In this document: positions 1-64,000 of the stretch, piece after piece
Layout of the letters: each line of letters opens with the position of its first letter
How positions within the stretch are numbered: position 1 is the stretch's first letter
NCBI GenBank assembly: GCA_043826565.1
Contig: JBDRPX010000008.1
Coordinates: forward strand, 17,744-81,743
Reading direction: 5' to 3'
Length of the DNA: 64,000 bases
Source of the DNA: Candidatus Omnitrophota bacterium
Lineage (GTDB): Bacteria > Omnitrophota > Gorgyraeia > B26-G9
Position numbers and translations under genes: made by a program
The notes under the pieces: model-generated
What the model was told of the DNA's origin: nothing
The model's database searches: none
The model's input: only the letters and a program-made list of their open reading frames with translations

Positions 1-781
1 ATAAATCATTTATTTCTTCATAGATCACATCATCCTGCGGATTAAGCCGGAACAACCTCGTAAATATCTGCCCGGCCTGTTCATATTCTCCGCTAAGCTT
101 GTAATACCGGCCCAGTTCTAAAAGAACTTCTTTATTTTCCGGGGATTTTTCGAGCAGCTGAAGATAGCCCGCAATAACTTTTTTATAATTTCCACCGGGA
201 ACACGATGAATATCCGTTCTTTTTATCAGCACTTGCGCAAAACCGGAATCATCGTTTGAATTTAAATACAGTCTTTTCAGATTTTCGAAAAAAACCGAAA
301 ATAAACGAAAACTTTTCAGTTTTGCCAGTACAGCATGTGCCTTTAATTTAAGCGGCATCCTTGTCCAAACCACATCATGATAACTCCAGGAATCATTTTC
401 TCCGGTCAAAACCACAACAATATCCGGACAAAACTCTTTAAACAAATCGCTTAATCTGATCGCTACCTGCGTAGAATTGTAACCGGGAACCCCCAGGTTC
501 AGCACCCGAAACCGGTCCTGCCCAACACGTTCGTTTAATATCTTTTCCAACTGCCGGGGATAGCTGTTTTCTCCATCCGTGCCCAGGCCAAAGGTAAACG
601 AAGCTCCCAAGCAGACAATGTAGCTTTTATTTTTTTCCAATTGATTTAAATTGTATTGGGGAAGCTGATATTTAGCACAAAAACTGCCGCATATTCCCAG
701 GATAAGCTCTAGCAAACCAAAGGCAAGAATAACACCGGCCAGAAGAAATATAATCTTATGTTTTATTTCGATCTTACGCAT
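1..781 (-). CDS. SGNH/GDSL-type hydrolase with C-terminal TPR-like repeats (partial, C-terminus beyond window edge)
   Basis: Open frame not in ORF track because truncated; ATG complement at 779-781; translation MRKIEIKHKIIFLLAGV (TM helix) ..CLGASFTFGLG..SYPRQLEK.. shares motifs with CDS 31687-32739; TPR-like tail YYKLSGEYEQAGQIF. Confidence 0.5.
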   Translation of the reverse strand, partial: MRKIEIKHKIIFLLAGVILAFGLLELILGICGSFCAKYQLPQYNLNQLEKNKSYIVCLGASFTFGLGTDGENSYPRQLEKILNERVGQDRFRVLNLGVPGYNSTQVAIRLSDLFKEFCPDIVVVLTGENDSWSYHDVVWTRMPLKLKAHAVLAKLKSFRLFSVFFENLKRLYLNSNDDSGFAQVLIKRTDIHRVPGGNYKKVIAGYLQLLEKSPENKEVLLELGRYYKLSGEYEQAGQIFTRLFRLNPQDDVIYEEINDL

Positions 782-796
782 GTAAAAAACAACTTT

Positions 797-1162
797 TTAG
801 ATTTTTAGACGGGTTAAGGCTTCTTCCCGACTTTGACAGGTAATAATTTTTACACTCTTATCATAATGAAAAACCGACATAATACTAAACCCGATATCCT
901 TGCTTTTGTCCGGGATTATTCTCACTATTTCCACCGGCTGTTTTTGGTTACAAACATCCATCATCTGTTCGAAATACTTCCGGGCCGCTGAATCCATCCG
1001 GTCCAATCCGGTTAAATCGGTAAGTATCCGTACTCCCGAATTAGCCTCTTCCAGGCAATTTTCCATATCTTTCAAGCACTGCTTGGCCTGAGTTTCGTCA
1101 AAATCAGCGCTTATTTTCAAGGTAAGCAGATTGTTCGTTTTATCAAAATCGATATAAAACAT
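797..1162 (-). CDS. small STAS-like domain protein (anti-sigma antagonist-like), hypothetical
   Basis: 121 aa ORF; ILTDLTGLDRMDSAARKYF resembles STAS core; weak. Confidence 0.3.
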   Translation of the reverse strand: MFYIDFDKTNNLLTLKISADFDETQAKQCLKDMENCLEEANSGVRILTDLTGLDRMDSAARKYFEQMMDVCNQKQPVEIVRIIPDKSKDIGFSIMSVFHYDKSVKIITCQSREEALTRLKI

Positions 1163-1186
1163 AACCTTCCTTTAAGAATTTAGCTC

Positions 1187-1672
1187 TTACAATGATTTTA
1201 CTATATTTTTCGCCCAGTCCTTAGCTTTTTTTAAATTATTTTCCGTGTTCCTTTTTGATGGGTCCTGGAAATCAATTTCTCCTAAAATCTGATTTCCCGG
1301 CAAAACTTGTTTCAACTTATCGAATATGTTACCTTTGCCTCCGCCATGACAGCAGAATAAGGCTATTTTTTTATTTGCTATTGGATGTGCCGTGAAAAAA
1401 GCATTCAGCGGCGGAGCATATGTCCAGGCCCAGACCGGAGTACCGATGAATATGACCTCATAATTTTGGATATCCTTATCCAAGGGCAGCAGTTCCGGCT
1501 TGGTCTTCATCATGGCCGCTCTTCCGCCCCAGACATATTTCATAAATCCTTTAGCCGGGATTTCTTTTTTGGGCTTTAGTTCCAAAATATCCGCGTTTAC
1601 TGTTTTCGCGATATTTTCCGCGATCAACCGGGTATTCCCCTCTAATGAATAAAATACCACGATTTTTTTCAT
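1187..1672 (-). CDS. flavodoxin-like / NAD(P)H-dependent FMN reductase family protein
   Basis: 161 aa; MKKIVVFYSLEGNTR..GTPVWAWTYAPPLNAFF flavodoxin fold signature. Confidence 0.7.
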   Translation of the reverse strand: MKKIVVFYSLEGNTRLIAENIAKTVNADILELKPKKEIPAKGFMKYVWGGRAAMMKTKPELLPLDKDIQNYEVIFIGTPVWAWTYAPPLNAFFTAHPIANKKIALFCCHGGGKGNIFDKLKQVLPGNQILGEIDFQDPSKRNTENNLKKAKDWAKNIVKSL

Positions 1673-1845
1673 ATTCCCTCCATAACCAGTATATCAACCG
1701 CCATCAGGTCTGTATATTAAATATTACCCTCCCTGCCGTTTCCCGCCTTTTGCGGAATAAATCCCGGCAGTTTAATATTTAACATCATTTCTTTGGATTC
1801 CTGTAATTCTTTATATGGAATAAACGCTGTCCCCTTTAGCTATTT

Positions 1846-2448
1846 TTAATCTGTCACAGTAGGCGTATAAGTTCGTTTTATTGCTATATCATCCAGAAAT
1901 TTTTTTAGCAAGTTAAATTCCTTAGCACCTAACTGCCACTTGGAAATAATTAAGCGCCCCGTATATCCGCGCGGCGGATAATTTTCGTTAAAAATTATAA
2001 ACCATGGTGATGTAAAGGGAGGTTGTGTTATCTTCCAGAAATTCACCAGATTTCTTCCCCAAGCATCTTCTACCCTTGGGGCACCTGTTATACCGATAAC
2101 TACACGAGCACGTGACCATGGCCAAATGCACATTTTGACAAAGCTTAGAGAAATAAGCAAAACTCCGGCAAAGGCAAAGACTTCATTTGTTGCACCTCTT
2201 ATCGTTGTGCTGATGTATCCCAAATAGAGCAAATAGCTGGCCACTAACAATAAGCCTGTTGCGATATATCCAACCCTTGTTCGAACTAAGCAATAGTAAC
2301 ACCCGCTACGACTGATATAAGCTTTATATAGCAGCAGTTTCGGATCCAATTGATGTAATTTTTTTATTAAATAAAGCCTGTATATCAACATCGAAAGTGC
2401 GAAAACCATATATATCGCAGTTAAATAAAATGTCCAATGCATAATCAT
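1846..2448 (-). CDS. hypothetical integral membrane protein
   Basis: 200 aa ORF with several hydrophobic helices; no recognised motif. Confidence 0.35.
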   Translation of the reverse strand: MIMHWTFYLTAIYMVFALSMLIYRLYLIKKLHQLDPKLLLYKAYISRSGCYYCLVRTRVGYIATGLLLVASYLLYLGYISTTIRGATNEVFAFAGVLLISLSFVKMCIWPWSRARVVIGITGAPRVEDAWGRNLVNFWKITQPPFTSPWFIIFNENYPPRGYTGRLIISKWQLGAKEFNLLKKFLDDIAIKRTYTPTVTD

Positions 2449-2481
2449 TACCTTAAGTCTAACATTCTGTTATCTATCTAC

Positions 2482-3567
2482 CTATTTGTTCAATTTTTTA
2501 ATTTGTTTTTTTGCTGTTTTAATGAATTGCCCGAATTTGCGGTCTTTTTCTCTTTTTTCGAGTTTACTCATAGTATTATATTCGTTTTCCTTTACCAGCT
2601 TAAGATAGTTGTCATATTTACCTTTATCCAAACGGCCGGAAGATACAGCTTTCAAAACAGCACATCCCGGTTCATTAACATGGCCGCAATCAAAAAATTT
2701 ACAAGCCTTTGACAGTTCATAAATTTCCGAGAAAACACTTTTTATCCCTGTTTCTGAGTCCAATACTCCGATTTCCCGCATTCCGGGATTGTCAATTAAC
2801 ACACCGCCACTTTCTAATATGAATAATTCTCTATGAGTAGTAATATGTTTACCTCTATTTGCACTTGAACTTATCTCGGCAGTCTTGATTAAGTTTTCAC
2901 CCAAAATACTATTTATAATAGATGATTTCCCCACCCCGGAAGAACCCAGAAAACAGCCGGTTAACCCTTTTTTTATACTGTTTTTTATATCACTAATCCC
3001 TTTGCCTGTGATAATGCTCGTTGTATAAATCTCAATATTCCTGAACCTCTCTCTTATCTCAATTATTTTTGCGTCTAATTCATTCTTTGATATCAGATCA
3101 GTTTTATTCAGGACTATTACCGGTTTTATGTTTTCTGATTCGGCAAGCGCAATATATCTTTCAAATCTATTTAAATTATAATCCCTATCCGGGGATTGAA
3201 TGATCAAAGCAGCATCAATATTTGAAGCAATCAGCTGTTTGTCTGAATTACTGACGGATTTTCTTATTAGTACTGTCTTTCTGGGGAGTATTTCATGGAT
3301 AAGAGCCTGTTCTTCATCAAGAACCGTTATTAAAACCCAGTCTCCCACCGCGGGATAATCTTCGCGCGATGAAGCGGTAAAAATCATTTTGCCGGTTATT
3401 CTTGCGGATAGTTCAGCGGTCTCATTCCTTAGAATATATAATTCTTTATGTTCGGCAATGATCCGGGCGGGAGTAAGGGTTTTGTTTTCTTTATTTTTTC
3501 GATTATTATCAAAAAACTCGCCATAACCGATATCTGCCAAATTGATTTTTCTAATGTTTTTTTTCAT
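2482..3567 (-). CDS. rsgA: ribosome small subunit-dependent GTPase A (RsgA/YjeQ)
   Basis: 361 aa; G4-G1-G3 circular permutation, GSSGVGKSSIIN P-loop, DNPGMRE, C-terminal zinc finger CxFxDCxHxxEPGCAV. Confidence 0.85.
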   Translation of the reverse strand: MKKNIRKINLADIGYGEFFDNNRKNKENKTLTPARIIAEHKELYILRNETAELSARITGKMIFTASSREDYPAVGDWVLITVLDEEQALIHEILPRKTVLIRKSVSNSDKQLIASNIDAALIIQSPDRDYNLNRFERYIALAESENIKPVIVLNKTDLISKNELDAKIIEIRERFRNIEIYTTSIITGKGISDIKNSIKKGLTGCFLGSSGVGKSSIINSILGENLIKTAEISSSANRGKHITTHRELFILESGGVLIDNPGMREIGVLDSETGIKSVFSEIYELSKACKFFDCGHVNEPGCAVLKAVSSGRLDKGKYDNYLKLVKENEYNTMSKLEKREKDRKFGQFIKTAKKQIKKLNK

Positions 3568-3613
3568 GATTGTTTAATTATAACAGTAGGTGCGAAGCGA
3601 ATTATCAGCAATT

Positions 3614-4318
3614 TCATCCGAATATTTTTATTCCGATCATGCCCACGAGAAATCCCAGGCTTGCCCCCAAGGCAGGTTCCCAATGTTTTTTAATTTTTGA
3701 TAACGGCGCAATATCCTGAAATATTAAATATAAGATCCCTCCGGCGGAGAATAGCATGATCCCCGCGGTAAGCTCAGGTTTATTAATTAAAAAATATCTT
3801 CCCGCCAAAGCAGAAAAAACTCCCAGAAAACTAAGCATAAAAAAGATCAGTAAAATATTTTTTGCCGTATAACTGCTTTTGCGTAATTCAAAATAAGCAT
3901 TGAATGATTCCGGTAAGTTTTGAAATCCGATAAAAAACGCGAGCAGAATACCCAGCCGGTGATTGTGCGCGAAAACCGCTCCTAAAGCAATTGCTTCCGG
4001 AACAAAATCCATAAGCATGGCCATGGCCTGCGCGAAAACTCCGCCTTTTTGTTCAATGAAGCGGTCGATAATAAAGAACACGAACGCTCCCAGCAAAAAG
4101 ATCAGGGAAAATTTCGGAATAGAAAACATTTCCACGCCTTTTGGCGTAAGGACAAAGGCCACGGCTGCGATAAGGATACCGCCGCCAAAAGCAACCGTCC
4201 AATGGAGAATATACGATTCTATTTTTTGCCGGCAGCAGCGTTCAAATATTCCGGCTAAAAAACCGCCAAAAAATATCGTAATTCCCGCTAATATTGAGTA
4301 AATAATAATTTCTATCAT
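3614..4318 (-). CDS. ZIP family metal (zinc) transporter
   Basis: 234 aa polytopic membrane protein; HNxxxG..FQNLPE motif resembling ZupT HNxPEG signature. Confidence 0.55.
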   Translation of the reverse strand: MIEIIIYSILAGITIFFGGFLAGIFERCCRQKIESYILHWTVAFGGGILIAAVAFVLTPKGVEMFSIPKFSLIFLLGAFVFFIIDRFIEQKGGVFAQAMAMLMDFVPEAIALGAVFAHNHRLGILLAFFIGFQNLPESFNAYFELRKSSYTAKNILLIFFMLSFLGVFSALAGRYFLINKPELTAGIMLFSAGGILYLIFQDIAPLSKIKKHWEPALGASLGFLVGMIGIKIFG

Positions 4319-4373
4319 TTTGTTTTTCCACCAGCCCGTCCCGATTGGGCGAAGCTGTCGTGAGTTGGCATAA

Positions 4374-4559
4374 TCACAAATTAATCCATTTCGATATTTT
4401 TATGGTAGTTTGATAAATCACCCAGGAATTTTTTGCAATTTCTCCGTATTGGTTTAAAATCATTTCATTATTCATAATATCACCAAAAACACATTCCTGA
4501 TTCTGCGTACATATCGTTACAAAATAATACCCACCATTTGAATAATCATAATCTTTCAT
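4374..4559 (-). pseudogene. truncated REP-associated tyrosine transposase (RAYT / IS200-like Y1) N-terminal fragment
   Basis: 61 aa MKDYDYSNGGYYFVTICTQNQ.. matches N-terminus of the RAYT at 28186 (YDYSLNGYYFVTICSKNR) but lacks HuH and catalytic Tyr regions. Confidence 0.55.
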
Positions 4560-4584
4560 TCAATTTGGTTTTCGTTTTGGATAT

Positions 4585-5616
4585 TTATTCATTTATTCTC
4601 GCAGCCGCTATCATTTTTTTTACATTTTCAATAGTATTAATAGGCATTAGTAAAATATTAGGATGGTTCCTTTCGAACACCCTAAAAATCTCATCAGCAA
4701 AAGCTCGACCGATTGAATCAACTTCTTGAAAATCTAGAATTACAGTTTTAAATCTATCAATCCTACCGAGTAATCTCTTAGCCTGAGATCTGGATATCAG
4801 TTTTTCAGCGCCATGTTTTACTAGTCGAACAGGGACAACTGTTTTTGTAAAACCATAATCTTCTTCTTCAGAAGCAAAACGATCAAATATTTCCTTATCA
4901 GTACGATCACTTTGATTTGCTAGAGACATAAAAATAGATGTCCCTGTTTTTGAAGCCTCTCGTTCAATAATCCAGTCTTCATCTTCTTCCAGTTCATGAG
5001 AAAAGAATACTTCTCCGGAAAGAATTGCAAATTCATCCAGCATTCTTGAAGTAAAAAAGATTCCTTCTCCAGTATGATTTTCGCTATCAGTAGTTAGTTT
5101 TCCTTTAGCTAATTCCAAAACTGCATGCCGCTCATCCTCTAAATTGCATTCTTTTTTAATTTTTCTAAATATCCCAACCCCATCATCATGAATACTTATC
5201 CTAGTTAAAAAAGAGTTCATTTCAATAGATATTACTATTTTTGTTCCTGCAGAATGATCTATGGCATTATTGACCATTTCTGTGAAAGAATAATGCCAAA
5301 TATCTATGACGTTAGCAGGAAAGTTATTAAAAAGATTAAAAAGCTTTTCTCTCCACAGGACATCTTCTTTTAGTCCACTTAATGGAATTGAGAAACTACT
5401 TTTGTGTATAACCTTAAGGGAGTAAGTTCGTTGCCGTGTGTTTCCATTAGCGGAAATATGTCCTTCTTTTAAGAGATCTTGAATATATCGATTTACTGCT
5501 TGTCTCGAAATATTAAAATGTTCAGCAGTTTGGCTGACAATATGTTGAGGGTTTGTTGAGATATTTTCTAAGATAAATCTTCTAATTTCTATACCACGCT
5601 TATAAGATTTTTTCAT
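4585..5616 (-). CDS. wHTH - GHKL (HATPase_c) ATPase - STAS-like (DUF4325) fusion protein
   Basis: 343 aa; N-terminal HTH (ISRQAVNRYIQDL), N-box NAIDHS, G1 DDGVGI, G2 GEGIFF, C-terminal STAS-like region; upstream direct repeats TTGTCAATATTTT x2 (5696-5713, 5764-5782). Confidence 0.5.
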   Translation of the reverse strand: MKKSYKRGIEIRRFILENISTNPQHIVSQTAEHFNISRQAVNRYIQDLLKEGHISANGNTRQRTYSLKVIHKSSFSIPLSGLKEDVLWREKLFNLFNNFPANVIDIWHYSFTEMVNNAIDHSAGTKIVISIEMNSFLTRISIHDDGVGIFRKIKKECNLEDERHAVLELAKGKLTTDSENHTGEGIFFTSRMLDEFAILSGEVFFSHELEEDEDWIIEREASKTGTSIFMSLANQSDRTDKEIFDRFASEEEDYGFTKTVVPVRLVKHGAEKLISRSQAKRLLGRIDRFKTVILDFQEVDSIGRAFADEIFRVFERNHPNILLMPINTIENVKKMIAAARINE

Positions 5617-5823
5617 GATTTTAGTTTTCCTATAAAGAACTTATTGTGATTAATTGGCTATAAAGCATCTTTTACATTGTAAACAAAAATAATCCACATT
5701 GTCAATATTTTGTTGTATAATATGCCAATGAAAACACATAACGTTTTATATATCAACAAGTTAATTGTCAATATTTTATTAGCTATTCGGAAGAATATTT
5801 CTAGATAATGATCTTTATTTTAC

Positions 5824-5880
5824 ATCTAACGTTTGAGCTCCGCCCTACGAAGCATGGCGGAGTAGTGTGTTGTTTTATGT
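5824..5880 (-). other. integron attC-like recombination site (minus-strand orientation)
   Basis: minus-strand reading: ATAAAACAACACAC (compare attC6 ATAACAACACAC) ..CTCCGCC atgcttcgtag GGCGGAG CTCAAAC GTTAGAT; 3' half near-identical to attC8 GAGCTCAAATGTTAGAC; begins 1 nt after stop of CDS 5882-7210. Confidence 0.45.
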
Positions 5881-5881
5881 A

Positions 5882-7210
5882 TTAATTATCTGCTTTTACT
5901 TCTCGCAGATGCTCTCTGAGTTGTTTTTTATAATTAGACCGTCTATACTCAGTAAACTCTGCAGAATACAACTTTTCCGCTAAATCACGAAACCCTATCT
6001 CTAGCTCCTTTACAGTCATATTCTTAGGGATGTAATTTACATCAAATAATGTGCATTTTTTCCAGTCACCCTCTTCAGTCACCCTCTTCTCAGCAACAAG
6101 CCTCTCATAAAGCGGCGTTCCGGGAAAAGCTGTCATTATTGTTATCTGTACTTCATATAAACCGCTGTCCTTAACAAACTCAAACACATTATCAAAGATT
6201 GATTTATCCTGGCCATCTAGGCCAAGGATAAAACAGCCGTTAACAGTTATTCCATATGATTGTATTTTATTTATTGCCTGTTTATACTTTTCTAATTGAC
6301 TGGATTTCCAGTTATTTATCAGCTCAATACCATCAAGATCTCTCTTTACGGGACTTTCAAAGCCTATTAATACCTGCTGACACCCGCCTTCCCGCATAAG
6401 AGTTAAAAGTTCCTCATCCTCAGCTACGGAAACATCTGTTTCTGTAAACCACTTGATCTTTTCATACCTCAGTTCCTTTAGTAACTCTTTCCAGTAGGCT
6501 TTATTAACAAAAGTATTATCATCGGCAAATTCAATAAACGGACGCTCCCATAACTTTTTAATCTCACGGATCTCCTCAAGCACCTTTTGAGCCGGTTTCT
6601 GCTTATACTTCTTGCTTATTAAAATAGACGCCGCACAAAACTCACATTCATGCGGACATCCCCGGGAAGTCTGAACAGTTAAACGATTATATTTTTCCGG
6701 ATCAAGAAGATCAAATCTCGGCATCGGTGCGTCTTTTAAATCAAAATCCTTATTAAATGAACTATAATATGGCTGCAGCGTTCCATTTTTAAAATCCTGC
6801 AAAAGATCTTTCCACACAGCTTCCCCCTCACCAATTACAACAGAATCACAATGTTCTTTAGCTTCTTCAGGAACGCTGGTTACATGCGGCCCGCCGATTA
6901 CAGTTTTAACTCCTATCTGAACATACCTATCGGCTAACTCATAAGCTTCAAATATCTGAGCACTGTATGTTGAAATAGCGACAAGATCAAAAGGCCCGGG
7001 AAGCTCATTAACATCTTTAATATCCGAGATCTCAATATATTCAATATCAAACTCATCCGGGGTCAGCGCGGCTAAGGTTATCAGCCCTAAACTAGGCAGC
7101 GAAGCAATGATCTTATTACGATCAACAAACCCCGGCAGAGTAAGCCCTAACTCTGTAAGCTCTTTATTATAAGCTCGAACTCCGCTCATTGCTATTAATC
7201 CTATACGCAT
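5882..7210 (-). CDS. B12-binding domain radical SAM protein
   Basis: 442 aa; N-terminal cobalamin-binding Rossmann region, CPHECEFC (CxxxCxxC) radical SAM cluster motif. Confidence 0.75.
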   Translation of the reverse strand: MRIGLIAMSGVRAYNKELTELGLTLPGFVDRNKIIASLPSLGLITLAALTPDEFDIEYIEISDIKDVNELPGPFDLVAISTYSAQIFEAYELADRYVQIGVKTVIGGPHVTSVPEEAKEHCDSVVIGEGEAVWKDLLQDFKNGTLQPYYSSFNKDFDLKDAPMPRFDLLDPEKYNRLTVQTSRGCPHECEFCAASILISKKYKQKPAQKVLEEIREIKKLWERPFIEFADDNTFVNKAYWKELLKELRYEKIKWFTETDVSVAEDEELLTLMREGGCQQVLIGFESPVKRDLDGIELINNWKSSQLEKYKQAINKIQSYGITVNGCFILGLDGQDKSIFDNVFEFVKDSGLYEVQITIMTAFPGTPLYERLVAEKRVTEEGDWKKCTLFDVNYIPKNMTVKELEIGFRDLAEKLYSAEFTEYRRSNYKKQLREHLREVKADN

Positions 7211-7213
7211 ATA

Positions 7214-7606
7214 TCATCCTTTTTGTGTTTTAGCCCAATTGAGAAAGGCCAAATTCTTAACCACACCAATAATACTTAAAATTGATATCACTAAAAATAC
7301 CATAGGAATACCCATGGTAAAATAACAATACAAAACAGCCGTAGCAAAAGATAACTTCATAAGTAATCTAACTACTACCAGATCAATATTCCTTAAAGGA
7401 TTTTTAGCGATTAAAAACTCACCCACCCCCCCGCAGACAATAAAAAGAGCGGGAACAAATACATATCCAGGGTGATTGGGTAATGTAATACCACAAGCCG
7501 CATAAATACTCTTATAAAAGAATATAAAGCCTAACCCCAGCAGAATATCATAAACACCAACAATCCTAAAAGCTAACGGAAAATTAATATTTTTATTCAT
7601 AGACAA
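7214..7606 (-). CDS. hypothetical small membrane protein
   Basis: 130 aa, 4 predicted TM helices; tightly packed between 5882-7210 and 7616-8020. Confidence 0.45.
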   Translation of the reverse strand: MSMNKNINFPLAFRIVGVYDILLGLGFIFFYKSIYAACGITLPNHPGYVFVPALFIVCGGVGEFLIAKNPLRNIDLVVVRLLMKLSFATAVLYCYFTMGIPMVFLVISILSIIGVVKNLAFLNWAKTQKG

Positions 7607-7615
7607 CTCCTTCCT

Positions 7616-8020
7616 TTATAAATTCAGTAATTCATACTGCAAAGTTTCATGGTCAAGCATTGATTGCCAAAAACTTTCATTATACTTATGATACATATTA
7701 AACCAGGCTCTAAACATTCTTTTTTTTAATGTCTTCTTAAGAAGGTTTTCCAGCATATCATGCGAAAGCACAGAAAAAACAATATTCGCAGCAGCTTTTA
7801 AAAAAGCTTTTCTTATCACAGGTACCGAAAAACCCAGATTGTTCAATTCATTAACGATATAACCCGCCGTCACCACCTCATTAAGAGAAAGTCTTTTATA
7901 AACAAATACCTTAGGCTTCTCTGAAGTTTTCAAAGAAAGCGCATTGTATATACTCTCTCCCAGGTTTTCCACCAGAAACATTCTTCTCAATGTATTCTTG
8001 TATTTAATATTGGTTTTCAT
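7616..8020 (-). CDS. hypothetical protein
   Basis: 134 aa ORF; ATG 6 nt downstream (minus strand) of GTTAAAC core of attC-like site. Confidence 0.4.
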   Translation of the reverse strand: MKTNIKYKNTLRRMFLVENLGESIYNALSLKTSEKPKVFVYKRLSLNEVVTAGYIVNELNNLGFSVPVIRKAFLKAAANIVFSVLSHDMLENLLKKTLKKRMFRAWFNMYHKYNESFWQSMLDHETLQYELLNL

Positions 8021-8025
8021 TTTTT

Positions 8026-8072
8026 GTTTAACATTTGAGCTCAGCCCCGCTTGGCCGGGGTTAGCTCGTCCC
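8026..8072 (-). other. integron attC-like recombination site (minus-strand orientation, short)
   Basis: minus-strand reading: GAGCTAAC CCCGGCC aag CGGGG CTGAGCTCAAAT GTTAAAC; 3' half matches attC4/attC8 (CTGAGCTCAAATGTTA); followed directly by ATG of 7616-8020. Confidence 0.4.
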
Positions 8073-8280
8073 GCCGTTTTTTGCAGAAATTACTATCACT
8101 TTTTCACCGGATATCTGCCGCAGGAGAATTTCTCCCCTTCCGGGCAGGATTTTAAGGATTCACATTTAGCTCCGGCTTCGCTAAACACTGCCGGCACGCG
8201 GAATAAATTACAGAGATTACGTTCGGGGAAAATTCCAGAAGTCTTAAGTCTAATCGCGCCTGTGGCATTACTTACACCGT

Positions 8281-11139
8281 TTATTGCTTTTCTTTTTCTA
8301 ATATATCCATAAATACTTTAACCAGATTGGGATCAAATTGCGTATTGGCATTATCCTGAATTACTTTCGCGGCGATTTCAATTGAACACGCTTTACGGTA
8401 ACAGCGGTCGGAAGTTAATGCTTCATAAGTATCGGCGATCGCGATGATCCGCGCGGCCACCGGGATTTCCTCTTTTTTCAAACCATAAGGATACCCCTTC
8501 CCGTCCCAGCGTTCATGATGATGCAGGATCAGCGGCAGGATACCATGAAAGAAATGGATCGGCCGTAAAATATCCACGCCGATCTGCGGATGGCTTTTGA
8601 TCTCTTCATATTCACTTTTCGTAAGCTGAGAATTTTTCATCAGGATCTTTTCACTGATCCCGATCTTTCCCAGGTCGTGTAAAATAGTCGCCTGCCGTAT
8701 TCTTTCTATCTCATTTTTAGATAAACCGATATTCCGCGCGATCGCGGTCGCGTAATGAACTGTTTTTTCCACATGCTCGCCGGTATAATGGTCTTTCATT
8801 TCGATGGTTTTAGCAAAAGCAAAAATCGCTTCCGCCAAACTCTCATTTGCCTGCTTGGTAAGCTTATCCAGCTTTTCCTGTAAAAATTCCACATCTTCTA
8901 TTTCTTCTTTAGATTGTGATGCCGGCTGTTTCTGGTCCATATCTATGGACGAACATACCCTGTCCCCGCCTCTTTCTTTGGCTAAACTCAATACTGCCTC
9001 AGCCGCGGAAATAAAATCCATGCCTTTAATCAGCTTATCTTCCGGAAAAGCAACAACCGCCATGCTGAGTTTTACTTTAACACTGTGTTCCTCATCGCCA
9101 AAATGCTGTAATCTTAGGGTTTCTAATAAACGCTGGGCCAAAATAAAAGCCAGGTCCCGGCCCATGCCCGGAGCAATAATAATAAATTCTTCTCCGCCGT
9201 AACGGATAAGCGTATCGTATTTACGCACCATTTGTTTCAGCTGAATAGCTATCTGGTGCAGAATTACATCCCCGAATTCATGGCCGTAAACATCATTAAT
9301 TGATTTAAAATAATCCAAATCAACCATAATCAAAGCCAGGGGGCTATGCTGCCTCTTCGCACGGACAAATTCCGCTTCAATTGCTTCCTGAAAATACCGG
9401 TGATTATATAATCCGGTATGCGGATCGATCAATACTAATTGTTTTAATTTTTCATTTGCTTTTAAAAGTTCCGCGTTCAGCCTTTCCCGGTCTTCTTCTA
9501 AATGCTTATAATGGCTGATATCGGTAATAACTCCTTCTAAAGCAATGATCGCTCCATTTGAAGAAAAAATACCTTTACCGTAATTATTTACCCATTTTTC
9601 TTTACCCCCGGCAGTCAGAATTCGGTAAGTAAGCTTAAATTCCTGCTTTATCTCCAGCGCGTTTTTCACATCCGCCAAAACCTTCTGCCGGTCATCGGCA
9701 TGAATTATCTGGGCAAAAGGAACTTTGGCGCTATTGGTAATATCCGCGGACGAATATCCGGTAAGTTCAAAACATCCGTCACTGATAAATTCCACGGTCC
9801 AGGTTTCATCATCTTTGCAGCGATAGACCATCCCCGGCAAATTACTCATCAAGGTTGAAAGCATTCTCTGGCTGTCTTCGATCTGCTCCGCGGCTTTAAC
9901 CTGCTCAGTAACATTCACATCCGACCCGCGATATCCCAGCAACTCTCCTTTTTCATCTAAAATCGGCGCGCATTTTGCTTCGACAACAACGATCTTGCCG
10001 TCTTTACTGACCTTATTATGCACAAATCCCGCGCAAGTTTCTTTCCGGGCAAATTTTTCAAAAATTATTTTGGTCAACTCTTCTCTTTCATCCGGAGCAA
10101 ACAGCTCATAGCAGTGTTTTTTACCTAAAAGTTCTTCCTGCTTATATCCCAGGATGTTCTGGACCACGGAATTACAATAAGTATAAAGGCCTTGCGGATT
10201 TACTTCCCAAACCCAGGTGCCGGCGTTTTCCGCTGCGCTGCGAAAACGCTCTTCACTTCTTTGTAATATGTTTTCCGATTGTTTGCGGCCGGTAATATCC
10301 CGAAAACTCCAGACCCGGCCCACAACTTTTCTCCCTTCTTTAAGCGGACAGGAAAAACGTTCAAACACGCGCTGGTCTTTAAATAAAAGCGTATCTAAAC
10401 TCTCTCTGGAAGAAGCATATAACTGCCGCACTTTGTCGGTAAATTCCTGCGGATATTCCAATTGGTCCAGGACAAATTCAAGCAAAGTATTATCATCATT
10501 TGTTTTTAAAATATCCCCGGGGATTTTCCACATTTTGGCAAAACGCGCATTATAATGCGTAACCCGGCCTTCATTGTCAACCACAAGAATTCCATCTTCG
10601 GTAGCTTCAATAGTGGCCCGGAATAATTTTTCATTTTTCAACAATTGCTCTTCGGCTTTTTTCCGGGCCGTAATATCTCTGGTCATTCCGATAAAAGCTT
10701 CCGGATGCCCCTGTTTATCCATAACAACTCCGGCACTTATATCCGCGTAAAAAAATGTTCCGTCTTTTTTCAGTAATGTATATTCAACTGTTCTAACAAT
10801 CTTTTCCTTATATATACGTTCCATATCTTTACGCGCGCGGTCTCTTTCCTGCGGCGCGAAAAATTCAAACACATCCCGGCCTAATAATTCATCCGCCTTG
10901 TCATAACCATGCATTATAATTTTTGCGCGGTTAACCATAATCACCCTTCCGGATAAATCCGTAAGAGTAATCGCGTCCGGAGAAGTTTCAATAAGGGTCT
11001 GATATAGTTCTACGCTTTCATAAAGCGCGTCCTGCGTACGCTTATGGCCGATACGGATCCTTTCAATACCAACCATTCTTTTGCGTAGAACCTGAAGTTT
11101 CTTTAGCAGATTTAATTCTGATTTTTTTTGCTCTTCCAT
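8281..11139 (-). CDS. PAS/PAC multi-sensor c-di-GMP enzyme (GGDEF diguanylate cyclase + HD-GYP phosphodiesterase)
   Basis: 952 aa; several PAS blocks, RYGGEEF GGDEF motif, HD (ILHDLGKIGI) and HHERWDGKGYP HD-GYP motifs. Confidence 0.8.
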   Translation of the reverse strand: MEEQKKSELNLLKKLQVLRKRMVGIERIRIGHKRTQDALYESVELYQTLIETSPDAITLTDLSGRVIMVNRAKIIMHGYDKADELLGRDVFEFFAPQERDRARKDMERIYKEKIVRTVEYTLLKKDGTFFYADISAGVVMDKQGHPEAFIGMTRDITARKKAEEQLLKNEKLFRATIEATEDGILVVDNEGRVTHYNARFAKMWKIPGDILKTNDDNTLLEFVLDQLEYPQEFTDKVRQLYASSRESLDTLLFKDQRVFERFSCPLKEGRKVVGRVWSFRDITGRKQSENILQRSEERFRSAAENAGTWVWEVNPQGLYTYCNSVVQNILGYKQEELLGKKHCYELFAPDEREELTKIIFEKFARKETCAGFVHNKVSKDGKIVVVEAKCAPILDEKGELLGYRGSDVNVTEQVKAAEQIEDSQRMLSTLMSNLPGMVYRCKDDETWTVEFISDGCFELTGYSSADITNSAKVPFAQIIHADDRQKVLADVKNALEIKQEFKLTYRILTAGGKEKWVNNYGKGIFSSNGAIIALEGVITDISHYKHLEEDRERLNAELLKANEKLKQLVLIDPHTGLYNHRYFQEAIEAEFVRAKRQHSPLALIMVDLDYFKSINDVYGHEFGDVILHQIAIQLKQMVRKYDTLIRYGGEEFIIIAPGMGRDLAFILAQRLLETLRLQHFGDEEHSVKVKLSMAVVAFPEDKLIKGMDFISAAEAVLSLAKERGGDRVCSSIDMDQKQPASQSKEEIEDVEFLQEKLDKLTKQANESLAEAIFAFAKTIEMKDHYTGEHVEKTVHYATAIARNIGLSKNEIERIRQATILHDLGKIGISEKILMKNSQLTKSEYEEIKSHPQIGVDILRPIHFFHGILPLILHHHERWDGKGYPYGLKKEEIPVAARIIAIADTYEALTSDRCYRKACSIEIAAKVIQDNANTQFDPNLVKVFMDILEKEKQ

Positions 11140-11157
11140 GGCTTTTTAAATGTTTTT

Positions 11158-11526
11158 TTAGACAACGCTTTTTATCAGCGTTTTTAGACGATCAAGATTG
11201 AAAGGTTTAGTAATAAAGTCATATGCTCCCAGCTCCATTGCCTTGCTGGTCATAGAATTCGTGCCGTGCGCGCTAACCATAATAACGATAATTTTATCAT
11301 CAATTTCTTTAATCTTTTTTAGAGTCTCAATCCCGTTCATACCCGGCATATAGATATCCAGCAAAACAATGTTTGGTTTTTCTGATTCTAAAAGTTCCAA
11401 AGCCTGTTCACTATTACCGGCTTCAACTGTTTCATATTCTTTGGATAAAGCCTGAACAAAAATTTTTCTTATAAGAGGTTCGTCATCAACCAGCAGTATT
11501 TTTACATTTTTTTGGATATCTGTCAT
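11158..11526 (-). CDS. response regulator receiver (CheY-like) protein
   Basis: 122 aa; KILLVDDEPLIRK..LLDIYMPGMNG..K receiver signature. Confidence 0.8.
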   Translation of the reverse strand: MTDIQKNVKILLVDDEPLIRKIFVQALSKEYETVEAGNSEQALELLESEKPNIVLLDIYMPGMNGIETLKKIKEIDDKIIVIMVSAHGTNSMTSKAMELGAYDFITKPFNLDRLKTLIKSVV

Positions 11527-11675
11527 AAAACAATCTCTCCTTTTATCGGCCCCTAATAAAATATTTTTTGTTTCTTATGTATTGTAACAAGGTATCCAGG
11601 ATCAGGCAACAAAAAAGTGATAATCTTCTTTCCCCAAGAATACACCTATGTTATTATAATTTATAAGGAGCAAAT

Positions 11676-12104
11676 ATGCTAGGATCTAAATTCGGGGTAA
11701 CCCAGGGAAAAATTGATCTTCTTCTCAAGAAGATGCAGAAGCTCGGTATCCGGGAATCGGACATTAAAGAGCGTTTTATCCGCTCGCAAGGCCCCGGAGG
11801 ACAAAACGTAAATAAAACTTCTACATGTGTTTACTTAAAGCACTTACCTTCCGGTATTGAGGTCAAATGCCAGCGGGAACGTTCACAGGCACTCAATCGG
11901 TTTTTAGCCCGAAAAACTCTGGCGGCAAAAATAGAAAATCAAATCCTGGGCAAAAAAAGCGAAGAGCAGCAGCAAATAGCCAAGCTTAAACGTCAAAAGC
12001 GAAAACGTTCCAAAAGAGCCAAGGAAAAAATTTTAAAACTAAAAAAGATGCATTCAGAAAAGAAACAATCACGAACACTTAAGATTGATTCAGAAAATTG
12101 GTAA
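11676..12104 (+). CDS. arfB: alternative ribosome-rescue factor ArfB (RF-1 domain peptidyl-tRNA hydrolase)
   Basis: 142 aa; GGQ motif (SQGPGGQNVNKTST) and basic C-terminal tail. Confidence 0.7.
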   Translation: MLGSKFGVTQGKIDLLLKKMQKLGIRESDIKERFIRSQGPGGQNVNKTSTCVYLKHLPSGIEVKCQRERSQALNRFLARKTLAAKIENQILGKKSEEQQQIAKLKRQKRKRSKRAKEKILKLKKMHSEKKQSRTLKIDSENW

Positions 12105-12183
12105 AAATCATCCAAACAAGACTTGACATATTATACTTTTTGACATAATCTATTAATATACTTAATATATATAGGGGGATTAA

Positions 12184-12349
12184 TATGGGTAGGATCGGTT
12201 TACCTGAATTATTAATAATTTTATTTATCATTCTCTTGCTCTTCGGAGCGGCGAAACTTCCTCAACTATCTAAGTCTATTGTCAAAAGCTTAACTGAATT
12301 CAAAAAAGGAATTTCCGAAAAAAAAGAAAATGACGATACTAGTTCTTAA
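12184..12349 (+). CDS. tatA: twin-arginine translocase subunit TatA/E
   Basis: 55 aa ORF below ORF-track cutoff: MGRIGLPELLIILFIILLLFGAAKLPQLSKSIVKSLTEFKKG; immediately upstream of Tat-signal hydrogenase small subunit. Confidence 0.7.
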
Positions 12350-12354
12350 CTCGT

Positions 12355-12384
12355 AAAGCCCATAAGTTTACTTATGGGCTTTTG
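12355..12384 (+). terminator. putative rho-independent terminator after tatA
   Basis: AAAGCCCATAAG ttta CTTATGGGCTTT followed by TG-rich/T tract. Confidence 0.4.
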
Positions 12385-12449
12385 ATATATATAGGTAATT
12401 ATTTTTAAGGGGATTGTATTAATTAGCAACTAATTGAAAGGGGGCAAGA

Positions 12450-13397
12450 ATGAAGTTAACCCGAAGAGAATTTTTTAAACTCTGCGCAGGTACTGCCGCG
12501 GGGGCGGGAATTTCACAATTATATGTGCCGGAAGTTGTTGCGGCATTAAATGATGCTGCTGCCGGTAAACCGCCGGTTATCTGGCTGCAGGGACAAAGCG
12601 ACAGTGGTTGTTCTGTATCTTTACTAAATACTACTCACCCGACAATTGCCGAAGTACTACTGAAAGTTATCAGCTTGCGTTACCACGCGACAGTCATGGC
12701 CGGTACCGGAGAAACAGCCAACGCGCCGCTGGAAGAAGTGAAAAAAGAAGCTTCCGGTAAATTTATCCTTATTGTTGAAGGTTCAATTCCGACCGAAGGC
12801 GACGGTGCTTATTGCGTAATCGGAGAACAAAACGGCAAACCTCTTTATATGGCTGAAGTATTAAAAGATTTAGCACCTCACGCGGCAGCTATAGTAGCTG
12901 TAGGAGCATGCGCTGCTTTTGGCGGAATTCCCGCGGCAAGGCCCAACCCTACCGGAGCTAAGTCGGTTAGTGAATTTTTAGGCCAGCCTGTAGTGAATAT
13001 TCCCGGCTGCCCGGCCCATCCGGACTGGATCGTCGGGACACTGGTACATGTTTTACTATACGGCATGCCTGATTTAGATGACCAAGGCCGGCCGACTTTG
13101 TTTTTTGGAAAAACAATACATGAAAATTGTCCCCGCTATTATTACTTTGCCGACGGACAATACGCAGAAAATTTTGGTGAAGAAGGCTGTCTTATACAAT
13201 TAGGCTGTAAAGGCCCGGTTACTCAATCTGACTGTCCTTCCCGCAAATGGAACAGCGGAGTTAACTGGTGTATTCAAAACGGCGGAATGTGTATCGGATG
13301 CTGCGCGCCTAACTTCCCGGACGGAACAGGTGCGATGTATACGGCATTACCGGAAAATCTGTGGCCAAACAAAGATCCTAAACGAACAATAGTATAA
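12450..13397 (+). CDS. [NiFe] hydrogenase small subunit (Tat signal)
   Basis: 315 aa; RREFFK twin-arginine signal, proximal/distal Fe-S Cys motifs (CxxC..GCPxHPDW, CxxxxxC..C). Confidence 0.85.
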   Translation: MKLTRREFFKLCAGTAAGAGISQLYVPEVVAALNDAAAGKPPVIWLQGQSDSGCSVSLLNTTHPTIAEVLLKVISLRYHATVMAGTGETANAPLEEVKKEASGKFILIVEGSIPTEGDGAYCVIGEQNGKPLYMAEVLKDLAPHAAAIVAVGACAAFGGIPAARPNPTGAKSVSEFLGQPVVNIPGCPAHPDWIVGTLVHVLLYGMPDLDDQGRPTLFFGKTIHENCPRYYYFADGQYAENFGEEGCLIQLGCKGPVTQSDCPSRKWNSGVNWCIQNGGMCIGCCAPNFPDGTGAMYTALPENLWPNKDPKRTIV

Positions 13398-13411
13398 AAA
13401 GGGGGGGGATT

Positions 13412-14821
13412 ATGTCCAAAACAATAATAATTGATCCGATTACCAGGATCGAAGGTCATTTGGGAATTGAAGTTGAAGTTGAAGATGGAAAAGTTACTGA
13501 TGCCAAATGTATAGCAAATATGTTCCGCGGATTTGAAAAGATTTTACAAGGAAGAGATCCCCGTGATGCTATACACATAACCCAAAGAATCTGCGGAGTC
13601 TGCTCTGCTGCTCATGCCACCGCAAGTGTTAGCTGTATTGAAAGTGCTGCCGGTGAAATTATTCCGGAAAACGCGCGGATAATCAGAAACTTAGGGCTGG
13701 GAGCAAACTATCTCCACTCTCATATTCTGCATTTCTATCACCTGGCCGCTCTGGATTATGTACAAGGCCCGGAAGTTCCGCCGTTTATCCCCCGCTACAC
13801 CGGTGATTACCGCTTACCGGAAAAAGTAAACGCGGCCTGTGTCGCGCATTATCTGGAAGCACTGAAGATCCGGATGCTGGCACATGAAATGCGCGCGATC
13901 TGGACCGGAAAAGCTCCGCATCTTGTTGGTTTTATGCCCGGAGGTGTAAGCGAGCAGCCGACTGTTGACAAAATCGCCGGATATATCTGGCGCTTAAAGA
14001 AAGTTCAGGACTTTATTGAAAACATTTACATACCGGATGTTCTGGCCGTAGCGGATATTTATAAAGACTACGCGGAAATCGGTACCGGATATGGGAATCT
14101 GCTGGCTTATGGTGTGTTTGATCTAAACCGCGGCGGCATGAAAAAATTACTCGGCCGGGGTGTTATTTTAAACGGTGAAGCTGCTCCTTTAGATCCGGCA
14201 AAAATCAGCGAAGATGTATTCTTTTCCTGGTATAAAGACGATACCAGCGGGAAAAATCCCAAAGAAGGCGCGACTGAACCGGTAGTAGGAAAAGAAGGCG
14301 CTTATACCTGGGCCAAAGCTCCCCGCTATAACGGAGCTCCCTGTGAAGTAGGACCGCTGGCGCGGATGACCGTAAACGGCGATTATAAAGGCGGCACTTC
14401 GGTTATCGACCGTCACGCGGCACGTGCTTTAGAAGCAAAAAAGATAGCCGGGGTTTTGGAAGAATGGGCCTTACAATTAAGACCCGGTGAAAGTATCTAC
14501 AAGAAAGCGGAAGTACCTAAAGAAAATTACGGCATGGGCTTAACCGAAGCTCCGCGCGGTGCTTTAGGCCATTGGGTAAATATTAAAGATTCAAAAATCG
14601 CAAACTATCAGGTAATGACTCCCACGGTGTGGAACGTATCACCAAAGGATGATAAAGGCCTGCGCGGACCGATTGAACAGGCATTGATCGGAACTCCGGT
14701 TCAGGACGCGGATAATCCGATTGAAATTGCCCGGGTAGTCCGTTCCTATGATCCCTGTTTAGCCTGTACAGTGCATTTGATCAAACCCAGCGGAGAAATT
14801 AAAAAGTTCCGCGTAGCTTAA
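13412..14821 (+). CDS. [NiFe] hydrogenase large subunit
   Basis: 469 aa; N-terminal RICGVCSAAH and C-terminal DPCLACTVH Ni-Fe ligand motifs. Confidence 0.9.
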   Translation: MSKTIIIDPITRIEGHLGIEVEVEDGKVTDAKCIANMFRGFEKILQGRDPRDAIHITQRICGVCSAAHATASVSCIESAAGEIIPENARIIRNLGLGANYLHSHILHFYHLAALDYVQGPEVPPFIPRYTGDYRLPEKVNAACVAHYLEALKIRMLAHEMRAIWTGKAPHLVGFMPGGVSEQPTVDKIAGYIWRLKKVQDFIENIYIPDVLAVADIYKDYAEIGTGYGNLLAYGVFDLNRGGMKKLLGRGVILNGEAAPLDPAKISEDVFFSWYKDDTSGKNPKEGATEPVVGKEGAYTWAKAPRYNGAPCEVGPLARMTVNGDYKGGTSVIDRHAARALEAKKIAGVLEEWALQLRPGESIYKKAEVPKENYGMGLTEAPRGALGHWVNIKDSKIANYQVMTPTVWNVSPKDDKGLRGPIEQALIGTPVQDADNPIEIARVVRSYDPCLACTVHLIKPSGEIKKFRVA

Positions 14822-14822
14822 A

Positions 14823-15272
14823 ATGACTTTAATTATCGGCTGCGGAAATATTCTGCTTGGTGATGAAGGTGTGGGAGTACATTTAATTGAAACACTTAGT
14901 AAGCAAGAAGTACCTGCCGGAGTTGACCTCCTTGACGGAGGTACCGGCGGTATTGAACTTATAACATATATAGAAAAAGCGGATAAGGTTATTATTGTCG
15001 ACGCAATTCAGGCCGGCGGAGAAAGCGGTGCCATTTATAAATTCCGGCCTGATGATTATGAGCAGGAGGACTGCCCTATCAGCTCCGCCTCTTTGCATGA
15101 GATTTGCCTTAAAGATGTCTTTTCGACAATGAAACAGCTAGGCATAAAAAAAGATATTCTTATTTTCGGTATTGAGCCGGAAAGTGTCGAATTAAAAATT
15201 GGTTTATCGGAAAAAATCAGCAAGCTTCTGCCAAAACTTATTGACTTGGTCTTAAACGAAATAAAAGGATAA
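14823..15272 (+). CDS. hydrogenase maturation endopeptidase (HyaD/HybD family)
   Basis: 149 aa; GCGNILLGDEGVG motif; directly after large subunit. Confidence 0.8.
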   Translation: MTLIIGCGNILLGDEGVGVHLIETLSKQEVPAGVDLLDGGTGGIELITYIEKADKVIIVDAIQAGGESGAIYKFRPDDYEQEDCPISSASLHEICLKDVFSTMKQLGIKKDILIFGIEPESVELKIGLSEKISKLLPKLIDLVLNEIKG

Positions 15273-15305
15273 TGTTTTAAAAAGGATTTTAACGAAGGAG
15301 GAGAT

Positions 15306-17012
15306 ATGTTTGCAATCGTAAGGCGGTCATTGGGAGGAAAAATTGCCGGCTGGATAGGAATTGTTTTGGTCATTGTTTTTGCTATCCTGGCCATCAGCAA
15401 TACCCTGTATCAGGCAAAAGTGATCAGTAACACTGAATCAGAAAATGCCAATGCTTTAGCCAGCACAATATTAGGCGCGATCCGTTACCCGATGCTTGAA
15501 GGAGAACAGGAATTAATCCAAAAACAATTAGAACTTATCCGTGAACAAAACCCGGGACTTGTCATCCATCTTGTCAATCATACCGGAAAAATAAAGCGCA
15601 GCACAGAGCCAGAGTTGATCGGCGAAATATCCATGTCCCACAATTTAAAAACTATCATTGAGAATCCGGATAAAGCAGAAAAATTTAAAGGTGTTGTTAT
15701 CCGGGAAAGAACACAGTCGAGAGTTTATGAAGACATCGAACCTATCAATAACAGCAAAGAATGCATGGTTTGTCACGGGAAAGATCTTACCCTGCTTGGG
15801 GCATTGCGTATCGCCAAAGATTTCGTCCCGGTTGATAATGCTATTGCTGCCGCCCGCAATCGGAATATCCTTATTTCTCTTATCGGATTCATAATCACGA
15901 TCTTTATTATTTTATTCTTATCTAAAATAATGCTGCAGCCGCTGGCAAAACTGGAAAAATTTACGGAAGATCTGGCCGCGCAAGGCGGAGATTTAACTCA
16001 GCTTATAGATATTCAGTCCGAAGATGAACTCGGCCGTTTGGGTGCTTCCTTTAACAAAATGATTGATACCCTGCACAATATTATCGTGGAAGTTAAAAAT
16101 ACCGCGGATAAAGTCAGCACATCTGCTCAAGGATTGTCCAGTTCCGCCGAACAAATCAACGCTTCCACTGAAGAAGTCTCTTCGACAGTACAGCAGATCA
16201 GCCAGGGTATTACCACCCAGGCCAGACGCAGTGAAGAAACATCGAATATCATCAGTAAAATGACCGAATCTGTAAAACAAGTTGCCAGCAGTGCTAAAGA
16301 AAGCTCCTTAGCCACAAAAGAAACCTCGGAACTGGCTCAGGACGGTATGAAAGCATCGCATCAAGCCGCGGACAAAATAATCCGAATTACCGAATCGGCA
16401 AATCAGATCGCGACCGTAGTTGAACAGCTGGGCGCACGTTCCCAGGAGATCGGCAGAATTGTCGACGTAATTACCAACATTGCCGATCAGACCAACCTGC
16501 TGGCTTTAAACGCCGCGATTGAAGCTGCCCGCGCCGGAGACGCCGGAAGAGGATTTGCCGTAGTAGCCGAAGAAGTAAGAAAATTAGCGGAAAACTCCGC
16601 TCAGGCCGCCACACAAATCGGATCATTGATCAGAACAATCCAGGACGAAACATCAAAAGCCGTTGCTTCCGTAACAACAGCTACAACAGAAGTTGAAGAA
16701 GGCCGGCTGATAATTGAAAAAGTCCAGCAGTCGCTGGAAAAAATTTTCAAAGCCGCGGAAATCGCCGCTGCCCAGGTAGAACAAATTGCCGAAGCCAGTA
16801 ATAAACAATCAATTAATGCCCAGGAGGCAAAAAGCGCGGTAACGGAAGTTGCGGCAATTTCTGAAGAATCAGCTTCATCAATAGAGGAAACATCAAGCTC
16901 TGTGGAAGAAATGACTGCGAGCATGGAGGAAATGGCTTCCAGCGCGCAGGAACTGGCCGCAATGAGTGTCAATCTTCAGGACCTGGTCAAAAAATTCATT
17001 ATTAGGGAATAA
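15306..17012 (+). CDS. methyl-accepting chemotaxis protein with periplasmic c-type haem (CxxCH) sensor domain
   Basis: 568 aa; two TM helices, periplasmic CMVCHG haem-binding motif, HAMP, MCP signalling domain with methylation heptads. Confidence 0.8.
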
Positions 17013-17029
17013 AAACAAAGGAGAATGAA

Positions 17030-17539
17030 ATGAAAAAATACTATTTTATTATACTGATTTTAGCCGGGGTTGCTTTGTTGTCTGTTCCCTTTGCCGGTGC
17101 CCAGGAAGAAGAATCTTACACCCCGCCTGCTCCCAAAAAAATATATTCCAAACCAAGTGTATCAGAGTCCGGCGAACAAGCCACCTATGTCGGAATAGAG
17201 TCCTGTAAGGCCTGTCACGCGAAACGCTACGAAGATTTCCAGAAAAGAAAATTTAAAAAAGCCTGGACTATTTTAGAAATGCGCGGAGAAAACAAAAACC
17301 CGGAATGCCTGGTTTGCCATACCACCGGATACGGAAAGCCCGGCGGATTTGTCAATGAGCAGATAACACCTCATCTGAAATTTAAGCAATGTGAAGCCTG
17401 CCACGGCCCGGCAAGCCTGCACACTAAAAACATCTCCGACAAAAAATATTCTAAGCAGCTTCTCAATACCATAAAAGACGAAGATACTTGCATTCAATGT
17501 CATAAGTGTGTAGCTACACACAGCAGCACTGATTTCTAA
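17030..17539 (+). CDS. tetrahaem cytochrome c (secreted)
   Basis: 169 aa; signal peptide; four CxxCH motifs (CKACH, CLVCH, CEACH, CIQCH). Confidence 0.75.
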   Translation: MKKYYFIILILAGVALLSVPFAGAQEEESYTPPAPKKIYSKPSVSESGEQATYVGIESCKACHAKRYEDFQKRKFKKAWTILEMRGENKNPECLVCHTTGYGKPGGFVNEQITPHLKFKQCEACHGPASLHTKNISDKKYSKQLLNTIKDEDTCIQCHKCVATHSSTDF

Positions 17540-17563
17540 AGACAAGCATTACCAGAGCTCAAA

Positions 17564-17595
17564 AGCCCTCTCTGATCTAGAGAGGGCTTTTTTTA
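17564..17595 (+). terminator. rho-independent terminator (bidirectional) after cytochrome c
   Basis: AGCCCTCTCT gatct AGAGAGGGCT + TTTTTTT; A tract upstream. Confidence 0.65.
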
Positions 17596-17630
17596 GGTTC
17601 TTTCTTGTTTAAAGAATGACCCTTAATATT
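17594..17630. repeat. partial inverted copy of the 161-bp structured repeat (ends only)
   Basis: AGGTTCTTTCTTGTTTAA + AGAATGACCC = reverse complements of the 3' and 5' ends of repeats at 38397 and 40471. Confidence 0.4.
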
Positions 17631-18459
17631 TATTTTGAAAAAAATCTTCAAACGCGTGGCTGTGTATCTTTATATCCCGGAAATACTTTTGCGCTGATTT
17701 TTGGATATTGGTTTTCAGCCCGATAACTGTCTTTCCATAAAATTCCCGGTCTTTACCCAAACGCTCATAAACCTTAACATACTCCGGATAAACCTGCTTT
17801 ATAAGCTTAATTATATTCGGTATCCCCGCCATTTTAAAATTCATTATTTCAAATTCCGCCTTTTCTACTCCCGGCATCTTCTCCGCCGCATGAGGAAACT
17901 CAAATAACTCCGGCATAACCGGACAAAAATAAGCAATTACCGGAATATTGTTTTTCGCCAGAAGATTAGCTGTTTTAACACTATCTTCTACAGAAACAGC
18001 ATACGGCTCAAAGCACTCCCTTATTTTTCCCGGCAATGTATCAATAGTAAAGTATATAGCTTCACAATTTCCCTCCCCCAGCAAAGATATATACTCACAA
18101 ACTAATAGAGAACGCGTAAGAATTATATACTTAATCTTCCTCTGATTAAGCAGTTTTAAAACCGCCTCGGTGACCCCATACTTTTTTTCCGCGGCTTGAA
18201 AACATTCCGTAGTTGAACCGAGTAATACTTTCTCCGGATTTTTCTCGTCTAATTCCCGCTCTAAAACTTCTAAAGCATTAATTTTTACTTTTACGTATTG
18301 TCCCCAGGGAAGTTCCTCTTTAAGCGCCTTTTTGCTGAACTGCGCGTAGCAAAACAAACATCCCATCTGACAACCCTGGTAAGGATTTATCACATAAGGA
18401 GCGAGATTAATCCCGGTAGGCCTAAGGATTGTGGTTATTTTCTGTTCGATTATTTTCAT
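17623..18459 (-). CDS. radical SAM protein, DNA photolyase / spore-photoproduct-lyase-like family
   Basis: CQMGCLFC CxxxCxxC motif near N-terminus; start taken at MKIIEQK (ORF track start 18510 would overlap intI by 89 nt). Confidence 0.6.
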   Translation of the reverse strand: MKIIEQKITTILRPTGINLAPYVINPYQGCQMGCLFCYAQFSKKALKEELPWGQYVKVKINALEVLERELDEKNPEKVLLGSTTECFQAAEKKYGVTEAVLKLLNQRKIKYIILTRSLLVCEYISLLGEGNCEAIYFTIDTLPGKIRECFEPYAVSVEDSVKTANLLAKNNIPVIAYFCPVMPELFEFPHAAEKMPGVEKAEFEIMNFKMAGIPNIIKLIKQVYPEYVKVYERLGKDREFYGKTVIGLKTNIQKSAQKYFRDIKIHSHAFEDFFQNKY

Positions 18460-27452: not shown

Positions 27453-28106
27453 ATGCCTTTTTCTGAAAAAATTAAATCAGAGGTAAAAGAAAAAGCAGCT
27501 TATCAATGTTGTGTCTGTCGCAAAATAGGTACTGTTGAAGTCCACCATATAATACCACAAGAGTTTGGGGGCCCCGACACAATTGAGAATGCTGCACCGC
27601 TATGTCCGAACTGTCATACTGATTTTGGAGATAATCCTAAAAAGCGCAAAGCAATAACGGAAATGCGAGACTGGTGGTATAAAAAATGCGAAACTATGTT
27701 TCCAAAACCAGATTTAGAGATATTAAAGAATATAAATTCAAAATTAGAAAACATACAAGAACACCAAGAAAACGTAGTTGAATTAAAAGAAATATTGAAG
27801 AATTTTTCAAATAAAACAATTGATATGATCTCTGTTGACACAGCAAATGCTTCTGCTTCTGCAATTGTTCGTTCCGTCAGTGCAATTAGAATAGACCCAG
27901 TGGTATATCCGACCCCATTAGAAAATTCGCTATACTGTGTTAATGAATATAAGATACATTATTGTATATACTGTGGTTTTGGTTATAAGGTTGTTAATAA
28001 CAATGCAGCATATACACTTGCTTTAAGTCCAGTAAGTGGTATTGAAATTGAATGCCCTAAATGCAAACAAAAAGAACTTCATAAATCATTTCATGACATT
28101 ACATAA
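27453..28106 (+). CDS. cassette 10: HNH endonuclease family protein with C-terminal zinc ribbon
   Basis: 217 aa; CCVCR..VEVHHIIPQEFGG..NAAPLCPNCH HNH motif; C-terminal CIYC..CPKC. Confidence 0.65.
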   Translation: MPFSEKIKSEVKEKAAYQCCVCRKIGTVEVHHIIPQEFGGPDTIENAAPLCPNCHTDFGDNPKKRKAITEMRDWWYKKCETMFPKPDLEILKNINSKLENIQEHQENVVELKEILKNFSNKTIDMISVDTANASASAIVRSVSAIRIDPVVYPTPLENSLYCVNEYKIHYCIYCGFGYKVVNNNAAYTLALSPVSGIEIECPKCKQKELHKSFHDIT

Positions 28107-28177
28107 CAAATCTATTCACCTAACTGGTGGGTGCCCGGATTTGGGCTCAACCCAGTAGGTGATATTTATGTTATAGA
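28102..28177 (+). other. attC10 (family A variant)
   Basis: R'' CATAAC 28102-28107 overlapping stop; R' GTTATAG 28170-28176. Confidence 0.6.
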
Positions 28178-28185
28178 AATAAAAA

Positions 28186-28720
28186 ATGCCAAAATTAATA
28201 ACCAGAAAACAAATTCGAGTAAAAAATTATGATTATTCATTAAATGGGTATTATTTTGTAACCATTTGTTCGAAAAATAGAAAAATTATATTTGGCGAAT
28301 ATATTGAACATACCGTAGGGACAGCCCTTGCGGCTGTCCGAAACAATATTAAATTAACCAGATTAGGAAATATTATCGAAAAACAATGGATCGATATACC
28401 AAACCAATACAATAACATTACATTAGATGAATATATAATCATGCCTAACCATTTGCATGGCATTATAATTATTAATAAACGGACAGGGGCAAGCCCTGTC
28501 CCTACGATATCAAATTATTCGTTCTTTTAAATCAAAATCTACTCTGGAATACGTAAAATATATCAATGATAATAACCTGAATATTTCGGGTAAAATCTGG
28601 CAACGATTATTTTATGACCATATTATCCGAAACCAGAAATCTTTAGACGCAATTAGAAAATACATTGCAACCAATCCCGAAAACTGGGAAAATGATATTG
28701 ATAATTTAATTAATCTATAA
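28186..28720 (+). pseudogene. cassette 11: REP-associated tyrosine transposase (RAYT / IS200-like Y1 HuH), frameshifted
   Basis: Frame 1 28186-28530 gives YDYSLNGYYFVTICS..MPNHLHGIIIIN (HuH); the C-terminal part IIRSFKSKS..KIWQRLFYDHIIRNQ..NPENW continues in frame 2 (from ~28514 to stop 28718-28720), implying a single-base frameshift near 28505-28513. Confidence 0.6.
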
Positions 28721-28798
28721 CAATTCGCTCCAGGGCAATCGGAACCCGCCCCGAAAAAGACCGGGTCGGAACCCTCCCAGTGATTTCGGGCGTTATAT
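28716..28798 (+). other. attC11 (family C variant)
   Basis: R'' TATAAC 28716-28721 overlapping stop; GCAATCGGAACCC..GGGTCGGAACCC; R' GTTATAT 28792-28798. Confidence 0.55.
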
Positions 28799-28820
28799 AT
28801 AAATAAAAAAGGAGAGAAAA

Positions 28821-28970
28821 ATGGATGCGGGAATAATGGGGATGTTAGGTGTTATTGTGGCGATGGTTGGTGTGATTCTCGGAACAGCTATTAATATTGG
28901 TAGATCTATTCAAGAAATCAATAACCGATTAATCGCGATAGAAAAAACCATAAAGGAAAATAAAAAGTAA
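28821..28970 (+). CDS. cassette 12a: 49-aa single-TM peptide
   Basis: ORF below track cutoff; RBS AAGGAGAG 7 nt upstream; MDAGIMGMLGVIVAMVGVILGTAINIGRSIQEINNRLIAIEKTIKENKK. Confidence 0.35.
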   Translation: MDAGIMGMLGVIVAMVGVILGTAINIGRSIQEINNRLIAIEKTIKENKK

Positions 28971-29016
28971 TTAAATAAAATTATCAAATAATATTTAACA
29001 AAAAAAGGAGGGTTTT

Positions 29017-29532
29017 ATGAAAAATTTAAGTTTCTTGAACAGAAGAAAATTGGTGGTAGTATTAATGTCGGTAGCGTTCATGGTAACTATCGCGGGGCTG
29101 GTTCCAGAGTCAACTTTTGCTAAAGAGAAAAAAATAGACAATAAAATAGAGACGCAGGTAGACTTCCATATACTTGTCGTAAAGGTGGTTAGAGGTATCA
29201 ATCAAAGAGTAATCGGTAAGGTATGGTTTAGTGGCGGTACCTATGAGAATGATGGACTGAAAATTGATGGTGAAGGAAAAGTATTTATTAATGAAGCTGA
29301 TTTTGGATTTCAATTACCCACAAACAAGGCCTTAATATCTGCCGATGTTATGTTATCATCAAATAATGAGATCGAGAGTGGAACTGTCTTAGGTAGCATG
29401 AGCGGTGTTACGATAACTGAACAAGGAGTTACCCCTGGCGGGGATAGGTGGCTGAATGGAGTAGGCAGTTTTAATGGAGAGTTTATAGCAGCTCCTCTCA
29501 CTGCGGGGATATCAGGAACAACTGATAGATAA
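29017..29532 (+). CDS. cassette 12b: secreted hypothetical protein (signal peptide)
   Basis: 171 aa; RBS AAAGGAGGG; N-terminal signal-like hydrophobic segment. Confidence 0.5.
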   Translation: MKNLSFLNRRKLVVVLMSVAFMVTIAGLVPESTFAKEKKIDNKIETQVDFHILVVKVVRGINQRVIGKVWFSGGTYENDGLKIDGEGKVFINEADFGFQLPTNKALISADVMLSSNNEIESGTVLGSMSGVTITEQGVTPGGDRWLNGVGSFNGEFIAAPLTAGISGTTDR

Positions 29533-29554
29533 CTTGTTGGTTATTTTTTTAAAA

Positions 29555-29586
29555 CCCGCAGGATGTAGTTGTCCTGCGGGTTTTTT
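29555..29586 (+). terminator. rho-independent terminator inside cassette 12
   Basis: CCCGCAGGA tgtagttg TCCTGCGGG + TTTTTT. Confidence 0.65.
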
Positions 29587-29619
29587 GCAAAAATAGAAAA
29601 TAAAAAGGAGGAAAAGTCT

Positions 29620-30012
29620 ATGAGTGAAATCAATAATGAATCAAAAGAAATTAGCACAGGTTCCCCTAAGCGTTTTTATATAATATTTTCTATAGCAATA
29701 CTGGTGGCTTTAATTACAACATATGGGGTGTTCGTGGCGGAAAGAGTACAAGTAAATCAGGAATTTAAACAGAAATCGGGCCGTTTACTGGAAGAACTAT
29801 CTAGCCAAATGGAAAACAACCCAGGCATGATGTACTACGATGACTCGGCCAATGATTTTAATACGCAAACTGAAGATCTTTTTAAAGAAAGAAGTGCTAA
29901 GTTGAGCAACATTAAGTTTAAAGGAAAAATATTTTTAGGCACCTTATTAATGGTATCTATCGTAGGGGTGTTGCTATCATTTGTTTGCAGAAACAATAGG
30001 GTCAGGCACTGA
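29620..30012 (+). CDS. cassette 12c: membrane-anchored hypothetical protein
   Basis: 130 aa from ATG 29620 with RBS AAAAGGAGGAAAAG; two TM helices (N- and C-terminal). Confidence 0.45.
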   Translation: MSEINNESKEISTGSPKRFYIIFSIAILVALITTYGVFVAERVQVNQEFKQKSGRLLEELSSQMENNPGMMYYDDSANDFNTQTEDLFKERSAKLSNIKFKGKIFLGTLLMVSIVGVLLSFVCRNNRVRH

Positions 30013-30127
30013 AAGCTGAAAACAGCGAAAATAACAGAGTCAAACCCGGCCTGTCCCGCTACTTTGCCCCCTTCCCTTCTCCGGCAGAGTTGTGGTATCA
30101 TAGAATAAAGAAAACAAAATAAAAATC

Positions 30128-30204
30128 TATAACCATTTTATCCACCTGACCCTACCCAGCCCCAAAATGGGCCGGGCTCGGGCAGGTGATGTCAGTGTTA
30201 TCAA
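30128..30204 (+). other. attC12 (family B), last attC of array
   Basis: R'' TATAAC 30128-30133; CCACCTGACCC..GGGCAGGTG palindrome; R' GTTATCA 30197-30203. Confidence 0.6.
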
Positions 30205-30229
30205 AGCAACCTCAGAACAAACACCCCTT

Positions 30230-31543
30230 CTATTTCTCCACCAGATTATTTAAAAAAGCGTTCGTCATTTTAAAACCTTCTTTTTTCAACCGATCAATGA
30301 CCATATTTGTTCTTTCGACGATATCCTGATTTCTGCGATAATCATATTTTTCCTGAGTATCGGTTCCGTCATAATAGACAAAAGGATTGATCTGTTCAAT
30401 TTTTGGGATAATATCCTTGTGTTTTATGAGAAAATCCAGGCTTTCCTGAGACTCCTCCTCCGACTCTTCCGGAAAACCAACCATCAGGCTTACCCCGAAA
30501 AACAAACCCGCGCTTTTAAGTTTTCTGAAAAACTCCGCGGCCTCTTCTGGGCTAAACCCTTTGTTCATCTTTTGCAGTATTCTGTTTGAACCGGATTCTA
30601 AGCCGATAAAAAGATTATAACAGCCGCTTTGTTTCATTTTAGTCATAAGGTTTTCCGGCATATCCGCACGTACTCCGATTTGCGCCTCCCAGGGGATACT
30701 GCCGAATTTTTCGATGACCGCATCACACAATTGTTCCAGTTTATTTAAATCCGCGTTCAGCATGGAATCATGAAAAACAAAAACCTTAACCCTGTTGTCT
30801 TTGTGGAACTCTATCTCGTGGATCAGGTTATCCACTGATCTTGATTTAAAACGCTTAGTTAATAACCTTTCTGAACAAAACCGGCAGCCGCGGATACAAC
30901 CACGCGAAAATAAAAGTGAAACAGTTCTCGTTCTCGGATACAAGTCAACATAACTATCCGGATATCCTAAAATAACATATTCATTTTCACTTAAATCATC
31001 CTGTTCCCGGAATAATACAATTTTTTCTACTGTTTCCCCCTGCACAAACTGCGAAAAAGGGATTTCTCCCTCCCCGGCAACAAGGCAATCGGCTAATTCT
31101 TTTAACCGCGGGGTAAACGCTCCGTTGGTTTTAAAATACACTCGGGATATTTCCGGGCCGCCTAAGATAATCTTCAGATCCTTATTTTTAATTTTCAATA
31201 ACTCGACAATACCCAGGGTAGTATCAATATTGCTTTGGTAGCAGGAAAACCCGATATAATCAAAAGCGGCAAGTTTATCTATGTATTGATTAAACAGTTT
31301 GGTAAATTTTCCCCGGAGCAATACCGGCATCATATTCTCGAGAAGTTTATTACAGCTCATTTTCCAGGAAGTCTGAAGTTCCTGATCAGCCTGATTAAAA
31401 AATATATTATTAAGGTCAAACACCGAAACATCCAGATGTTTATTACGCAGATATCCGGAGAGCATCACCAGGCTAAGCGGCGGAAGATTCGGCCAAAAAG
31501 GAGGGCTTAGAACAAGCGCGATTTTTTTTAGATTATTAACCAT
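30230..31543 (-). CDS. B12-binding domain radical SAM protein
   Basis: 437 aa; cobalamin-binding N-terminal region, CIRGCRFC CxxxCxxC motif; convergent on the cassette array. Confidence 0.75.
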   Translation of the reverse strand: MVNNLKKIALVLSPPFWPNLPPLSLVMLSGYLRNKHLDVSVFDLNNIFFNQADQELQTSWKMSCNKLLENMMPVLLRGKFTKLFNQYIDKLAAFDYIGFSCYQSNIDTTLGIVELLKIKNKDLKIILGGPEISRVYFKTNGAFTPRLKELADCLVAGEGEIPFSQFVQGETVEKIVLFREQDDLSENEYVILGYPDSYVDLYPRTRTVSLLFSRGCIRGCRFCSERLLTKRFKSRSVDNLIHEIEFHKDNRVKVFVFHDSMLNADLNKLEQLCDAVIEKFGSIPWEAQIGVRADMPENLMTKMKQSGCYNLFIGLESGSNRILQKMNKGFSPEEAAEFFRKLKSAGLFFGVSLMVGFPEESEEESQESLDFLIKHKDIIPKIEQINPFVYYDGTDTQEKYDYRRNQDIVERTNMVIDRLKKEGFKMTNAFLNNLVEK

Positions 31544-31606
31544 ATACTTAAAAATTTACCGGTTATGTTGAAAATTTTCACAGCTGTAATATATGTACAG
31601 TAGCTA

Positions 31607-31660
31607 TGTCTTTTTTATGATATTATAATACAAAAGGACATCAATCAAGGAGAAAATAGT
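31607..31660 (-). promoter_or_regulatory. conserved promoter/operator element (copy B) in divergent region rSAM / SGNH hydrolase
   Basis: TGTCTTTTTTATGATATTATAATACAAAAGGACATCAATCAAGGAGAAAA ~85% identical to 19757-19810 upstream of intI; contains minus-strand -35 TTGATT / -10 TATAAT and plus-strand TGaTATTAT extended -10. Confidence 0.4.
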
Positions 31661-31686
31661 TCTAAAATAAAAGTCAAGAGGCTGAA

Positions 31687-32739
31687 ATGAAGATAAAAAA
31701 AAGTTTTGTGTTTATTACTATTGTCTGGTTTTTAATTTTAGTAATCGGTGAAATAGGAATACGCTTGCATGAGCACATAAAAGAAACTAAAAAAGTTAGA
31801 ACCAGAGTCACATATAATCCAGCTTCCATGTTTATTGCACACCCCTTTACTGCTTATGCGGCTAATCCAAAACATTATGACCATAATGCCCAGGGGTTTA
31901 GAGCGGAAAAAAATATTTTATATGCGGCTGATCCTGATTCAATCAAGATAGTATGCCTCGGAGGTTCAAGTACCTACGGGACCAGAGTATTTAAAGAAGA
32001 TAGCTACCCTCGGCAGCTTGAAAAAGTATTATCGGGATATTCAGATAAAAAAGTAAATGTTATTAATGCCGGATTACCCGGGTATAGTACGGCAAATATT
32101 ATCTCTTTGTTGTCATTGAAGATAATAGATTTAAATCCGGATATCATCATATTCTATGTAGGTTTTAATGATGCCTGGAATCGCCTGGTGTTTTCAGGGT
32201 TTAAAAATGATTATACTCATGCACAGCAGTCATGGAAGCTTGCAAAGCCTTCTTTTTGGAGAAAAAGCAGGCTTTTGGAAGTAATTGCCGATCTATTAGG
32301 GTATCCGCCGATAAAAGACCCGCACATACATTCAGTTGCCTGGAAGAAAAAGACAGGAAATCCTGAAAACAATTTGCGCAATTCTTCGGCCGAGGCATTT
32401 AAACGAAATTTAAGAACGCTTATCGGCATTGCCAGAACTCACGGAGTAATCCCCATTCTGGTAACTCAGGCAACAGATTTTAAAGACTATCCTGTCCAAA
32501 CTTATAATAATGAATGGATACGGGCAATGCAAGAGCATACCGAGATTACTAAGCAGGTAGCAAATGAAATGTCCGTGGACTTGATAGATATAAATAGTCT
32601 TATGATAGATCAGAAAGAATACTTTGCAGATGTGTTGCATATGAATATCAAGGGGAATAGAAAGCGCGCTCAGATCATTGCGGAATATCTTGTAAAAAAT
32701 AAATTGATTAGATCAAGTTACCTGCCTGGCTTTTTTTAA
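31687..32739 (+). CDS. SGNH/GDSL-type hydrolase family protein (membrane-anchored)
   Basis: 350 aa; N-terminal TM; IVCLGGSSTYG..SYPRQLEK..GLPGYST..FNDAWN blocks; paralog of partial CDS 1-781. Confidence 0.6.
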   Translation: MKIKKSFVFITIVWFLILVIGEIGIRLHEHIKETKKVRTRVTYNPASMFIAHPFTAYAANPKHYDHNAQGFRAEKNILYAADPDSIKIVCLGGSSTYGTRVFKEDSYPRQLEKVLSGYSDKKVNVINAGLPGYSTANIISLLSLKIIDLNPDIIIFYVGFNDAWNRLVFSGFKNDYTHAQQSWKLAKPSFWRKSRLLEVIADLLGYPPIKDPHIHSVAWKKKTGNPENNLRNSSAEAFKRNLRTLIGIARTHGVIPILVTQATDFKDYPVQTYNNEWIRAMQEHTEITKQVANEMSVDLIDINSLMIDQKEYFADVLHMNIKGNRKRAQIIAEYLVKNKLIRSSYLPGFF

Positions 32740-33702
32740 TATCTCACAGGCAGCAGCCCAGGCAGTTTGCGGATCCTCGCAAGATTCCGATGTCCCGATC
32801 TGCCCCTGATAAGCCCATACATAAACCGCATCCGGCTGTTCGCGTAAAAGTATCTCCCCCTGCGCGATAATCCGCGGCTCTTTGCCTTTTTGCACACCCC
32901 AGGCCTGCAGCCACTGATGATGTTTTTTATTATTATTTTGACAAACCTGAGCCATTTCCCGCACTAAGGGAGTCATCCCTTCAACATCCTTATCCTCGTT
33001 GACCCAATATATATCCGTGCCCAGATTATCCAAAGCCTCTATCTGTGCGGTTTCGGCCCAGGCAGATTTATCGCTGGGCATTAAACAGCATTGTGTTTCC
33101 AGCTGTGCATGATTTTTTTTAATATAATCCGCGATGCCCCGCACATAATTAATAACCGCTTTCCTTCTGAATTCATTCACTTGAGAAGCATCCGCGCTGA
33201 TTAGGCTATTTTGAAATATTTTTTCAAAAAGATTTTGGCAGGAAGGACAATAACAGTTGATCAATGAAGGCTCATCAATAAAATAACCCTCAAATCCCCT
33301 TTCGGAAATAAGATCGATTAATCCTTTTATATACTCAATAGAACAAGGATTATTATAACACCCGGCAGGAATATGCGAACCGTCTTTAGCCCTCTGATAA
33401 GCTTGCGGATTATTTAATAAAAACTGGCTGGATTTACCTCCGCCGAACAAATTGAGCGCTCCCCAAAAAATAACCAGCGGCCGAATCCCGTATTCTTTCG
33501 CAAGTTCCGGGAAAAAATCAGGTTTGCCGGTCATATAAACAAAATCATTTTCCTGAGCCGCCAAAAAAATATCATCACATCCCAGCGACCTGATCTCTTC
33601 TAAATCCTGCCGCACATGTTTGGGATTATGATGGCCCATATAGGCTAAACCAGTACGCATGCTCTTTTGCTCCACTATTAAGTGTCCCAGGTCGCAAGTC
33701 AC
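32713..33702 (-). CDS. hypothetical protein (possible TIM-barrel glycoside-hydrolase-like)
   Basis: 329 aa ORF, no confident motif; start possibly at internal Met (33657). Confidence 0.4.
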   Translation of the reverse strand: MTCDLGHLIVEQKSMRTGLAYMGHHNPKHVRQDLEEIRSLGCDDIFLAAQENDFVYMTGKPDFFPELAKEYGIRPLVIFWGALNLFGGGKSSQFLLNNPQAYQRAKDGSHIPAGCYNNPCSIEYIKGLIDLISERGFEGYFIDEPSLINCYCPSCQNLFEKIFQNSLISADASQVNEFRRKAVINYVRGIADYIKKNHAQLETQCCLMPSDKSAWAETAQIEALDNLGTDIYWVNEDKDVEGMTPLVREMAQVCQNNNKKHHQWLQAWGVQKGKEPRIIAQGEILLREQPDAVYVWAYQGQIGTSESCEDPQTAWAAACEILKKARQVT

Positions 33703-33739
33703 AAGTCGCAGGTATTTTTAACTTGCTACCTGAAACCTG

Positions 33740-34513
33740 TTACCTGCAACAGTTCAGAACTTTCATCATCTGCCTATGTATCTTTCCATTACTGGCCAGA
33801 GTCTGGGTTTTGTAATTACTGAATTTCTTCCCTATAAAATCAGTTACTTTCCCGCCGGCTTCACTAACCAGCAATGTCGCGGCCGCGGTATCCCAGGGGC
33901 AAAGGTCGGATTCCCAAAAGCCGTCAAACCGGCCGCAGGCAACATAACAAAGATCCAGGCTCGCGGCTCCGGCCCGGCGCACGGCCAAAGATACATTAAG
34001 AAATTTTTCAAAATTAGAAATATTATTATCTTTATGTTCCCGGAATCCGTAGGAAAAACCCGTGGCTAAAAATGCTTTGGACAAACTGCGCTCTTGTGAA
34101 ACAAAAATACGTTTTCCGTTTAAATAAGACCCTTTTCCTTTTCTGACGGTAAAAAGTTCTTCATGCATCGGATCATAAACTACCCCCAGAATAACCTCTG
34201 CTTCTCTTTCTAACGCAATTGAGACCGTAAAAAAAGGAAAACTGTGGGCAAAATTTGTTGTTCCGTCAATCGGGTCAATTATCCATCGGCCGGAACTTTT
34301 TTCTTCCGCGGGACGTTCTTCGGCAAGAATCCCGTATTCCGGAAAAGATTTTTTAAGGCTTCGGACAATAAGTTCTTCGGCTTTCTCATCAACATCGGTA
34401 ACGATATTAATATCGCCTTTATACCGGATACTTTTATGCTTTCCTTTCCGGCTTTTAATAAATTTTCCCGCGGCTATTGCCGCGTTCATAGCCGCTTTTA
34501 TCTCTTTATTCAC
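33740..34513 (-). CDS. inositol monophosphatase family protein (SuhB-like)
   Basis: 257 aa; WIIDPIDGTTNF and metal-binding motifs. Confidence 0.8.
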   Translation of the reverse strand: MNKEIKAAMNAAIAAGKFIKSRKGKHKSIRYKGDINIVTDVDEKAEELIVRSLKKSFPEYGILAEERPAEEKSSGRWIIDPIDGTTNFAHSFPFFTVSIALEREAEVILGVVYDPMHEELFTVRKGKGSYLNGKRIFVSQERSLSKAFLATGFSYGFREHKDNNISNFEKFLNVSLAVRRAGAASLDLCYVACGRFDGFWESDLCPWDTAAATLLVSEAGGKVTDFIGKKFSNYKTQTLASNGKIHRQMMKVLNCCR

Positions 34514-34526
34514 TTTGCTTCTCCCG

Positions 34527-35759
34527 CTATTTCTTTATATTCTGCCGCAAGTTATTAATATCTTCTAAAAGCATTTCCTCAATATCGGCATTGTAGCCCT
34601 GATAGCTTTCCGCTATATTCCCCTGGGCATCTATGACAAAAATCTGCGGGATAGCCACTACCTTAAAATCCCGGATAACTTCCGCCTGCTCATCCAGCAA
34701 CACCGGAAAAGTGAACCCTTGCTTCTCAACAAAATCGGCAATTACCTGCTTATCTCCGCTGGTAATCGTTAATAACTGAACATCGTTTTTACTTTTAATT
34801 TTCTTATACACGTTCTCAATTAACGGTAATTCCTGTTTGCACGGCGGGCACCAGTCTGCCCAAAAGTCGAGAATAATGATCTTTCCTTTTAAGTTTTCTG
34901 AATCGTAGCTGGTTCCCTTTAAATCGGTTAATACAAATCCCGGGCTCTTTCCCTGCAGAGGTACTGCGTCTCGGGGTTGAGACATTTCAGACCTATCCAT
35001 AACATTAACCCCTTCCGAAGGGATATACGAAAAAATCTTTTCATCAAGTTTGGGATTGATCTGCACATTTTGATAATTGATCAAAGTGATCATTTCTCCA
35101 TCCGGATTGAATATTTCCATCTTTGACGTATACTTCTTATCAATATCCCAGTAAAGAAGCATTTTTTCCGGGATCATTTTAAGCGCGGCCGGATTTTTAT
35201 CCGTATTCAGCTTCGCCGAGATCATTGCTTTTTGTGTTTCCTTTAACTGCATATGCAATACTGCTACCGGACGGGATTCTAAAACACTCTCCTTAGCCGC
35301 CGTAACATCATATTGCTCTAACATCGCATTAAACTGGTCAATCAGGCTGAATTGTTTGGTGAGCGGGGCATTATCCGGGGTTTCCTTACTCACATCAGAT
35401 TTCATCGCATTAATCACTTTGCCATCCGGAGCATTTTCTAACTGCCACAGCAGCTTTCCGTCATAAAGCATTGTTTGCTTCATTATCGGATCATCCTCAC
35501 TCATGCTCAGAGTTACCTCCATACGAAATTTATCCGGAATTTTATAATGCATCTGTACCCGGGCTTTTGCTTTCGGATCCTGCAAAAGATTATACTGTTC
35601 AAGCAAAGCAGAAAACGTGTTCACGCGCTCAAGCCCGGATTTGACACTCAGAATAGTTTCATCAGTATCCAAAATTTTTTCCTTAGGTGCAGTTTGCGCA
35701 AAAACTCCGCTGCTGATGCTAAAAAAACATATTAATCCGATCACTAAAATATTTTTCAT
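34527..35759 (-). CDS. TlpA/ResA-family thiol-disulfide oxidoreductase with N-terminal periplasmic domain
   Basis: 410 aa; signal peptide; C-terminal redoxin domain WADWCPPCKQE (CxxC). Confidence 0.6.
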   Translation of the reverse strand: MKNILVIGLICFFSISSGVFAQTAPKEKILDTDETILSVKSGLERVNTFSALLEQYNLLQDPKAKARVQMHYKIPDKFRMEVTLSMSEDDPIMKQTMLYDGKLLWQLENAPDGKVINAMKSDVSKETPDNAPLTKQFSLIDQFNAMLEQYDVTAAKESVLESRPVAVLHMQLKETQKAMISAKLNTDKNPAALKMIPEKMLLYWDIDKKYTSKMEIFNPDGEMITLINYQNVQINPKLDEKIFSYIPSEGVNVMDRSEMSQPRDAVPLQGKSPGFVLTDLKGTSYDSENLKGKIIILDFWADWCPPCKQELPLIENVYKKIKSKNDVQLLTITSGDKQVIADFVEKQGFTFPVLLDEQAEVIRDFKVVAIPQIFVIDAQGNIAESYQGYNADIEEMLLEDINNLRQNIKK

Positions 35760-35768
35760 GGTTCTCCT

Positions 35769-36539
35769 TTATACTGTTATCTGAACGCCGTCTTCGGCAG
35801 CAATACTTTTGGGAAAAATCTTTACTGCATATTCCTGCGCGCGCTTTCTCTGGTCTTTATTTTTATAATTATGCGCGTCAAAATGCGTCAGGATCATTCT
35901 CTTTACCTTCGCTTCTTTGGCTAGTTTCGCCGCGGCCACCGGATCAAGATGCGGCCATCCGCTGTCATCCTGACCTTTCCTCAACGCGCATTCGGTAATA
36001 AGCAGATCCGCGTCTTTTGCTAAAATTTTAAAATTATCACAAACACCGGTATCGGTACAATAACTGATCACCTTTTTGTCAAAGGTAAAGCGATAACCAA
36101 AGCATCCTCCGCGATGAATAAGCTTACGAGTCTGAACAACTGCTCCCGGTATTTTCAATTCTTCAGAGATAGTCTTTATCGAGGTCGGAAATGCTAGCAC
36201 CTTCGGCGGCATTGTATACGGTGAATCGAACAAAGTTTTAAGCGCGGAATTCATTTCCCGGGGCACAATCACAAATAACCCTTTAGGCATCTTGAATTTA
36301 GCCAGAGCATGCAAACCGATAACATGATCTAAATGAAGGTGGCTTAAAAAAATATATGTCGGGTTACGCGGGTCAAGATAACGGTCGGCCTTAGCCAAGC
36401 CAAATCCGGCATCAAGAAAAATATTGCATCGGCTGGCCTTTATAAGCGTGCAAATAGTATTGCCTGTATCTGTATCATACCATCCGTTTGTACCTAAAAA
36501 TATTACTTTCAATTTCCTGCCCTTTCTTAGTAATAACAA
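35769..36539 (-). CDS. MBL-fold metallo-hydrolase
   Basis: 256 aa; HLHLDHVIGL metal-binding motif. Confidence 0.75.
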   Translation of the reverse strand: MLLLRKGRKLKVIFLGTNGWYDTDTGNTICTLIKASRCNIFLDAGFGLAKADRYLDPRNPTYIFLSHLHLDHVIGLHALAKFKMPKGLFVIVPREMNSALKTLFDSPYTMPPKVLAFPTSIKTISEELKIPGAVVQTRKLIHRGGCFGYRFTFDKKVISYCTDTGVCDNFKILAKDADLLITECALRKGQDDSGWPHLDPVAAAKLAKEAKVKRMILTHFDAHNYKNKDQRKRAQEYAVKIFPKSIAAEDGVQITV

Positions 36540-36549
36540 CTAAGTATTA

Positions 36550-36915
36550 TTAAATATCATCAGGGATATCATTGCGTATTAATGCCAAAATTGCTGACTG
36601 GGGAACAATCACATAAGTTGTGCCTTCAAACTCGATTTCTACCGCAGAATTACGCAAAAACACCGCCCGGTCACCATTTTTTGCCTGCAGAGGAAAGTAC
36701 CTGGTTTTGCTCTCCCGTTCTTTCCAGGGTTCCTCAGACACATCCTGCGGCTCAGCCACCGGGATTCCCGGGCCGACTTTTATGACTTTTCCGCTATGAA
36801 CTTTTTCTTTTTCATAAGCGCTTTGCGGAAGGTATAATCCCGAAGAAGTCATCTCCTTGGCATTATCCGGCTTAATCAGCACCCGGTCTCCGATAACAAT
36901 CAAATCTCGTCCCAT
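36550..36915 (-). CDS. GroES/Cpn10-like co-chaperonin family protein
   Basis: start at internal MGRDL; DRVLIKP..SGLYLP..GKVIKVGPG..GDRVLF..YVIV pattern parallels GroES. Confidence 0.4.
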   Translation of the reverse strand: MGRDLIVIGDRVLIKPDNAKEMTSSGLYLPQSAYEKEKVHSGKVIKVGPGIPVAEPQDVSEEPWKERESKTRYFPLQAKNGDRAVFLRNSAVEIEFEGTTYVIVPQSAILALIRNDIPDDI

Positions 36916-37086
36916 AACAATCCTTATTCTATCCTTCGGCGCGTTTACTCTCACACACACGATAACTTAAAAACCTATTTTAATCCTGTGAAAATTGAAT
37001 ATTGAGAATTGAAAATTGTACCCAAAAAATATTTTTAAAATTTCTTAACTGGAGAACAATCATCAACTTTCTATTTTCTACTTTCA

Positions 37087-38139
37087 TTATGTTTTATTTA
37101 CATACAGCGTCTGTGTCGGATAAGCAAACTCAATACTTCTTTTTGCAAATTCCTGCATGATTTTAAGATTGATCTCCTGCTGTATATCCATATACTTATT
37201 ATAATCCGCTCCGATAACATAATATACTATTTCAATTTTCAGAGCAAAATCACCGTACGCGGAAAAATGCGCCCGATCAAATTTAGCATCACTAATTCCA
37301 TTAATAATACTCTTAATAATCCCAGGGATTTCTTTTACCTGCGCCTGAGTAGTCTGATAAGTAACCCCCAGAGAAAAAACAACCCGGCGCTGCTCCATTC
37401 TTTTGTAATTACGTACCCGGGAATTCGTTAGATCAGTATTGGAAAAAATCAACTGCTCTCCCCCCAGACTGCGAATCCGCGTGGTCTTAATCCCGATATT
37501 TTCCACCGCCCCCATATAATCACCGATAATAATAAAATCACCGATCTCAAAAGGCCGGTCAAACATAATCGAGAAAAAGCTGAACAGATCCCCCAAAACT
37601 GCCTGCGCAGCCAAAGCAACGGCAATACCTCCGATCCCTAACCCGGCAATAACCGCGGAAACATTAAAACCCATATTATCCAGGAGAAAAACAATACCGA
37701 CTCCCCAGACAACTATTCTAACCACAAGCAGAAGGCCTTTAAGGCTGCGTTCCCTGGCTTCATTTTTTTCTTTTCCCAGTAAAAAAGGCAGCATAATAAA
37801 ATTCATAAATGATATCAATGTCCGTATTGCCACTATTGTTAAAATAAAAGCTCCCAGGAGATTAATACCTTTTTTTAATGATTCGGGTAAAACCAGTCCT
37901 TGAATACCTATATATAGAGCCCCGAAATACAAAAGCGGCATAATTCCCCGCTGCAGTAAACGTACCGCGAAATCATCCGCCATGGTCGCGGTCTTTTTCG
38001 CCCAGGTTTTTAAACGAGTAATAATAATTTTTTTTATTAATAAAAGCGCCAGAATCCCCAGGATAAAACTCCCCAAACAAATCAGATAATCTAAAACCCG
38101 ATTACCCAGAATCATTTTTTGTAAAATATCTAAATTCAT
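37087..38139 (-). CDS. mechanosensitive ion channel (MscS family)
   Basis: 350 aa; TM helices followed by MscS beta-domain (GDFIIIGDYMGAVENIGIKTTRIR). Confidence 0.8.
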   Translation of the reverse strand: MNLDILQKMILGNRVLDYLICLGSFILGILALLLIKKIIITRLKTWAKKTATMADDFAVRLLQRGIMPLLYFGALYIGIQGLVLPESLKKGINLLGAFILTIVAIRTLISFMNFIMLPFLLGKEKNEARERSLKGLLLVVRIVVWGVGIVFLLDNMGFNVSAVIAGLGIGGIAVALAAQAVLGDLFSFFSIMFDRPFEIGDFIIIGDYMGAVENIGIKTTRIRSLGGEQLIFSNTDLTNSRVRNYKRMEQRRVVFSLGVTYQTTQAQVKEIPGIIKSIINGISDAKFDRAHFSAYGDFALKIEIVYYVIGADYNKYMDIQQEINLKIMQEFAKRSIEFAYPTQTLYVNKT

Positions 38140-38396
38140 AACTCTCTCCTTACCATAGACTTCTTAAGATAGTTGGCCTTAAGATCCTATTTTACTATTT
38201 TATAATATGTTATGTCATGTTCTTTTCTATGTCAAGCAATTATGAGCTTCTGCCATCTATTTACCATCATTACAGAGATATATCTATATAACATATTACA
38301 AAATAAGAAGTTACCACCCCTAGGTTCCTCGGCGCTTTTGCTTGTAAAAATTCCGGGATATGATATACTTTATTGATTTTGAGGTTTCTTTAATAT

Positions 38397-38558
38397 GGGT
38401 CATTCTTATTTAGGTTCAAAATTAAAGAATGTCCTTGATTACAATGATTTAGAAGCAGATTACAGCGATTGTCTACGTTTGATAGGAAATGAATCTGTGT
38501 AATCGTATTTAATCTGTGAAATCAGGTTCTTTTATTCAGCTTAAACAAGAAAGAACCT
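38397..38558 (+). repeat. 161-bp structured direct repeat, copy 1
   Basis: ~90% identical to 40471-40631; three internal hairpins (GGGTCATTCTT..AAGAATGTCC; GATTACA..TGTAATC; AGGTTCTTT-17nt-AAAGAACCT). Confidence 0.6.
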
Positions 38559-38584
38559 TAATATTGTTTAATTCGCGGTGAAAA

Positions 38585-40465
38585 ATGAATATATTTAAAA
38601 CAAATACGCTCAAGAATATCTGCTATATTAGCTGCCTGCTTACAATTATAGCCGCGGCTCTATTATGCCCTGCAGCTGCTGTCTGCTTTGCCAAAAATGT
38701 AGAAATACCAAACACGCTTTCCCCTAAGGTTCAGATAAAAGATGACGGCCTTGCCGAAGCATTTAACGAGTTCGTCAGTTCACAATCACTTCTTGGAAAA
38801 GTTTCCTTACCGGCAAAATGTATCCCCATGAAAAGTGTGCGTGAATACGGAGTAAAGATAAATAATGTGTCGACAAACTTTAAAATCGGAAAATATAACT
38901 TCAGAGTCCCCCCATATATTGCTGATCGCGTATATCGTGTTCACATCACCGACATTGATGCTGATAAGCTTACCTTTCAAAAAATGGGAATCGGTGTCGG
39001 ACAAAGACGCCCGACAAAAGCCGTTGTCCTGGCAGATTCCAAACATCCGAAAAACCAACTACTGATCTTTGATGACGGACAAACCATAAAAATAACCCGC
39101 TTAGGCGCTCCCGGATTTGTGGAAACCGTAAATTTCGGAGCCCAAGCACAGTTTAATGAAATGTCCCGCCAGGATTCTTTTTTGGAAAGAACAACACTCG
39201 GCAGCGCCTTTTTAGACGAAGTATTCGGTCTTAGCCAAGAAAGTAAGCCCCGGGCAGGAGATATTGTAAAAGCTTTAACAGAATTAGCGAAAAGCAATCC
39301 GAAACTAAAAAAACCGCTTCCGATTACACTGGCTTTCTTCTCCCAGGATTATATATTAACTTTTTCCCGGGAACTAATAAAATATTCCTCTGTATCAGTG
39401 CTGCGCGACCGGGAACAACGGGGCCGGTTCATAGCTATTGTCGATGAATTAAATCCGGAAAATTTCGTTGTTTTTGAACGCCGGGGAGAAAAAGTCGTTC
39501 TTTTGGGAAATAACGAACAAGCAATCATCGGACAACTAGTAAAAAAAGAAACCTCCGAGAATTTTTATTTTTCAGATTATACAGAAAGCGCGAAATTCTG
39601 CCGCACTGTTTCCCGGGAATTAGTCACCTACTCTCCCACAAAATCAGCCAGCAGTTTCAGCGTTAGAAAAGGCCTGCAATTACACGTCGGAGTAGATAAT
39701 CAGGATATTGGAATTCTTAAGGTGCATCAGGTAACCCAGGCAACAACAAGCGGACAGCAGATAAAACACCGTCCCCCGACAGAAACCGAGTCATTAATCT
39801 GGGAATCTTATCCTCTATATATCTTAGATGAGGATTTTCCCCAAGTATTGCCAATGGAAACCACCCCTATCCGCTGGGGAAACCCGGAATTTTTAACATT
39901 CCCTGTAGAAACACAGAAAGAATGGCCGGATTTCTTAAACCACAGCATATCCGGAGAAAATAGGTATTACCAAAAAATTGAGGGAATATATTTACGCAAA
40001 GGCAAAAAATACACTGTCTATAAATTTATCCGCCGGCAGGATGTTATCACGAAGATCATCTTTAATCAAGACGGGACTTTTAATATTAGCGGAATAACCT
40101 GGAACAACGGTATTCCGGTTGCCTTTAGAAATATCTCTCAGATATCTTTGCCATCACTGATAACCCAGTTAAATTCCAGCCGGTATATTGATATTGATCC
40201 CCAGCTAGCCGCACGCTTTGAATTAGGCGCTTTAATCGGCACACCTATTCGCGCGGTATATTCATTTAAGGATGGGGTGTTTGAACAGTCCGGGACCCTT
40301 CACTTAGATTCTTTAGATGACTTTGCCGGCTGGCAGCGAACAGAAGATGCTACAATTGCTCAAAGCCGCTGGCTAACCGAACAGGATATGCCCAGCAGCC
40401 TGGAATTGTTTGGACAAAGAATAAGGATGACTATTCCGCGCAATCTTGTAGAACAGGCAATCTAA
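38585..40465 (+). CDS. secreted hypothetical protein (626 aa)
   Basis: signal peptide MNIFKTNTLKNICYISCLLTIIAAALLCPAAAVCFA; no recognised domain; flanked by the 161-bp repeats. Confidence 0.5.
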   Translation: MNIFKTNTLKNICYISCLLTIIAAALLCPAAAVCFAKNVEIPNTLSPKVQIKDDGLAEAFNEFVSSQSLLGKVSLPAKCIPMKSVREYGVKINNVSTNFKIGKYNFRVPPYIADRVYRVHITDIDADKLTFQKMGIGVGQRRPTKAVVLADSKHPKNQLLIFDDGQTIKITRLGAPGFVETVNFGAQAQFNEMSRQDSFLERTTLGSAFLDEVFGLSQESKPRAGDIVKALTELAKSNPKLKKPLPITLAFFSQDYILTFSRELIKYSSVSVLRDREQRGRFIAIVDELNPENFVVFERRGEKVVLLGNNEQAIIGQLVKKETSENFYFSDYTESAKFCRTVSRELVTYSPTKSASSFSVRKGLQLHVGVDNQDIGILKVHQVTQATTSGQQIKHRPPTETESLIWESYPLYILDEDFPQVLPMETTPIRWGNPEFLTFPVETQKEWPDFLNHSISGENRYYQKIEGIYLRKGKKYTVYKFIRRQDVITKIIFNQDGTFNISGITWNNGIPVAFRNISQISLPSLITQLNSSRYIDIDPQLAARFELGALIGTPIRAVYSFKDGVFEQSGTLHLDSLDDFAGWQRTEDATIAQSRWLTEQDMPSSLELFGQRIRMTIPRNLVEQAI

Positions 40466-40470
40466 CTTAT

Positions 40471-40631
40471 GGGGCATTCTTTAGATTGAAAAATTAAAGA
40501 ATGCCCCTGATTACAATGATTTAGAAGCAGATTACAGCGATTGTCTACGTTTGATAAAAAATGAATCTGTGTAATCGTATTTTAATCTGTGAAATCAGGT
40601 TCTTTTATTCAACTTAAACAAGAAAGAACCT
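40471..40631 (+). repeat. 161-bp structured direct repeat, copy 2
   Basis: perfect hairpin GGGGCATTCTTTA-11nt-TAAAGAATGCCCC plus the two other hairpins as in copy 1. Confidence 0.6.
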
Positions 40632-40634
40632 AAC

Positions 40635-40847
40635 TTATTGCGGCTTTTTGAAAAAATCTTCAGAGATATATTTGGGGATATTCTTTAGATAAGAAAAAAA
40701 TCTATCCCATTCCAGATCATGCTTATAATTTGTTATCCGGGTAGACCCTCTTTTGGTTACCTCTTTAGTTATTACCCAGGTGCCGCTTTTTAAAAAAACA
40801 TAACCAAAAAAAATAACAACAATTAAAAAATATATTAATTTTTTCAT
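40635..40847 (-). CDS. small membrane protein, hypothetical
   Basis: 70 aa ORF with N-terminal TM helix. Confidence 0.3.
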   Translation of the reverse strand: MKKLIYFLIVVIFFGYVFLKSGTWVITKEVTKRGSTRITNYKHDLEWDRFFSYLKNIPKYISEDFFKKPQ

Positions 40848-40868
40848 ATCTACGCCGCTGGGAATTGG

Positions 40869-41276
40869 TTATTTAAGTTTTTCTTCCTGCGCTAATTCAA
40901 CAAACTCATCAATAGCTTTCTTATCGGCATCAGCTATATTGGTAAACAAAATTCCTAAACGATGCCCCATCTCTTTCCAAACCACATTATAACGGACTTC
41001 CCCGATAATTTCCATCGACCGGACCTGATCGTCACGATTAGATTTAAGATTCACTAAGGTAAATTTAATAGAAAGAACAGTATCGGCAGGAATATCATAC
41101 TCTGTAGCAATCGCCATCCCTTTTGAACTTAAATTAACCATCAGCGCGATTATTCTAAGCTTATCCCCTATTCTCATATGCGCGATCAGCGCGCCGTCAG
41201 GTTTATAGGTAACGATAAAATTTACTGAGACCCTCTTTGCTTGGCGATTTTCCGTTCCATCAAAAGTTTCACTCAT
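40869..41276 (-). CDS. PilZ domain protein (c-di-GMP receptor)
   Basis: start taken at MSETFDG; RQAKR (RxxxR) and NLSSKGMAI (D/NxSxxG) PilZ motifs. Confidence 0.55.
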   Translation of the reverse strand: MSETFDGTENRQAKRVSVNFIVTYKPDGALIAHMRIGDKLRIIALMVNLSSKGMAIATEYDIPADTVLSIKFTLVNLKSNRDDQVRSMEIIGEVRYNVVWKEMGHRLGILFTNIADADKKAIDEFVELAQEEKLK

Positions 41277-41429
41277 CCGATAATCTCCTTTATTTTGCCG
41301 GCCATAAGATGTAACCGCAATAATTGTATAATGTTTTGAACATTTTTTCAAGACAAATATAGTATTTTGTCTTAAAAGTAACTAGTTACCAGTAACCAGG
41401 GTAAAAACATTTTTTGTCTTTATTATATA

Positions 41430-41804
41430 TTATTTTTTTTCACCTGTCATCTGTTGGGCTTCTTGAAGCTGTGCCTGTTTTTCCTTAAGCACAGATCGCG
41501 TGTTCGCCTGAATGGATTCAAGGATTTCAATAAGATCCTGTTTTACCTTGACCATATCCGGAAATTCATCATCTTTTGTATTATTTTTCTTATACTCATT
41601 CAGTTCATTATTTTTTAGTTCAATTTTCCCCTGCTGCTGCTGAATTCTGTGCTCAAGATCAGCTATAGATTTTTCCAAATAAATAGCTTTTTTTTGAGCA
41701 TATTGTTCCGGATTAAATACCTTATGAACTTTAGGAATACCCCATAGGATAATTACGGCGGCAATCAGAACGAACAGGATCAGATTTTTCCTATTTATTT
41801 TCAT
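41430..41804 (-). CDS. coiled-coil membrane protein (FtsB/DivIC-like?)
   Basis: 124 aa; N-terminal TM then Q-rich coiled coil. Confidence 0.35.
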   Translation of the reverse strand: MKINRKNLILFVLIAAVIILWGIPKVHKVFNPEQYAQKKAIYLEKSIADLEHRIQQQQGKIELKNNELNEYKKNNTKDDEFPDMVKVKQDLIEILESIQANTRSVLKEKQAQLQEAQQMTGEKK

Positions 41805-42073
41805 ACCTTCTCATTCTTTGACTGCCGCTGCCGCAGCCCACATCAAGGATGCTCTCATTACTTTCCGGTTTAAGCATTTTCATAACCATGGCCGTGCGGC
41901 AAAGCTGCTCCTACTCCACTATCGGCTTCGTAGATATTATCTTATTTCAATTTACTGCACTTTTATTGAAGAAGTTTTTGATCTCGTTCATTTAACCCTC
42001 TAAATTCTAAAGCATTTGCTTCCGCCATTGAACCGCAACATCTAATCATTATTATAAGTGTTCTCCTTACCCA

Positions 42074-42490
42074 TTAAACATGCTCCGCAAATAATCCCCG
42101 CAGCTCATCAGCATCATCAATCATTACTGGGCCTTCTACAACCTCTCCATCCTCAAAAAACACAAACCGCGGCACAGCGTCTATTTCATATTTAAGAAGC
42201 AAATCATTATTTCTGCGGCAGTTCACTGTCACCACTTTTAGGTTCCCTTCCAGCTCTTCAGCCAACTCATCCAGAATCGGACTAATCTTTGTACAGGTAG
42301 GATTAACTGTTGTATAGAAAACCACCGCTACTTTACCGGAACTATCAATAACTTCCGCATCAAAATGATCCATTCCTTTGACATCAACAATAAGGCGTGA
42401 AGATGTATATCCGCGATTACCGGAACATCCGGAGAAAACAATACAAATTAAAAACATAATGGCTGTTAAATAAATCATTTTATTTTGCAT
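42074..42490 (-). CDS. thioredoxin-fold lipoprotein
   Basis: lipobox FSGCSG; thioredoxin-like fold with single Cys (NPTC) in place of CxxC. Confidence 0.45.
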   Translation of the reverse strand: MQNKMIYLTAIMFLICIVFSGCSGNRGYTSSRLIVDVKGMDHFDAEVIDSSGKVAVVFYTTVNPTCTKISPILDELAEELEGNLKVVTVNCRRNNDLLLKYEIDAVPRFVFFEDGEVVEGPVMIDDADELRGLFAEHV

Positions 42491-43185
42491 CAACACCCTC
42501 CGTTTTTTCTCCTTGCTGCTAAGCACCCCATTATCCCCGTTAAAAACAACAAAATACTCGACGGCTCGGGAATGGAAAAATTAATATCATCCCAGCAGGT
42601 CGGATTCGGGGAATAATATTCCTCAGGCAACGGGTTCAACCCATCGTCATCCCACCAGGTCATTAAAGTAATTTTAGCCTGGGTAGCCGGCTGCGGAATT
42701 CGGCCTTCGTAACTTGAAAATATCCACTCTCCTTTAGGCAGATCATCAATTGTATATTCTGCAACATCAATCGTGATTCCGGACGCATTTATGAACTCTA
42801 TATTTACTCCGGACCAGTATGTGGCCAGCTCTCCCCCGGCATTTGCTTGATGTGAATTAAATGAGAGATTATAATATGCGCCTCCTTTAGCATTCACCAC
42901 CTGCGACAGTCCCCCGTCCCAAAAGCATTTTGCATACCAGGAGCCGTCAGTGGCAAAAGGGAAATTTGCTGACCTTTGCCAATTATTATATGACGGCTCT
43001 TGACCGCCCCAAATAATTTCCCAACCCGGAAATTTTCCGGTAGCTGTATTTCCTGATGCTGGTGTTTCAAAACTTCCATTAACTATTTCATTGCCGATGG
43101 CAAAAGCAGGCGGTGTACATACTAAAACTGCAGCCAGCACTAACAATACACACAACTTCATAATTACCTCCTTTTTAGAGGACAA
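42490..43185 (-). CDS. PEP-CTERM sorting domain secreted protein
   Basis: signal peptide MKLCVLLVLAAVLVCTPPAFA; C-terminal PEP-TM-RRK (IPEPSSILLFLTGIMGCLAARRK). Confidence 0.55.
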   Translation of the reverse strand: MSSKKEVIMKLCVLLVLAAVLVCTPPAFAIGNEIVNGSFETPASGNTATGKFPGWEIIWGGQEPSYNNWQRSANFPFATDGSWYAKCFWDGGLSQVVNAKGGAYYNLSFNSHQANAGGELATYWSGVNIEFINASGITIDVAEYTIDDLPKGEWIFSSYEGRIPQPATQAKITLMTWWDDDGLNPLPEEYYSPNPTCWDDINFSIPEPSSILLFLTGIMGCLAARRKNGGC

Positions 43186-43207
43186 AATACCAGCATAGCT
43201 TAATTTT

Positions 43208-43942
43208 CTAACCGTTAGATGGGGTTAAATACGCATTATAATACTGCTCAATTTCTTCTAAGATATTCATATCCAGCTTAAACGACATAAAATCGATTGC
43301 CGAGCTCAGTTTAACCAGCGCATTAATAATCGCGTCTTCTTTGATAACCTGCCGGAGTTTATTGCAGATATTCTGATTCGCCTGAAAGATATCACTAAAG
43401 ATATCGGAAAGCTTTTTAAGCTGCCAGTCCGGCTCTTTCCCGTGCCTCTGCAGAAAATACTGCGCCAGCAGATACATGGTTATCAAGCGGTATGTTGTCT
43501 CTTCCGGGCGGGCAAAAGGCAGATGATATCTCACCATCGGTTTTAGAGGTTCAAAAACCGGACAACCGCTGGTCGACATATATATGCCCATCAGAGAACT
43601 TACCCCGACCTGCATATCCGTATTTTTGAGATAGCTTCTGTTTTCAGTTTCTATTAAAAGTTCTATCTTATCACAGGAAACCGCCCCTTTAAAAAACTCC
43701 ACCAGCTCCATAAGGTTTACCGCTACCGGACAGAACTCATGTTTTAACACATCAATCCGGCAATTCGGACATCGAAAATCTATCAGCGCCGCCCAATCCG
43801 GGGGATCTTGCTCCTTTTCCCGTATTAAATGCATAGTTTCATTATCCAATTTTACCAGGAACTCTTTTTTTGTTCCGTCGGTAAAAGTAAATGTATACTT
43901 AAGCTCCATATATCCTCCCTTTTTCAATACATTATATCGCAT
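43208..43942 (-). CDS. hypothetical protein
   Basis: 244 aa ORF, Cys-rich (CPNC..C..C), no confident assignment. Confidence 0.4.
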   Translation of the reverse strand: MRYNVLKKGGYMELKYTFTFTDGTKKEFLVKLDNETMHLIREKEQDPPDWAALIDFRCPNCRIDVLKHEFCPVAVNLMELVEFFKGAVSCDKIELLIETENRSYLKNTDMQVGVSSLMGIYMSTSGCPVFEPLKPMVRYHLPFARPEETTYRLITMYLLAQYFLQRHGKEPDWQLKKLSDIFSDIFQANQNICNKLRQVIKEDAIINALVKLSSAIDFMSFKLDMNILEEIEQYYNAYLTPSNG

Positions 43943-44011
43943 ATTTGGAAAAAACCAAAAATATATTGAATCATTGAAAAATCCCTAAAATAGTGTAGAA
44001 TAAAATATGAT

Positions 44012-45619
44012 ATGAAAAGGAAAACTCTCACAATTCTTTTTGCGGATGTTCAGGGATATACTATTCGTACTGCCCGGCAAACACGCGAGCAGAACGAAAA
44101 ATTCATAAAAGAAATCCGTTCTTTTGTGGAAAAAAATATCCAGGAAAAAGACGGAACCCTGGTTAAATCCATGGGCGATGGATTTCTCATCACTTTTGAA
44201 TCCCCTACCGACGCGGTTGCCTGCGGACGGGAAATGCAAAGTCAAATCAAACAGCGTAATACCAACGCGCTGCACCATAATGATTACATTCGCTTTCGTA
44301 TCGGAATCAGCACCGGTGAAGTTAATGTTGATGATAACGGCGATGTATACGGAGAAGCTGTCAATATCGCTTCCCGCATCCAAAACTTTGCCAGCCCTAA
44401 TGACGTATTTCTCGCGGAAGCCACATATCTGGCGATGAATAAATCTGAAATTCAAGCCTTGGATCTCGGACCCCAGCGTTTTAAAAACATTGTCCAGGAA
44501 GTCCGGGTATATAAAGTATCTGACGGCAGTCCGGACTATGACACTCTGCTTCCGGCGCAAAAGGAATCATCAAAAAATAAAACACCTCTATTAACCGGCC
44601 TCATCATTCTAATAATCGCTGCCGGAATTATAGCTGTGCTGATCAAAAAAGAAAAACCCGAATCTTCACAATCCACCCAGGAACAGAAAAAAAACATCAG
44701 AGAACTTATGCAAATGGGGAATTATTCGGAAGTGATCAGCTTAGGTCAGAAGGAATTAAAAAAGAATCCTAACAATGCGAAACTTCATCTGTTAATCGGG
44801 GAAGCTTTTCTGCAAATCAGTGATTATAATCAGGCGGACCTGTATTTTCAGCAAGCCATTAGAATAGACCCCCTGATGCCGGCTTCATATTTTAAGCTGG
44901 CGGTAGTTTTTGAGCAAACCCATCGTTATGAAGAAGCCATCCAGACGCTTGGAGAATATATAAATAAAGAAACCCGGGAATTTGAAAAAAGAAGAGCTCT
45001 AAAAAAAATGCGCGTACTTGAACAAAAAGCCGCTCAGCGTGAAGAAAAGCAGCTAGCCCATGAACAAATATTAAGCGAACTGGAAAGGCGGGAGCAAATT
45101 CTCAGAGAAAAAGAAGAAAAAGACCGTCAGGAACGGGAAAAAGCTTTAGAAGAACGCGAGCGGGAGCTGGAAAAAGAAAGACTAAGAATAGAATTAATGA
45201 AAGCACAAAAACAGGAACAACCTGCCCCGCAAAATACTCAGCCCCAGCAAAAGCAGCAGCCGAAGCAAAAAGAAAGCCTCATATCACTTATGAATGATGG
45301 CGATTATCTAAGGCTTGTAGAATACGGCGAAGAAGCTCTAGAAGAACGGCCGGATAATGTCAAGATCCGCTTACTGGTCGGCGAAGCTTATTTTAAAATG
45401 GAAAATTATGACCGGGCAATTATGCATTTTAAAAAAGCCTCGGAAGTTAACCCGGAAAATCCAAAACCCTATCAACGGCTTTACGTTATCTACGAAAGAA
45501 AAGGCGATCTGTTCAATACCCGTAAATATTTGCAGGAATATATAGACCACGAACCCCGTAATGACCAAAGAGAACTTGCTGAAGATAAGCTGAAAAACCT
45601 GCGGGGAAAAATGTGGTAG
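44012..45619 (+). CDS. adenylate/guanylate cyclase catalytic domain - TM - TPR repeat protein
   Basis: 535 aa; LTILFADVQGYT..KSMGDGFLITF class III cyclase motifs; TM helix; two TPR blocks separated by charged coiled coil. Confidence 0.75.
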   Translation: MKRKTLTILFADVQGYTIRTARQTREQNEKFIKEIRSFVEKNIQEKDGTLVKSMGDGFLITFESPTDAVACGREMQSQIKQRNTNALHHNDYIRFRIGISTGEVNVDDNGDVYGEAVNIASRIQNFASPNDVFLAEATYLAMNKSEIQALDLGPQRFKNIVQEVRVYKVSDGSPDYDTLLPAQKESSKNKTPLLTGLIILIIAAGIIAVLIKKEKPESSQSTQEQKKNIRELMQMGNYSEVISLGQKELKKNPNNAKLHLLIGEAFLQISDYNQADLYFQQAIRIDPLMPASYFKLAVVFEQTHRYEEAIQTLGEYINKETREFEKRRALKKMRVLEQKAAQREEKQLAHEQILSELERREQILREKEEKDRQEREKALEERERELEKERLRIELMKAQKQEQPAPQNTQPQQKQQPKQKESLISLMNDGDYLRLVEYGEEALEERPDNVKIRLLVGEAYFKMENYDRAIMHFKKASEVNPENPKPYQRLYVIYERKGDLFNTRKYLQEYIDHEPRNDQRELAEDKLKNLRGKMW

Positions 45620-45719
45620 TTAGGGCCTCCTAAACTTCCCGCCAAAAAAGGCAGGGATTGCGTCCCCGTCGTGTCGCTCATTGCGCTTGCCTTTCAGACA
45701 ATGCTCATCCACTCATGAT

Positions 45720-45965
45720 TTAATCTGTAAAAAATTTTTCTTTTATAATTCTCCGGCCGGTTGTAGACTTATAAAAACTCTCTTTTTGCCTAGCTTCTTT
45801 TAAAGTTGCAAAAGATTCTGTCTGAATAATGTTATATGGACGGTATGGACGAGAGGCTTTGACTCTACCGGCATTATGCATTGCTAAACGCTTAGTAATA
45901 TCATCAGCAACGCCGGTATAGGTTCGTGTTTTTCCCTTATTAAGAAGGATGTAAACATAATACAT
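45720..45965 (-). CDS. GIY-YIG nuclease family protein (small, stand-alone)
   Basis: 81 aa; YYVYILLNKGKTRTYTGVADDITKRLAMHN GIY-YIG signature. Confidence 0.65.
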   Translation of the reverse strand: MYYVYILLNKGKTRTYTGVADDITKRLAMHNAGRVKASRPYRPYNIIQTESFATLKEARQKESFYKSTTGRRIIKEKFFTD

Positions 45966-46562
45966 TGTATTATTACCTGGCGGATCCGCCTACTACATCC
46001 AGAAAAGGCAGGGAATCCAAGCATTGAGCGTTGCGAAATGCGCAGGCTCCCCGGCCGAAACGCTAAGATTTATGAGGAGGTGACTTTTTGAAATTTATTT
46101 GCAAAAGTACCGACGAATAAAGATTAAATTAGCCGAGTTTTATTCGGGTAATTACAGGAATACGACAAAAAAAGAGAAAGTAAGTTTATTTACTTTCTCT
46201 TTTTGGAGTATTACTGGCGGGTAGTCGTGGACGGTAGGCGAACCCTACAAACCCTTGAAACAAGCCTACTTATAAAACTCTACCGTAAACGTAGTATGGG
46301 AGCGCTGATATCTTTAGGGGATCCACTCGACACTACCCTGCCGTACAATAAGGGCATTTTATCACAACACCGGCAAAAATCCAGCAAAATGCCCGTTTTG
46401 ACCGCCTAAAATTAGGGAATTATATACTTGACTCCCTAACAATATGACTCGTTGATTTTTCATGGACGAGCTAATGCCCTGCTTTTAATTTGCATCCTTA
46501 TAGGTAATACTGAGATCTGACTTAATTTTGCTCTCCAATTTTTTTTAGTAGTGTCCGTTTAA

Positions 46563-47318
46563 CTATTTAGTACCGCCAAATACTGCAAAAATGCTGTACT
46601 TGTAGAAACAATCCACATCCTTGAACCCGCATTTGCTTAAAGTCTGTAGCTGATCCCAAAGACCACTTGGTTTGTCTTCAAGATTATTCTTGTATACAGA
46701 TGGGATATTGTCATATTTCCCGATTTCGCTTTCTTTCCCATTTTTTTCTAATGTTTCATTCATCCAATTTCGCCACATTTCAAATTGTATTTCTTCACTA
46801 TGGGCTGAACTTGGATGGACTGCATCAATGTTCAGGAATAGGCCACCATGCTTCAATTCTTTATAGATTTTAACGAACAATGCTGTTTTCTGCATAAAAT
46901 CAAGATGATGAATAGCATTTGAAGAAATTACTAAGTCATATTTCCGGTCTTCGGGTTGTGATGCGGAATAATCTTCAAATGTTAGATGGCGGAAGGATAT
47001 GTTGCTGTCATTACTGCCTAAAGTTGCTTTTGCCTTGTTTAGCATTTCCTCGGAAGCGTCAACGAGGTAGAAATTGTTATTGGGCGATTTGTCATAAATA
47101 CATTTTGTTATGATCCCTTCTCCGCAACCTAAGTCTAAAATGTGAAGATTGGCTATGCTCGGAAAATGAAATGCTACAATTTCAAGCAGAATGCGGATAG
47201 ATCTTTGTCTTTCTATCACAATGAAATTTGCTGAACTTGTGTAAAAATTGACAAAATCTTTGTCGTCCCACTTGAATGTTGCGTCTTTCTTCATTTTGTT
47301 TTCCTGTTTAAGTAACAT
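46563..47318 (-). CDS. class I SAM-dependent methyltransferase
   Basis: 251 aa; motif I ILDLGCGEGIIT, motif post-I D(A)SEEM; overlaps upstream gene by 28 nt. Confidence 0.7.
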   Translation of the reverse strand: MLLKQENKMKKDATFKWDDKDFVNFYTSSANFIVIERQRSIRILLEIVAFHFPSIANLHILDLGCGEGIITKCIYDKSPNNNFYLVDASEEMLNKAKATLGSNDSNISFRHLTFEDYSASQPEDRKYDLVISSNAIHHLDFMQKTALFVKIYKELKHGGLFLNIDAVHPSSAHSEEIQFEMWRNWMNETLEKNGKESEIGKYDNIPSVYKNNLEDKPSGLWDQLQTLSKCGFKDVDCFYKYSIFAVFGGTK

Positions 47319-48493
47319 TTCTTTTTGGTCATTTCTACTTCTTTTGCGCCTTCAAAGCTGAATAAATTAACTCTTTTTCCGCACCGCTTTTTTCCCTTTA
47401 GACCTTTTTTTGTTGGCAGTTTCTTTGCCAAAGCCTTAATCGTTGCGTCCGAGTGCGCTAATAAATTGCCCCGATCAAATGTCACGAAATCTGGGTGCGT
47501 TGAAATACGGTAATCCTTTGATGCATTATTCTCAATAAACTTCTTGGCATCCTTGCCCAGTAAACTGCCCTGAAGCGGCGATCGAACCCGATCAAAAATC
47601 TGATACTTTCCGGCTTCCACAACCTTTTTAAGCCACCCGCCCTTGCCTTTCTTGAGCTCAACACCCAGTTCAATAAACAATTTGAACGCCCCGTCCGGCA
47701 TTTTTATCTTCTGACCATTTACCTCAAGATCATTGCTTCGTTTCATCGGAGCCGTACCCGGGATATGGATTTTGTCATAACATTTGTAGCCAAAACCCTT
47801 ATAGTCCTTCGCCTGCTTCTTGGTCAAAGCCGTGGCTCCGTCCTCAGGCATAAATTCTTTAATAAGATCATCTATCGACAATTTGAATGTTTTGAAATCA
47901 AGCGCCGTCGCAAGAGGAACCGTGACTATCTCGCATTTGCTCAAACCCCAGCTTAATAAAATATCCTCTATCTTCGTAAATGGAGTGAAAACAACTAGAA
48001 CCTTGTCATCTTTGCAAATGTCCTTTAACCCGACGAATTTGATCAGCTTGCCATCCCCAATCTTCGGCACAAAAACAAACCCAACCCGGAAACTGTCGTA
48101 TAGCTTATACCCTATGTAAAAATACCCTTCCGGGATTTCTTGAAACTTTCCCTCAATCTTGTTAACCTGCCTGATTTTCGCAAACAAAGCCGAGAAAGAA
48201 AGTTGATACCGCCGCAGATCCGCTTCTGTTACCTCAATTGGTGCACTATCCGCTGACTCCACTGAGTATGCGCAGAATCGACTTCCAACCTTCTTGACCC
48301 GTCGCTCGTTCCCATTATCCCCCAAAGCAGACGAATAATAAGGCTCCTTCATATAGTCATACTTCATTCGGTCTAAATATTTCTGCTTGGTCAGAAAGTT
48401 GAAATCGGTCTTTGAAACACGCACCAGCTCGCTCTCGCTGAACGACGCTGTGGGAAAAGCCTCGATATTTTTTAATATGAAGTTCATCATCAC
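47291..48493 (-). CDS. hypothetical protein (400 aa, Lys-rich C-terminus)
   Basis: no recognisable motif; ATGA overlap with upstream gene 48490-49596. Confidence 0.45.
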   Translation of the reverse strand: MMMNFILKNIEAFPTASFSESELVRVSKTDFNFLTKQKYLDRMKYDYMKEPYYSSALGDNGNERRVKKVGSRFCAYSVESADSAPIEVTEADLRRYQLSFSALFAKIRQVNKIEGKFQEIPEGYFYIGYKLYDSFRVGFVFVPKIGDGKLIKFVGLKDICKDDKVLVVFTPFTKIEDILLSWGLSKCEIVTVPLATALDFKTFKLSIDDLIKEFMPEDGATALTKKQAKDYKGFGYKCYDKIHIPGTAPMKRSNDLEVNGQKIKMPDGAFKLFIELGVELKKGKGGWLKKVVEAGKYQIFDRVRSPLQGSLLGKDAKKFIENNASKDYRISTHPDFVTFDRGNLLAHSDATIKALAKKLPTKKGLKGKKRCGKRVNLFSFEGAKEVEMTKKKCYLNRKTK

Positions 48494-49596
48494 GTCAAAA
48501 GCACTCCATTGTCCCTCAAATATTTTTCAATAATTCCCTTTTCCGCTTTCTCGGGTAATTTTGTGTTCTCCGGCGGCTTAATTTCAACCGTTATCGATTT
48601 AGGCTTCTTCCCACCACGCTTTATATGGAACCGTAATTTAGCTGAAACATACTCAACGTCCTGCATAGATATCTTTAAATCAGAAAACGCCTGCCGGACA
48701 TCGCCGCAATTAATCGTTACCTTTATGACCTTTGCGCCTCTGCATTTAACCTTCACCTCTGTTAAATCAACAGCCTCAACATCGTCATTGCCGGAATAGC
48801 TGAAAGTGCCATTTTTAATAGGGTCAAGAACAACCAAGGTATTGTTAAACGTTGACTCGGCCACCTGATCCATGCCAAGGATAGCGTTCCCGAATATCTC
48901 GATATACCGTTTTTTATCAGCTTCGCTCCAACCGCCCGCATTAACACTGAGCACGCAATTCCCCGTATCAAAAACGAGCATATCCTCTCTGGCGGGGCGA
49001 AAAGACTGAATATCCACTTTCCCCTTTTCAAATATGAGATGCGTTTTCATGAAATCACCATGGGCGATTAGGACGATGTGTTTACCGTTATGCGCCCTGT
49101 ACCTGATATCACAGTGTTCGCTTTTACCGGTATCCTTAAAATACTGTTCTATGGCAGTTTTCAACTGTGCAACACGATCCTCGGCGAAGTTACAGTTGTT
49201 ATGCTCAAACTTATGGTGGCTTAATTTTTCGGAATAGACGACGTACAGATAAAAATCAAAGGCGAGTGAGAACGCTTCCTCGCTGTGAAGAAAAACCCGC
49301 ATAGCAGTTGTTTCTGAAGGTTCATCATCTTGAACCGCTATATTATACTGACGCTTTGCCTGCTCAAGATATCCTCTTGCCCGGTCAGCGATGTCATTAA
49401 TGCACTGCAACTCCTCCTCGAGATAAGATCGCTTCCCATCATCGCTGATGCCATCTAGAAAATCGTGAATATTATTTCGGTCGAAAACAAACCCATCAGG
49501 AACCGGAACGTTTTTCCGTGTGAAATACGCCTTGAGCAGGTCGCTACTAACTCCCGTGACAAATTTTTCCAGTTTAAATGATCTATGTTTTGCCAT
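48490..49596 (-). CDS. hypothetical protein (368 aa)
   Basis: no recognisable motif; first gene of three-gene overlapping operon. Confidence 0.45.
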   Translation of the reverse strand: MAKHRSFKLEKFVTGVSSDLLKAYFTRKNVPVPDGFVFDRNNIHDFLDGISDDGKRSYLEEELQCINDIADRARGYLEQAKRQYNIAVQDDEPSETTAMRVFLHSEEAFSLAFDFYLYVVYSEKLSHHKFEHNNCNFAEDRVAQLKTAIEQYFKDTGKSEHCDIRYRAHNGKHIVLIAHGDFMKTHLIFEKGKVDIQSFRPAREDMLVFDTGNCVLSVNAGGWSEADKKRYIEIFGNAILGMDQVAESTFNNTLVVLDPIKNGTFSYSGNDDVEAVDLTEVKVKCRGAKVIKVTINCGDVRQAFSDLKISMQDVEYVSAKLRFHIKRGGKKPKSITVEIKPPENTKLPEKAEKGIIEKYLRDNGVLLT

Positions 49597-49621
49597 TCAG
49601 TATCCTTCGTAAAATCATCAA

Positions 49622-49852
49622 TTAATGTATGCGATCCTTAGGCGGGCACGGATCCTTTCCAAAGCTGTCCTTATCCTGAATCTTACCATCACGCCCATGA
49701 ATCACAAGTTCTGACTGCTGATGCTTCGCAATTTGCCTTCCAGCGTTCTCAGCGGCGTTCTTTGTGCGATGCTCTGAGGTTAATCGAGAGTTCCCCTCGC
49801 CACGCACGCCCCATCCTTCGTCCGTCTTTACTACATGCTGATTCTTACCCAT
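49622..49852 (-). CDS. DUF2188-like small protein
   Basis: 76 aa; GWGVRGEGNSR..AENAGRQIAKHQQSELVIHGRDGKIQDKDSFGKDPCPPKD matches DUF2188 family pattern. Confidence 0.45.
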   Translation of the reverse strand: MGKNQHVVKTDEGWGVRGEGNSRLTSEHRTKNAAENAGRQIAKHQQSELVIHGRDGKIQDKDSFGKDPCPPKDRIH

Positions 49853-50307
49853 GCCACACCTCCATTTTTGCCTATAAATAAAAAAACCTTCACCGGGCAG
49901 ACTTACTCCACCAAGCGAAGGTTTTAATTATTTTAACGTGGCAGTTCCCCCTTCGAAACATACCACTCTCAATTTCAATGTATTTATACTCTAAATTTGC
50001 ATAAAAGTCAATGTTTTTCGTAATTCCTCCTGATGCACTATATTATCACAAAAACCTACTTTCTCAAACACTTAAGCGTCTCCCGTAAATCCTTCGCGGT
50101 CAACCGATCCGCCTCTTCCAACCCACACTCATGCCTCAAAAACCAATGCAACCTCATAATTCGCTTTGTTTCCTCAATCAGCTCCCTATGCCTTATGTTC
50201 CATAGCCAAGTAATCGGACTAACCATCTCGCCACCTCCTACTATAATAGACGTATAAGATGGCAAAATCTAACATAAATTTTATTAAAAAAATGCACAAA
50301 AATAAAA

Positions 50308-50352
50308 AACCTTTATCAGCCATAATTTGGCCAACAAAGGTTTTTCTTTTTT
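50308..50352. terminator. bidirectional hairpin terminator
   Basis: AAAAAACCTTTATCAGCCATAATTTGGCCAACAAAGGTTTTTCTTTTTT. Confidence 0.4.
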
Positions 50353-50516
50353 AACGTCCGGGATTTATTCCTTCAAACTCGGGACGAATTAACACTTTTT
50401 ACTATATATAGTTATATAAAAAGAATAATCAAAAGTCAAGCAATTTATGGACTTCAGTCTATTTTAATGGTAAACTGTATAAATCATAGTTTCGATTACA
50501 CTATTTAGGGGTTACC

Positions 50517-51374
50517 ATGAAATATAATCAAATAAATAAAACAATTTTTGAAATCTGCCATGACAATTCACTGAATTTTATTGCTAAGAGCACGGAGATC
50601 GAAAAGCGTCTTAACACTTGCAATGATGCAGAAATTTTGTTGCATATTGACCATGCTGGCGTTATACCCGAATGCTTTGATCACGATTCCACAGAAGAGA
50701 AAGTATTTGCAAAGTATTGTGACTCTTTACTTGCCAGAGCATTTAGAATAATCGGACTCGACGCTCATACAATTCCTGAACGAAGTGATGCGGCCGATGT
50801 AATCGCAAAGCAAGACCAACACACAATTGTCGGTGATGCAAAAGCTTTTCGTTTAAGCAGAACCGCTAAAAACCAAAAAGATTTCAAAGTTGAAGCGCTT
50901 GACAAATGGCGAAAGGGCGCTGATTACGCATGCCTAGTCTCCCCTCTATATCAATATCCTAATTCTAATAGTCAAATCTATGAACAAGCTATAAGATATA
51001 ATGTAACCTTGCTTTCATATACACATTTAGCCTTTATTATACGAAACAAAACTGCATTACAAAGGAACGATGGACTTAAAGAATTATGGGATACCCCCAA
51101 ATCCCTAACGGCAACCAAGAGTGCCTACACTTACTGGAATACTATAGATACCAAAATACTGCAACTGCTTAATAAAACATCGGCTGAGTGGAAATCTTTT
51201 ATTGACGAACAAATAAAGATTTTACCTGAGAAGGCAAAAGAACAAATTGCTTTTTGGGAAGAAGAAAAACAAAGAATCGGCGGTCTTTCCCATGATAAAG
51301 CTGTGGAAGAATTGCTGAAGGCGCTTAAAATAAACGCTAAAATTGAAATTATTAAACGAACTGCTGGGCTCTAA
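50517..51374 (+). CDS. putative restriction endonuclease (PD-(D/E)xK-like), convergent with MTase
   Basis: 285 aa; candidate D..(D/E)xK (ADV..VGDAKAF); gene ends 3 nt from the convergent DNA MTase stop. Confidence 0.35.
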   Translation: MKYNQINKTIFEICHDNSLNFIAKSTEIEKRLNTCNDAEILLHIDHAGVIPECFDHDSTEEKVFAKYCDSLLARAFRIIGLDAHTIPERSDAADVIAKQDQHTIVGDAKAFRLSRTAKNQKDFKVEALDKWRKGADYACLVSPLYQYPNSNSQIYEQAIRYNVTLLSYTHLAFIIRNKTALQRNDGLKELWDTPKSLTATKSAYTYWNTIDTKILQLLNKTSAEWKSFIDEQIKILPEKAKEQIAFWEEEKQRIGGLSHDKAVEELLKALKINAKIEIIKRTAGL

Positions 51375-51376
51375 GA

Positions 51377-53521
51377 TTAAAGCGGATCTCGATTAATCAC
51401 CTTGAATGAAGGGAAAGATTTTTTTACCATTTTTTCTACTTCTCCCAAAACCAACGAAACATTCTTCTCCCCGTCAACTGACGCACAATTAGAAATCAAT
51501 CCAACCCCTTGCGCAAATACCGCCAAAGCAACATCCTGTTCTTGCCACCCAGAATTTAGTAACGCCTTGGCATACCCACTGCAATATCCGCCAATTTTTT
51601 CTTCAATTTCAATCAATTCACCATTTACTTTTTCCGAAGTTAACTTCCTACCAACAAAAACTATGCACGTATTTATTGCTTCTGACGACATTCCCCTCGG
51701 ACGATGTTTTCGTTCGATACTAAGTGGCTGAACGCTTGTAATAAACAAATTGCTACTTCTAAAGGCTCGTATTAATGCTTCCCACCCCTTAAAAGAACTA
51801 TGCGAGTATATAAAAGATATAATGCCATCATTTTTCAAAACCCTTCCGGCCTCCGATAAAGCCATTGTTAATTGCTCACAATACGATTCATGAGCTTTAA
51901 CTGCATCTCCATTCCTAAAAGTTGATGCGACTAGCTCATGATTGGAATCCGTGGCTTGTTCTTTAAATAAATCTGGTTCAATTGCTTTAAGTAACATTCT
52001 TTTCCAACAGTAAAAAAAATCAGCTAGCGCTGTGTAATACACATTATCATAGTAAGGAGGATCGGTTACGATAGCATCAAAGAAGTCGTTCTGAAATGAA
52101 AGTTTTTGTGCCCTGCCTTTTTCAACTTTAACCGAAGTAAGAAACTGCGGGATAGAACCAACGCCCTCAACGATTCGGTCGAGCTTTTTCCATAAATTGG
52201 CAGGACCGTTCATAACCGGGTCAGTTTCAACATAATCCCATAGCATCGGCACCCCGGGTCCACAGAAAGCACGGCCAACTTGTTCATTTTGCGAAATCCA
52301 CATGGATAACCGGCAATTCCAATCTACCAACTGATCAATCAAGCTGGATAAATTTCCGATAACAAATTTCGCTTCAACAGAAGATTTCGATTTACAGAGA
52401 AATTCATACTCATCAATTAAAGACTCGATGAGCATCACCAAAACCAATCTCTGTCTTGCATTTAAAAAATCCGCATAAGTTTCCATCCCGTATCCCGCCG
52501 GATTAACTATACCTGACCATTTGGGCAAAGGTATCAACGGCAAGGAAGCATTTATTGCTTCCAACGTTTCCTCTTCAATAATCTTTAGCGTTTCTGGGTC
52601 GGGAATAATATTCTTACCTACCGCAACAAACTCTTTTCCTTTTGTCTTTTTAAGTTGTGCAATAGCAAGAATCTCATCTGTAGTGTCAGCGATGCTTATT
52701 TTATCAGTAATATGCTCACAGGAAGGACACTTCATCTTCCCAGATCGCCCAATCCAATTAGAAGTAAACTCATATAACTCATCAACCTCTTTTATCTCAA
52801 CTTTTTGGCTATCTTTTCCATTTACTAGTGTCATCCCTAGTTTCTTACCATGCTTCTGCGACAACCAAGGGCGCTTCATGAGATAATATTTATATTTACA
52901 CTTCGGGCACTCGATAGAATAACTCCAAATATAGCCAAAAGTTGTAGCGCCATCCTCATCAATCTGATCCCGCAACGGAAAGAGTTTGCCAGTTTTCTTG
53001 GTAAGCGCATTAAGCACCCGCTCACCTGATTCTTTAATTAAAACAATTCGCTGAGTAGGTTTAATTTCTTGTGAATAAACCAAATTACATTTTTGAATAA
53101 AAATCGATAACTCATTAGAATCGACGGAATAGGATTCAGCGCCAATATTAGCCGCCTCAAAAGGGATCGTCCCCCCACCAGCAAACATGTCCAAAACTTT
53201 AGGGGTTTCAACGTATTGAGATGACAATATTTCTTGAGCATCTTTGATTGAATTGTGGCCGAGGTTTGACAAAATATTTAATGCCCGATCATCTGTACTT
53301 TTGCATAAAGCGGCAAAAGCTAACATACGCATTGAAGCATGCGGTCTTCTCGCCCACCACACATGAACAGTATGAGAAGTTTCCCCTCTCCTATATCTCT
53401 CTGCATGCCCCGCAATTGATGCTTCATAATAAAAAAGACCGTTATCAATAAGTCGATGAGGCTTTTTGAGCGGCGATGCATCTAATTGCGGACTGGCATG
53501 ACTTCCCAATATTATTGACAT
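51377..53521 (-). CDS. DNA methyltransferase (N6-adenine/N4-cytosine type, DPPY) with N-terminal extension and Zn-ribbon insert
   Basis: 714 aa; motif I MFAGGGTIPFEAA, motif IV DPPYYDNVYY, CPKC..CPSC zinc ribbon. Confidence 0.7.
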   Translation of the reverse strand: MSIILGSHASPQLDASPLKKPHRLIDNGLFYYEASIAGHAERYRRGETSHTVHVWWARRPHASMRMLAFAALCKSTDDRALNILSNLGHNSIKDAQEILSSQYVETPKVLDMFAGGGTIPFEAANIGAESYSVDSNELSIFIQKCNLVYSQEIKPTQRIVLIKESGERVLNALTKKTGKLFPLRDQIDEDGATTFGYIWSYSIECPKCKYKYYLMKRPWLSQKHGKKLGMTLVNGKDSQKVEIKEVDELYEFTSNWIGRSGKMKCPSCEHITDKISIADTTDEILAIAQLKKTKGKEFVAVGKNIIPDPETLKIIEEETLEAINASLPLIPLPKWSGIVNPAGYGMETYADFLNARQRLVLVMLIESLIDEYEFLCKSKSSVEAKFVIGNLSSLIDQLVDWNCRLSMWISQNEQVGRAFCGPGVPMLWDYVETDPVMNGPANLWKKLDRIVEGVGSIPQFLTSVKVEKGRAQKLSFQNDFFDAIVTDPPYYDNVYYTALADFFYCWKRMLLKAIEPDLFKEQATDSNHELVASTFRNGDAVKAHESYCEQLTMALSEAGRVLKNDGIISFIYSHSSFKGWEALIRAFRSSNLFITSVQPLSIERKHRPRGMSSEAINTCIVFVGRKLTSEKVNGELIEIEEKIGGYCSGYAKALLNSGWQEQDVALAVFAQGVGLISNCASVDGEKNVSLVLGEVEKMVKKSFPSFKVINRDPL

Positions 53522-53793
53522 TTTATTATAAGTTTTCCATCTCTATTTAATGAAACGTTAAAATCCTTCTTGCTACTTGGGATCCCTCGCGTTTGTCTCC
53601 ACCCTAAGGAAATGCGACGGTATCTCCAATCAATTCTCTTCTTCCCTAACTCTTCTCCATCAAAGACCACGTCTGCATTCTCAATATCCTTAAGACAAGT
53701 TTTTACATCAAAATCCTGGTTGCTTTTCCAAATCACATAACCGAATTTCTTTGATCTTGGTAAAATAGGTATCTGAACTGACATTTTAAACAC
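53512..53793 (-). CDS. small hypothetical protein co-transcribed with MTase
   Basis: 93 aa ORF overlapping MTase start by 10 nt. Confidence 0.3.
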   Translation of the reverse strand: MFKMSVQIPILPRSKKFGYVIWKSNQDFDVKTCLKDIENADVVFDGEELGKKRIDWRYRRISLGWRQTRGIPSSKKDFNVSLNRDGKLIIKCQ

Positions 53794-53897
53794 CCCCTTT
53801 GTATTTTATTAAACCACAAAAAGGAAAAATAGTCAAGCTTAAATTAAGCTTGACTAAATTAAGATCGACTATTAGATGCCGTTAATTTAAAAACTTT

Positions 53898-54212
53898 TTA
53901 TTTTATTGCATAGAAATATGTTCTAATCAGTTCCGCCACAATCTTCTGCTTCCCTCCAATATGCCAATCAGTATTCTGTTCCGGATCCAGCTTCGATTTG
54001 TAGTCATAAATCGTAAACACAAGGCCGTTGATCGTGCCAACCCACTCGACCTTAATCTTACCGTCCTGTGATGATCCAAGATGGGGTTCACCAAACACAA
54101 AAACGACATCATCGTAGCACGTCCCTTCCGGCAAATACCCCTGACAGCCGGTGCCATCATGCGATACGCCGCCCATCTCAACTATTAAATCAAGCTCAGC
54201 TTTTACTTTCAT
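53898..54212 (-). CDS. phage hypothetical protein
   Basis: start at MKVKAELD; no motif. Confidence 0.3.
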   Translation of the reverse strand: MKVKAELDLIVEMGGVSHDGTGCQGYLPEGTCYDDVVFVFGEPHLGSSQDGKIKVEWVGTINGLVFTIYDYKSKLDPEQNTDWHIGGKQKIVAELIRTYFYAIK

Positions 54213-54447
54213 TTTGCACCTTCTTTGAGCCCCATCCAGATTTCCACCGGGCGACCGCACCATCGACAATTTTTTGAATCTGCTCCGCAGTAACACCATC
54301 AGCCAAAACCTGTTTAAGTTCTTCTTTATTAAGCACCCGGTAATTTTTAATGCCCCTATCCTTAGCCATGAGCATCAGCTCATTACGGTTCTGCTTTATT
54401 TCCGGCCTTGCTTCCATAACCTTCTGCTTTTTAGTTTTCTTCTTCAT
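54196..54447 (-). CDS. phage protein with Rho_N-like (SAP-like) motif
   Basis: 83 aa; RGIKNYRVLNKEELKQVLAD. Confidence 0.3.
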   Translation of the reverse strand: MKKKTKKQKVMEARPEIKQNRNELMLMAKDRGIKNYRVLNKEELKQVLADGVTAEQIQKIVDGAVARWKSGWGSKKVQNESKS

Positions 54448-54457
54448 AGAATCCTCC

Positions 54458-54709
54458 TCAAGTTTGTAATACCGGATTTTTAATTGTCTTGAGCGCCTGC
54501 TTTTTAGCTTCCGAATACAGGGCGTTAATAAACGTTATCTTGCCATCAGCACCTTTAAACGCCCACGTACCTCTGCCTGACGGCCGCTTGCCGTGCGTAA
54601 AGACATACTGATTGACTCCGCCGATTTCTTTTTTCATAACACCGACTCCTGCAATTTTCCGGTAGACACATCCAGCATTTGAAAGTGCGTTATTCCTTTT
54701 TCCTTCCAC
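54458..54709 (-). CDS. phage hypothetical protein
   Basis: 83 aa ORF. Confidence 0.3.
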   Translation of the reverse strand: MEGKRNNALSNAGCVYRKIAGVGVMKKEIGGVNQYVFTHGKRPSGRGTWAFKGADGKITFINALYSEAKKQALKTIKNPVLQT

Positions 54710-54933
54710 TGCTGTTCAATTATTATTGACCATGTGCCTAACGGCATAACCCGCTGAATCTCCCGCAACCGCAATTTCACGGCCGGAAGATGATCCTTCA
54801 TCCTCCCGGATACCGGAATATTTTCAACATATATCTCATGCCCTTCATTACGCACGCTGATATACCGGCTTTTTTTAGCCATCATGTTTTCACGAACCAT
54901 ACAATACCCTCCTTTCGAGGGTAAGTAGACCAT
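54634..54933 (-). CDS. phage hypothetical protein
   Basis: 99 aa ORF overlapping neighbour in another frame. Confidence 0.25.
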   Translation of the reverse strand: MVYLPSKGGYCMVRENMMAKKSRYISVRNEGHEIYVENIPVSGRMKDHLPAVKLRLREIQRVMPLGTWSIIIEQQWKEKGITHFQMLDVSTGKLQESVL

Positions 54934-54964
54934 AGGGTTTAATAGTTGGCAAGGCGTTTCTTCA

Positions 54965-55210
54965 TTATTTTTTGATCAAAGCTTTTATTGCCAAAGGAAC
55001 GTCTTTTGCCTCTTTAACAATCGTATCGATTTCCTCTTTGGTTAGCTTTTTATCCGCAAACGCCATCACAATTGCGCTGAGCAATTCGCTAATTTCCTTT
55101 AAAACACTTAACGCCTTTGAAAGCACCAACCATACCGCACCGATCCCGACAACTGCCGTAATAATCTGTGGGATGTTACCTGAAACATAATCCATCAAAA
55201 AATCCATCAT
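54965..55210 (-). CDS. holin-like small membrane protein
   Basis: 81 aa; one or two TM helices then charged C-terminus (KKLTKEEIDTIVKEAKD). Confidence 0.35.
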   Translation of the reverse strand: MMDFLMDYVSGNIPQIITAVVGIGAVWLVLSKALSVLKEISELLSAIVMAFADKKLTKEEIDTIVKEAKDVPLAIKALIKK

Positions 55211-55217
55211 ACACCTC

Positions 55218-55481
55218 CTAATCTAATGAGTTAAATTTCTGCACCAGTTTTTTATACCGAGATTCAAGCTGTAAAAATTCCCGCTGATTTCCCAGCCCTT
55301 GCACATGCGCTATTTTGAGCATATCCTCAACGACAAAGAAAATATCTTCCGCAATATCCGTTGCCTGCTTAATACGTTTAATCCGCACAAGCGCATACCG
55401 TTTCTGTTGCTGATCAGCGTTATTCCATTCCCGGAGAAACCCGAATATTTCTTTTATTGCCCCGCTAATATCACCCATCAC
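55218..55481 (-). CDS. phage hypothetical protein
   Basis: 87 aa ORF. Confidence 0.3.
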   Translation of the reverse strand: MMGDISGAIKEIFGFLREWNNADQQQKRYALVRIKRIKQATDIAEDIFFVVEDMLKIAHVQGLGNQREFLQLESRYKKLVQKFNSLD

Positions 55482-55986
55482 TTCTCACCTTGTCCGCTAT
55501 TAAAAACCCCGCCCCAAAACAAACTCCAATCATTAACTCCACCCACTGCCAATTCATTCCCTGATAATGACAGAGCCATACTGCAAAACACCAGACAGCC
55601 GCAAACAACGCCATAATAGCCAAGGTTCTCTTTTTTAAAACCGGATACCAGCTCACTCCGTACAAGCACCCAAGCAACGCAATCATTGCCCAGTTATTCG
55701 CATCAACAATTTCCGTATAACCTAAATGCAACGGCGCTGATAAGCAGAAAAACAACAGCCAGTTCCATCCTAAAGACGAAGCGATCACAAAAGGCATTGC
55801 GTACCTTCGTAATAACAGCCATCCCCCGCCGCCCAAGCTGTAAAGCAAGGCAATCAAGCAAAACAAAACCACGATTCTTCTCTGCTTCCAAACTTCAATT
55901 AACCGGTTCTTCATTTTTCGCCTGTATCTTTCCGTCTTTATATTCCACTTCCCACAACTCCAGCCCGATATCCGACTGAATCGCAA
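55471..55986 (-). CDS. phage-encoded polytopic membrane protein
   Basis: 171 aa, 4-5 TM helices. Confidence 0.35.
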   Translation of the reverse strand: MRFSRISGWSCGKWNIKTERYRRKMKNRLIEVWKQRRIVVLFCLIALLYSLGGGGWLLLRRYAMPFVIASSLGWNWLLFFCLSAPLHLGYTEIVDANNWAMIALLGCLYGVSWYPVLKKRTLAIMALFAAVWCFAVWLCHYQGMNWQWVELMIGVCFGAGFLIADKVRSDG

Positions 55987-56076
55987 TTTCTCCTCTTGAG
56001 TTCAGATCATTTACATCCGGCTCGTAATTGCATTTCACAGCAACCTTACCTTCTTGATTCACCACAAACCAATCCA

Positions 56077-64000: not shown

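Follow-up and report, generated by a model that had tools for sequence, protein, structure and literature searches.

A probable decayed, CALIN-type fragment of a chromosomal cassette array in a Candidatus Omnitrophota genome

In an attC site, the bottom strand is the one that folds and is bound by the integron integrase, which cuts the R' box between its G and TT (G|TT). Cassette material is also found away from complete integrons, and CALINs are recognised to originate either from the splitting of an array by rearrangement or from insertion at secondary sites, half of them lying in replicons that encode IntI (PMC4889954). IntI is moreover able to place a cassette where there is no att site, and cassettes standing alone are frequent (bioRxiv 10.1101/2022.09.11.507474). 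We describe here a block of minus-strand genes (8082-4374) that is probably a decayed, CALIN-type fragment of the cassette array of a resident Omnitrophota chromosomal integron.

The window, i.e., the whole 64-kb stretch of DNA that was analysed, comes from a Candidatus Omnitrophota genome, in which the integron is chromosomal. The integrase gene intI (18422-19747, minus strand) encodes a protein matching TIGR02249 with 412 bits, for a cut-off of 265, and is the integrase that would act on the sites described below; no second intI, intI pseudogene or fragment is found elsewhere in the window. The main cassette array, on the plus strand (20545-30203), contains 12 attC sites; their stems are 96% paired, with strong covariation, and the 5' arm has two columns that stay unpaired. 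Site A, which opens the block, is 10.3 kb from the nearest end of intI (18422), and the genes lying in between, over about 10 kb, are ordinary or housekeeping ones. The cassette-like unit is thus located, as originally predicted, far from intI and in the orientation opposite to the main array. The G+C content of the block is 0.352, for 0.347 in the main array and 0.39-0.43 in the flanks. GC skew follows gene orientation in the window and is therefore silent on which block faces the replication fork. No Rfam family matches within 4000-31000.

The three tightly packed minus-strand genes that had been predicted, encoding a hypothetical protein, a small membrane protein and a B12-radical SAM enzyme, are confirmed by the open reading frames, by Pfam and by the gaps separating them (9-15 nt between the first and second genes, 3 nt between the second and third). 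The first gene, p1 (7616-8020, ATG at 8020), taken from the list of open reading frames, encodes a soluble hypothetical protein of 134 aa, without any family match in Pfam, NCBIfam or PADLOC, and is kept upstream of p2-p3 in many loci, with 33-69% identity. p2 (7606/7600-7214), recognised by its hydrophobicity and its conservation beside p3, encodes a membrane protein of about 128-130 aa with four hydrophobic segments and a maximum Kyte-Doolittle value of 2.61 over a 19-residue window; its start is likely the ATG at 7600, just preceded by GGAG. p3 (5882-7210) encodes a B12-binding radical SAM enzyme of 442 aa with a DUF4070 tail (PF02310, PF04055, PF13282), which scores far under the cut-off of every NCBIfam equivalog and whose closest solved relative is AprD4 (E 3e-11). 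In PADLOC, nothing meaningful matches the triad as a defence system, besides a weak, generic radical-SAM match of p3 to PDC-M51A (E 1e-9). Another B12-radical SAM gene (30230-31543) abuts the last array site, attC12; it was considered as a resident copy of the triad and rejected, because its product is only 24% identical to p3. No promoter-like site of the triad's own is found ahead of p1, and transcription presumably occurs by read-through from the upstream PAS-GGDEF gene.

To score the sites bordering the triad, covariance models were built from the 12 array attCs. As RNAalifold returned no structure from their MAFFT alignment, the consensus structure was written by hand and then checked. 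In a first model, R1, the loop counted as consensus, to the disadvantage of short sites; a second one, R2, was therefore built by adding loop-deleted copies, so that the loop becomes an insertion, mimicking the design of IntegronFinder (PMC4889954). Two related intI contigs end at intI, and no other Omnitrophota arrays were recovered from them.

Site B (5824-5878, minus strand, 55 nt), the triad's own attC, is recognised by a sub-significant covariance-model match, by its fold and by comparison with an orthologous triad, in locus L001. It begins 1-3 nt past the p3 stop codon (5884-5882), right behind the triad, where a second site had been predicted. It consists of an R'' box ATAAAAC, a spacer AACACAC, a 7-bp stem CTCCGCC/GGCGGAG, CTCAAAC and an R' box GTTAGAT. 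The R'' box corresponds to the canonical ATAAC with an insertion of AA and, when the 3' end of p3 is included, aligns with the canonical GTATAAC of L001; ATAAAAC and GTTAGAT keep the conserved triplets and pair at 5 of 7 positions. The minimum-energy stem is 7-8 bp long, without bulge or extrahelical bases, and the z-score of the fold ranges from -2.4 to -2.7. Both models are narrow, since only one array went into their training, and they have sequence in common with the very sites they are meant to test; with these models, site B scores 10.4 bits (R1, E 9.4) and only 12.9 bits (R2, E 3.7). It is nevertheless the sole R1 match beyond the array and its opposite-strand echoes, and the best R2 match beyond the array, with the expected strand and position, R2 giving one weaker partial match at 14999-15060. 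On attCs left out of its training, R2 reaches 15.1 bits (array attC11) and 12.7 bits (the attC of L064, another Omnitrophota genome); the score of site B equals those of such untrained attCs, which argues for site B being an attC. Aligned locally with the array attCs, it scores at most 15, which 1 of 300 shuffles reaches. Site B thus appears, from its sequence, as an attC that is complete in layout but eroded.

The site upstream of the triad, site A (8026-8082, minus strand), is attC-derived according to a 3'-arm profile, its alignment to attC8 and its fold. Its R' box, the canonical GTTAAAC (8032-8026), lies as predicted ahead of the p1 ATG, but ends 5 nt and not 6 nt before it. Upstream of it are found an R''-like AAAAAAC (8082-8076), a spacer GGCGGGAC (8075-8068), a stem GAGCT/AA/CCCCG (8067-8056), a loop (8055-8050), the complementary CGGGG/CTG/AGCTC (8049-8037) and AAAT (8036-8033). 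The GCTAAC motif initially assigned as R'' is part of this L stem, which folds as 5+5 bp interrupted by an internal loop (AA/CTG), between unequal spacers of 8 and 4 nt. AAAAAAC is the sole R'' candidate, as comparison with the homologous site ahead of the triad in locus L060 indicates, and falls outside the right end first given to the site (8072); it lies 8-10 nt from the stem and pairs with R' via 3 bp only (AAC/GTT). The 3' arm is well preserved: a 19-nt stretch is identical to attC8 at 18 of 19 positions, 16 nt directly 5' of the crossover point are identical to attC4 and attC8, and the match of 8046-8029 to the 3'-arm profile of the array (E 0.017) is inside the range of the array attCs. 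Local alignment with the array attCs gives a score of up to 17, which none of 300 shuffles reaches. The 5'-arm profile matches neither site A nor site B, and site A goes unreported by R1 and R2 alike. Its 5' arm, AACGGCGGGACGAG, recurs only in L060, on either side of the orthologous triad. As its 3' arm alone is in good order, the 5' arm being aberrant, site A is probably a non-functional half-site. Another site suspected by eye ('Site C', about 8215-8150) proved no better than shuffled sequences and was dropped.

The near-identity of the 3' halves of both sites to attC4 and attC8, which the original prediction had put forward, comes down to an exact 14-nt motif, GAGCTCAAAYGTTA. It has exactly four matches in the window, all at cassette boundaries, i.e., in site B (5827-5840, minus strand), in site A (8029-8042, minus strand), in attC4 (22191-22267, with the motif at 22251-22264, plus strand) and in attC8 (26892-26959, with the motif at 26943-26956, plus strand), the 3' arms of these two array sites being in common with those of sites A and B. 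It has none in 100 shuffles, nor in 69 foreign loci. This distribution argues against the idea that the two sites have nothing to do with an integron and are either copies of a dispersed repeat, such as RAYT-linked REPs, or terminator hairpins resembling attC 3' arms. The covariance-model scores are not significant, a RAYT remnant is adjacent and, on the plus strand, site A resembles a terminator, with a hairpin leading into a T-run, all of which would suit such an explanation. However, terminator prediction on the minus strand gives nothing at the two sites, neither of which is the end of a plus-strand gene. The RAYT homologue, moreover, belongs to the main array as one of its cassettes, and orthologous loci place attCs at the same boundaries. 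We therefore regard a non-integron origin, including the dispersed non-cassette repeat envisaged from the start, as extremely improbable.

A second alternative retains the integrase: the triad and site B would have been inserted by IntI at a chromosomal GWT site (attG, giving a SALIN), site A not being an attC. The ability of IntI to use such sites, together with the missing covariance-model match and the lack of a proper R'' box in site A, speaks in its favour. An attG junction would however carry G|TT alone, while site A has the 16 nt of attC4 and attC8 and an L-type hairpin, and its 5' arm has homologues in the sites on either side of the L060 triad. Furthermore, its stretch CTGAGCTCAAATG is absent from the cassette's own 5' end in L001 and L060, and two more cassette remnants lie downstream of the triad. 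An insertion of this kind is thus very unlikely here, and the cassette-array fragment is a better account of the upstream junction.

By integron convention, the cassette carrying the triad (cassette 1, 5830-8031, minus strand) extends over 2202 bp, from the TT of the site A R' box to the G of the site B R' box, and includes the three genes and their own attC. The same boundaries are found in L001, L060 and L023/L063. Three-gene cassettes are unusual, which counts against this reading.

The genes further leftwards are the HTH-GHKL ATPase gene and the RAYT remnant that had been predicted there, the former recognised by Pfam and the latter, indirectly, by homology. Cassette 2 (4585-5829, minus strand), recognised by Pfam and by comparison with L064, contains an HTH-GHKL ATPase-DUF4325 gene (5616-4585) and its promoter region (5823-5617), with a promoter-like TTGACA-18-TACAAT at 5705-5676. 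In L064, an HTH-GHKL gene with 87% identity comes after an attC (3722-3793), and the alignment with the window starts at the 3' arm and R' box of this attC and continues onward; judged from this alignment, the gene is evidently a cassette in L064. No attC is present between the HTH-GHKL stop codon and the RAYT remnant, and the 3' attC of cassette 2 is deleted. The degenerate site predicted nearby (4320-4372) is not retained, since it is no better than shuffled sequence and no model matches it. The truncated RAYT/IS200-like gene (4374-4559, minus strand, 61 codons) shows 76% identity over 90 nt with 28193-28278, in cassette 11 of the main array, whose frameshift-joined protein matches PF01797 with 25.6 bits; by this homology, it would be the remnant of a cassette homologous to cassette 11. 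At the other end, the synteny shared with L071, a related integron locus, stops exactly at the stop codon of the PAS-GGDEF gene, where the block starts.

The comparison with orthologous triads from other metagenomes, a check proposed at the outset, supports the cassette reading. A covariance-model attC match abuts or overlaps the p3 stop codon in L001 (E 0.011), L023 (E 0.006) and L063 (E 0.049), and a GTTAWAY box (GTTAAAC or GTTATAT) is found 5-6 nt ahead of the p1 ATG in the window, L001 and L060. Altogether, attC sites are observed on both sides of the triad in L001, where the fold of the upstream one is a strong attC hairpin (z -4.1), and on the 3' side in L023/L063; L060 has the 5' R' box in an array-like context, some of the attC-like assignments at this locus, which has extra repeats, having been made by eye. 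Reading the L060 flanking repeats as long attCs (about 115 nt) was rejected, because L pairing is lacking. In the p3 tree, all attC-flanked copies fall in one clade and their gene neighbours differ at every locus; no attC was found in two members of this clade, L002 and L062.

The cassette reading thus appears to hold, chiefly on comparative grounds: the triad is attC-flanked elsewhere, the HTH-GHKL gene is a cassette in L064, a RAYT remnant follows and the G+C content is array-like. The block would consist, in order, of the site A remnant, the three-gene cassette with site B, the HTH-GHKL cassette devoid of attC, and the RAYT stump. Recombination between sites A and B would, according to established integron biology, release the triad as a circle able to re-enter at attI, 10 kb away. 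The origin of the block would be either a rearrangement dividing the array or an attC x attC event that inserted it at an attC already there, outside the array. As regards the original observation, the sites, genes and shared motif stand, unlike the R'' box of site A and the site at 4320-4372; as regards its interpretation, an attC-bounded cassette unit in opposite orientation is supported, although neither site passes the covariance models, the array-built ones scoring site B at non-significant values and leaving site A unreported. The CALIN label fits as a decayed fragment of the CALIN type, and less securely in the strict IntegronFinder sense, which asks for at least two model-passing attCs: site A would probably not be called by IntegronFinder, and 'decayed array fragment' is the better term.

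One further possibility is that the CALIN is still active, sites A and B being functional for this integrase and the triad shuttling between this locus and the main array. Integrases read structure more than sequence, and an integrase encoded elsewhere may mobilise CALIN cassettes (PMC4889954). The integrase might tolerate R'' boxes of the AAAAC type and short sites of 55-57 nt; in L023/L063 and L060, too, the triad is bordered by sites of 55-56 nt. The AAC...GTT triplets and an L-type stem persist in both site A and site B, whose UCS/R' sequence is exactly that of attC4 and attC8. Against this, the covariance-model scores are low, the R-box duplex of site A is no longer than 3 bp and the attC expected behind the HTH-GHKL cassette is deleted outright. 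Moreover, R'' is damaged in the window while R' is damaged in L001 (GCTGGAC), and defects that differ between orthologous copies look like neutral decay. Continued activity is thus unlikely. As both sites lack a proper R'' box, the triad cassette in the decayed fragment is most likely immobile or nearly so, in other words a fossil.

In one Omnitrophota clade, p1-p2-p3 form an ordinary operon without attC, several members sharing the same upstream neighbour; in its sister clade, which is possibly represented in other phyla, an attC lies directly behind or overlaps the p3 stop codon and the operon occurs in unrelated neighbourhoods. We tentatively suggest, with rather low confidence, that these are a matched 'pre-cassette'/'cassette' pair, the passage being from chromosome to cassette, by the joining of an attC to a resident operon. 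If true, this would be a rare case where the birth of a multi-gene cassette can be reconstructed by sequence comparison. The triad, a large cassette with relatives in a stable operon of sister lineages, gives limited access to the problem of cassette genesis.

Our results suggest that the resident integron has shed cassettes beyond its array, and that stranded cassettes lose their recombination sites piecemeal, the damaged boxes differing between genomes. For annotation, the three or four genes of the block would be better considered as accessory cassette cargo than as core genes. The element is of a known kind, the CALIN type, and does not overturn the current understanding of integrons.

When compared with described systems, the block is closest to CALINs as defined by Cury et al. 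(2016; PMC4889954): it has two attC-derived sites on the same strand, whose spacing of 2.2 kb fits the definition as their strand does, no integrase is present within 4 kb, the replicon also encodes a complete integron, and the block composition and attC type match those of the resident array. It differs from them in that its sites are eroded and may fail the IntegronFinder model, and in that its first cassette has three genes; with one internal attC deleted, it is a degraded rather than a clean CALIN. The resident integron resembles sedentary chromosomal integrons such as the Vibrio superintegron, being chromosomal, with a bona fide IntI, attCs that are homogeneous within the genome and cassettes mostly of unknown function, some with their own promoters; in contrast to them, its host belongs to the Omnitrophota, its array is small (12 attCs) and the present block is inverted with respect to the array and lies beyond intI. 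With SALIN/attG insertions (Loot et al., bioRxiv 10.1101/2022.09.11.507474), the block has in common that cassette material lies outside the integron, beside ordinary chromosomal genes, but its upstream junction is an attC-derived 3' arm with a hairpin instead of a bare GWT, and it holds more than one cassette remnant. Finally, like the multi-gene cassettes encoding toxin-antitoxin or defence systems (bioRxiv 10.1101/2024.07.02.601686; PMC13108822), cassette 1 has packed, co-oriented genes between two attCs; unlike them, it carries a B12-radical SAM enzyme, a membrane partner and a small protein, whose relatives in other Omnitrophota are inherited vertically as an operon.

The window contains, with intI and its array, an integron to which the inverted block can be compared. 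The intI gene (18422-19747, minus strand) matches TIGR02249 with 412 bits, for a cut-off of 265, and encodes a bona fide integron integrase; no second integrase or integrase pseudogene is found in the window. The main array, located to the right of intI, carries 12 attC sites on the plus strand (20545-30203). Once structurally aligned, these sites display the R''-spacer-L''...L'-spacer-R' layout, with 96% of the stem positions paired, abundant covariation and two unpaired columns in the 5' arm, so that a real integron is available for comparison with the block. The integrase and the block proteins are 100% identical to Candidatus Omnitrophota NCBI entries from an 82-kb contig, and annotated integron integrases are already common among the database entries of Omnitrophota MAGs. 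The N-terminus of IntI has an extension of about 100 aa preceding the canonical region, which appears to be conserved within this Omnitrophota IntI clade, since close homologues (P0242-P0360) are mostly 415-445 aa long. Radical SAM genes lie immediately outside each end of the integron: a B12-type gene (30230-31543) abuts attC12, its product having 24% identity to p3 (see below), and a gene encoding 295 aa (17623-18510) overlaps the 3' end of intI. Finally, an IS110-family element (24442-26192) is inserted in attC7, just past the TAAC box, and carries a minus-strand gene (24959-26050) with DEDD_Tnp_IS110 and Transposase_20 domains. A matching IS end (ATCTATAAGACC...) is found in L064, a locus from another Omnitrophota genome (5030-5343), a few nt past the R'' box ATATAAC and behind an HTH-GHKL cassette; the element resembles the IS1111-attC type of IS, which targets attC sites.

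The block (8082-4374, minus strand) does contain three tightly packed genes, as originally predicted. p1 (8020-7616) encodes 134 aa and matches no family. The product of p2 (7606/7600-7214) is about 130 aa long and contains four hydrophobic segments; that of p3 (7210-5882) has 442 aa, in which B12-binding, Radical_SAM and DUF4070 domains are recognised. p3 scores far under every cut-off of the curated radical-SAM subfamilies, and its nearest solved relative is AprD4 (E 3e-11). As no promoter-like site is predicted before p1, the triad is likely to be expressed by read-through from the upstream PAS-GGDEF gene.

The triad is flanked upstream by site A (8026-8082) and downstream by site B (5878-5824), the latter beginning 1-3 nt past the p3 stop codon, directly behind it as anticipated. 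The likeness of both sites to attC4 and attC8 of the main array is real and far above chance: within the window, GAGCTCAAAYGTTA is found at exactly four places, namely site A, site B, attC4 and attC8, and it is absent from 100 shuffles and from the 69 loci fetched from other genomes. In local alignments to the array attC sites, site A reaches a score of 17 (equalled by 0/300 shuffles) and site B a score of 15 (1/300). Of the two results that together were to refute the cassette reading, one is seen with R1 and R2, both sites falling below threshold; the other, a dispersed repeat at non-cassette loci that would explain these identities, is clearly not what is found. R1 is a covariance model built from the native array sites, and R2 a version in which the variable loop is made an insertion, following the IntegronFinder design (PMC4889954). 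With filters off, site B obtains 10.4 bits with R1 (E 9.4) and 12.9 bits with R2 (E 3.7), neither being significant, and site A is hit by neither model. If the array and its echoes on the opposite strand are set aside, site B is the sole match of R1 and the highest-scoring match of R2. When R2 was calibrated, array attC11, left out of training, obtained 15.1 bits, and the attC of L064 (3722-3793), whose boxes are canonical by eye, 12.7 bits. R2 is thus narrow, and about 13 bits is a normal yield for an attC of another subtype. With arm-only profiles, the 3' arm of site A obtains 12.0 bits (E 0.017), for a range of 12.0-18.8 among array sites, that of site B alone is weak, and the 5'-arm profile matches neither site.

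It is the comparative evidence that decides in favour of a cassette. Close relatives of p3 number in the hundreds and come mostly from Omnitrophota, and p1-p2-p3 is kept as a unit in most of the 20-odd loci fetched (p3 identity 60-91%). In the p3 tree, the window groups with L060, L001, L062, L002 and L063/L023, apart from a sister clade, and gene neighbourhoods differ throughout this group. The three-gene unit, to be looked for as a cassette in related genomes, does recur: an R2 attC adjoins the stop codon of p3, or overlaps it, in L001 (7331-7401, E 0.011), L023 (1824-1878, E 0.006) and L063 (6298-6352, E 0.049), these being the top R2 matches in the approximately 69 kb of loci searched. On the upstream side, GTTAAAC or GTTATAT lies 5-6 nt before the p1 ATG in the window, L001 and L060; the L001 site forms, on folding, a strong hairpin of attC type (z -4.1), and additional attC-like repeats surround the L060 triad. 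No attC is seen in L002 and L062, nor in the sister clade, several members of which have an upstream gene in common.

In L023 and L063, the radical-SAM gene runs at its 3' end into the 55-nt attC, which contains the stop codon (TTCTAACGTTATAT), and the protein becomes 5 residues longer. On either side of the L060 triad lie 94-nt direct repeats (631-722 and 2880-2972, 87% identical), which include a perfect small hairpin (ATTCAACCTCGCAGGTTGAAT) and an attC-like part, and a second attC-like repeat (156-195 and 3067-3106, 95% identical) brackets the whole region. A partial p3 homologue, P0068 (93% identical), is labelled Thermodesulfovibrionia (Nitrospirota), and others (63-76% identity) are labelled Kiritimatiellae, Verrucomicrobiae and Delongbacteria, which suggests either cross-phylum spread or mis-binning.

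In site A, the boxes as first described need correction. The R' box GTTAAAC (8032-8026) is present shortly before ATG 8020, at 5 rather than 6 nt, but GCTAAC cannot be retained as R'' box, as folding places this stretch in the stem GAGCT-AA-CCCCG / CGGGG-CTG-AGCTC. By 5'-arm homology with L060, the only R'' candidate is AAAAAAC (8082-8076), beyond the limits originally proposed for the site: AAC-RGCGGGAC-RAG is common to site A and to the site that precedes the triad in L060, and the 5'-arm 14-mer, present once in the window, occurs among all fetched loci only at the two L060 triad flanks. Pairing of this R'' candidate with R' is limited to AAC/GTT, and the spacers are uneven (8 vs 4 nt). On the plus strand, site A (8056-8082) resembles an intrinsic terminator, with a hairpin then TTTTTT; no plus-strand gene ends there, and the T-run corresponds to the candidate AAAAAAC on the opposite strand.

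In site B, the R'' box is ATAAAAC and carries a 2-nt insertion, since the aligned L001 box is the canonical GTATAAC (p3 3' end and R'' aligned over 24 nt, 92%). Erosion differs by genome: R'' is bad and R' good in the window, whereas R'' is good and R' bad (GCTGGAC) in L001. Sites A and B are more likely to be fossil than active, because damage differs in orthologous copies and one internal attC has been lost outright.

This loss concerns the left part of the block, which extends further than first described and where the predicted HTH-GHKL gene and RAYT remnant are both present. A homologue of the HTH-GHKL-DUF4325 gene (5616-4585), with 87% identity, occurs in L064, where a RAYT gene fragment is followed by an attC (CCATAAC...GTTATAG), then by the HTH-GHKL gene. 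The two loci can be aligned from the 3' arm of the attC, with its R' box, through promoter and gene (82% over 1182 nt) and are unrelated upstream, so that site B is a junction between two cassettes. The attC expected behind the HTH-GHKL gene is missing in the window, the stop codon leading directly into the RAYT 5' region. Over 90 nt, the truncated RAYT gene (4559-4374) matches the beginning of cassette 11 in the main array (28186-28714) with 76% identity; this cassette encodes a frameshifted IS200/RAYT-type protein whose joined frames match PF01797 (Y1_Tnp) above cut-off (25.6 bits). Given their presence in cassette 11, at the block's left end and before HTH-GHKL in L064, RAYT genes appear to move as cassettes in these loci. 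The degenerate site proposed at 4320-4372 is no better than shuffles and has no model match, and a third candidate picked by eye (about 8215-8150) is likewise on a par with shuffles, without model match. The HTH-GHKL-DUF4325 family is very widespread, chiefly on short contigs; its upstream region, with two copies of AAAATRTTGACAAT, a strong -35-like motif, is retained (window 5617-5823; L064 3800-4000; L069, a further locus, 5800-6000) among loci with 71-87% protein identity.

The best reading of the block is a decaying cassette-array fragment of the resident integron. Its G+C content is 0.352, in line with the array (0.347) and not with the flanks (0.39-0.43). L071, a related integron locus from another Omnitrophota MAG, has intI, radical-SAM, RF-1 and PAS-GGDEF genes in common with the window, and the similarity extends no further than the stop codon of PAS-GGDEF (8281), at which the block starts. 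The order intI, radical-SAM, RF-1-domain, PAS-GGDEF-HD is found in both (window 8281-18510; L071 1-5433, GCA_043806135.1), and a window-specific island (12450-17539) with NiFe hydrogenase, maturation protease, chemoreceptor and cytochrome c genes separates the radical-SAM and RF-1 genes. Housekeeping genes (NiFe hydrogenase, chemoreceptor, cytochrome c) fill the interval between block and intI. Plain insertion of a cassette at an attG site (bioRxiv 10.1101/2022.09.11.507474) does not fit, as the upstream junction, instead of a bare GWT, has a hairpin and 16 nt from an attC arm; an attC was once present there.

In the sister clade, relatives of the cassette-borne triad lack an attC and several have a conserved neighbourhood, which gives the triad a wider reach. 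If the change went from chromosome to cassette, the birth of a multi-gene cassette could perhaps be traced through them, a tentative and rather doubtful idea, because the contigs key to this comparison are short.

The decaying array fragment is in an orientation opposite to that of the main array, from which intI separates it. Such elements are recognised to originate from rearrangements that split an array and from secondary-site insertion, and half of all CALINs lie in replicons also encoding IntI (PMC4889954). CALINs are an already described class, to which the block adds another example.

Follow-up and report, generated by a model that had tools for sequence, protein, structure and literature searches.

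The direct repeat found on both sides of a single gene in the 64,000-nucleotide stretch of DNA analyzed here (the window) is very probably a non-autonomous DNA transposon (MITE) belonging to a family that spread through a clade of Candidatus Omnitrophota. The window source is itself an Omnitrophota MAG. A MITE-like mobile element had been the first of two options offered by the first-pass annotation, and it is supported by further copies, by terminal inverted repeats, and by 8-bp target-site duplications. The ancestral element is non-coding and about 200 bp long. The Omnitrophota MITE is ordinary selfish DNA, neither a new type of RNA nor a gene-mobilizing system.

Alignment of the two window copies revealed 150 equal columns among 163 (92%). 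This confirmed the two direct copies of about 90% identity that had been described around a coding sequence (38397-38557 and 40471-40630, with the ORF at 38585-40465 inside). The copies, their modules, and the genes next to them are as follows.

38397..38557, plus strand: MITE copy 1, 161 bp (family HMM 118.5 bits, E = 1e-34)
38397-38434, plus strand: module A of copy 1, a degraded hairpin
38435-38524, plus strand: module B of copy 1, subterminal inverted repeats of the GATTACA type
38525-38557, plus strand: module C of copy 1, hairpin of the right terminal repeat
38585..40465, plus strand: enclosed 626-aa CDS; its N terminus resembles a signal peptide, it has no Pfam domain, and it is outside the element proper
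40471..40630, plus strand: MITE copy 2, 160 bp (family HMM 125.9 bits, E = 5e-37)
40471-40507, plus strand: hairpin A of copy 2, a perfect stem of 13 bp
40508-40597, plus strand: module B of copy 2
40598-40630, plus strand: hairpin C and right terminal repeat of copy 2
40635..40847, minus strand: orf70, a small ORF with a hydrophobic N terminus, convergent with the 626-aa CDS

A 34-mer core of the repeat occurs twice in the window (0 expected), and an 18-mer from its end occurs three times (0.18 expected). The copies have diverged by 8% and have no further similarity beyond the element ends. They lack coding capacity, the longest stop-free stretch being 37 to 41 aa. A second assembly of the same genome ends 69 nt into copy 1, as is expected of a multi-copy repeat. 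A resemblance of MscS codons 5 to 16 (38092-38126) to module B was dismissed as chance likeness; relatives conserve that coding sequence.

Both copies carry imperfect terminal inverted repeats of ~20 nt each (GGKTCWTTCTT...AAGAAAGAACC). The left end reads (A/G)GG(T/G)(T)CATTCTT..., and the right end reads ...AAGAAAGAACC, with GGTTCTTTCTTGTTTAAGTTGAA as its reverse complement; the pattern of the terminal repeat is GGTTC(A/T)TTCTT(A/G)(A/T)TTAAGTT. The interior of the element contains subterminal inverted GATTACAnnGATT repeats, and the conserved module B has four GATTA-type half-sites per side at a spacing of 9 to 12 nt. Alignment of the terminal repeats gave scores of 11 to 12 in the five best-preserved copies, compared to shuffle means of 3 to 4 (standard deviation, about 1.6). 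The terminal repeats are weaker in the decayed copies L020, L045, and L046. Family members are 91 to 213 bp long, within the size range of MITEs (<~500 bp).

The distribution of the family was determined by an exact 18-mer seed scan over GTDB species representatives, followed by the family HMM. The seed scan revealed 40 loci, 19 of which extended into the element, the other 21 being bare k-mers. Eighteen of the extended loci are located in seven MAGs labeled Omnitrophota and one in a MAG labeled Planctomycetia. Several copies occur per genome: three in the 64 kb of the window, at least eight on seven contigs of JAZDHG01, and at least six on four contigs of JAGLQQ01. All elements lie between ORFs except L003, the end of which is overlapped by an ORF by 36 nt. 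A scan of viral contigs gave 15 bare 17-mer matches, none of which extended into the element (0/15), and BLASTN of the element against PLSDB plasmids gave no match. A metagenome scan with the C-hairpin pattern yielded only three loci, one being L020 exactly and two being orthologous to L004, which indicates that the family is not abundant. A search for further copies had been suggested in the first-pass annotation; such copies are present in relatives, with terminal inverted repeats and 8-bp duplications that differ from site to site. The duplications at the two window copies are located as follows.

38390..38396: left target-site duplication of copy 1, TTAATAT; 7/8 positions agree when it is read as an 8-mer (TTTAATAT versus CTTAATAT or TTAATATT)
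38558..38564: right target-site duplication of copy 1, again TTAATAT; the ATG at 38585 follows 20 nt downstream
40463..40470: left target-site duplication of copy 2, TAACTTAT, 8 bp; its first 3 bases serve as stop codon for the 626-aa CDS
40631..40638: right target-site duplication of copy 2, TAACTTAT, 8 bp; 40635-40637 is the orf70 stop codon (minus strand)

The duplication of copy 1 can thus be read as 7 bp and perfect or as 8 bp with one change. Duplications were scored in 13 full-length elements from the window and at least eight other MAGs, all but one labeled Omnitrophota (copies 1 and 2, L005, L011, L021, L023, L032, L033, L020, two elements of L004, L045, and L046). The 8-bp flanks matched at 8/8 positions in eight elements, at 7/8 in four, and at 6/8 in one. 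Mismatched flank pairs, which served as the control and were given equal slack of +/-1, matched at 8/8 positions in 1 of 126 cases and at 7/8 in 10 of 126. The duplicated sequence is AT-rich and different at each independent site. Members that retain the right end only (L010, L019, L006, L012, L025, and L003) are unscorable for the duplication.

The family comprises the module variants ABC, AC, and BC and a 27-nt relic. Comparison of orthologous sites shows that the variants arose in place by internal deletion. At one such site with well-conserved flanks, L004 holds 194 bp, compared to 91 bp in L045 and L046; at another, L021 holds 117 bp, compared to a right-end remnant in L015. All orthologous element sites examined were either filled or occupied by a deletion remnant. 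Many members have lost the left half of module B and therefore have no B stem, the right half being retained. The relic is located as follows.

17596..17622, minus strand: 27-nt relic, 10 to 13 nt of the left end plus 15 to 18 nt of the right end, GGGTCATTCTTTAAACAAGAAAGAACC

The direct joining of the two reverse-complemented repeat ends, reported previously for this site, was reproduced at 17595-17622, where GGGTCATTCT is followed immediately by TTAAACAAGAAAGAACC on the minus strand. The relic adjoins the stop codon of a radical-SAM gene, and a duplication is not recognizable in its flanks (5/8). Since orthologous sites indicate that such deletions arise in place, the most likely reading of this "junction" copy is a relic of internal deletion, neither a circle junction nor an empty site. 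The same end-to-end junction had been proposed to precede copy 1 (38381-38400), which proved incorrect. This stretch reads AGGTTTCTTT, in which a 10-mer resembles the right end only with an indel and is followed by the target-site duplication and then by the forward left end.

Homologues of the enclosed 626-aa CDS are 576 to 917 aa long and are encoded in operons of very large hypothetical proteins. A search of the window for paralogues of this gene or for partners from the homologue operons revealed none. One promoter match is located upstream of copy 1.

38342..38369, plus strand: sigma-70-like promoter match, TTGTAA-16-TATACT with an upstream TG, a consensus match only

Sigma-70-like matches are no more frequent in the region overall than in shuffled sequence. 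If the match at 38342..38369 is used, copy 1 would be part of a transcribed 5' UTR. On the other side of the gene, a derivation of orf70 from part of the radical-SAM gene or MscS was considered and rejected; the similarity is not significant (E = 0.63), with just one common 17-mer. The spacing between PilZ and MscS is 9 nt in the closest relative versus 2.7 kb in the window. Synteny generally breaks down upstream of MscS, where each of five relatives has a different neighbor. Relatives of the window locus are diverged (MscS identity does not exceed 72%) and are not syntenic with it upstream of this gene.

The bracketing of one gene by two copies could also have resulted from a composite unit or a segmental duplication, in which a compound transposon or translocatable unit brought in the gene and both copies at once, or copy 2 was duplicated locally from copy 1. 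IS6-type elements typically bracket passenger genes directly, as direct repeats (PMC7986276). The 626-aa gene is outside its usual setting, the giant hypothetical proteins of the homologue operons all being absent from the window, and the widened PilZ-MscS gap also fits an arrival of this kind. However, the insertion of a unit predicts the reverse of the pattern that was found in the flanks: each copy's own flanks match (7/8 and 8/8), and the outer flanks of the pair are alike at only 4/8 positions. The separate duplication for each copy indicates that the copies inserted independently and that the pair is not one arriving unit. In addition, the copies differ by 8%, similarity stops at the element ends, and the odd position of the 626-aa gene needs no MITE, given the general loss of synteny upstream of MscS. 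A joint origin is therefore very improbable, and the presence of two copies around one gene is explained by two independent insertions, one into each of the AT-rich spacers next to the gene. The window also contains a chromosomal integron (18.4-30.2 kb), with an integrase at 18422-19747 (TIGR02249, 412 bits; cut-off, 265) and a cassette array bounded by attC from 20.5 to about 30.2 kb. attC sites are imperfect palindromes around single genes in direct orientation, and the repeats might likewise be integron recombination sites bounding a gene cassette. This possibility can practically be dismissed: neither RYYYAAC nor GTTRRRY, the core sites found in each attC of the window array, occurs at the element ends (GGGKCATTC... 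and ...AAGAAAGAACC), the elements carry 8-bp duplications whereas integron recombination makes none, the family HMM gave no match to the attC array, and the copies lie 8 kb past the last attC.

The second option of the first-pass annotation was a structured RNA family, and we consider it distinctly unlikely that the repeat is a structured non-coding RNA or UTR family (for example, an mRNA-stabilizing or regulatory leader or trailer) conserved for the function of a three-hairpin RNA. Folding gave this idea some weight. The minimum-free-energy fold of copy 2 consists of three hairpins (plus strand, -51.5 kcal/mol, z = -7.1), it is far better than that of shuffled sequence and less so on the minus strand (-41.4, z = -5.2), and a three-hairpin consensus was obtained from six copies of five genomes. 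Elements share their orientation with a flanking gene in about 10 of 14 scorable cases; a start codon lies 21 to 32 nt downstream of five to six elements, and a tRNA lies 17 nt downstream of one. The claim that each copy forms three hairpins nevertheless stands for copy 2 only: hairpin A is lost in copy 1, in whose minimum-free-energy fold (z = -3.3) the element ends pair together instead. Nor is pairing in this hairpin preserved between the copies, as had been stated, since copy 1 has T:T in place of G:C at pair 4, G:T at pair 1, and a 3-nt insertion. The covariation analysis that had been recommended revealed compensatory change in only 2 of 45 consensus pairs, with several pairs broken and a covariation term of +4.23, and the B stem is impossible in the many members that keep only the right half of module B. 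Elements occur in both orientations, are antisense to both neighbors at L004, L005, L006/L035, and L017, and are also found between convergent genes. The Rfam search, likewise recommended, came back empty, both for the whole window at the gathering threshold and for 38300-40750 with the cut-off relaxed to E <= 1. Finally, an RNA gene leaves the site-specific 8-bp duplications unexplained. Two other roles were considered and rejected. A promoter reading, with the C module supplying -35 and -10 elements, places the candidate -35 in a variable loop, and neither a sigma-70-like promoter nor an IHF site was detected within the window copies. Against a terminator reading, nothing terminator-like was called at either copy, and only about half of the members are followed by T-runs.

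A search for an autonomous element with the ends of the MITE was unsuccessful; the two window copies formed the only end pair separated by more than 500 bp. Transposases were not detected in loci L001-L046, and a probe of these loci for an IS26-like transposase likewise gave none. The sole transposase in the window is of the IS110 type and is located within an attC site. It was rejected as the mobilizer because the IS110 (DEDD/RNA-guided) family is not known to generate 8-bp duplications or to have terminal repeats of this kind. The length of the duplication and the likeness of the ends to ISArsp7 weakly suggest a transposase of the ISL3 family. The ISL3 members that PMC6305408 lists generate 8-bp duplications, and ISArsp7 has the inverted repeat GGCTCTTCGCGGTTGGTGGTGAAT and an 8-bp duplication (PMC6305408, Table 3), so that it shares with the Omnitrophota MITE both this duplication and an inverted repeat of roughly 24 nt opening with GG. 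The right end of the MITE agrees with the ISArsp7 IRL at 15/24 ungapped positions (GGnTCTT...GTT...G.TGAA), a score equaled by 6 of 5000 shuffles but taken from one comparator among eight tried and marginal once multiple comparisons are allowed for. ISPst2, a second ISL3 member, matches the MITE end at 10 to 11/24 positions, which is chance level. Unlike ISL3 elements, the Omnitrophota MITE has no transposase gene, and no Omnitrophota ISL3 partner was found. The IS6/IS26 family, from which two MITEs are known, has inverted repeats of 15 to 20 nt with a GG tip and cTGTt and caaa motifs and makes 8-bp duplications (PMC7986276). It resembles the Omnitrophota MITE in the GG tips, the 8-bp duplication, and the direct repeats around passenger genes, but the cTGTt and caaa motifs are absent from the MITE ends. 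The IS26 and IS257 ends match the MITE ends at 6 to 11/24 positions, again chance level. An IS6-derived MITE was rejected on the basis of these missing internal motifs and chance-level matches.

From these data, we infer that a DDE-type transposase encoded elsewhere would bind both element ends, that it would cut an AT-rich target with an 8-bp stagger and insert the element there, and that gap repair after insertion would produce the 8-bp duplication. The autonomous partner would be bounded by GGTTCTTTCTTGT...ACAAGAAAGAACC. In-place decay by internal deletion has led to shorter module combinations, down to the relic at 17596-17622. Copy 1 landed 20 to 27 nt ahead of the 626-aa gene's start codon, probably in its 5' UTR. 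Copy 2 landed independently in an 8-bp target holding the stop codons of both convergent genes, and the duplication kept both stops intact. No empty site (a presence/absence polymorphism among close strains) was recovered, so movement is deduced from the duplications and was not directly observed. Judging from the sequence, it is reasonable to expect that the 160 bp of direct homology could delete the 626-aa gene by recombination. Co-transcribed hairpins would presumably act as UTR structures.

Correia elements of Neisseria duplicate a TA dinucleotide, whereas the Omnitrophota MITE duplicates 8 bp. These elements (CREE) are the archetypal bacterial MITE (PMC10969869). Both families consist of non-coding elements of 100 to 200 bp with terminal inverted repeats, are intergenic and often located just upstream of genes, have hairpins that are co-transcribed (putatively so in Omnitrophota), and form size classes by internal deletion. 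They differ in having no sequence similarity and in their hosts, the Omnitrophota phylum being a different and uncultured one; a further difference is that the window copies yielded neither a sigma-70-like promoter nor an IHF site. BOX elements of Streptococcus pneumoniae are modular boxA-boxB(n)-boxC repeats (PMC10969869) and resemble the Omnitrophota MITE in their variable modules (ABC, AC, and BC), in a stable predicted secondary structure, and in the clustering and nesting with different repeats at certain intergenic sites (L004, 4300-4900). In contrast, their sequence is probably unrelated, and the Omnitrophota module variants are deletion derivatives of one element of roughly 200 bp that has clear terminal repeats and 8-bp duplications, whereas BOX elements contain a variable number of a repeated module. 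The resemblance to BOX and REP-BIME is architectural only, concerning modules and hairpins. None of the scanned window proteins was of the Y1 (RAYT) type.

The features that might serve a host function are the module B half-sites, the terminal hairpins, the five to six copies near start codons, and the one copy near a tRNA. It is unlikely that the elements have been co-opted as a binding platform or UTR structure that spreads a common regulatory input, or that direct MITE pairs like the one in the window are recombination handles that excise and move single orphan genes. If co-option did occur, a clade of Omnitrophota would share regulatory input at genes adjoining insertions. Omnitrophota is an uncultured phylum known almost only from MAGs, and no MITE described for it was found in the literature searched. 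Bacterial MITEs in general have been little studied (PMC10969869). The family described here leaves general concepts unchanged. Defined by a consensus, terminal repeats, and an 8-bp duplication, it explains contig breaks in Omnitrophota MAGs, can serve as a marker in comparing strains and in tracing the cognate transposase, and flags genes with a large hairpin cassette in the 5' or 3' UTR.

Analysis of the window revealed a direct repeat of ~161 bp in two copies, copy 1 (38397-38557) and copy 2 (40471-40630), on either side of an ORF (38585-40465) encoding a 626-aa protein. The copies are identical in 150 of 163 aligned columns (92%), which confirms the ~90% identical pair around a single gene reported in the first-pass annotation. 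Repetition of the element in the window is far above chance: a 34-nt core was counted twice where 0 was expected, and the right end (18 nt) three times where 0.18 was expected. The copies have no coding capacity. Three hairpins had been claimed for each, and in copy 2 they do make up the minimum-free-energy fold (-51.5 kcal/mol, z = -7.1 on the plus strand; -41.4, z = -5.2 on the minus strand). Copy 1 carries a T:T mismatch at pair 4 of hairpin 1 and a 3-nt insertion, which damage this hairpin without compensation, so the claim that the differences between copies preserve its pairing fails. In the most favorable structure of copy 1, the element ends are instead paired with each other (z = -3.3).

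Alignment of full-length members from other genomes or assemblies (loci L033, L020, L004, and L023) shows one ancestral element of ~200 bp. Its ends are imperfect inverted repeats of ~20 nt, GGTTC(A/T)TTCTT... and the reverse complement of ...AAGAAAGAACC. The remaining members are deletion derivatives.

Modules of the element and deletions in individual members
Module A: left hairpin
Module B: long quasi-palindrome made of GATTACAnnGATT units
Module C: right hairpin
Window copies: 40 bp of the A loop deleted
L005, L011, L032: left half of B deleted
L021: whole of B deleted
L045, L046: right arm of A deleted, together with the whole of B

The elements in L004 (194 bp, ABC) and L045/L046 (91 bp) occupy one site with well-conserved flanks, the shorter form lacking 103 bp internally, and the counterpart of the L021 element (117 bp) at the orthologous site in L015 is a bare right-end remnant. 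Both comparisons of orthologous loci show that module variants arise in place. Intergenic clusters of several copies in both orientations were observed in L004 (4300-4900) and L019 (7700-7965). There, a different hairpin module (CCCCGTTAGAGAA...TTCTCTAACGGGG) is fused to B/C, which points to additional repeat families or to insertions within insertions.

Every full-length member is flanked by an AT-rich direct duplication, the left and right 8-mers matching at 8/8 down to 6/8 positions, and the duplicated sequence is different at every independent insertion site. Mismatched flank pairs, scored with the same +/-1 boundary slack as the true pairs, matched 8/8 in 1/126 and 7/8 in 10/126 cases.

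Duplications flanking individual elements
Window copy 1: TTAATAT (7 bp perfect, or 7/8)
Window copy 2: TAACTTAT
L005: TTGTTATT
L011: CTTTTTTT
L021: TTTTAATG
L023: TAAAATAA
L032: TTTAATAC
L004, minus-strand copy: TTATTTTT
L004, plus-strand copy: AAATAATA
L033, L020, L046: flanks match 7/8
L045: flanks match 6/8

The two window copies inserted independently, because each is bounded by a duplication of its own, whereas the sequences outside the pair agree at just 4/8 positions. Arrival as a compound unit, or origin of one copy by local duplication of its partner, is very unlikely. The target of copy 2 held the TAA stop codon of the 626-aa gene and, on the other strand, that of orf70, a small convergent minus-strand ORF. 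Both stop codons were kept through the target duplication, so that this was a neutral landing site. Copy 1 precedes the 626-aa gene at a distance of 27 nt from its ATG. Since the only predicted sigma-70-like match facing the gene (38342-38369) is located upstream of this copy, transcripts of the gene probably include copy 1 as 5' UTR. The divergent MscS/626-aa spacer also contains an 18-nt inverted repeat (38196-38213 / 38288-38305; 94% complementary, 74 nt apart) over several promoter-like matches, which could be a regulatory site.

The 626-aa protein is a member of a family that is specific to Omnitrophota and has no Pfam domain. Its homologues show 42-46% identity and comprise 576-917 aa, most among the matches listed having 780-917 aa. 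Pairwise alignment with the 917-aa P0009 stops at residue 584/626 of the window protein and 581/917 of P0009; the window protein lacks the C-terminal ~300 aa. The homologues are encoded in operons together with hypothetical proteins of very large size (621-3538 aa; L041, L043), and none of these partners is present in the window. In the closest relative (GCA_024231215.1, L063 7584-8010; MscS 72% identical), PilZ and MscS are separated by 9 nt. The window distance is 2.7 kb (38140-40868), comprising orf70, the 626-aa gene, both elements, and a 257-bp spacer. The 626-aa gene is thus oddly placed independently of the elements. Since five relatives carry five different genes upstream of MscS, this region is a general synteny breakpoint, with no element-mediated event needed.

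The directly joined element ends claimed at ~17594 were found on the minus strand at 17595-17622 (GGGTCATTCT|TTAAACAAGAAAGAACC). The 27-nt piece (17596-17622) retains 10-13 nt from the left end of the element and 15-18 nt from its right end, and its flanks show no recognizable duplication (5/8). Because module variants arise in place at orthologous sites, the best reading of this piece is a relic left by internal deletion. Slippage across the base of a paired-end structure would be the favored route of formation, since the retained end pieces can pair. The same junction had been proposed to precede copy 1; positions 38381-38396 instead comprise a loose 10-mer likeness and the target duplication, followed by the left end in forward orientation. 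Directly adjoining the relic, between convergent cytochrome c and radical-SAM genes, is a strong terminator-like hairpin (17561-17591; 14-bp stem between an A-run and a T-run), which, being symmetrical, could be active in both directions. A 17-18-mer, TTTTGAAAAAA(A)TCTTCA, is common to 17631-17652 and 40645-40665, in each case 10-14 nt beyond an element end (that of the relic and that of copy 2, respectively). At both positions it specifies the residues ...EDFF close to the C-terminus of a minus-strand ORF. The likeness goes no further (protein E = 0.63) and is possibly due to chance.

A Candidatus Omnitrophota MAG (locus tag ABII88_02765) encodes proteins with 100% identity to the 626-aa protein and to MscS. 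Further copies were revealed by an exact 18-mer scan of GTDB species representatives. This yielded 40 loci, and at 19 of them the similarity continues beyond the 18-mer into the element. Seven MAGs with the label Omnitrophota account for 18 of these and a MAG with the label Planctomycetia for one; the other 21, like all 15 matches in viral contigs, were the bare k-mer alone. A family HMM detected extra copies without the exact 18-mer in L004, L021, and L023 and no copy in the window beyond those known. A metagenome scan added just three loci. The independent Logan assembly L062 (SRR26275510) is from the same genome (100% identical over 5465 nt) and stops 69 nt inside copy 1 (L062 1-69 = window 38465-38397), a contig break at the repeat.

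The repeat is very probably a genuine MITE family, as it is small and non-coding, with terminal inverted repeats, fixed-length site-specific 8-bp duplications, and multiple dispersed intergenic copies; the MITE-like reading of the first-pass annotation holds. Its other proposal, a structured RNA family, is very unlikely. RNAalifold analysis of six copies from five genomes did recover the three hairpins, but compensatory changes were found in 2/45 pairs, several pairs were broken, and the covariation term was +4.23. Many members retain the right half of module B without its pairing partner. Orientation to genes is mixed (~10 same, 4 opposite among scorable elements), some elements are located between convergent genes, and Rfam gave no match even at E <= 1.

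The sole transposase in the window is of the IS110 family, which is not known to make 8-bp duplications. Its gene lies inside an attC site of a chromosomal integron (18422-30210).

Features of the integron
18422-19747, minus: integron integrase (TIGR02249, 412 bits; cut-off 265)
24959-26050, minus: gene for a transposase of the IS110 family (DEDD, 'RNA-guided') within a split attC site (24442-26190; left core ATCTAAC ~24446, remainder ~26120-26190)
27453-28106: HNH endonuclease cassette

Next to the integrase gene are at least 12 cassette ORFs, all small and on the plus strand, in a stretch of low GC content (0.32-0.35). Most of them precede a spacer of ~70-115 bp that holds an attC-like imperfect palindrome with RYYYAAC...GTTRRRY as its boundaries. 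Among the attC sites, five make up one 98-nt family (61-86% identity). The position of the IS110-family gene resembles that of the attC-targeting IS1111 subgroup. IS6 elements share GG tips and 8-bp duplications with the MITE, but their conserved cTGTt and caaa motifs (PMC7986276) are absent from it. Tabulated ISL3 members have 8-bp duplications and 24-nt inverted repeats beginning GG (PMC6305408). The IRL of the ISL3 element ISArsp7 matches the right end of the MITE at 15/24 ungapped positions (6/5000 shuffles as good), exceeding the Tn3, IS30, and IS6 comparators, whereas ISPst2, also ISL3, does not match. An ISL3 relation is a lead and not a membership.

Five or six copies precede start codons by 21-32 nt, and another precedes a tRNA by 17 nt. 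Judged from these positions, the element may have been co-opted secondarily as a structure in UTRs. A literature search found no description of a MITE family in Omnitrophota. MITEs as a kind are already known; this Omnitrophota family is previously undescribed.

What the first reader, a model, noticed from the sequence alone, without database searches (positions are those of the whole stretch)
46563..49596. Translationally coupled operon of two unknown proteins plus a SAM-methyltransferase in a defence-island context
Genes 48490-49596 (368 aa) and 47291-48493 (400 aa, Lys-rich tail) overlap by ATGA, and the second overlaps a class I SAM-MTase (46563-47318) by 28 nt. None of the three has Walker or nuclease motifs I can recognise. 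The operon sits between a stand-alone GIY-YIG nuclease and a DUF2188/R-M cluster, adjacent to a prophage. This is the typical neighbourhood of uncharacterised anti-phage or modification systems, making it a candidate novel system.
Basis: inference. Interest (0 to 1): 0.6.

Follow-up and report, generated by a model that had tools for sequence, protein, structure and literature searches.

The report
Prophage-borne DNA-clamp-like protein pair
The two unknown genes are a real, widely conserved pair carried by prophages and other mobile elements of uncultivated bacteria. One resembles the DNA-ring proteins RdgC and lambda RexA and the other looks like a DNA-binding partner, while the methyltransferase next to them is unrelated cargo.

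Summary
The three ORFs exist and are coupled as described, but the trio is not a unit. No methyltransferase (MTase) homologue follows the pair in any of 39 non-redundant related loci with room. DNA homology to the closest relatives stops at residue ~360 of B and resumes about 1 kb later. So the MTase and B's Lys-rich tail form a locus-specific cassette.

The conserved core is the A+B pair. B follows A in 45 of 47 loci, always with overlapping coding frames. DUF2188 (PADLOC candidate PDC-S16) precedes the pair in about 30% of loci. A conserved small convergent ORF follows it in about 40%.

A (368 aa; no Pfam, NCBIfam or PADLOC hit; 782 clusters at 50% identity) models with an RdgC/CENP-N-like fold, the fold class reported for lambda RexA and the YejK N-domain. 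B is basic and has no membrane segment. Its C-terminal domain looks like an OmpR-type winged helix; this is shown only in a remote homologue.

The pair sits in the accessory arm of a lambda-like prophage between two variable cargo slots. In remote clades it lies directly behind a CI/LexA-type repressor, as cI-rexA-rexB does in lambda.

Best reading (confidence 0.4): a Rex-like, lysogen-expressed DNA-binding module with no enzyme or channel effector. The function is inferred, not shown.

The parts
49983..50011 (-). Sigma-70-like promoter candidate (TTGACT, 17 nt, TATAAA) upstream of DUF2188
   Evidence: Read directly from the sequence. The automatic scan did not list it because its rule requires T at position 6 of the -10 hexamer. 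Inference only.
49876..49966 (-). Leader with two hairpins between the promoter candidate and DUF2188. The second hairpin is a strong terminator-like stem followed by a U-run.
   Evidence: RNA fold -40.4 kcal/mol, z = -4.7 against shuffles. The DNA up to 49957 is conserved in related loci. Its role is unknown (attenuator or small RNA).
49622..49852 (-). DUF2188 protein (76 aa), a frequent but not obligatory companion of the pair
   Evidence: Pfam PF09954 3e-23, PADLOC PDC-S16 4.6e-35, phrog_3220. Found within 1.5 kb upstream of A in 14 of 48 loci.
48490..49596 (-). Gene A (368 aa): core component, predicted RdgC/CENP-N-like (RexA/YejK class) DNA-clamp fold
   Evidence: No family hit. AF2 pLDDT 81, pTM 0.70. 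Foldseek PDB: CENP-N 5.8e-6, RdgC 4e-4, probability 0.98-1.0. Foldseek BFVD: phage RdgC proteins. 782 clusters in the HMM search.
47414..48493 (-). Gene B core (residues 1-360): obligate partner of A. Basic, no membrane segment, three domains, C-terminal OmpR-like winged helix (inferred).
   Evidence: Adjacent to A and overlapping it in 45 of 47 loci. AF2 pLDDT 86. pI 9.3, C-terminal domain net +11, maximum KD19 hydropathy 1.24. Weak Foldseek hits to BaeR and KdpE. The homologous partner in L029 carries Pfam Trans_reg_C at the matching position.
47291..47413 (-). Locus-specific Lys-rich extension of B (residues ~361-400), created at the cassette junction
   Evidence: Absent from all other B homologues. 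pLDDT 41-56. DNA homology with L018/L026 ends at 47413.
46563..47318 (-). Class I SAM methyltransferase (251 aa, or 243 aa from the ATG at 47294): variable cargo, not part of the conserved module
   Evidence: Methyltransf_25 3e-18, phrog_4752 1e-22. Nearest PDB entry 3dtn 2.4e-28, then small-molecule or uncharacterised MTases; no (D/N/S)PP(Y/F) motif. Found downstream of A-B in 0 of 39 related loci.
46203..46409 (+). Small conserved convergent ORF (conserved block 46215-46406, ~62 codons, pI ~10) marking the far end of the cargo slot
   Evidence: 73-98% nucleotide identity in loci where A is only ~50% identical at the protein level. Third-codon-position variability 48/64 against 30/64 and 24/64. 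Found downstream in 15 of 35 loci. No Pfam or PHROG match.
46165..46204 (.). AT-rich perfect hairpin flanked by A- and T-runs, a likely bidirectional terminator closing the operon and the small ORF region
   Evidence: Read from the sequence. Picked up only as spurious miRNA-like hairpin matches in Rfam. Not listed by the terminator scan, which requires at least 3 G-C pairs.
50517..53521 (.). Context: type II restriction-modification (R-M) cargo in the slot upstream of DUF2188-A-B. HindIII-like restriction enzyme 50517-51374 (+) and DUF1156-type DNA MTase 51377-53521 (-).
   Evidence: Pfam RE_HindIII 8e-85; PADLOC MTase_II 5e-206. The same position holds other R-M types or other cargo in related prophages.

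Best explanation
The functional unit is a two-gene, translationally coupled module (A+B) carried by temperate phages, transposons and plasmid-like elements of uncultivated phyla such as Omnitrophota and Elusimicrobiota. It often has a DUF2188 gene in front. The SAM methyltransferase is a separate cargo cassette dropped into a variable slot behind B.

Shown:
- The A+B pairing is conserved.
- The pair is carried on mobile elements.
- A models with an RdgC/CENP-N-like fold.
- B is basic and soluble.
- Neither protein has a recognisable enzymatic or membrane domain.

Inferred:
- A forms a dimeric DNA clamp or ring that binds DNA without sequence specificity, as RdgC, RexA and YejK do.
- B docks on A through its family-specific N-terminal domain, the part kept in remote partners.
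- B contacts DNA with an OmpR-like winged helix.
- The pair is expressed from the prophage in the lysogen and acts at the DNA level. It would occlude or silence incoming or replicating phage DNA (superinfection exclusion), bias the prophage's own lysis-lysogeny or RecA-dependent induction switch, or both.

In short, it would be a functional analogue of lambda Rex in which the RexB membrane channel is replaced by a DNA-binding partner.
For: Conservation of the pair:
- B follows A with overlapping frames in 45 of 47 non-redundant loci; the two exceptions are remote homologues that still have a partner gene.
- A and B identities fall together across loci.

A's fold:
- AF2 pLDDT 81.
- Foldseek against PDB gives CENP-N, RdgC and Iml3.
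- Foldseek against BFVD gives several phage 'recombination-associated protein RdgC' entries.
- Published work places RexA, the YejK N-domain, RdgC and CENP-N/Chl4-Iml3 in one structural class (PMC11077077, PMC11229321).
- A YejK-domain protein was validated in a defence unit (PMC13092281).

B:
- pI 9.3, no hydrophobic segment.
- The partner in L029 has Pfam Trans_reg_C above its cutoff and is homologous to B (hhalign 97.5%).
- The partner in L028 is homologous at 99.5% and carries an extra HTH.

Context:
- Lambda-like tail module at 54-64 kb.
- Four IMG/VR viral contigs carry A.
- R-M systems are the commonest neighbours.
- In L029 and L033 a LexA_DNA_bind + Peptidase_S24 repressor sits directly upstream of A, next to a large serine recombinase. 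This mirrors cI-rexA-rexB in lambda.
- In L032 the pair diverges from an XRE-type repressor.
Against: - There is no functional data of any kind.
- A has no detectable sequence relationship to RexA (hhalign probability 0.3%), and RexA itself was not among the top Foldseek hits.
- TM-scores to RdgC and CENP-N are low (0.2-0.5), so the similarity may cover only part of the protein.
- The winged-helix call for the window's own B is weak. None of 81 close homologues hits Pfam Trans_reg_C, the best Foldseek hit has E = 0.06, and hhalign against the OmpR and PhoB domains is not significant.
- B is not a membrane protein, so the Rex mechanism of membrane depolarisation cannot apply.
- No effector is evident.
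- In the window's prophage lineage the pair is constant between two variable slots. That fits a phage core or regulatory gene as well as a defence gene.
- Some loci sit in metal-efflux operons, which says nothing about defence.
Confidence: 0.4

Rival explanations
1. Element-maintenance or regulatory pair with no anti-phage role. A and B would act as a nucleoid-associated protein and transcription factor of the mobile element. Possible jobs are silencing the element's genes, tuning RecA-dependent induction (as RdgC inhibits RecA and LexA cleavage), or controlling expression of whatever cargo lies downstream, in the manner of CapW/BrxR or CapH/CapP regulators.
For: - Both proteins look like DNA binders without an effector.
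- The pair is constant while cargo on both sides varies.
- The gene after B is almost always tightly coupled to B whatever it encodes.
- The position behind S24/LexA-type repressors fits a role in the switch.
- RdgC is reported to reduce RecA-dependent LexA cleavage (cited in PMC11077077).
- Plasmid- and transposon-borne copies exist.
Against: - The downstream cargo includes genes with no need for a dedicated regulator (ClC channel, CDF pump), and five loci have an empty slot.
- Known defence-associated regulators are small single proteins or HTH+peptidase pairs, not a ~370 + ~360 aa pair.
- The frequent R-M neighbours and DUF2188/PDC-S16 point towards defence islands.
Confidence: 0.3
2. Toxin-antitoxin or abortive-infection pair. 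One of the two proteins would be toxic when released from the other, for example by coating DNA, and the coupling would keep their ratio fixed.
For: - Strictly conserved two-gene arrangement with overlapping frames.
- Spread by horizontal transfer across phyla on mobile elements.
- The companion DUF2188 has been linked to HicB-like antitoxin folds (PMC13621843).
Against: - Neither protein has a toxin-like domain; there is no nuclease, kinase, pore or NADase signal.
- Both proteins are much larger than typical type II pairs.
- DUF2188 is present in only about 30% of loci.
Confidence: 0.1
3. One reading: A, B and the SAM methyltransferase form one three-gene modification or defence system.
For: The three genes overlap and are probably co-transcribed in this locus. 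The MTase gives a partial hit to PADLOC mad2 (3e-16).
Against: - No related locus has the MTase: 0 of 39.
- DNA homology breakpoints show a ~1 kb cassette.
- The mad2 hit covers only the generic SAM-binding core, and five unrelated neighbour proteins give it too.
- The enzyme has no (D/N/S)PP(Y/F) motif, and its nearest solved relatives are small-molecule or uncharacterised MTases.
Confidence: 0.03
4. Recombination or cassette-capture helper. The RdgC-like protein and its partner would promote or police exchange of cargo cassettes at the two flanking slots of the prophage.
For: - The pair sits exactly between two variable slots.
- The distal slot is bounded by a conserved small ORF that occurs in tandem copies, all starting at the same codon.
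- Near-identical A (99%) occurs with B at only 82-93% identity, which shows recombination inside the module.
- RdgC is a recombination-associated protein.
Against: - Neither A nor B has a recombinase, nuclease or integrase domain.
- The pair also occurs where no such slots or small ORF exist.
- Cargo exchange is explained more simply by homologous recombination between conserved flanks.
Confidence: 0.05

Closest known systems
Bacteriophage lambda RexA/RexB exclusion system
   Same: - A two-gene module carried by a prophage.
- In remote clades it lies directly downstream of a CI/LexA-type repressor next to the recombinase, as cI-rexA-rexB does.
- The first protein is soluble and belongs to the RdgC-like structural class that RexA is reported to share (PMC11077077).
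   Different: - No sequence similarity to RexA.
- A is about 90 aa longer.
- The partner B is a basic soluble protein with a predicted winged helix, not a four-pass membrane channel.
- In the window the pair is in the tail-distal accessory arm, not the immunity region.
RdgC recombination-associated DNA-binding ring (PF04381), including phage-encoded RdgC
   Same: Among the top structural matches in both libraries (2owl 4e-4; phage JS26, FoX4, Enc34 and phiAxp-2 RdgC). Similar size class.
   Different: No Pfam RdgC hit. Low TM-scores (0.2-0.25). RdgC works alone, whereas A always has a partner gene.
YejK/NdpA nucleoid-associated clamp, including the YejK-domain protein validated in a defence unit by DefensePredictor
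   Same: The YejK N-domain is reported to resemble RdgC and CENP-N, the same structures that A hits (PMC11229321). Plasmids carry NdpA-like proteins (own knowledge). A YejK-domain protein is now implicated in defence (PMC13092281).
   Different: No NA37 Pfam hit. YejK was not among the top 50 Foldseek hits. No direct comparison with the validated system was possible.
OmpR/PhoB-type winged-helix DNA-binding domain (PF00486)
   Same: - A remote B homologue passes the Pfam cutoff at the matching position.
- B's helix and strand order and the motifs 'MPDxxFxLFxEL' and 'FIENxxSKxYRIS' fit the domain pattern (reading).
- Weak Foldseek hits to BaeR and KdpE span the alpha/beta domain plus the winged helix.
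   Different: - No Pfam hit in the window's B or in 80 close homologues.
- No phospho-acceptor receiver signature was found.
- B has an extra family-specific N-terminal domain.
PADLOC candidate PDC-S16 (DUF2188 single-gene defence candidate) and the 'DUF2188 + two hypothetical proteins' operons under CapH/CapP control
   Same: The upstream gene is a full-length PDC-S16 match. A published operon type has the same composition: DUF2188 plus two hypothetical proteins (bioRxiv 10.1101/2022.04.27.489752).
   Different: PDC-S16 is only a prediction. Whether the published hypothetical proteins are A/B homologues could not be checked. DUF2188 accompanies A-B in only about 30% of loci.

Membership tests
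Lambda RexAB exclusion system | RexA sequence family (Pfam RexA) | tested here: not met
   No Pfam hit for A at E <= 0.01. hhalign of the A profile against lambda RexA gives probability 0.3%.
Lambda RexAB exclusion system | RexA-type two-domain fold related to RdgC | tested here: inconclusive
Lambda RexAB exclusion system | Partner is a polytopic membrane protein (RexB) | tested here: not met
   B has no hydrophobic segment (maximum 19-residue Kyte-Doolittle mean 1.24) and pI 9.3. The AF2 model is globular.
Lambda RexAB exclusion system | Encoded in the prophage immunity region, co-directional with the CI repressor | tested here: inconclusive
   Met in the remote homologue loci L029 and L033. 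Not met in the window, where the pair lies beyond the tail genes.
Lambda RexAB exclusion system | Excludes superinfecting phage | not testable with these tools
   Needs plaque assays.
RdgC (PF04381) | Sequence membership | tested here: not met
   No Pfam or NCBIfam hit. The PDB profile search found nothing.
RdgC (PF04381) | RdgC-like fold | tested here: met
   Foldseek 2owl_B E = 4e-4, probability 0.98. Phage RdgC entries E 1e-3 to 9e-3. TM-scores are low, so the match is at fold level only.
RdgC (PF04381) | Ring-shaped dimer that binds DNA | not testable with these tools
   No multimer prediction or biochemistry was available.
OmpR/PhoB winged helix (PF00486) for B | Pfam Trans_reg_C match | tested here: inconclusive
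   Window B and 80 close homologues give no hit. The homologous L029 partner scores 28.2 bits against a cutoff of 26.2. hhalign against OmpR and PhoB is not significant.
Known anti-phage systems (PADLOC-DB 2.0) | HMM match of A or B to any system protein | tested here: not met
   A gives only a chance-level 0.0016 hit. B gives none.
PADLOC PDC-S16 / DUF2188 | Full-length HMM match of the upstream 76-aa protein | tested here: met
   PDLC04942 4.6e-35; PF09954 3.2e-23.
Restriction-modification DNA methyltransferase (for the 251-aa MTase) | Catalytic (D/N/S)PP(Y/F) motif of N6/N4 DNA MTases, or a DNA MTase family match | tested here: not met
   No such motif. Pfam hits are generic class I families. 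The nearest PDB entries are small-molecule or uncharacterised MTases.
Three-gene A-B-MTase system (as proposed) | Conserved co-occurrence of all three genes | tested here: not met
   0 of 39 non-redundant loci. Cassette breakpoints at 47413 and 46410.

The most novel reading that the evidence does not exclude
A+B, with DUF2188 and perhaps the small convergent ORF as accessories, is a previously unrecognised superinfection-exclusion system of temperate phages in uncultivated phyla that has no effector enzyme. It would be a Rex analogue in which an RdgC/RexA-fold DNA clamp works with a winged-helix partner and blocks invading DNA directly instead of opening a membrane channel. Its conserved flanks would also define slots where prophages collect defence cargo.
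Probability: 0.25. Interest if true: 0.7.

Novelty: new variant of a known kind. Interest (0 to 1): 0.5.

Why it matters
- If A+B excludes phages or tunes lysogeny, Rex-like biology would extend to a new protein pair that is common in poorly studied phyla. The Rex mechanism itself is still debated.
- It would be another case of an RdgC/YejK/CENP-N-class DNA clamp used in conflicts between mobile elements. That class was linked to defence only recently.
- The pair has no model in Pfam, NCBIfam or PADLOC, so current annotation and defence-finding pipelines miss about 780 clusters.
- The locus also shows how cargo such as R-M systems, an MTase or a hydrolase is swapped in and out between conserved prophage genes. 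Here that swapping misled a sequence-only reading into calling a three-gene system.

Tried and rejected
Searches on A and B that gave nothing useful:
- Pfam, NCBIfam, PADLOC and PHROGs. The only result was a weak full-length hit of A to phrog_37634, of unknown function.
- PDB sequence-profile searches.
- tblastn of A against GenBank phages and PLSDB plasmids, and of the MTase against phages.
- hhalign of A against lambda RexA, and of B against the OmpR and PhoB C-terminal domains: not significant.
- Pfam scan of all 81 B homologues: no Trans_reg_C hit.

The conserved 195-nt block at 46213-46414:
- It was first treated as a structured RNA. Rfam found only noise, and RNAalifold gave -6.7 kcal/mol with almost no covariation.
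- Codon-position analysis then showed it is coding on the opposite strand, so the RNA idea was dropped.
- The idea that it is the 3' end of a long host gene used as an attachment site was also dropped. No longer protein with this C-terminus exists in the database.

Other negatives:
- A repeat search around the operon gave only short chance matches.
- No tRNA or tmRNA in the window.
Full report
**Observation.** On the minus strand the window carries three ORFs: A at 48490-49596 (368 aa), B at 47291-48493 (400 aa) and a methyltransferase (MTase) at 46563-47318 (251 aa). The A/B junction reads ...ACG-TGA with GTG-ATG-ATG overlapping it. The overlap is therefore GTGA (4 nt) with a GTG start. With the ATG start used in the NCBI record of the 100%-identical protein P0094 (399 aa, Candidatus Omnitrophota) it is TGATG (1 nt). 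The 28-nt B/MTase overlap applies only to the longest MTase ORF. An internal ATG at 47294, preceded by AGGA, gives a true ATGA overlap and a 243-aa product, and that start agrees better with the start of the nearest solved homologue.

**The genes are real and uncharacterised.** A has 93 homologues in the word-indexed search, nearly all 365-371 aa and all 'hypothetical'. They come from Omnitrophota, Elusimicrobiota, Marinimicrobia, Margulisiibacteriota and others. An exhaustive HMM search finds 782 clusters at 50% identity (263 at E <= 1e-10), almost all 360-400 aa. B has 134 homologues, typically 355-377 aa. Neither protein hits Pfam, NCBIfam or PADLOC. A has only a weak full-length hit to phrog_37634, of unknown function. 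Profile searches against PDB sequences find nothing, and tblastn finds no copy in GenBank phages or PLSDB plasmids.

**What is conserved.** I collected 91 related loci from genomes, IMG/VR and metagenomes, 74 of them non-redundant by A sequence.
- A B homologue starts within a few bases of A's stop in 45 of 47 loci with full-length A and at least 1.1 kb downstream.
- The two exceptions are remote A homologues that still have an overlapping partner gene. One of these partners shares B's N-terminal domain (hhalign 91.9%).
- The frames overlap in every case, by 1-4 nt in close relatives and 8-53 nt in remote ones.
- Identities of A and B fall together across loci.
- DUF2188 lies within 1.5 kb upstream in 14 of 48 loci.
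- An MTase homologue lies within 3 kb downstream in 0 of 39 loci.

**The methyltransferase is a cassette.** Nucleotide homology between the window and its closest relatives (L018, L026; 90% identity) runs from 49596 down to 47413, which is B residue ~360. It then stops and resumes at 46410-46218 at 97% identity. The ~1 kb in between holds B's last ~40 residues and the MTase. In L013, L018 and L026 the same slot holds a 279-aa protein plus an MBL-fold hydrolase, and L018 and L026 add a 418-aa protein after them. Other loci hold an HNH protein, a secreted protein followed by a 300-aa protein that looks like a CD-NTase by eye (not scanned individually), a chloride (ClC) channel or a cation-efflux (CDF) pump. 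In five loci the slot is empty. B's Lys-rich tail is absent from all other homologues and is modelled at pLDDT 41-56. It is read-through created at the junction, not a domain. The MTase itself is a class I SAM enzyme (Methyltransf_25 and related families; phrog_4752). Its nearest solved relatives are MM_2633 (3dtn, 2.4e-28) and small-molecule C- and N-methyltransferases. It has no (D/N/S)PP(Y/F) motif. The partial PADLOC mad2 hit covers only the SAM-binding core, and several unrelated neighbour proteins give the same hit.

**Protein A.** The AlphaFold model (74-sequence alignment; pLDDT 81, pTM 0.70) has an N-terminal helical part followed by two beta-rich units and a C-terminal helix. Foldseek against the PDB returns CENP-N (7pkn_N 5.8e-6; 6eqt, 6c0w, 7qoo), E. 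coli RdgC (2owl 4e-4, probability 0.98) and, further down, Iml3. Against BFVD it returns several phage proteins annotated 'recombination-associated protein RdgC' and uncharacterised 276-314-aa phage proteins. TM-scores are low (0.2-0.5), so the claim is at fold level. These relatives are the ones reported for lambda RexA (RdgC, Iml3/Chl4; PMC11077077) and for the YejK N-domain (RdgC, CENP-N; PMC11229321). All of these proteins bind DNA as rings or clamps. A YejK-domain protein was recently validated in a defence unit (PMC13092281). A has no detectable sequence link to RexA.

**Protein B.** The model (pLDDT 86) shows three parts: an N-terminal domain (~1-120), an alpha/beta domain (~124-200) and a C-terminal domain (~240-360) that holds nearly all the invariant residues (Y236, C238, G286, R329, S331, H333, P334). 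B is basic (pI 9.3; C-terminal domain net +11) and has no hydrophobic segment. Foldseek gives nothing significant. The best hits are the OmpR-family regulators BaeR and KdpE, aligned over about 215 columns (E 0.06-0.5). Three further observations bear on the C-terminal domain:
- The partner of a remote A homologue (L029) is homologous to B (hhalign 97.5%) and passes the Pfam cutoff for Trans_reg_C at the position that aligns with B's 'IKMPDxAFxLFxEL'.
- Another remote partner (L028, hhalign 99.5%) aligns over the whole B core and adds a C-terminal HTH_11/24.
- The window's B and 80 close homologues do not hit Trans_reg_C, and hhalign against the OmpR and PhoB domains is not significant.

The winged-helix call is therefore an inference of moderate strength. 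The N-terminal domain is the part shared by the most divergent partners, which suggests it is the contact with A.

**Context.**
- In the window's prophage lineage the order is tail genes, small phage genes, variable slot 1, DUF2188, A, B, variable slot 2, then a conserved small convergent ORF.
- Slot 1 holds a HindIII-type R-M system here. Elsewhere it holds AccI-type or other type II R-M, type III R-M, DUF4268, glycosyltransferases, or AcrB plus patatin.
- Over all loci, DNA MTases, restriction enzymes and DUF2188 are the commonest neighbours.
- Four IMG/VR viral contigs of 42-44 kb carry A.
- In remote clades the pair lies in the regulatory region of temperate elements. In L029 and L033 a LexA_DNA_bind + Peptidase_S24 repressor is directly upstream and co-directional (overlapping A in L033), next to DUF2924 and a large serine recombinase. 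In L032 the pair diverges from an XRE-type repressor and precedes replication genes. This mirrors cI-rexA-rexB in lambda.
- Other copies sit in IS-flanked metal-efflux operons or beside a Rep_1 gene or next to ISL3 transposases.
- The near-identity of A across phyla (80-93%) indicates horizontal transfer.

**Interpretation.** The data show a conserved, translationally coupled pair on mobile elements that has no enzymatic or membrane domain. One protein belongs to the RdgC/RexA/YejK/CENP-N structural class and the other is basic with a probable winged helix. I infer that the two form a DNA-bound complex expressed by the prophage in the lysogen. The complex would act directly on DNA, either to exclude superinfecting phages or to bias the element's own switch. 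That makes it a functional analogue of Rex without the RexB channel (confidence 0.4).

The main rival is a purely element-internal regulatory or nucleoid-associated role (0.3). Its support is that the pair stays constant between variable slots and that whatever gene follows B is tightly coupled to it. A toxin-antitoxin reading (0.1) and a cassette-capture role (0.05) are not excluded. The three-gene modification system is essentially refuted (0.03).

**Side observations.**
- The 195-nt block at 46213-46414 is the best-conserved DNA of the region (73-98% identity where A is only ~50% identical at the protein level). It is not an Rfam family and shows no covariation.
- The block keeps one open frame on the plus strand in all copies, with third-position variability of 48/64 against 30/64 and 24/64. 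It therefore encodes a ~62-residue basic peptide.
- All copies begin at the same codon with unrelated sequence upstream, and tandem copies occur 0.7-3.8 kb apart. No longer parent protein exists in the database. Whether this is a small gene or the footprint of site-specific cassette insertion remains open.
- Between a promoter-like site and DUF2188 lies a strongly folded terminator-like leader (z = -4.7).

**Verdict.** The finding is a new, unmodelled protein pair with a plausible but untested Rex-like role, and I score its interest as moderate.

Noticed in passing
window 46203-46409 (+); also L003 10476-10655, L008 16821-17003 and 18528-18686, L010 12213-12398, L013 14361-14549, L020 10511-10699 and 11282-11395, L022 5913-6101, L025 2817-3002, L067/L068 two copies: A small conserved ORF of ~62 codons (WRVVVDGRRTLQ...LYRKRSMGALISLG...PYNKGILSQ, pI ~10) runs convergent to the operon. 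It shows codon-position periodicity, every copy starts at the same codon with unrelated sequence upstream, and tandem copies bracket cargo cassettes. No family match and no longer parent protein were found. It may be a small gene or the footprint of site-specific cassette insertion.
   Followed up: partly
window 49876-50011 (-): A promoter-like TTGACT-17-TATAAA site is followed by two hairpins just before DUF2188, the second a strong terminator-like stem with a U-run (fold z = -4.7). The DNA is conserved in related loci up to 49957. It could be an attenuator or a ~95-nt small RNA.
   Followed up: partly
window 50293-50454; L008 5435-5581 and 9559-9678: A hairpin-rich ~150-nt intergenic block, including the terminator at 50346-50304, is conserved in many related prophages. 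In L008 two copies flank the R-M cargo. In the window a 24-nt inverted repeat (50292-50315 / 53888-53911) brackets the HindIII-type R-M cassette.
   Followed up: no
L008/L009 11104-13755: B is fused in frame to the next gene, which starts with a signal-peptide-like sequence, giving an 883-aa ORF. This is another sign that cargo junctions sit exactly at B's 3' end.
   Followed up: no
L038 and L039 (metagenome contigs): A that is 99% identical to the window's A is paired with B at only 82% or 93% identity, which shows recombination within the A-B module.
   Followed up: no
L001 2319-11877; L028 1-4849: A-B copies, one close and one remote homologue, sit inside or next to RND/CDF metal-efflux operons flanked by rve transposases or a Rep_1 gene. 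In L001 the pair is wedged between a P-II gene and a cation-efflux gene.
   Followed up: no
L016 12116-14496: In a prophage with the same tail fibre region (85% identical to window 54887-58077), slot 2 holds a secreted protein, a 300-aa protein that looks like a CD-NTase by eye, and a 216-aa hydrophobic protein. This may be a CBASS-like cargo. The proteins were not confirmed with individual profile scans.
   Followed up: no
window 50056-50226 (-): A 56-aa ORF with a strong AGGAGGTG ribosome-binding site lies between the R-M cassette and the DUF2188 promoter region. It is not conserved in related loci and has no family match.
   Followed up: partly
window 45720-45965 (-): The 81-aa GIY-YIG gene lies beyond the small ORF and the terminator hairpin, outside the block conserved with related prophages. 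It probably belongs to the host flank rather than to the island.
   Followed up: partly
window 44012-45619 (+): A 535-aa protein combines an adenylate/guanylate cyclase catalytic domain, a predicted membrane segment, TPR repeats and a long Glu/Lys/Gln-rich coiled region. It is unrelated to the finding.
   Followed up: no
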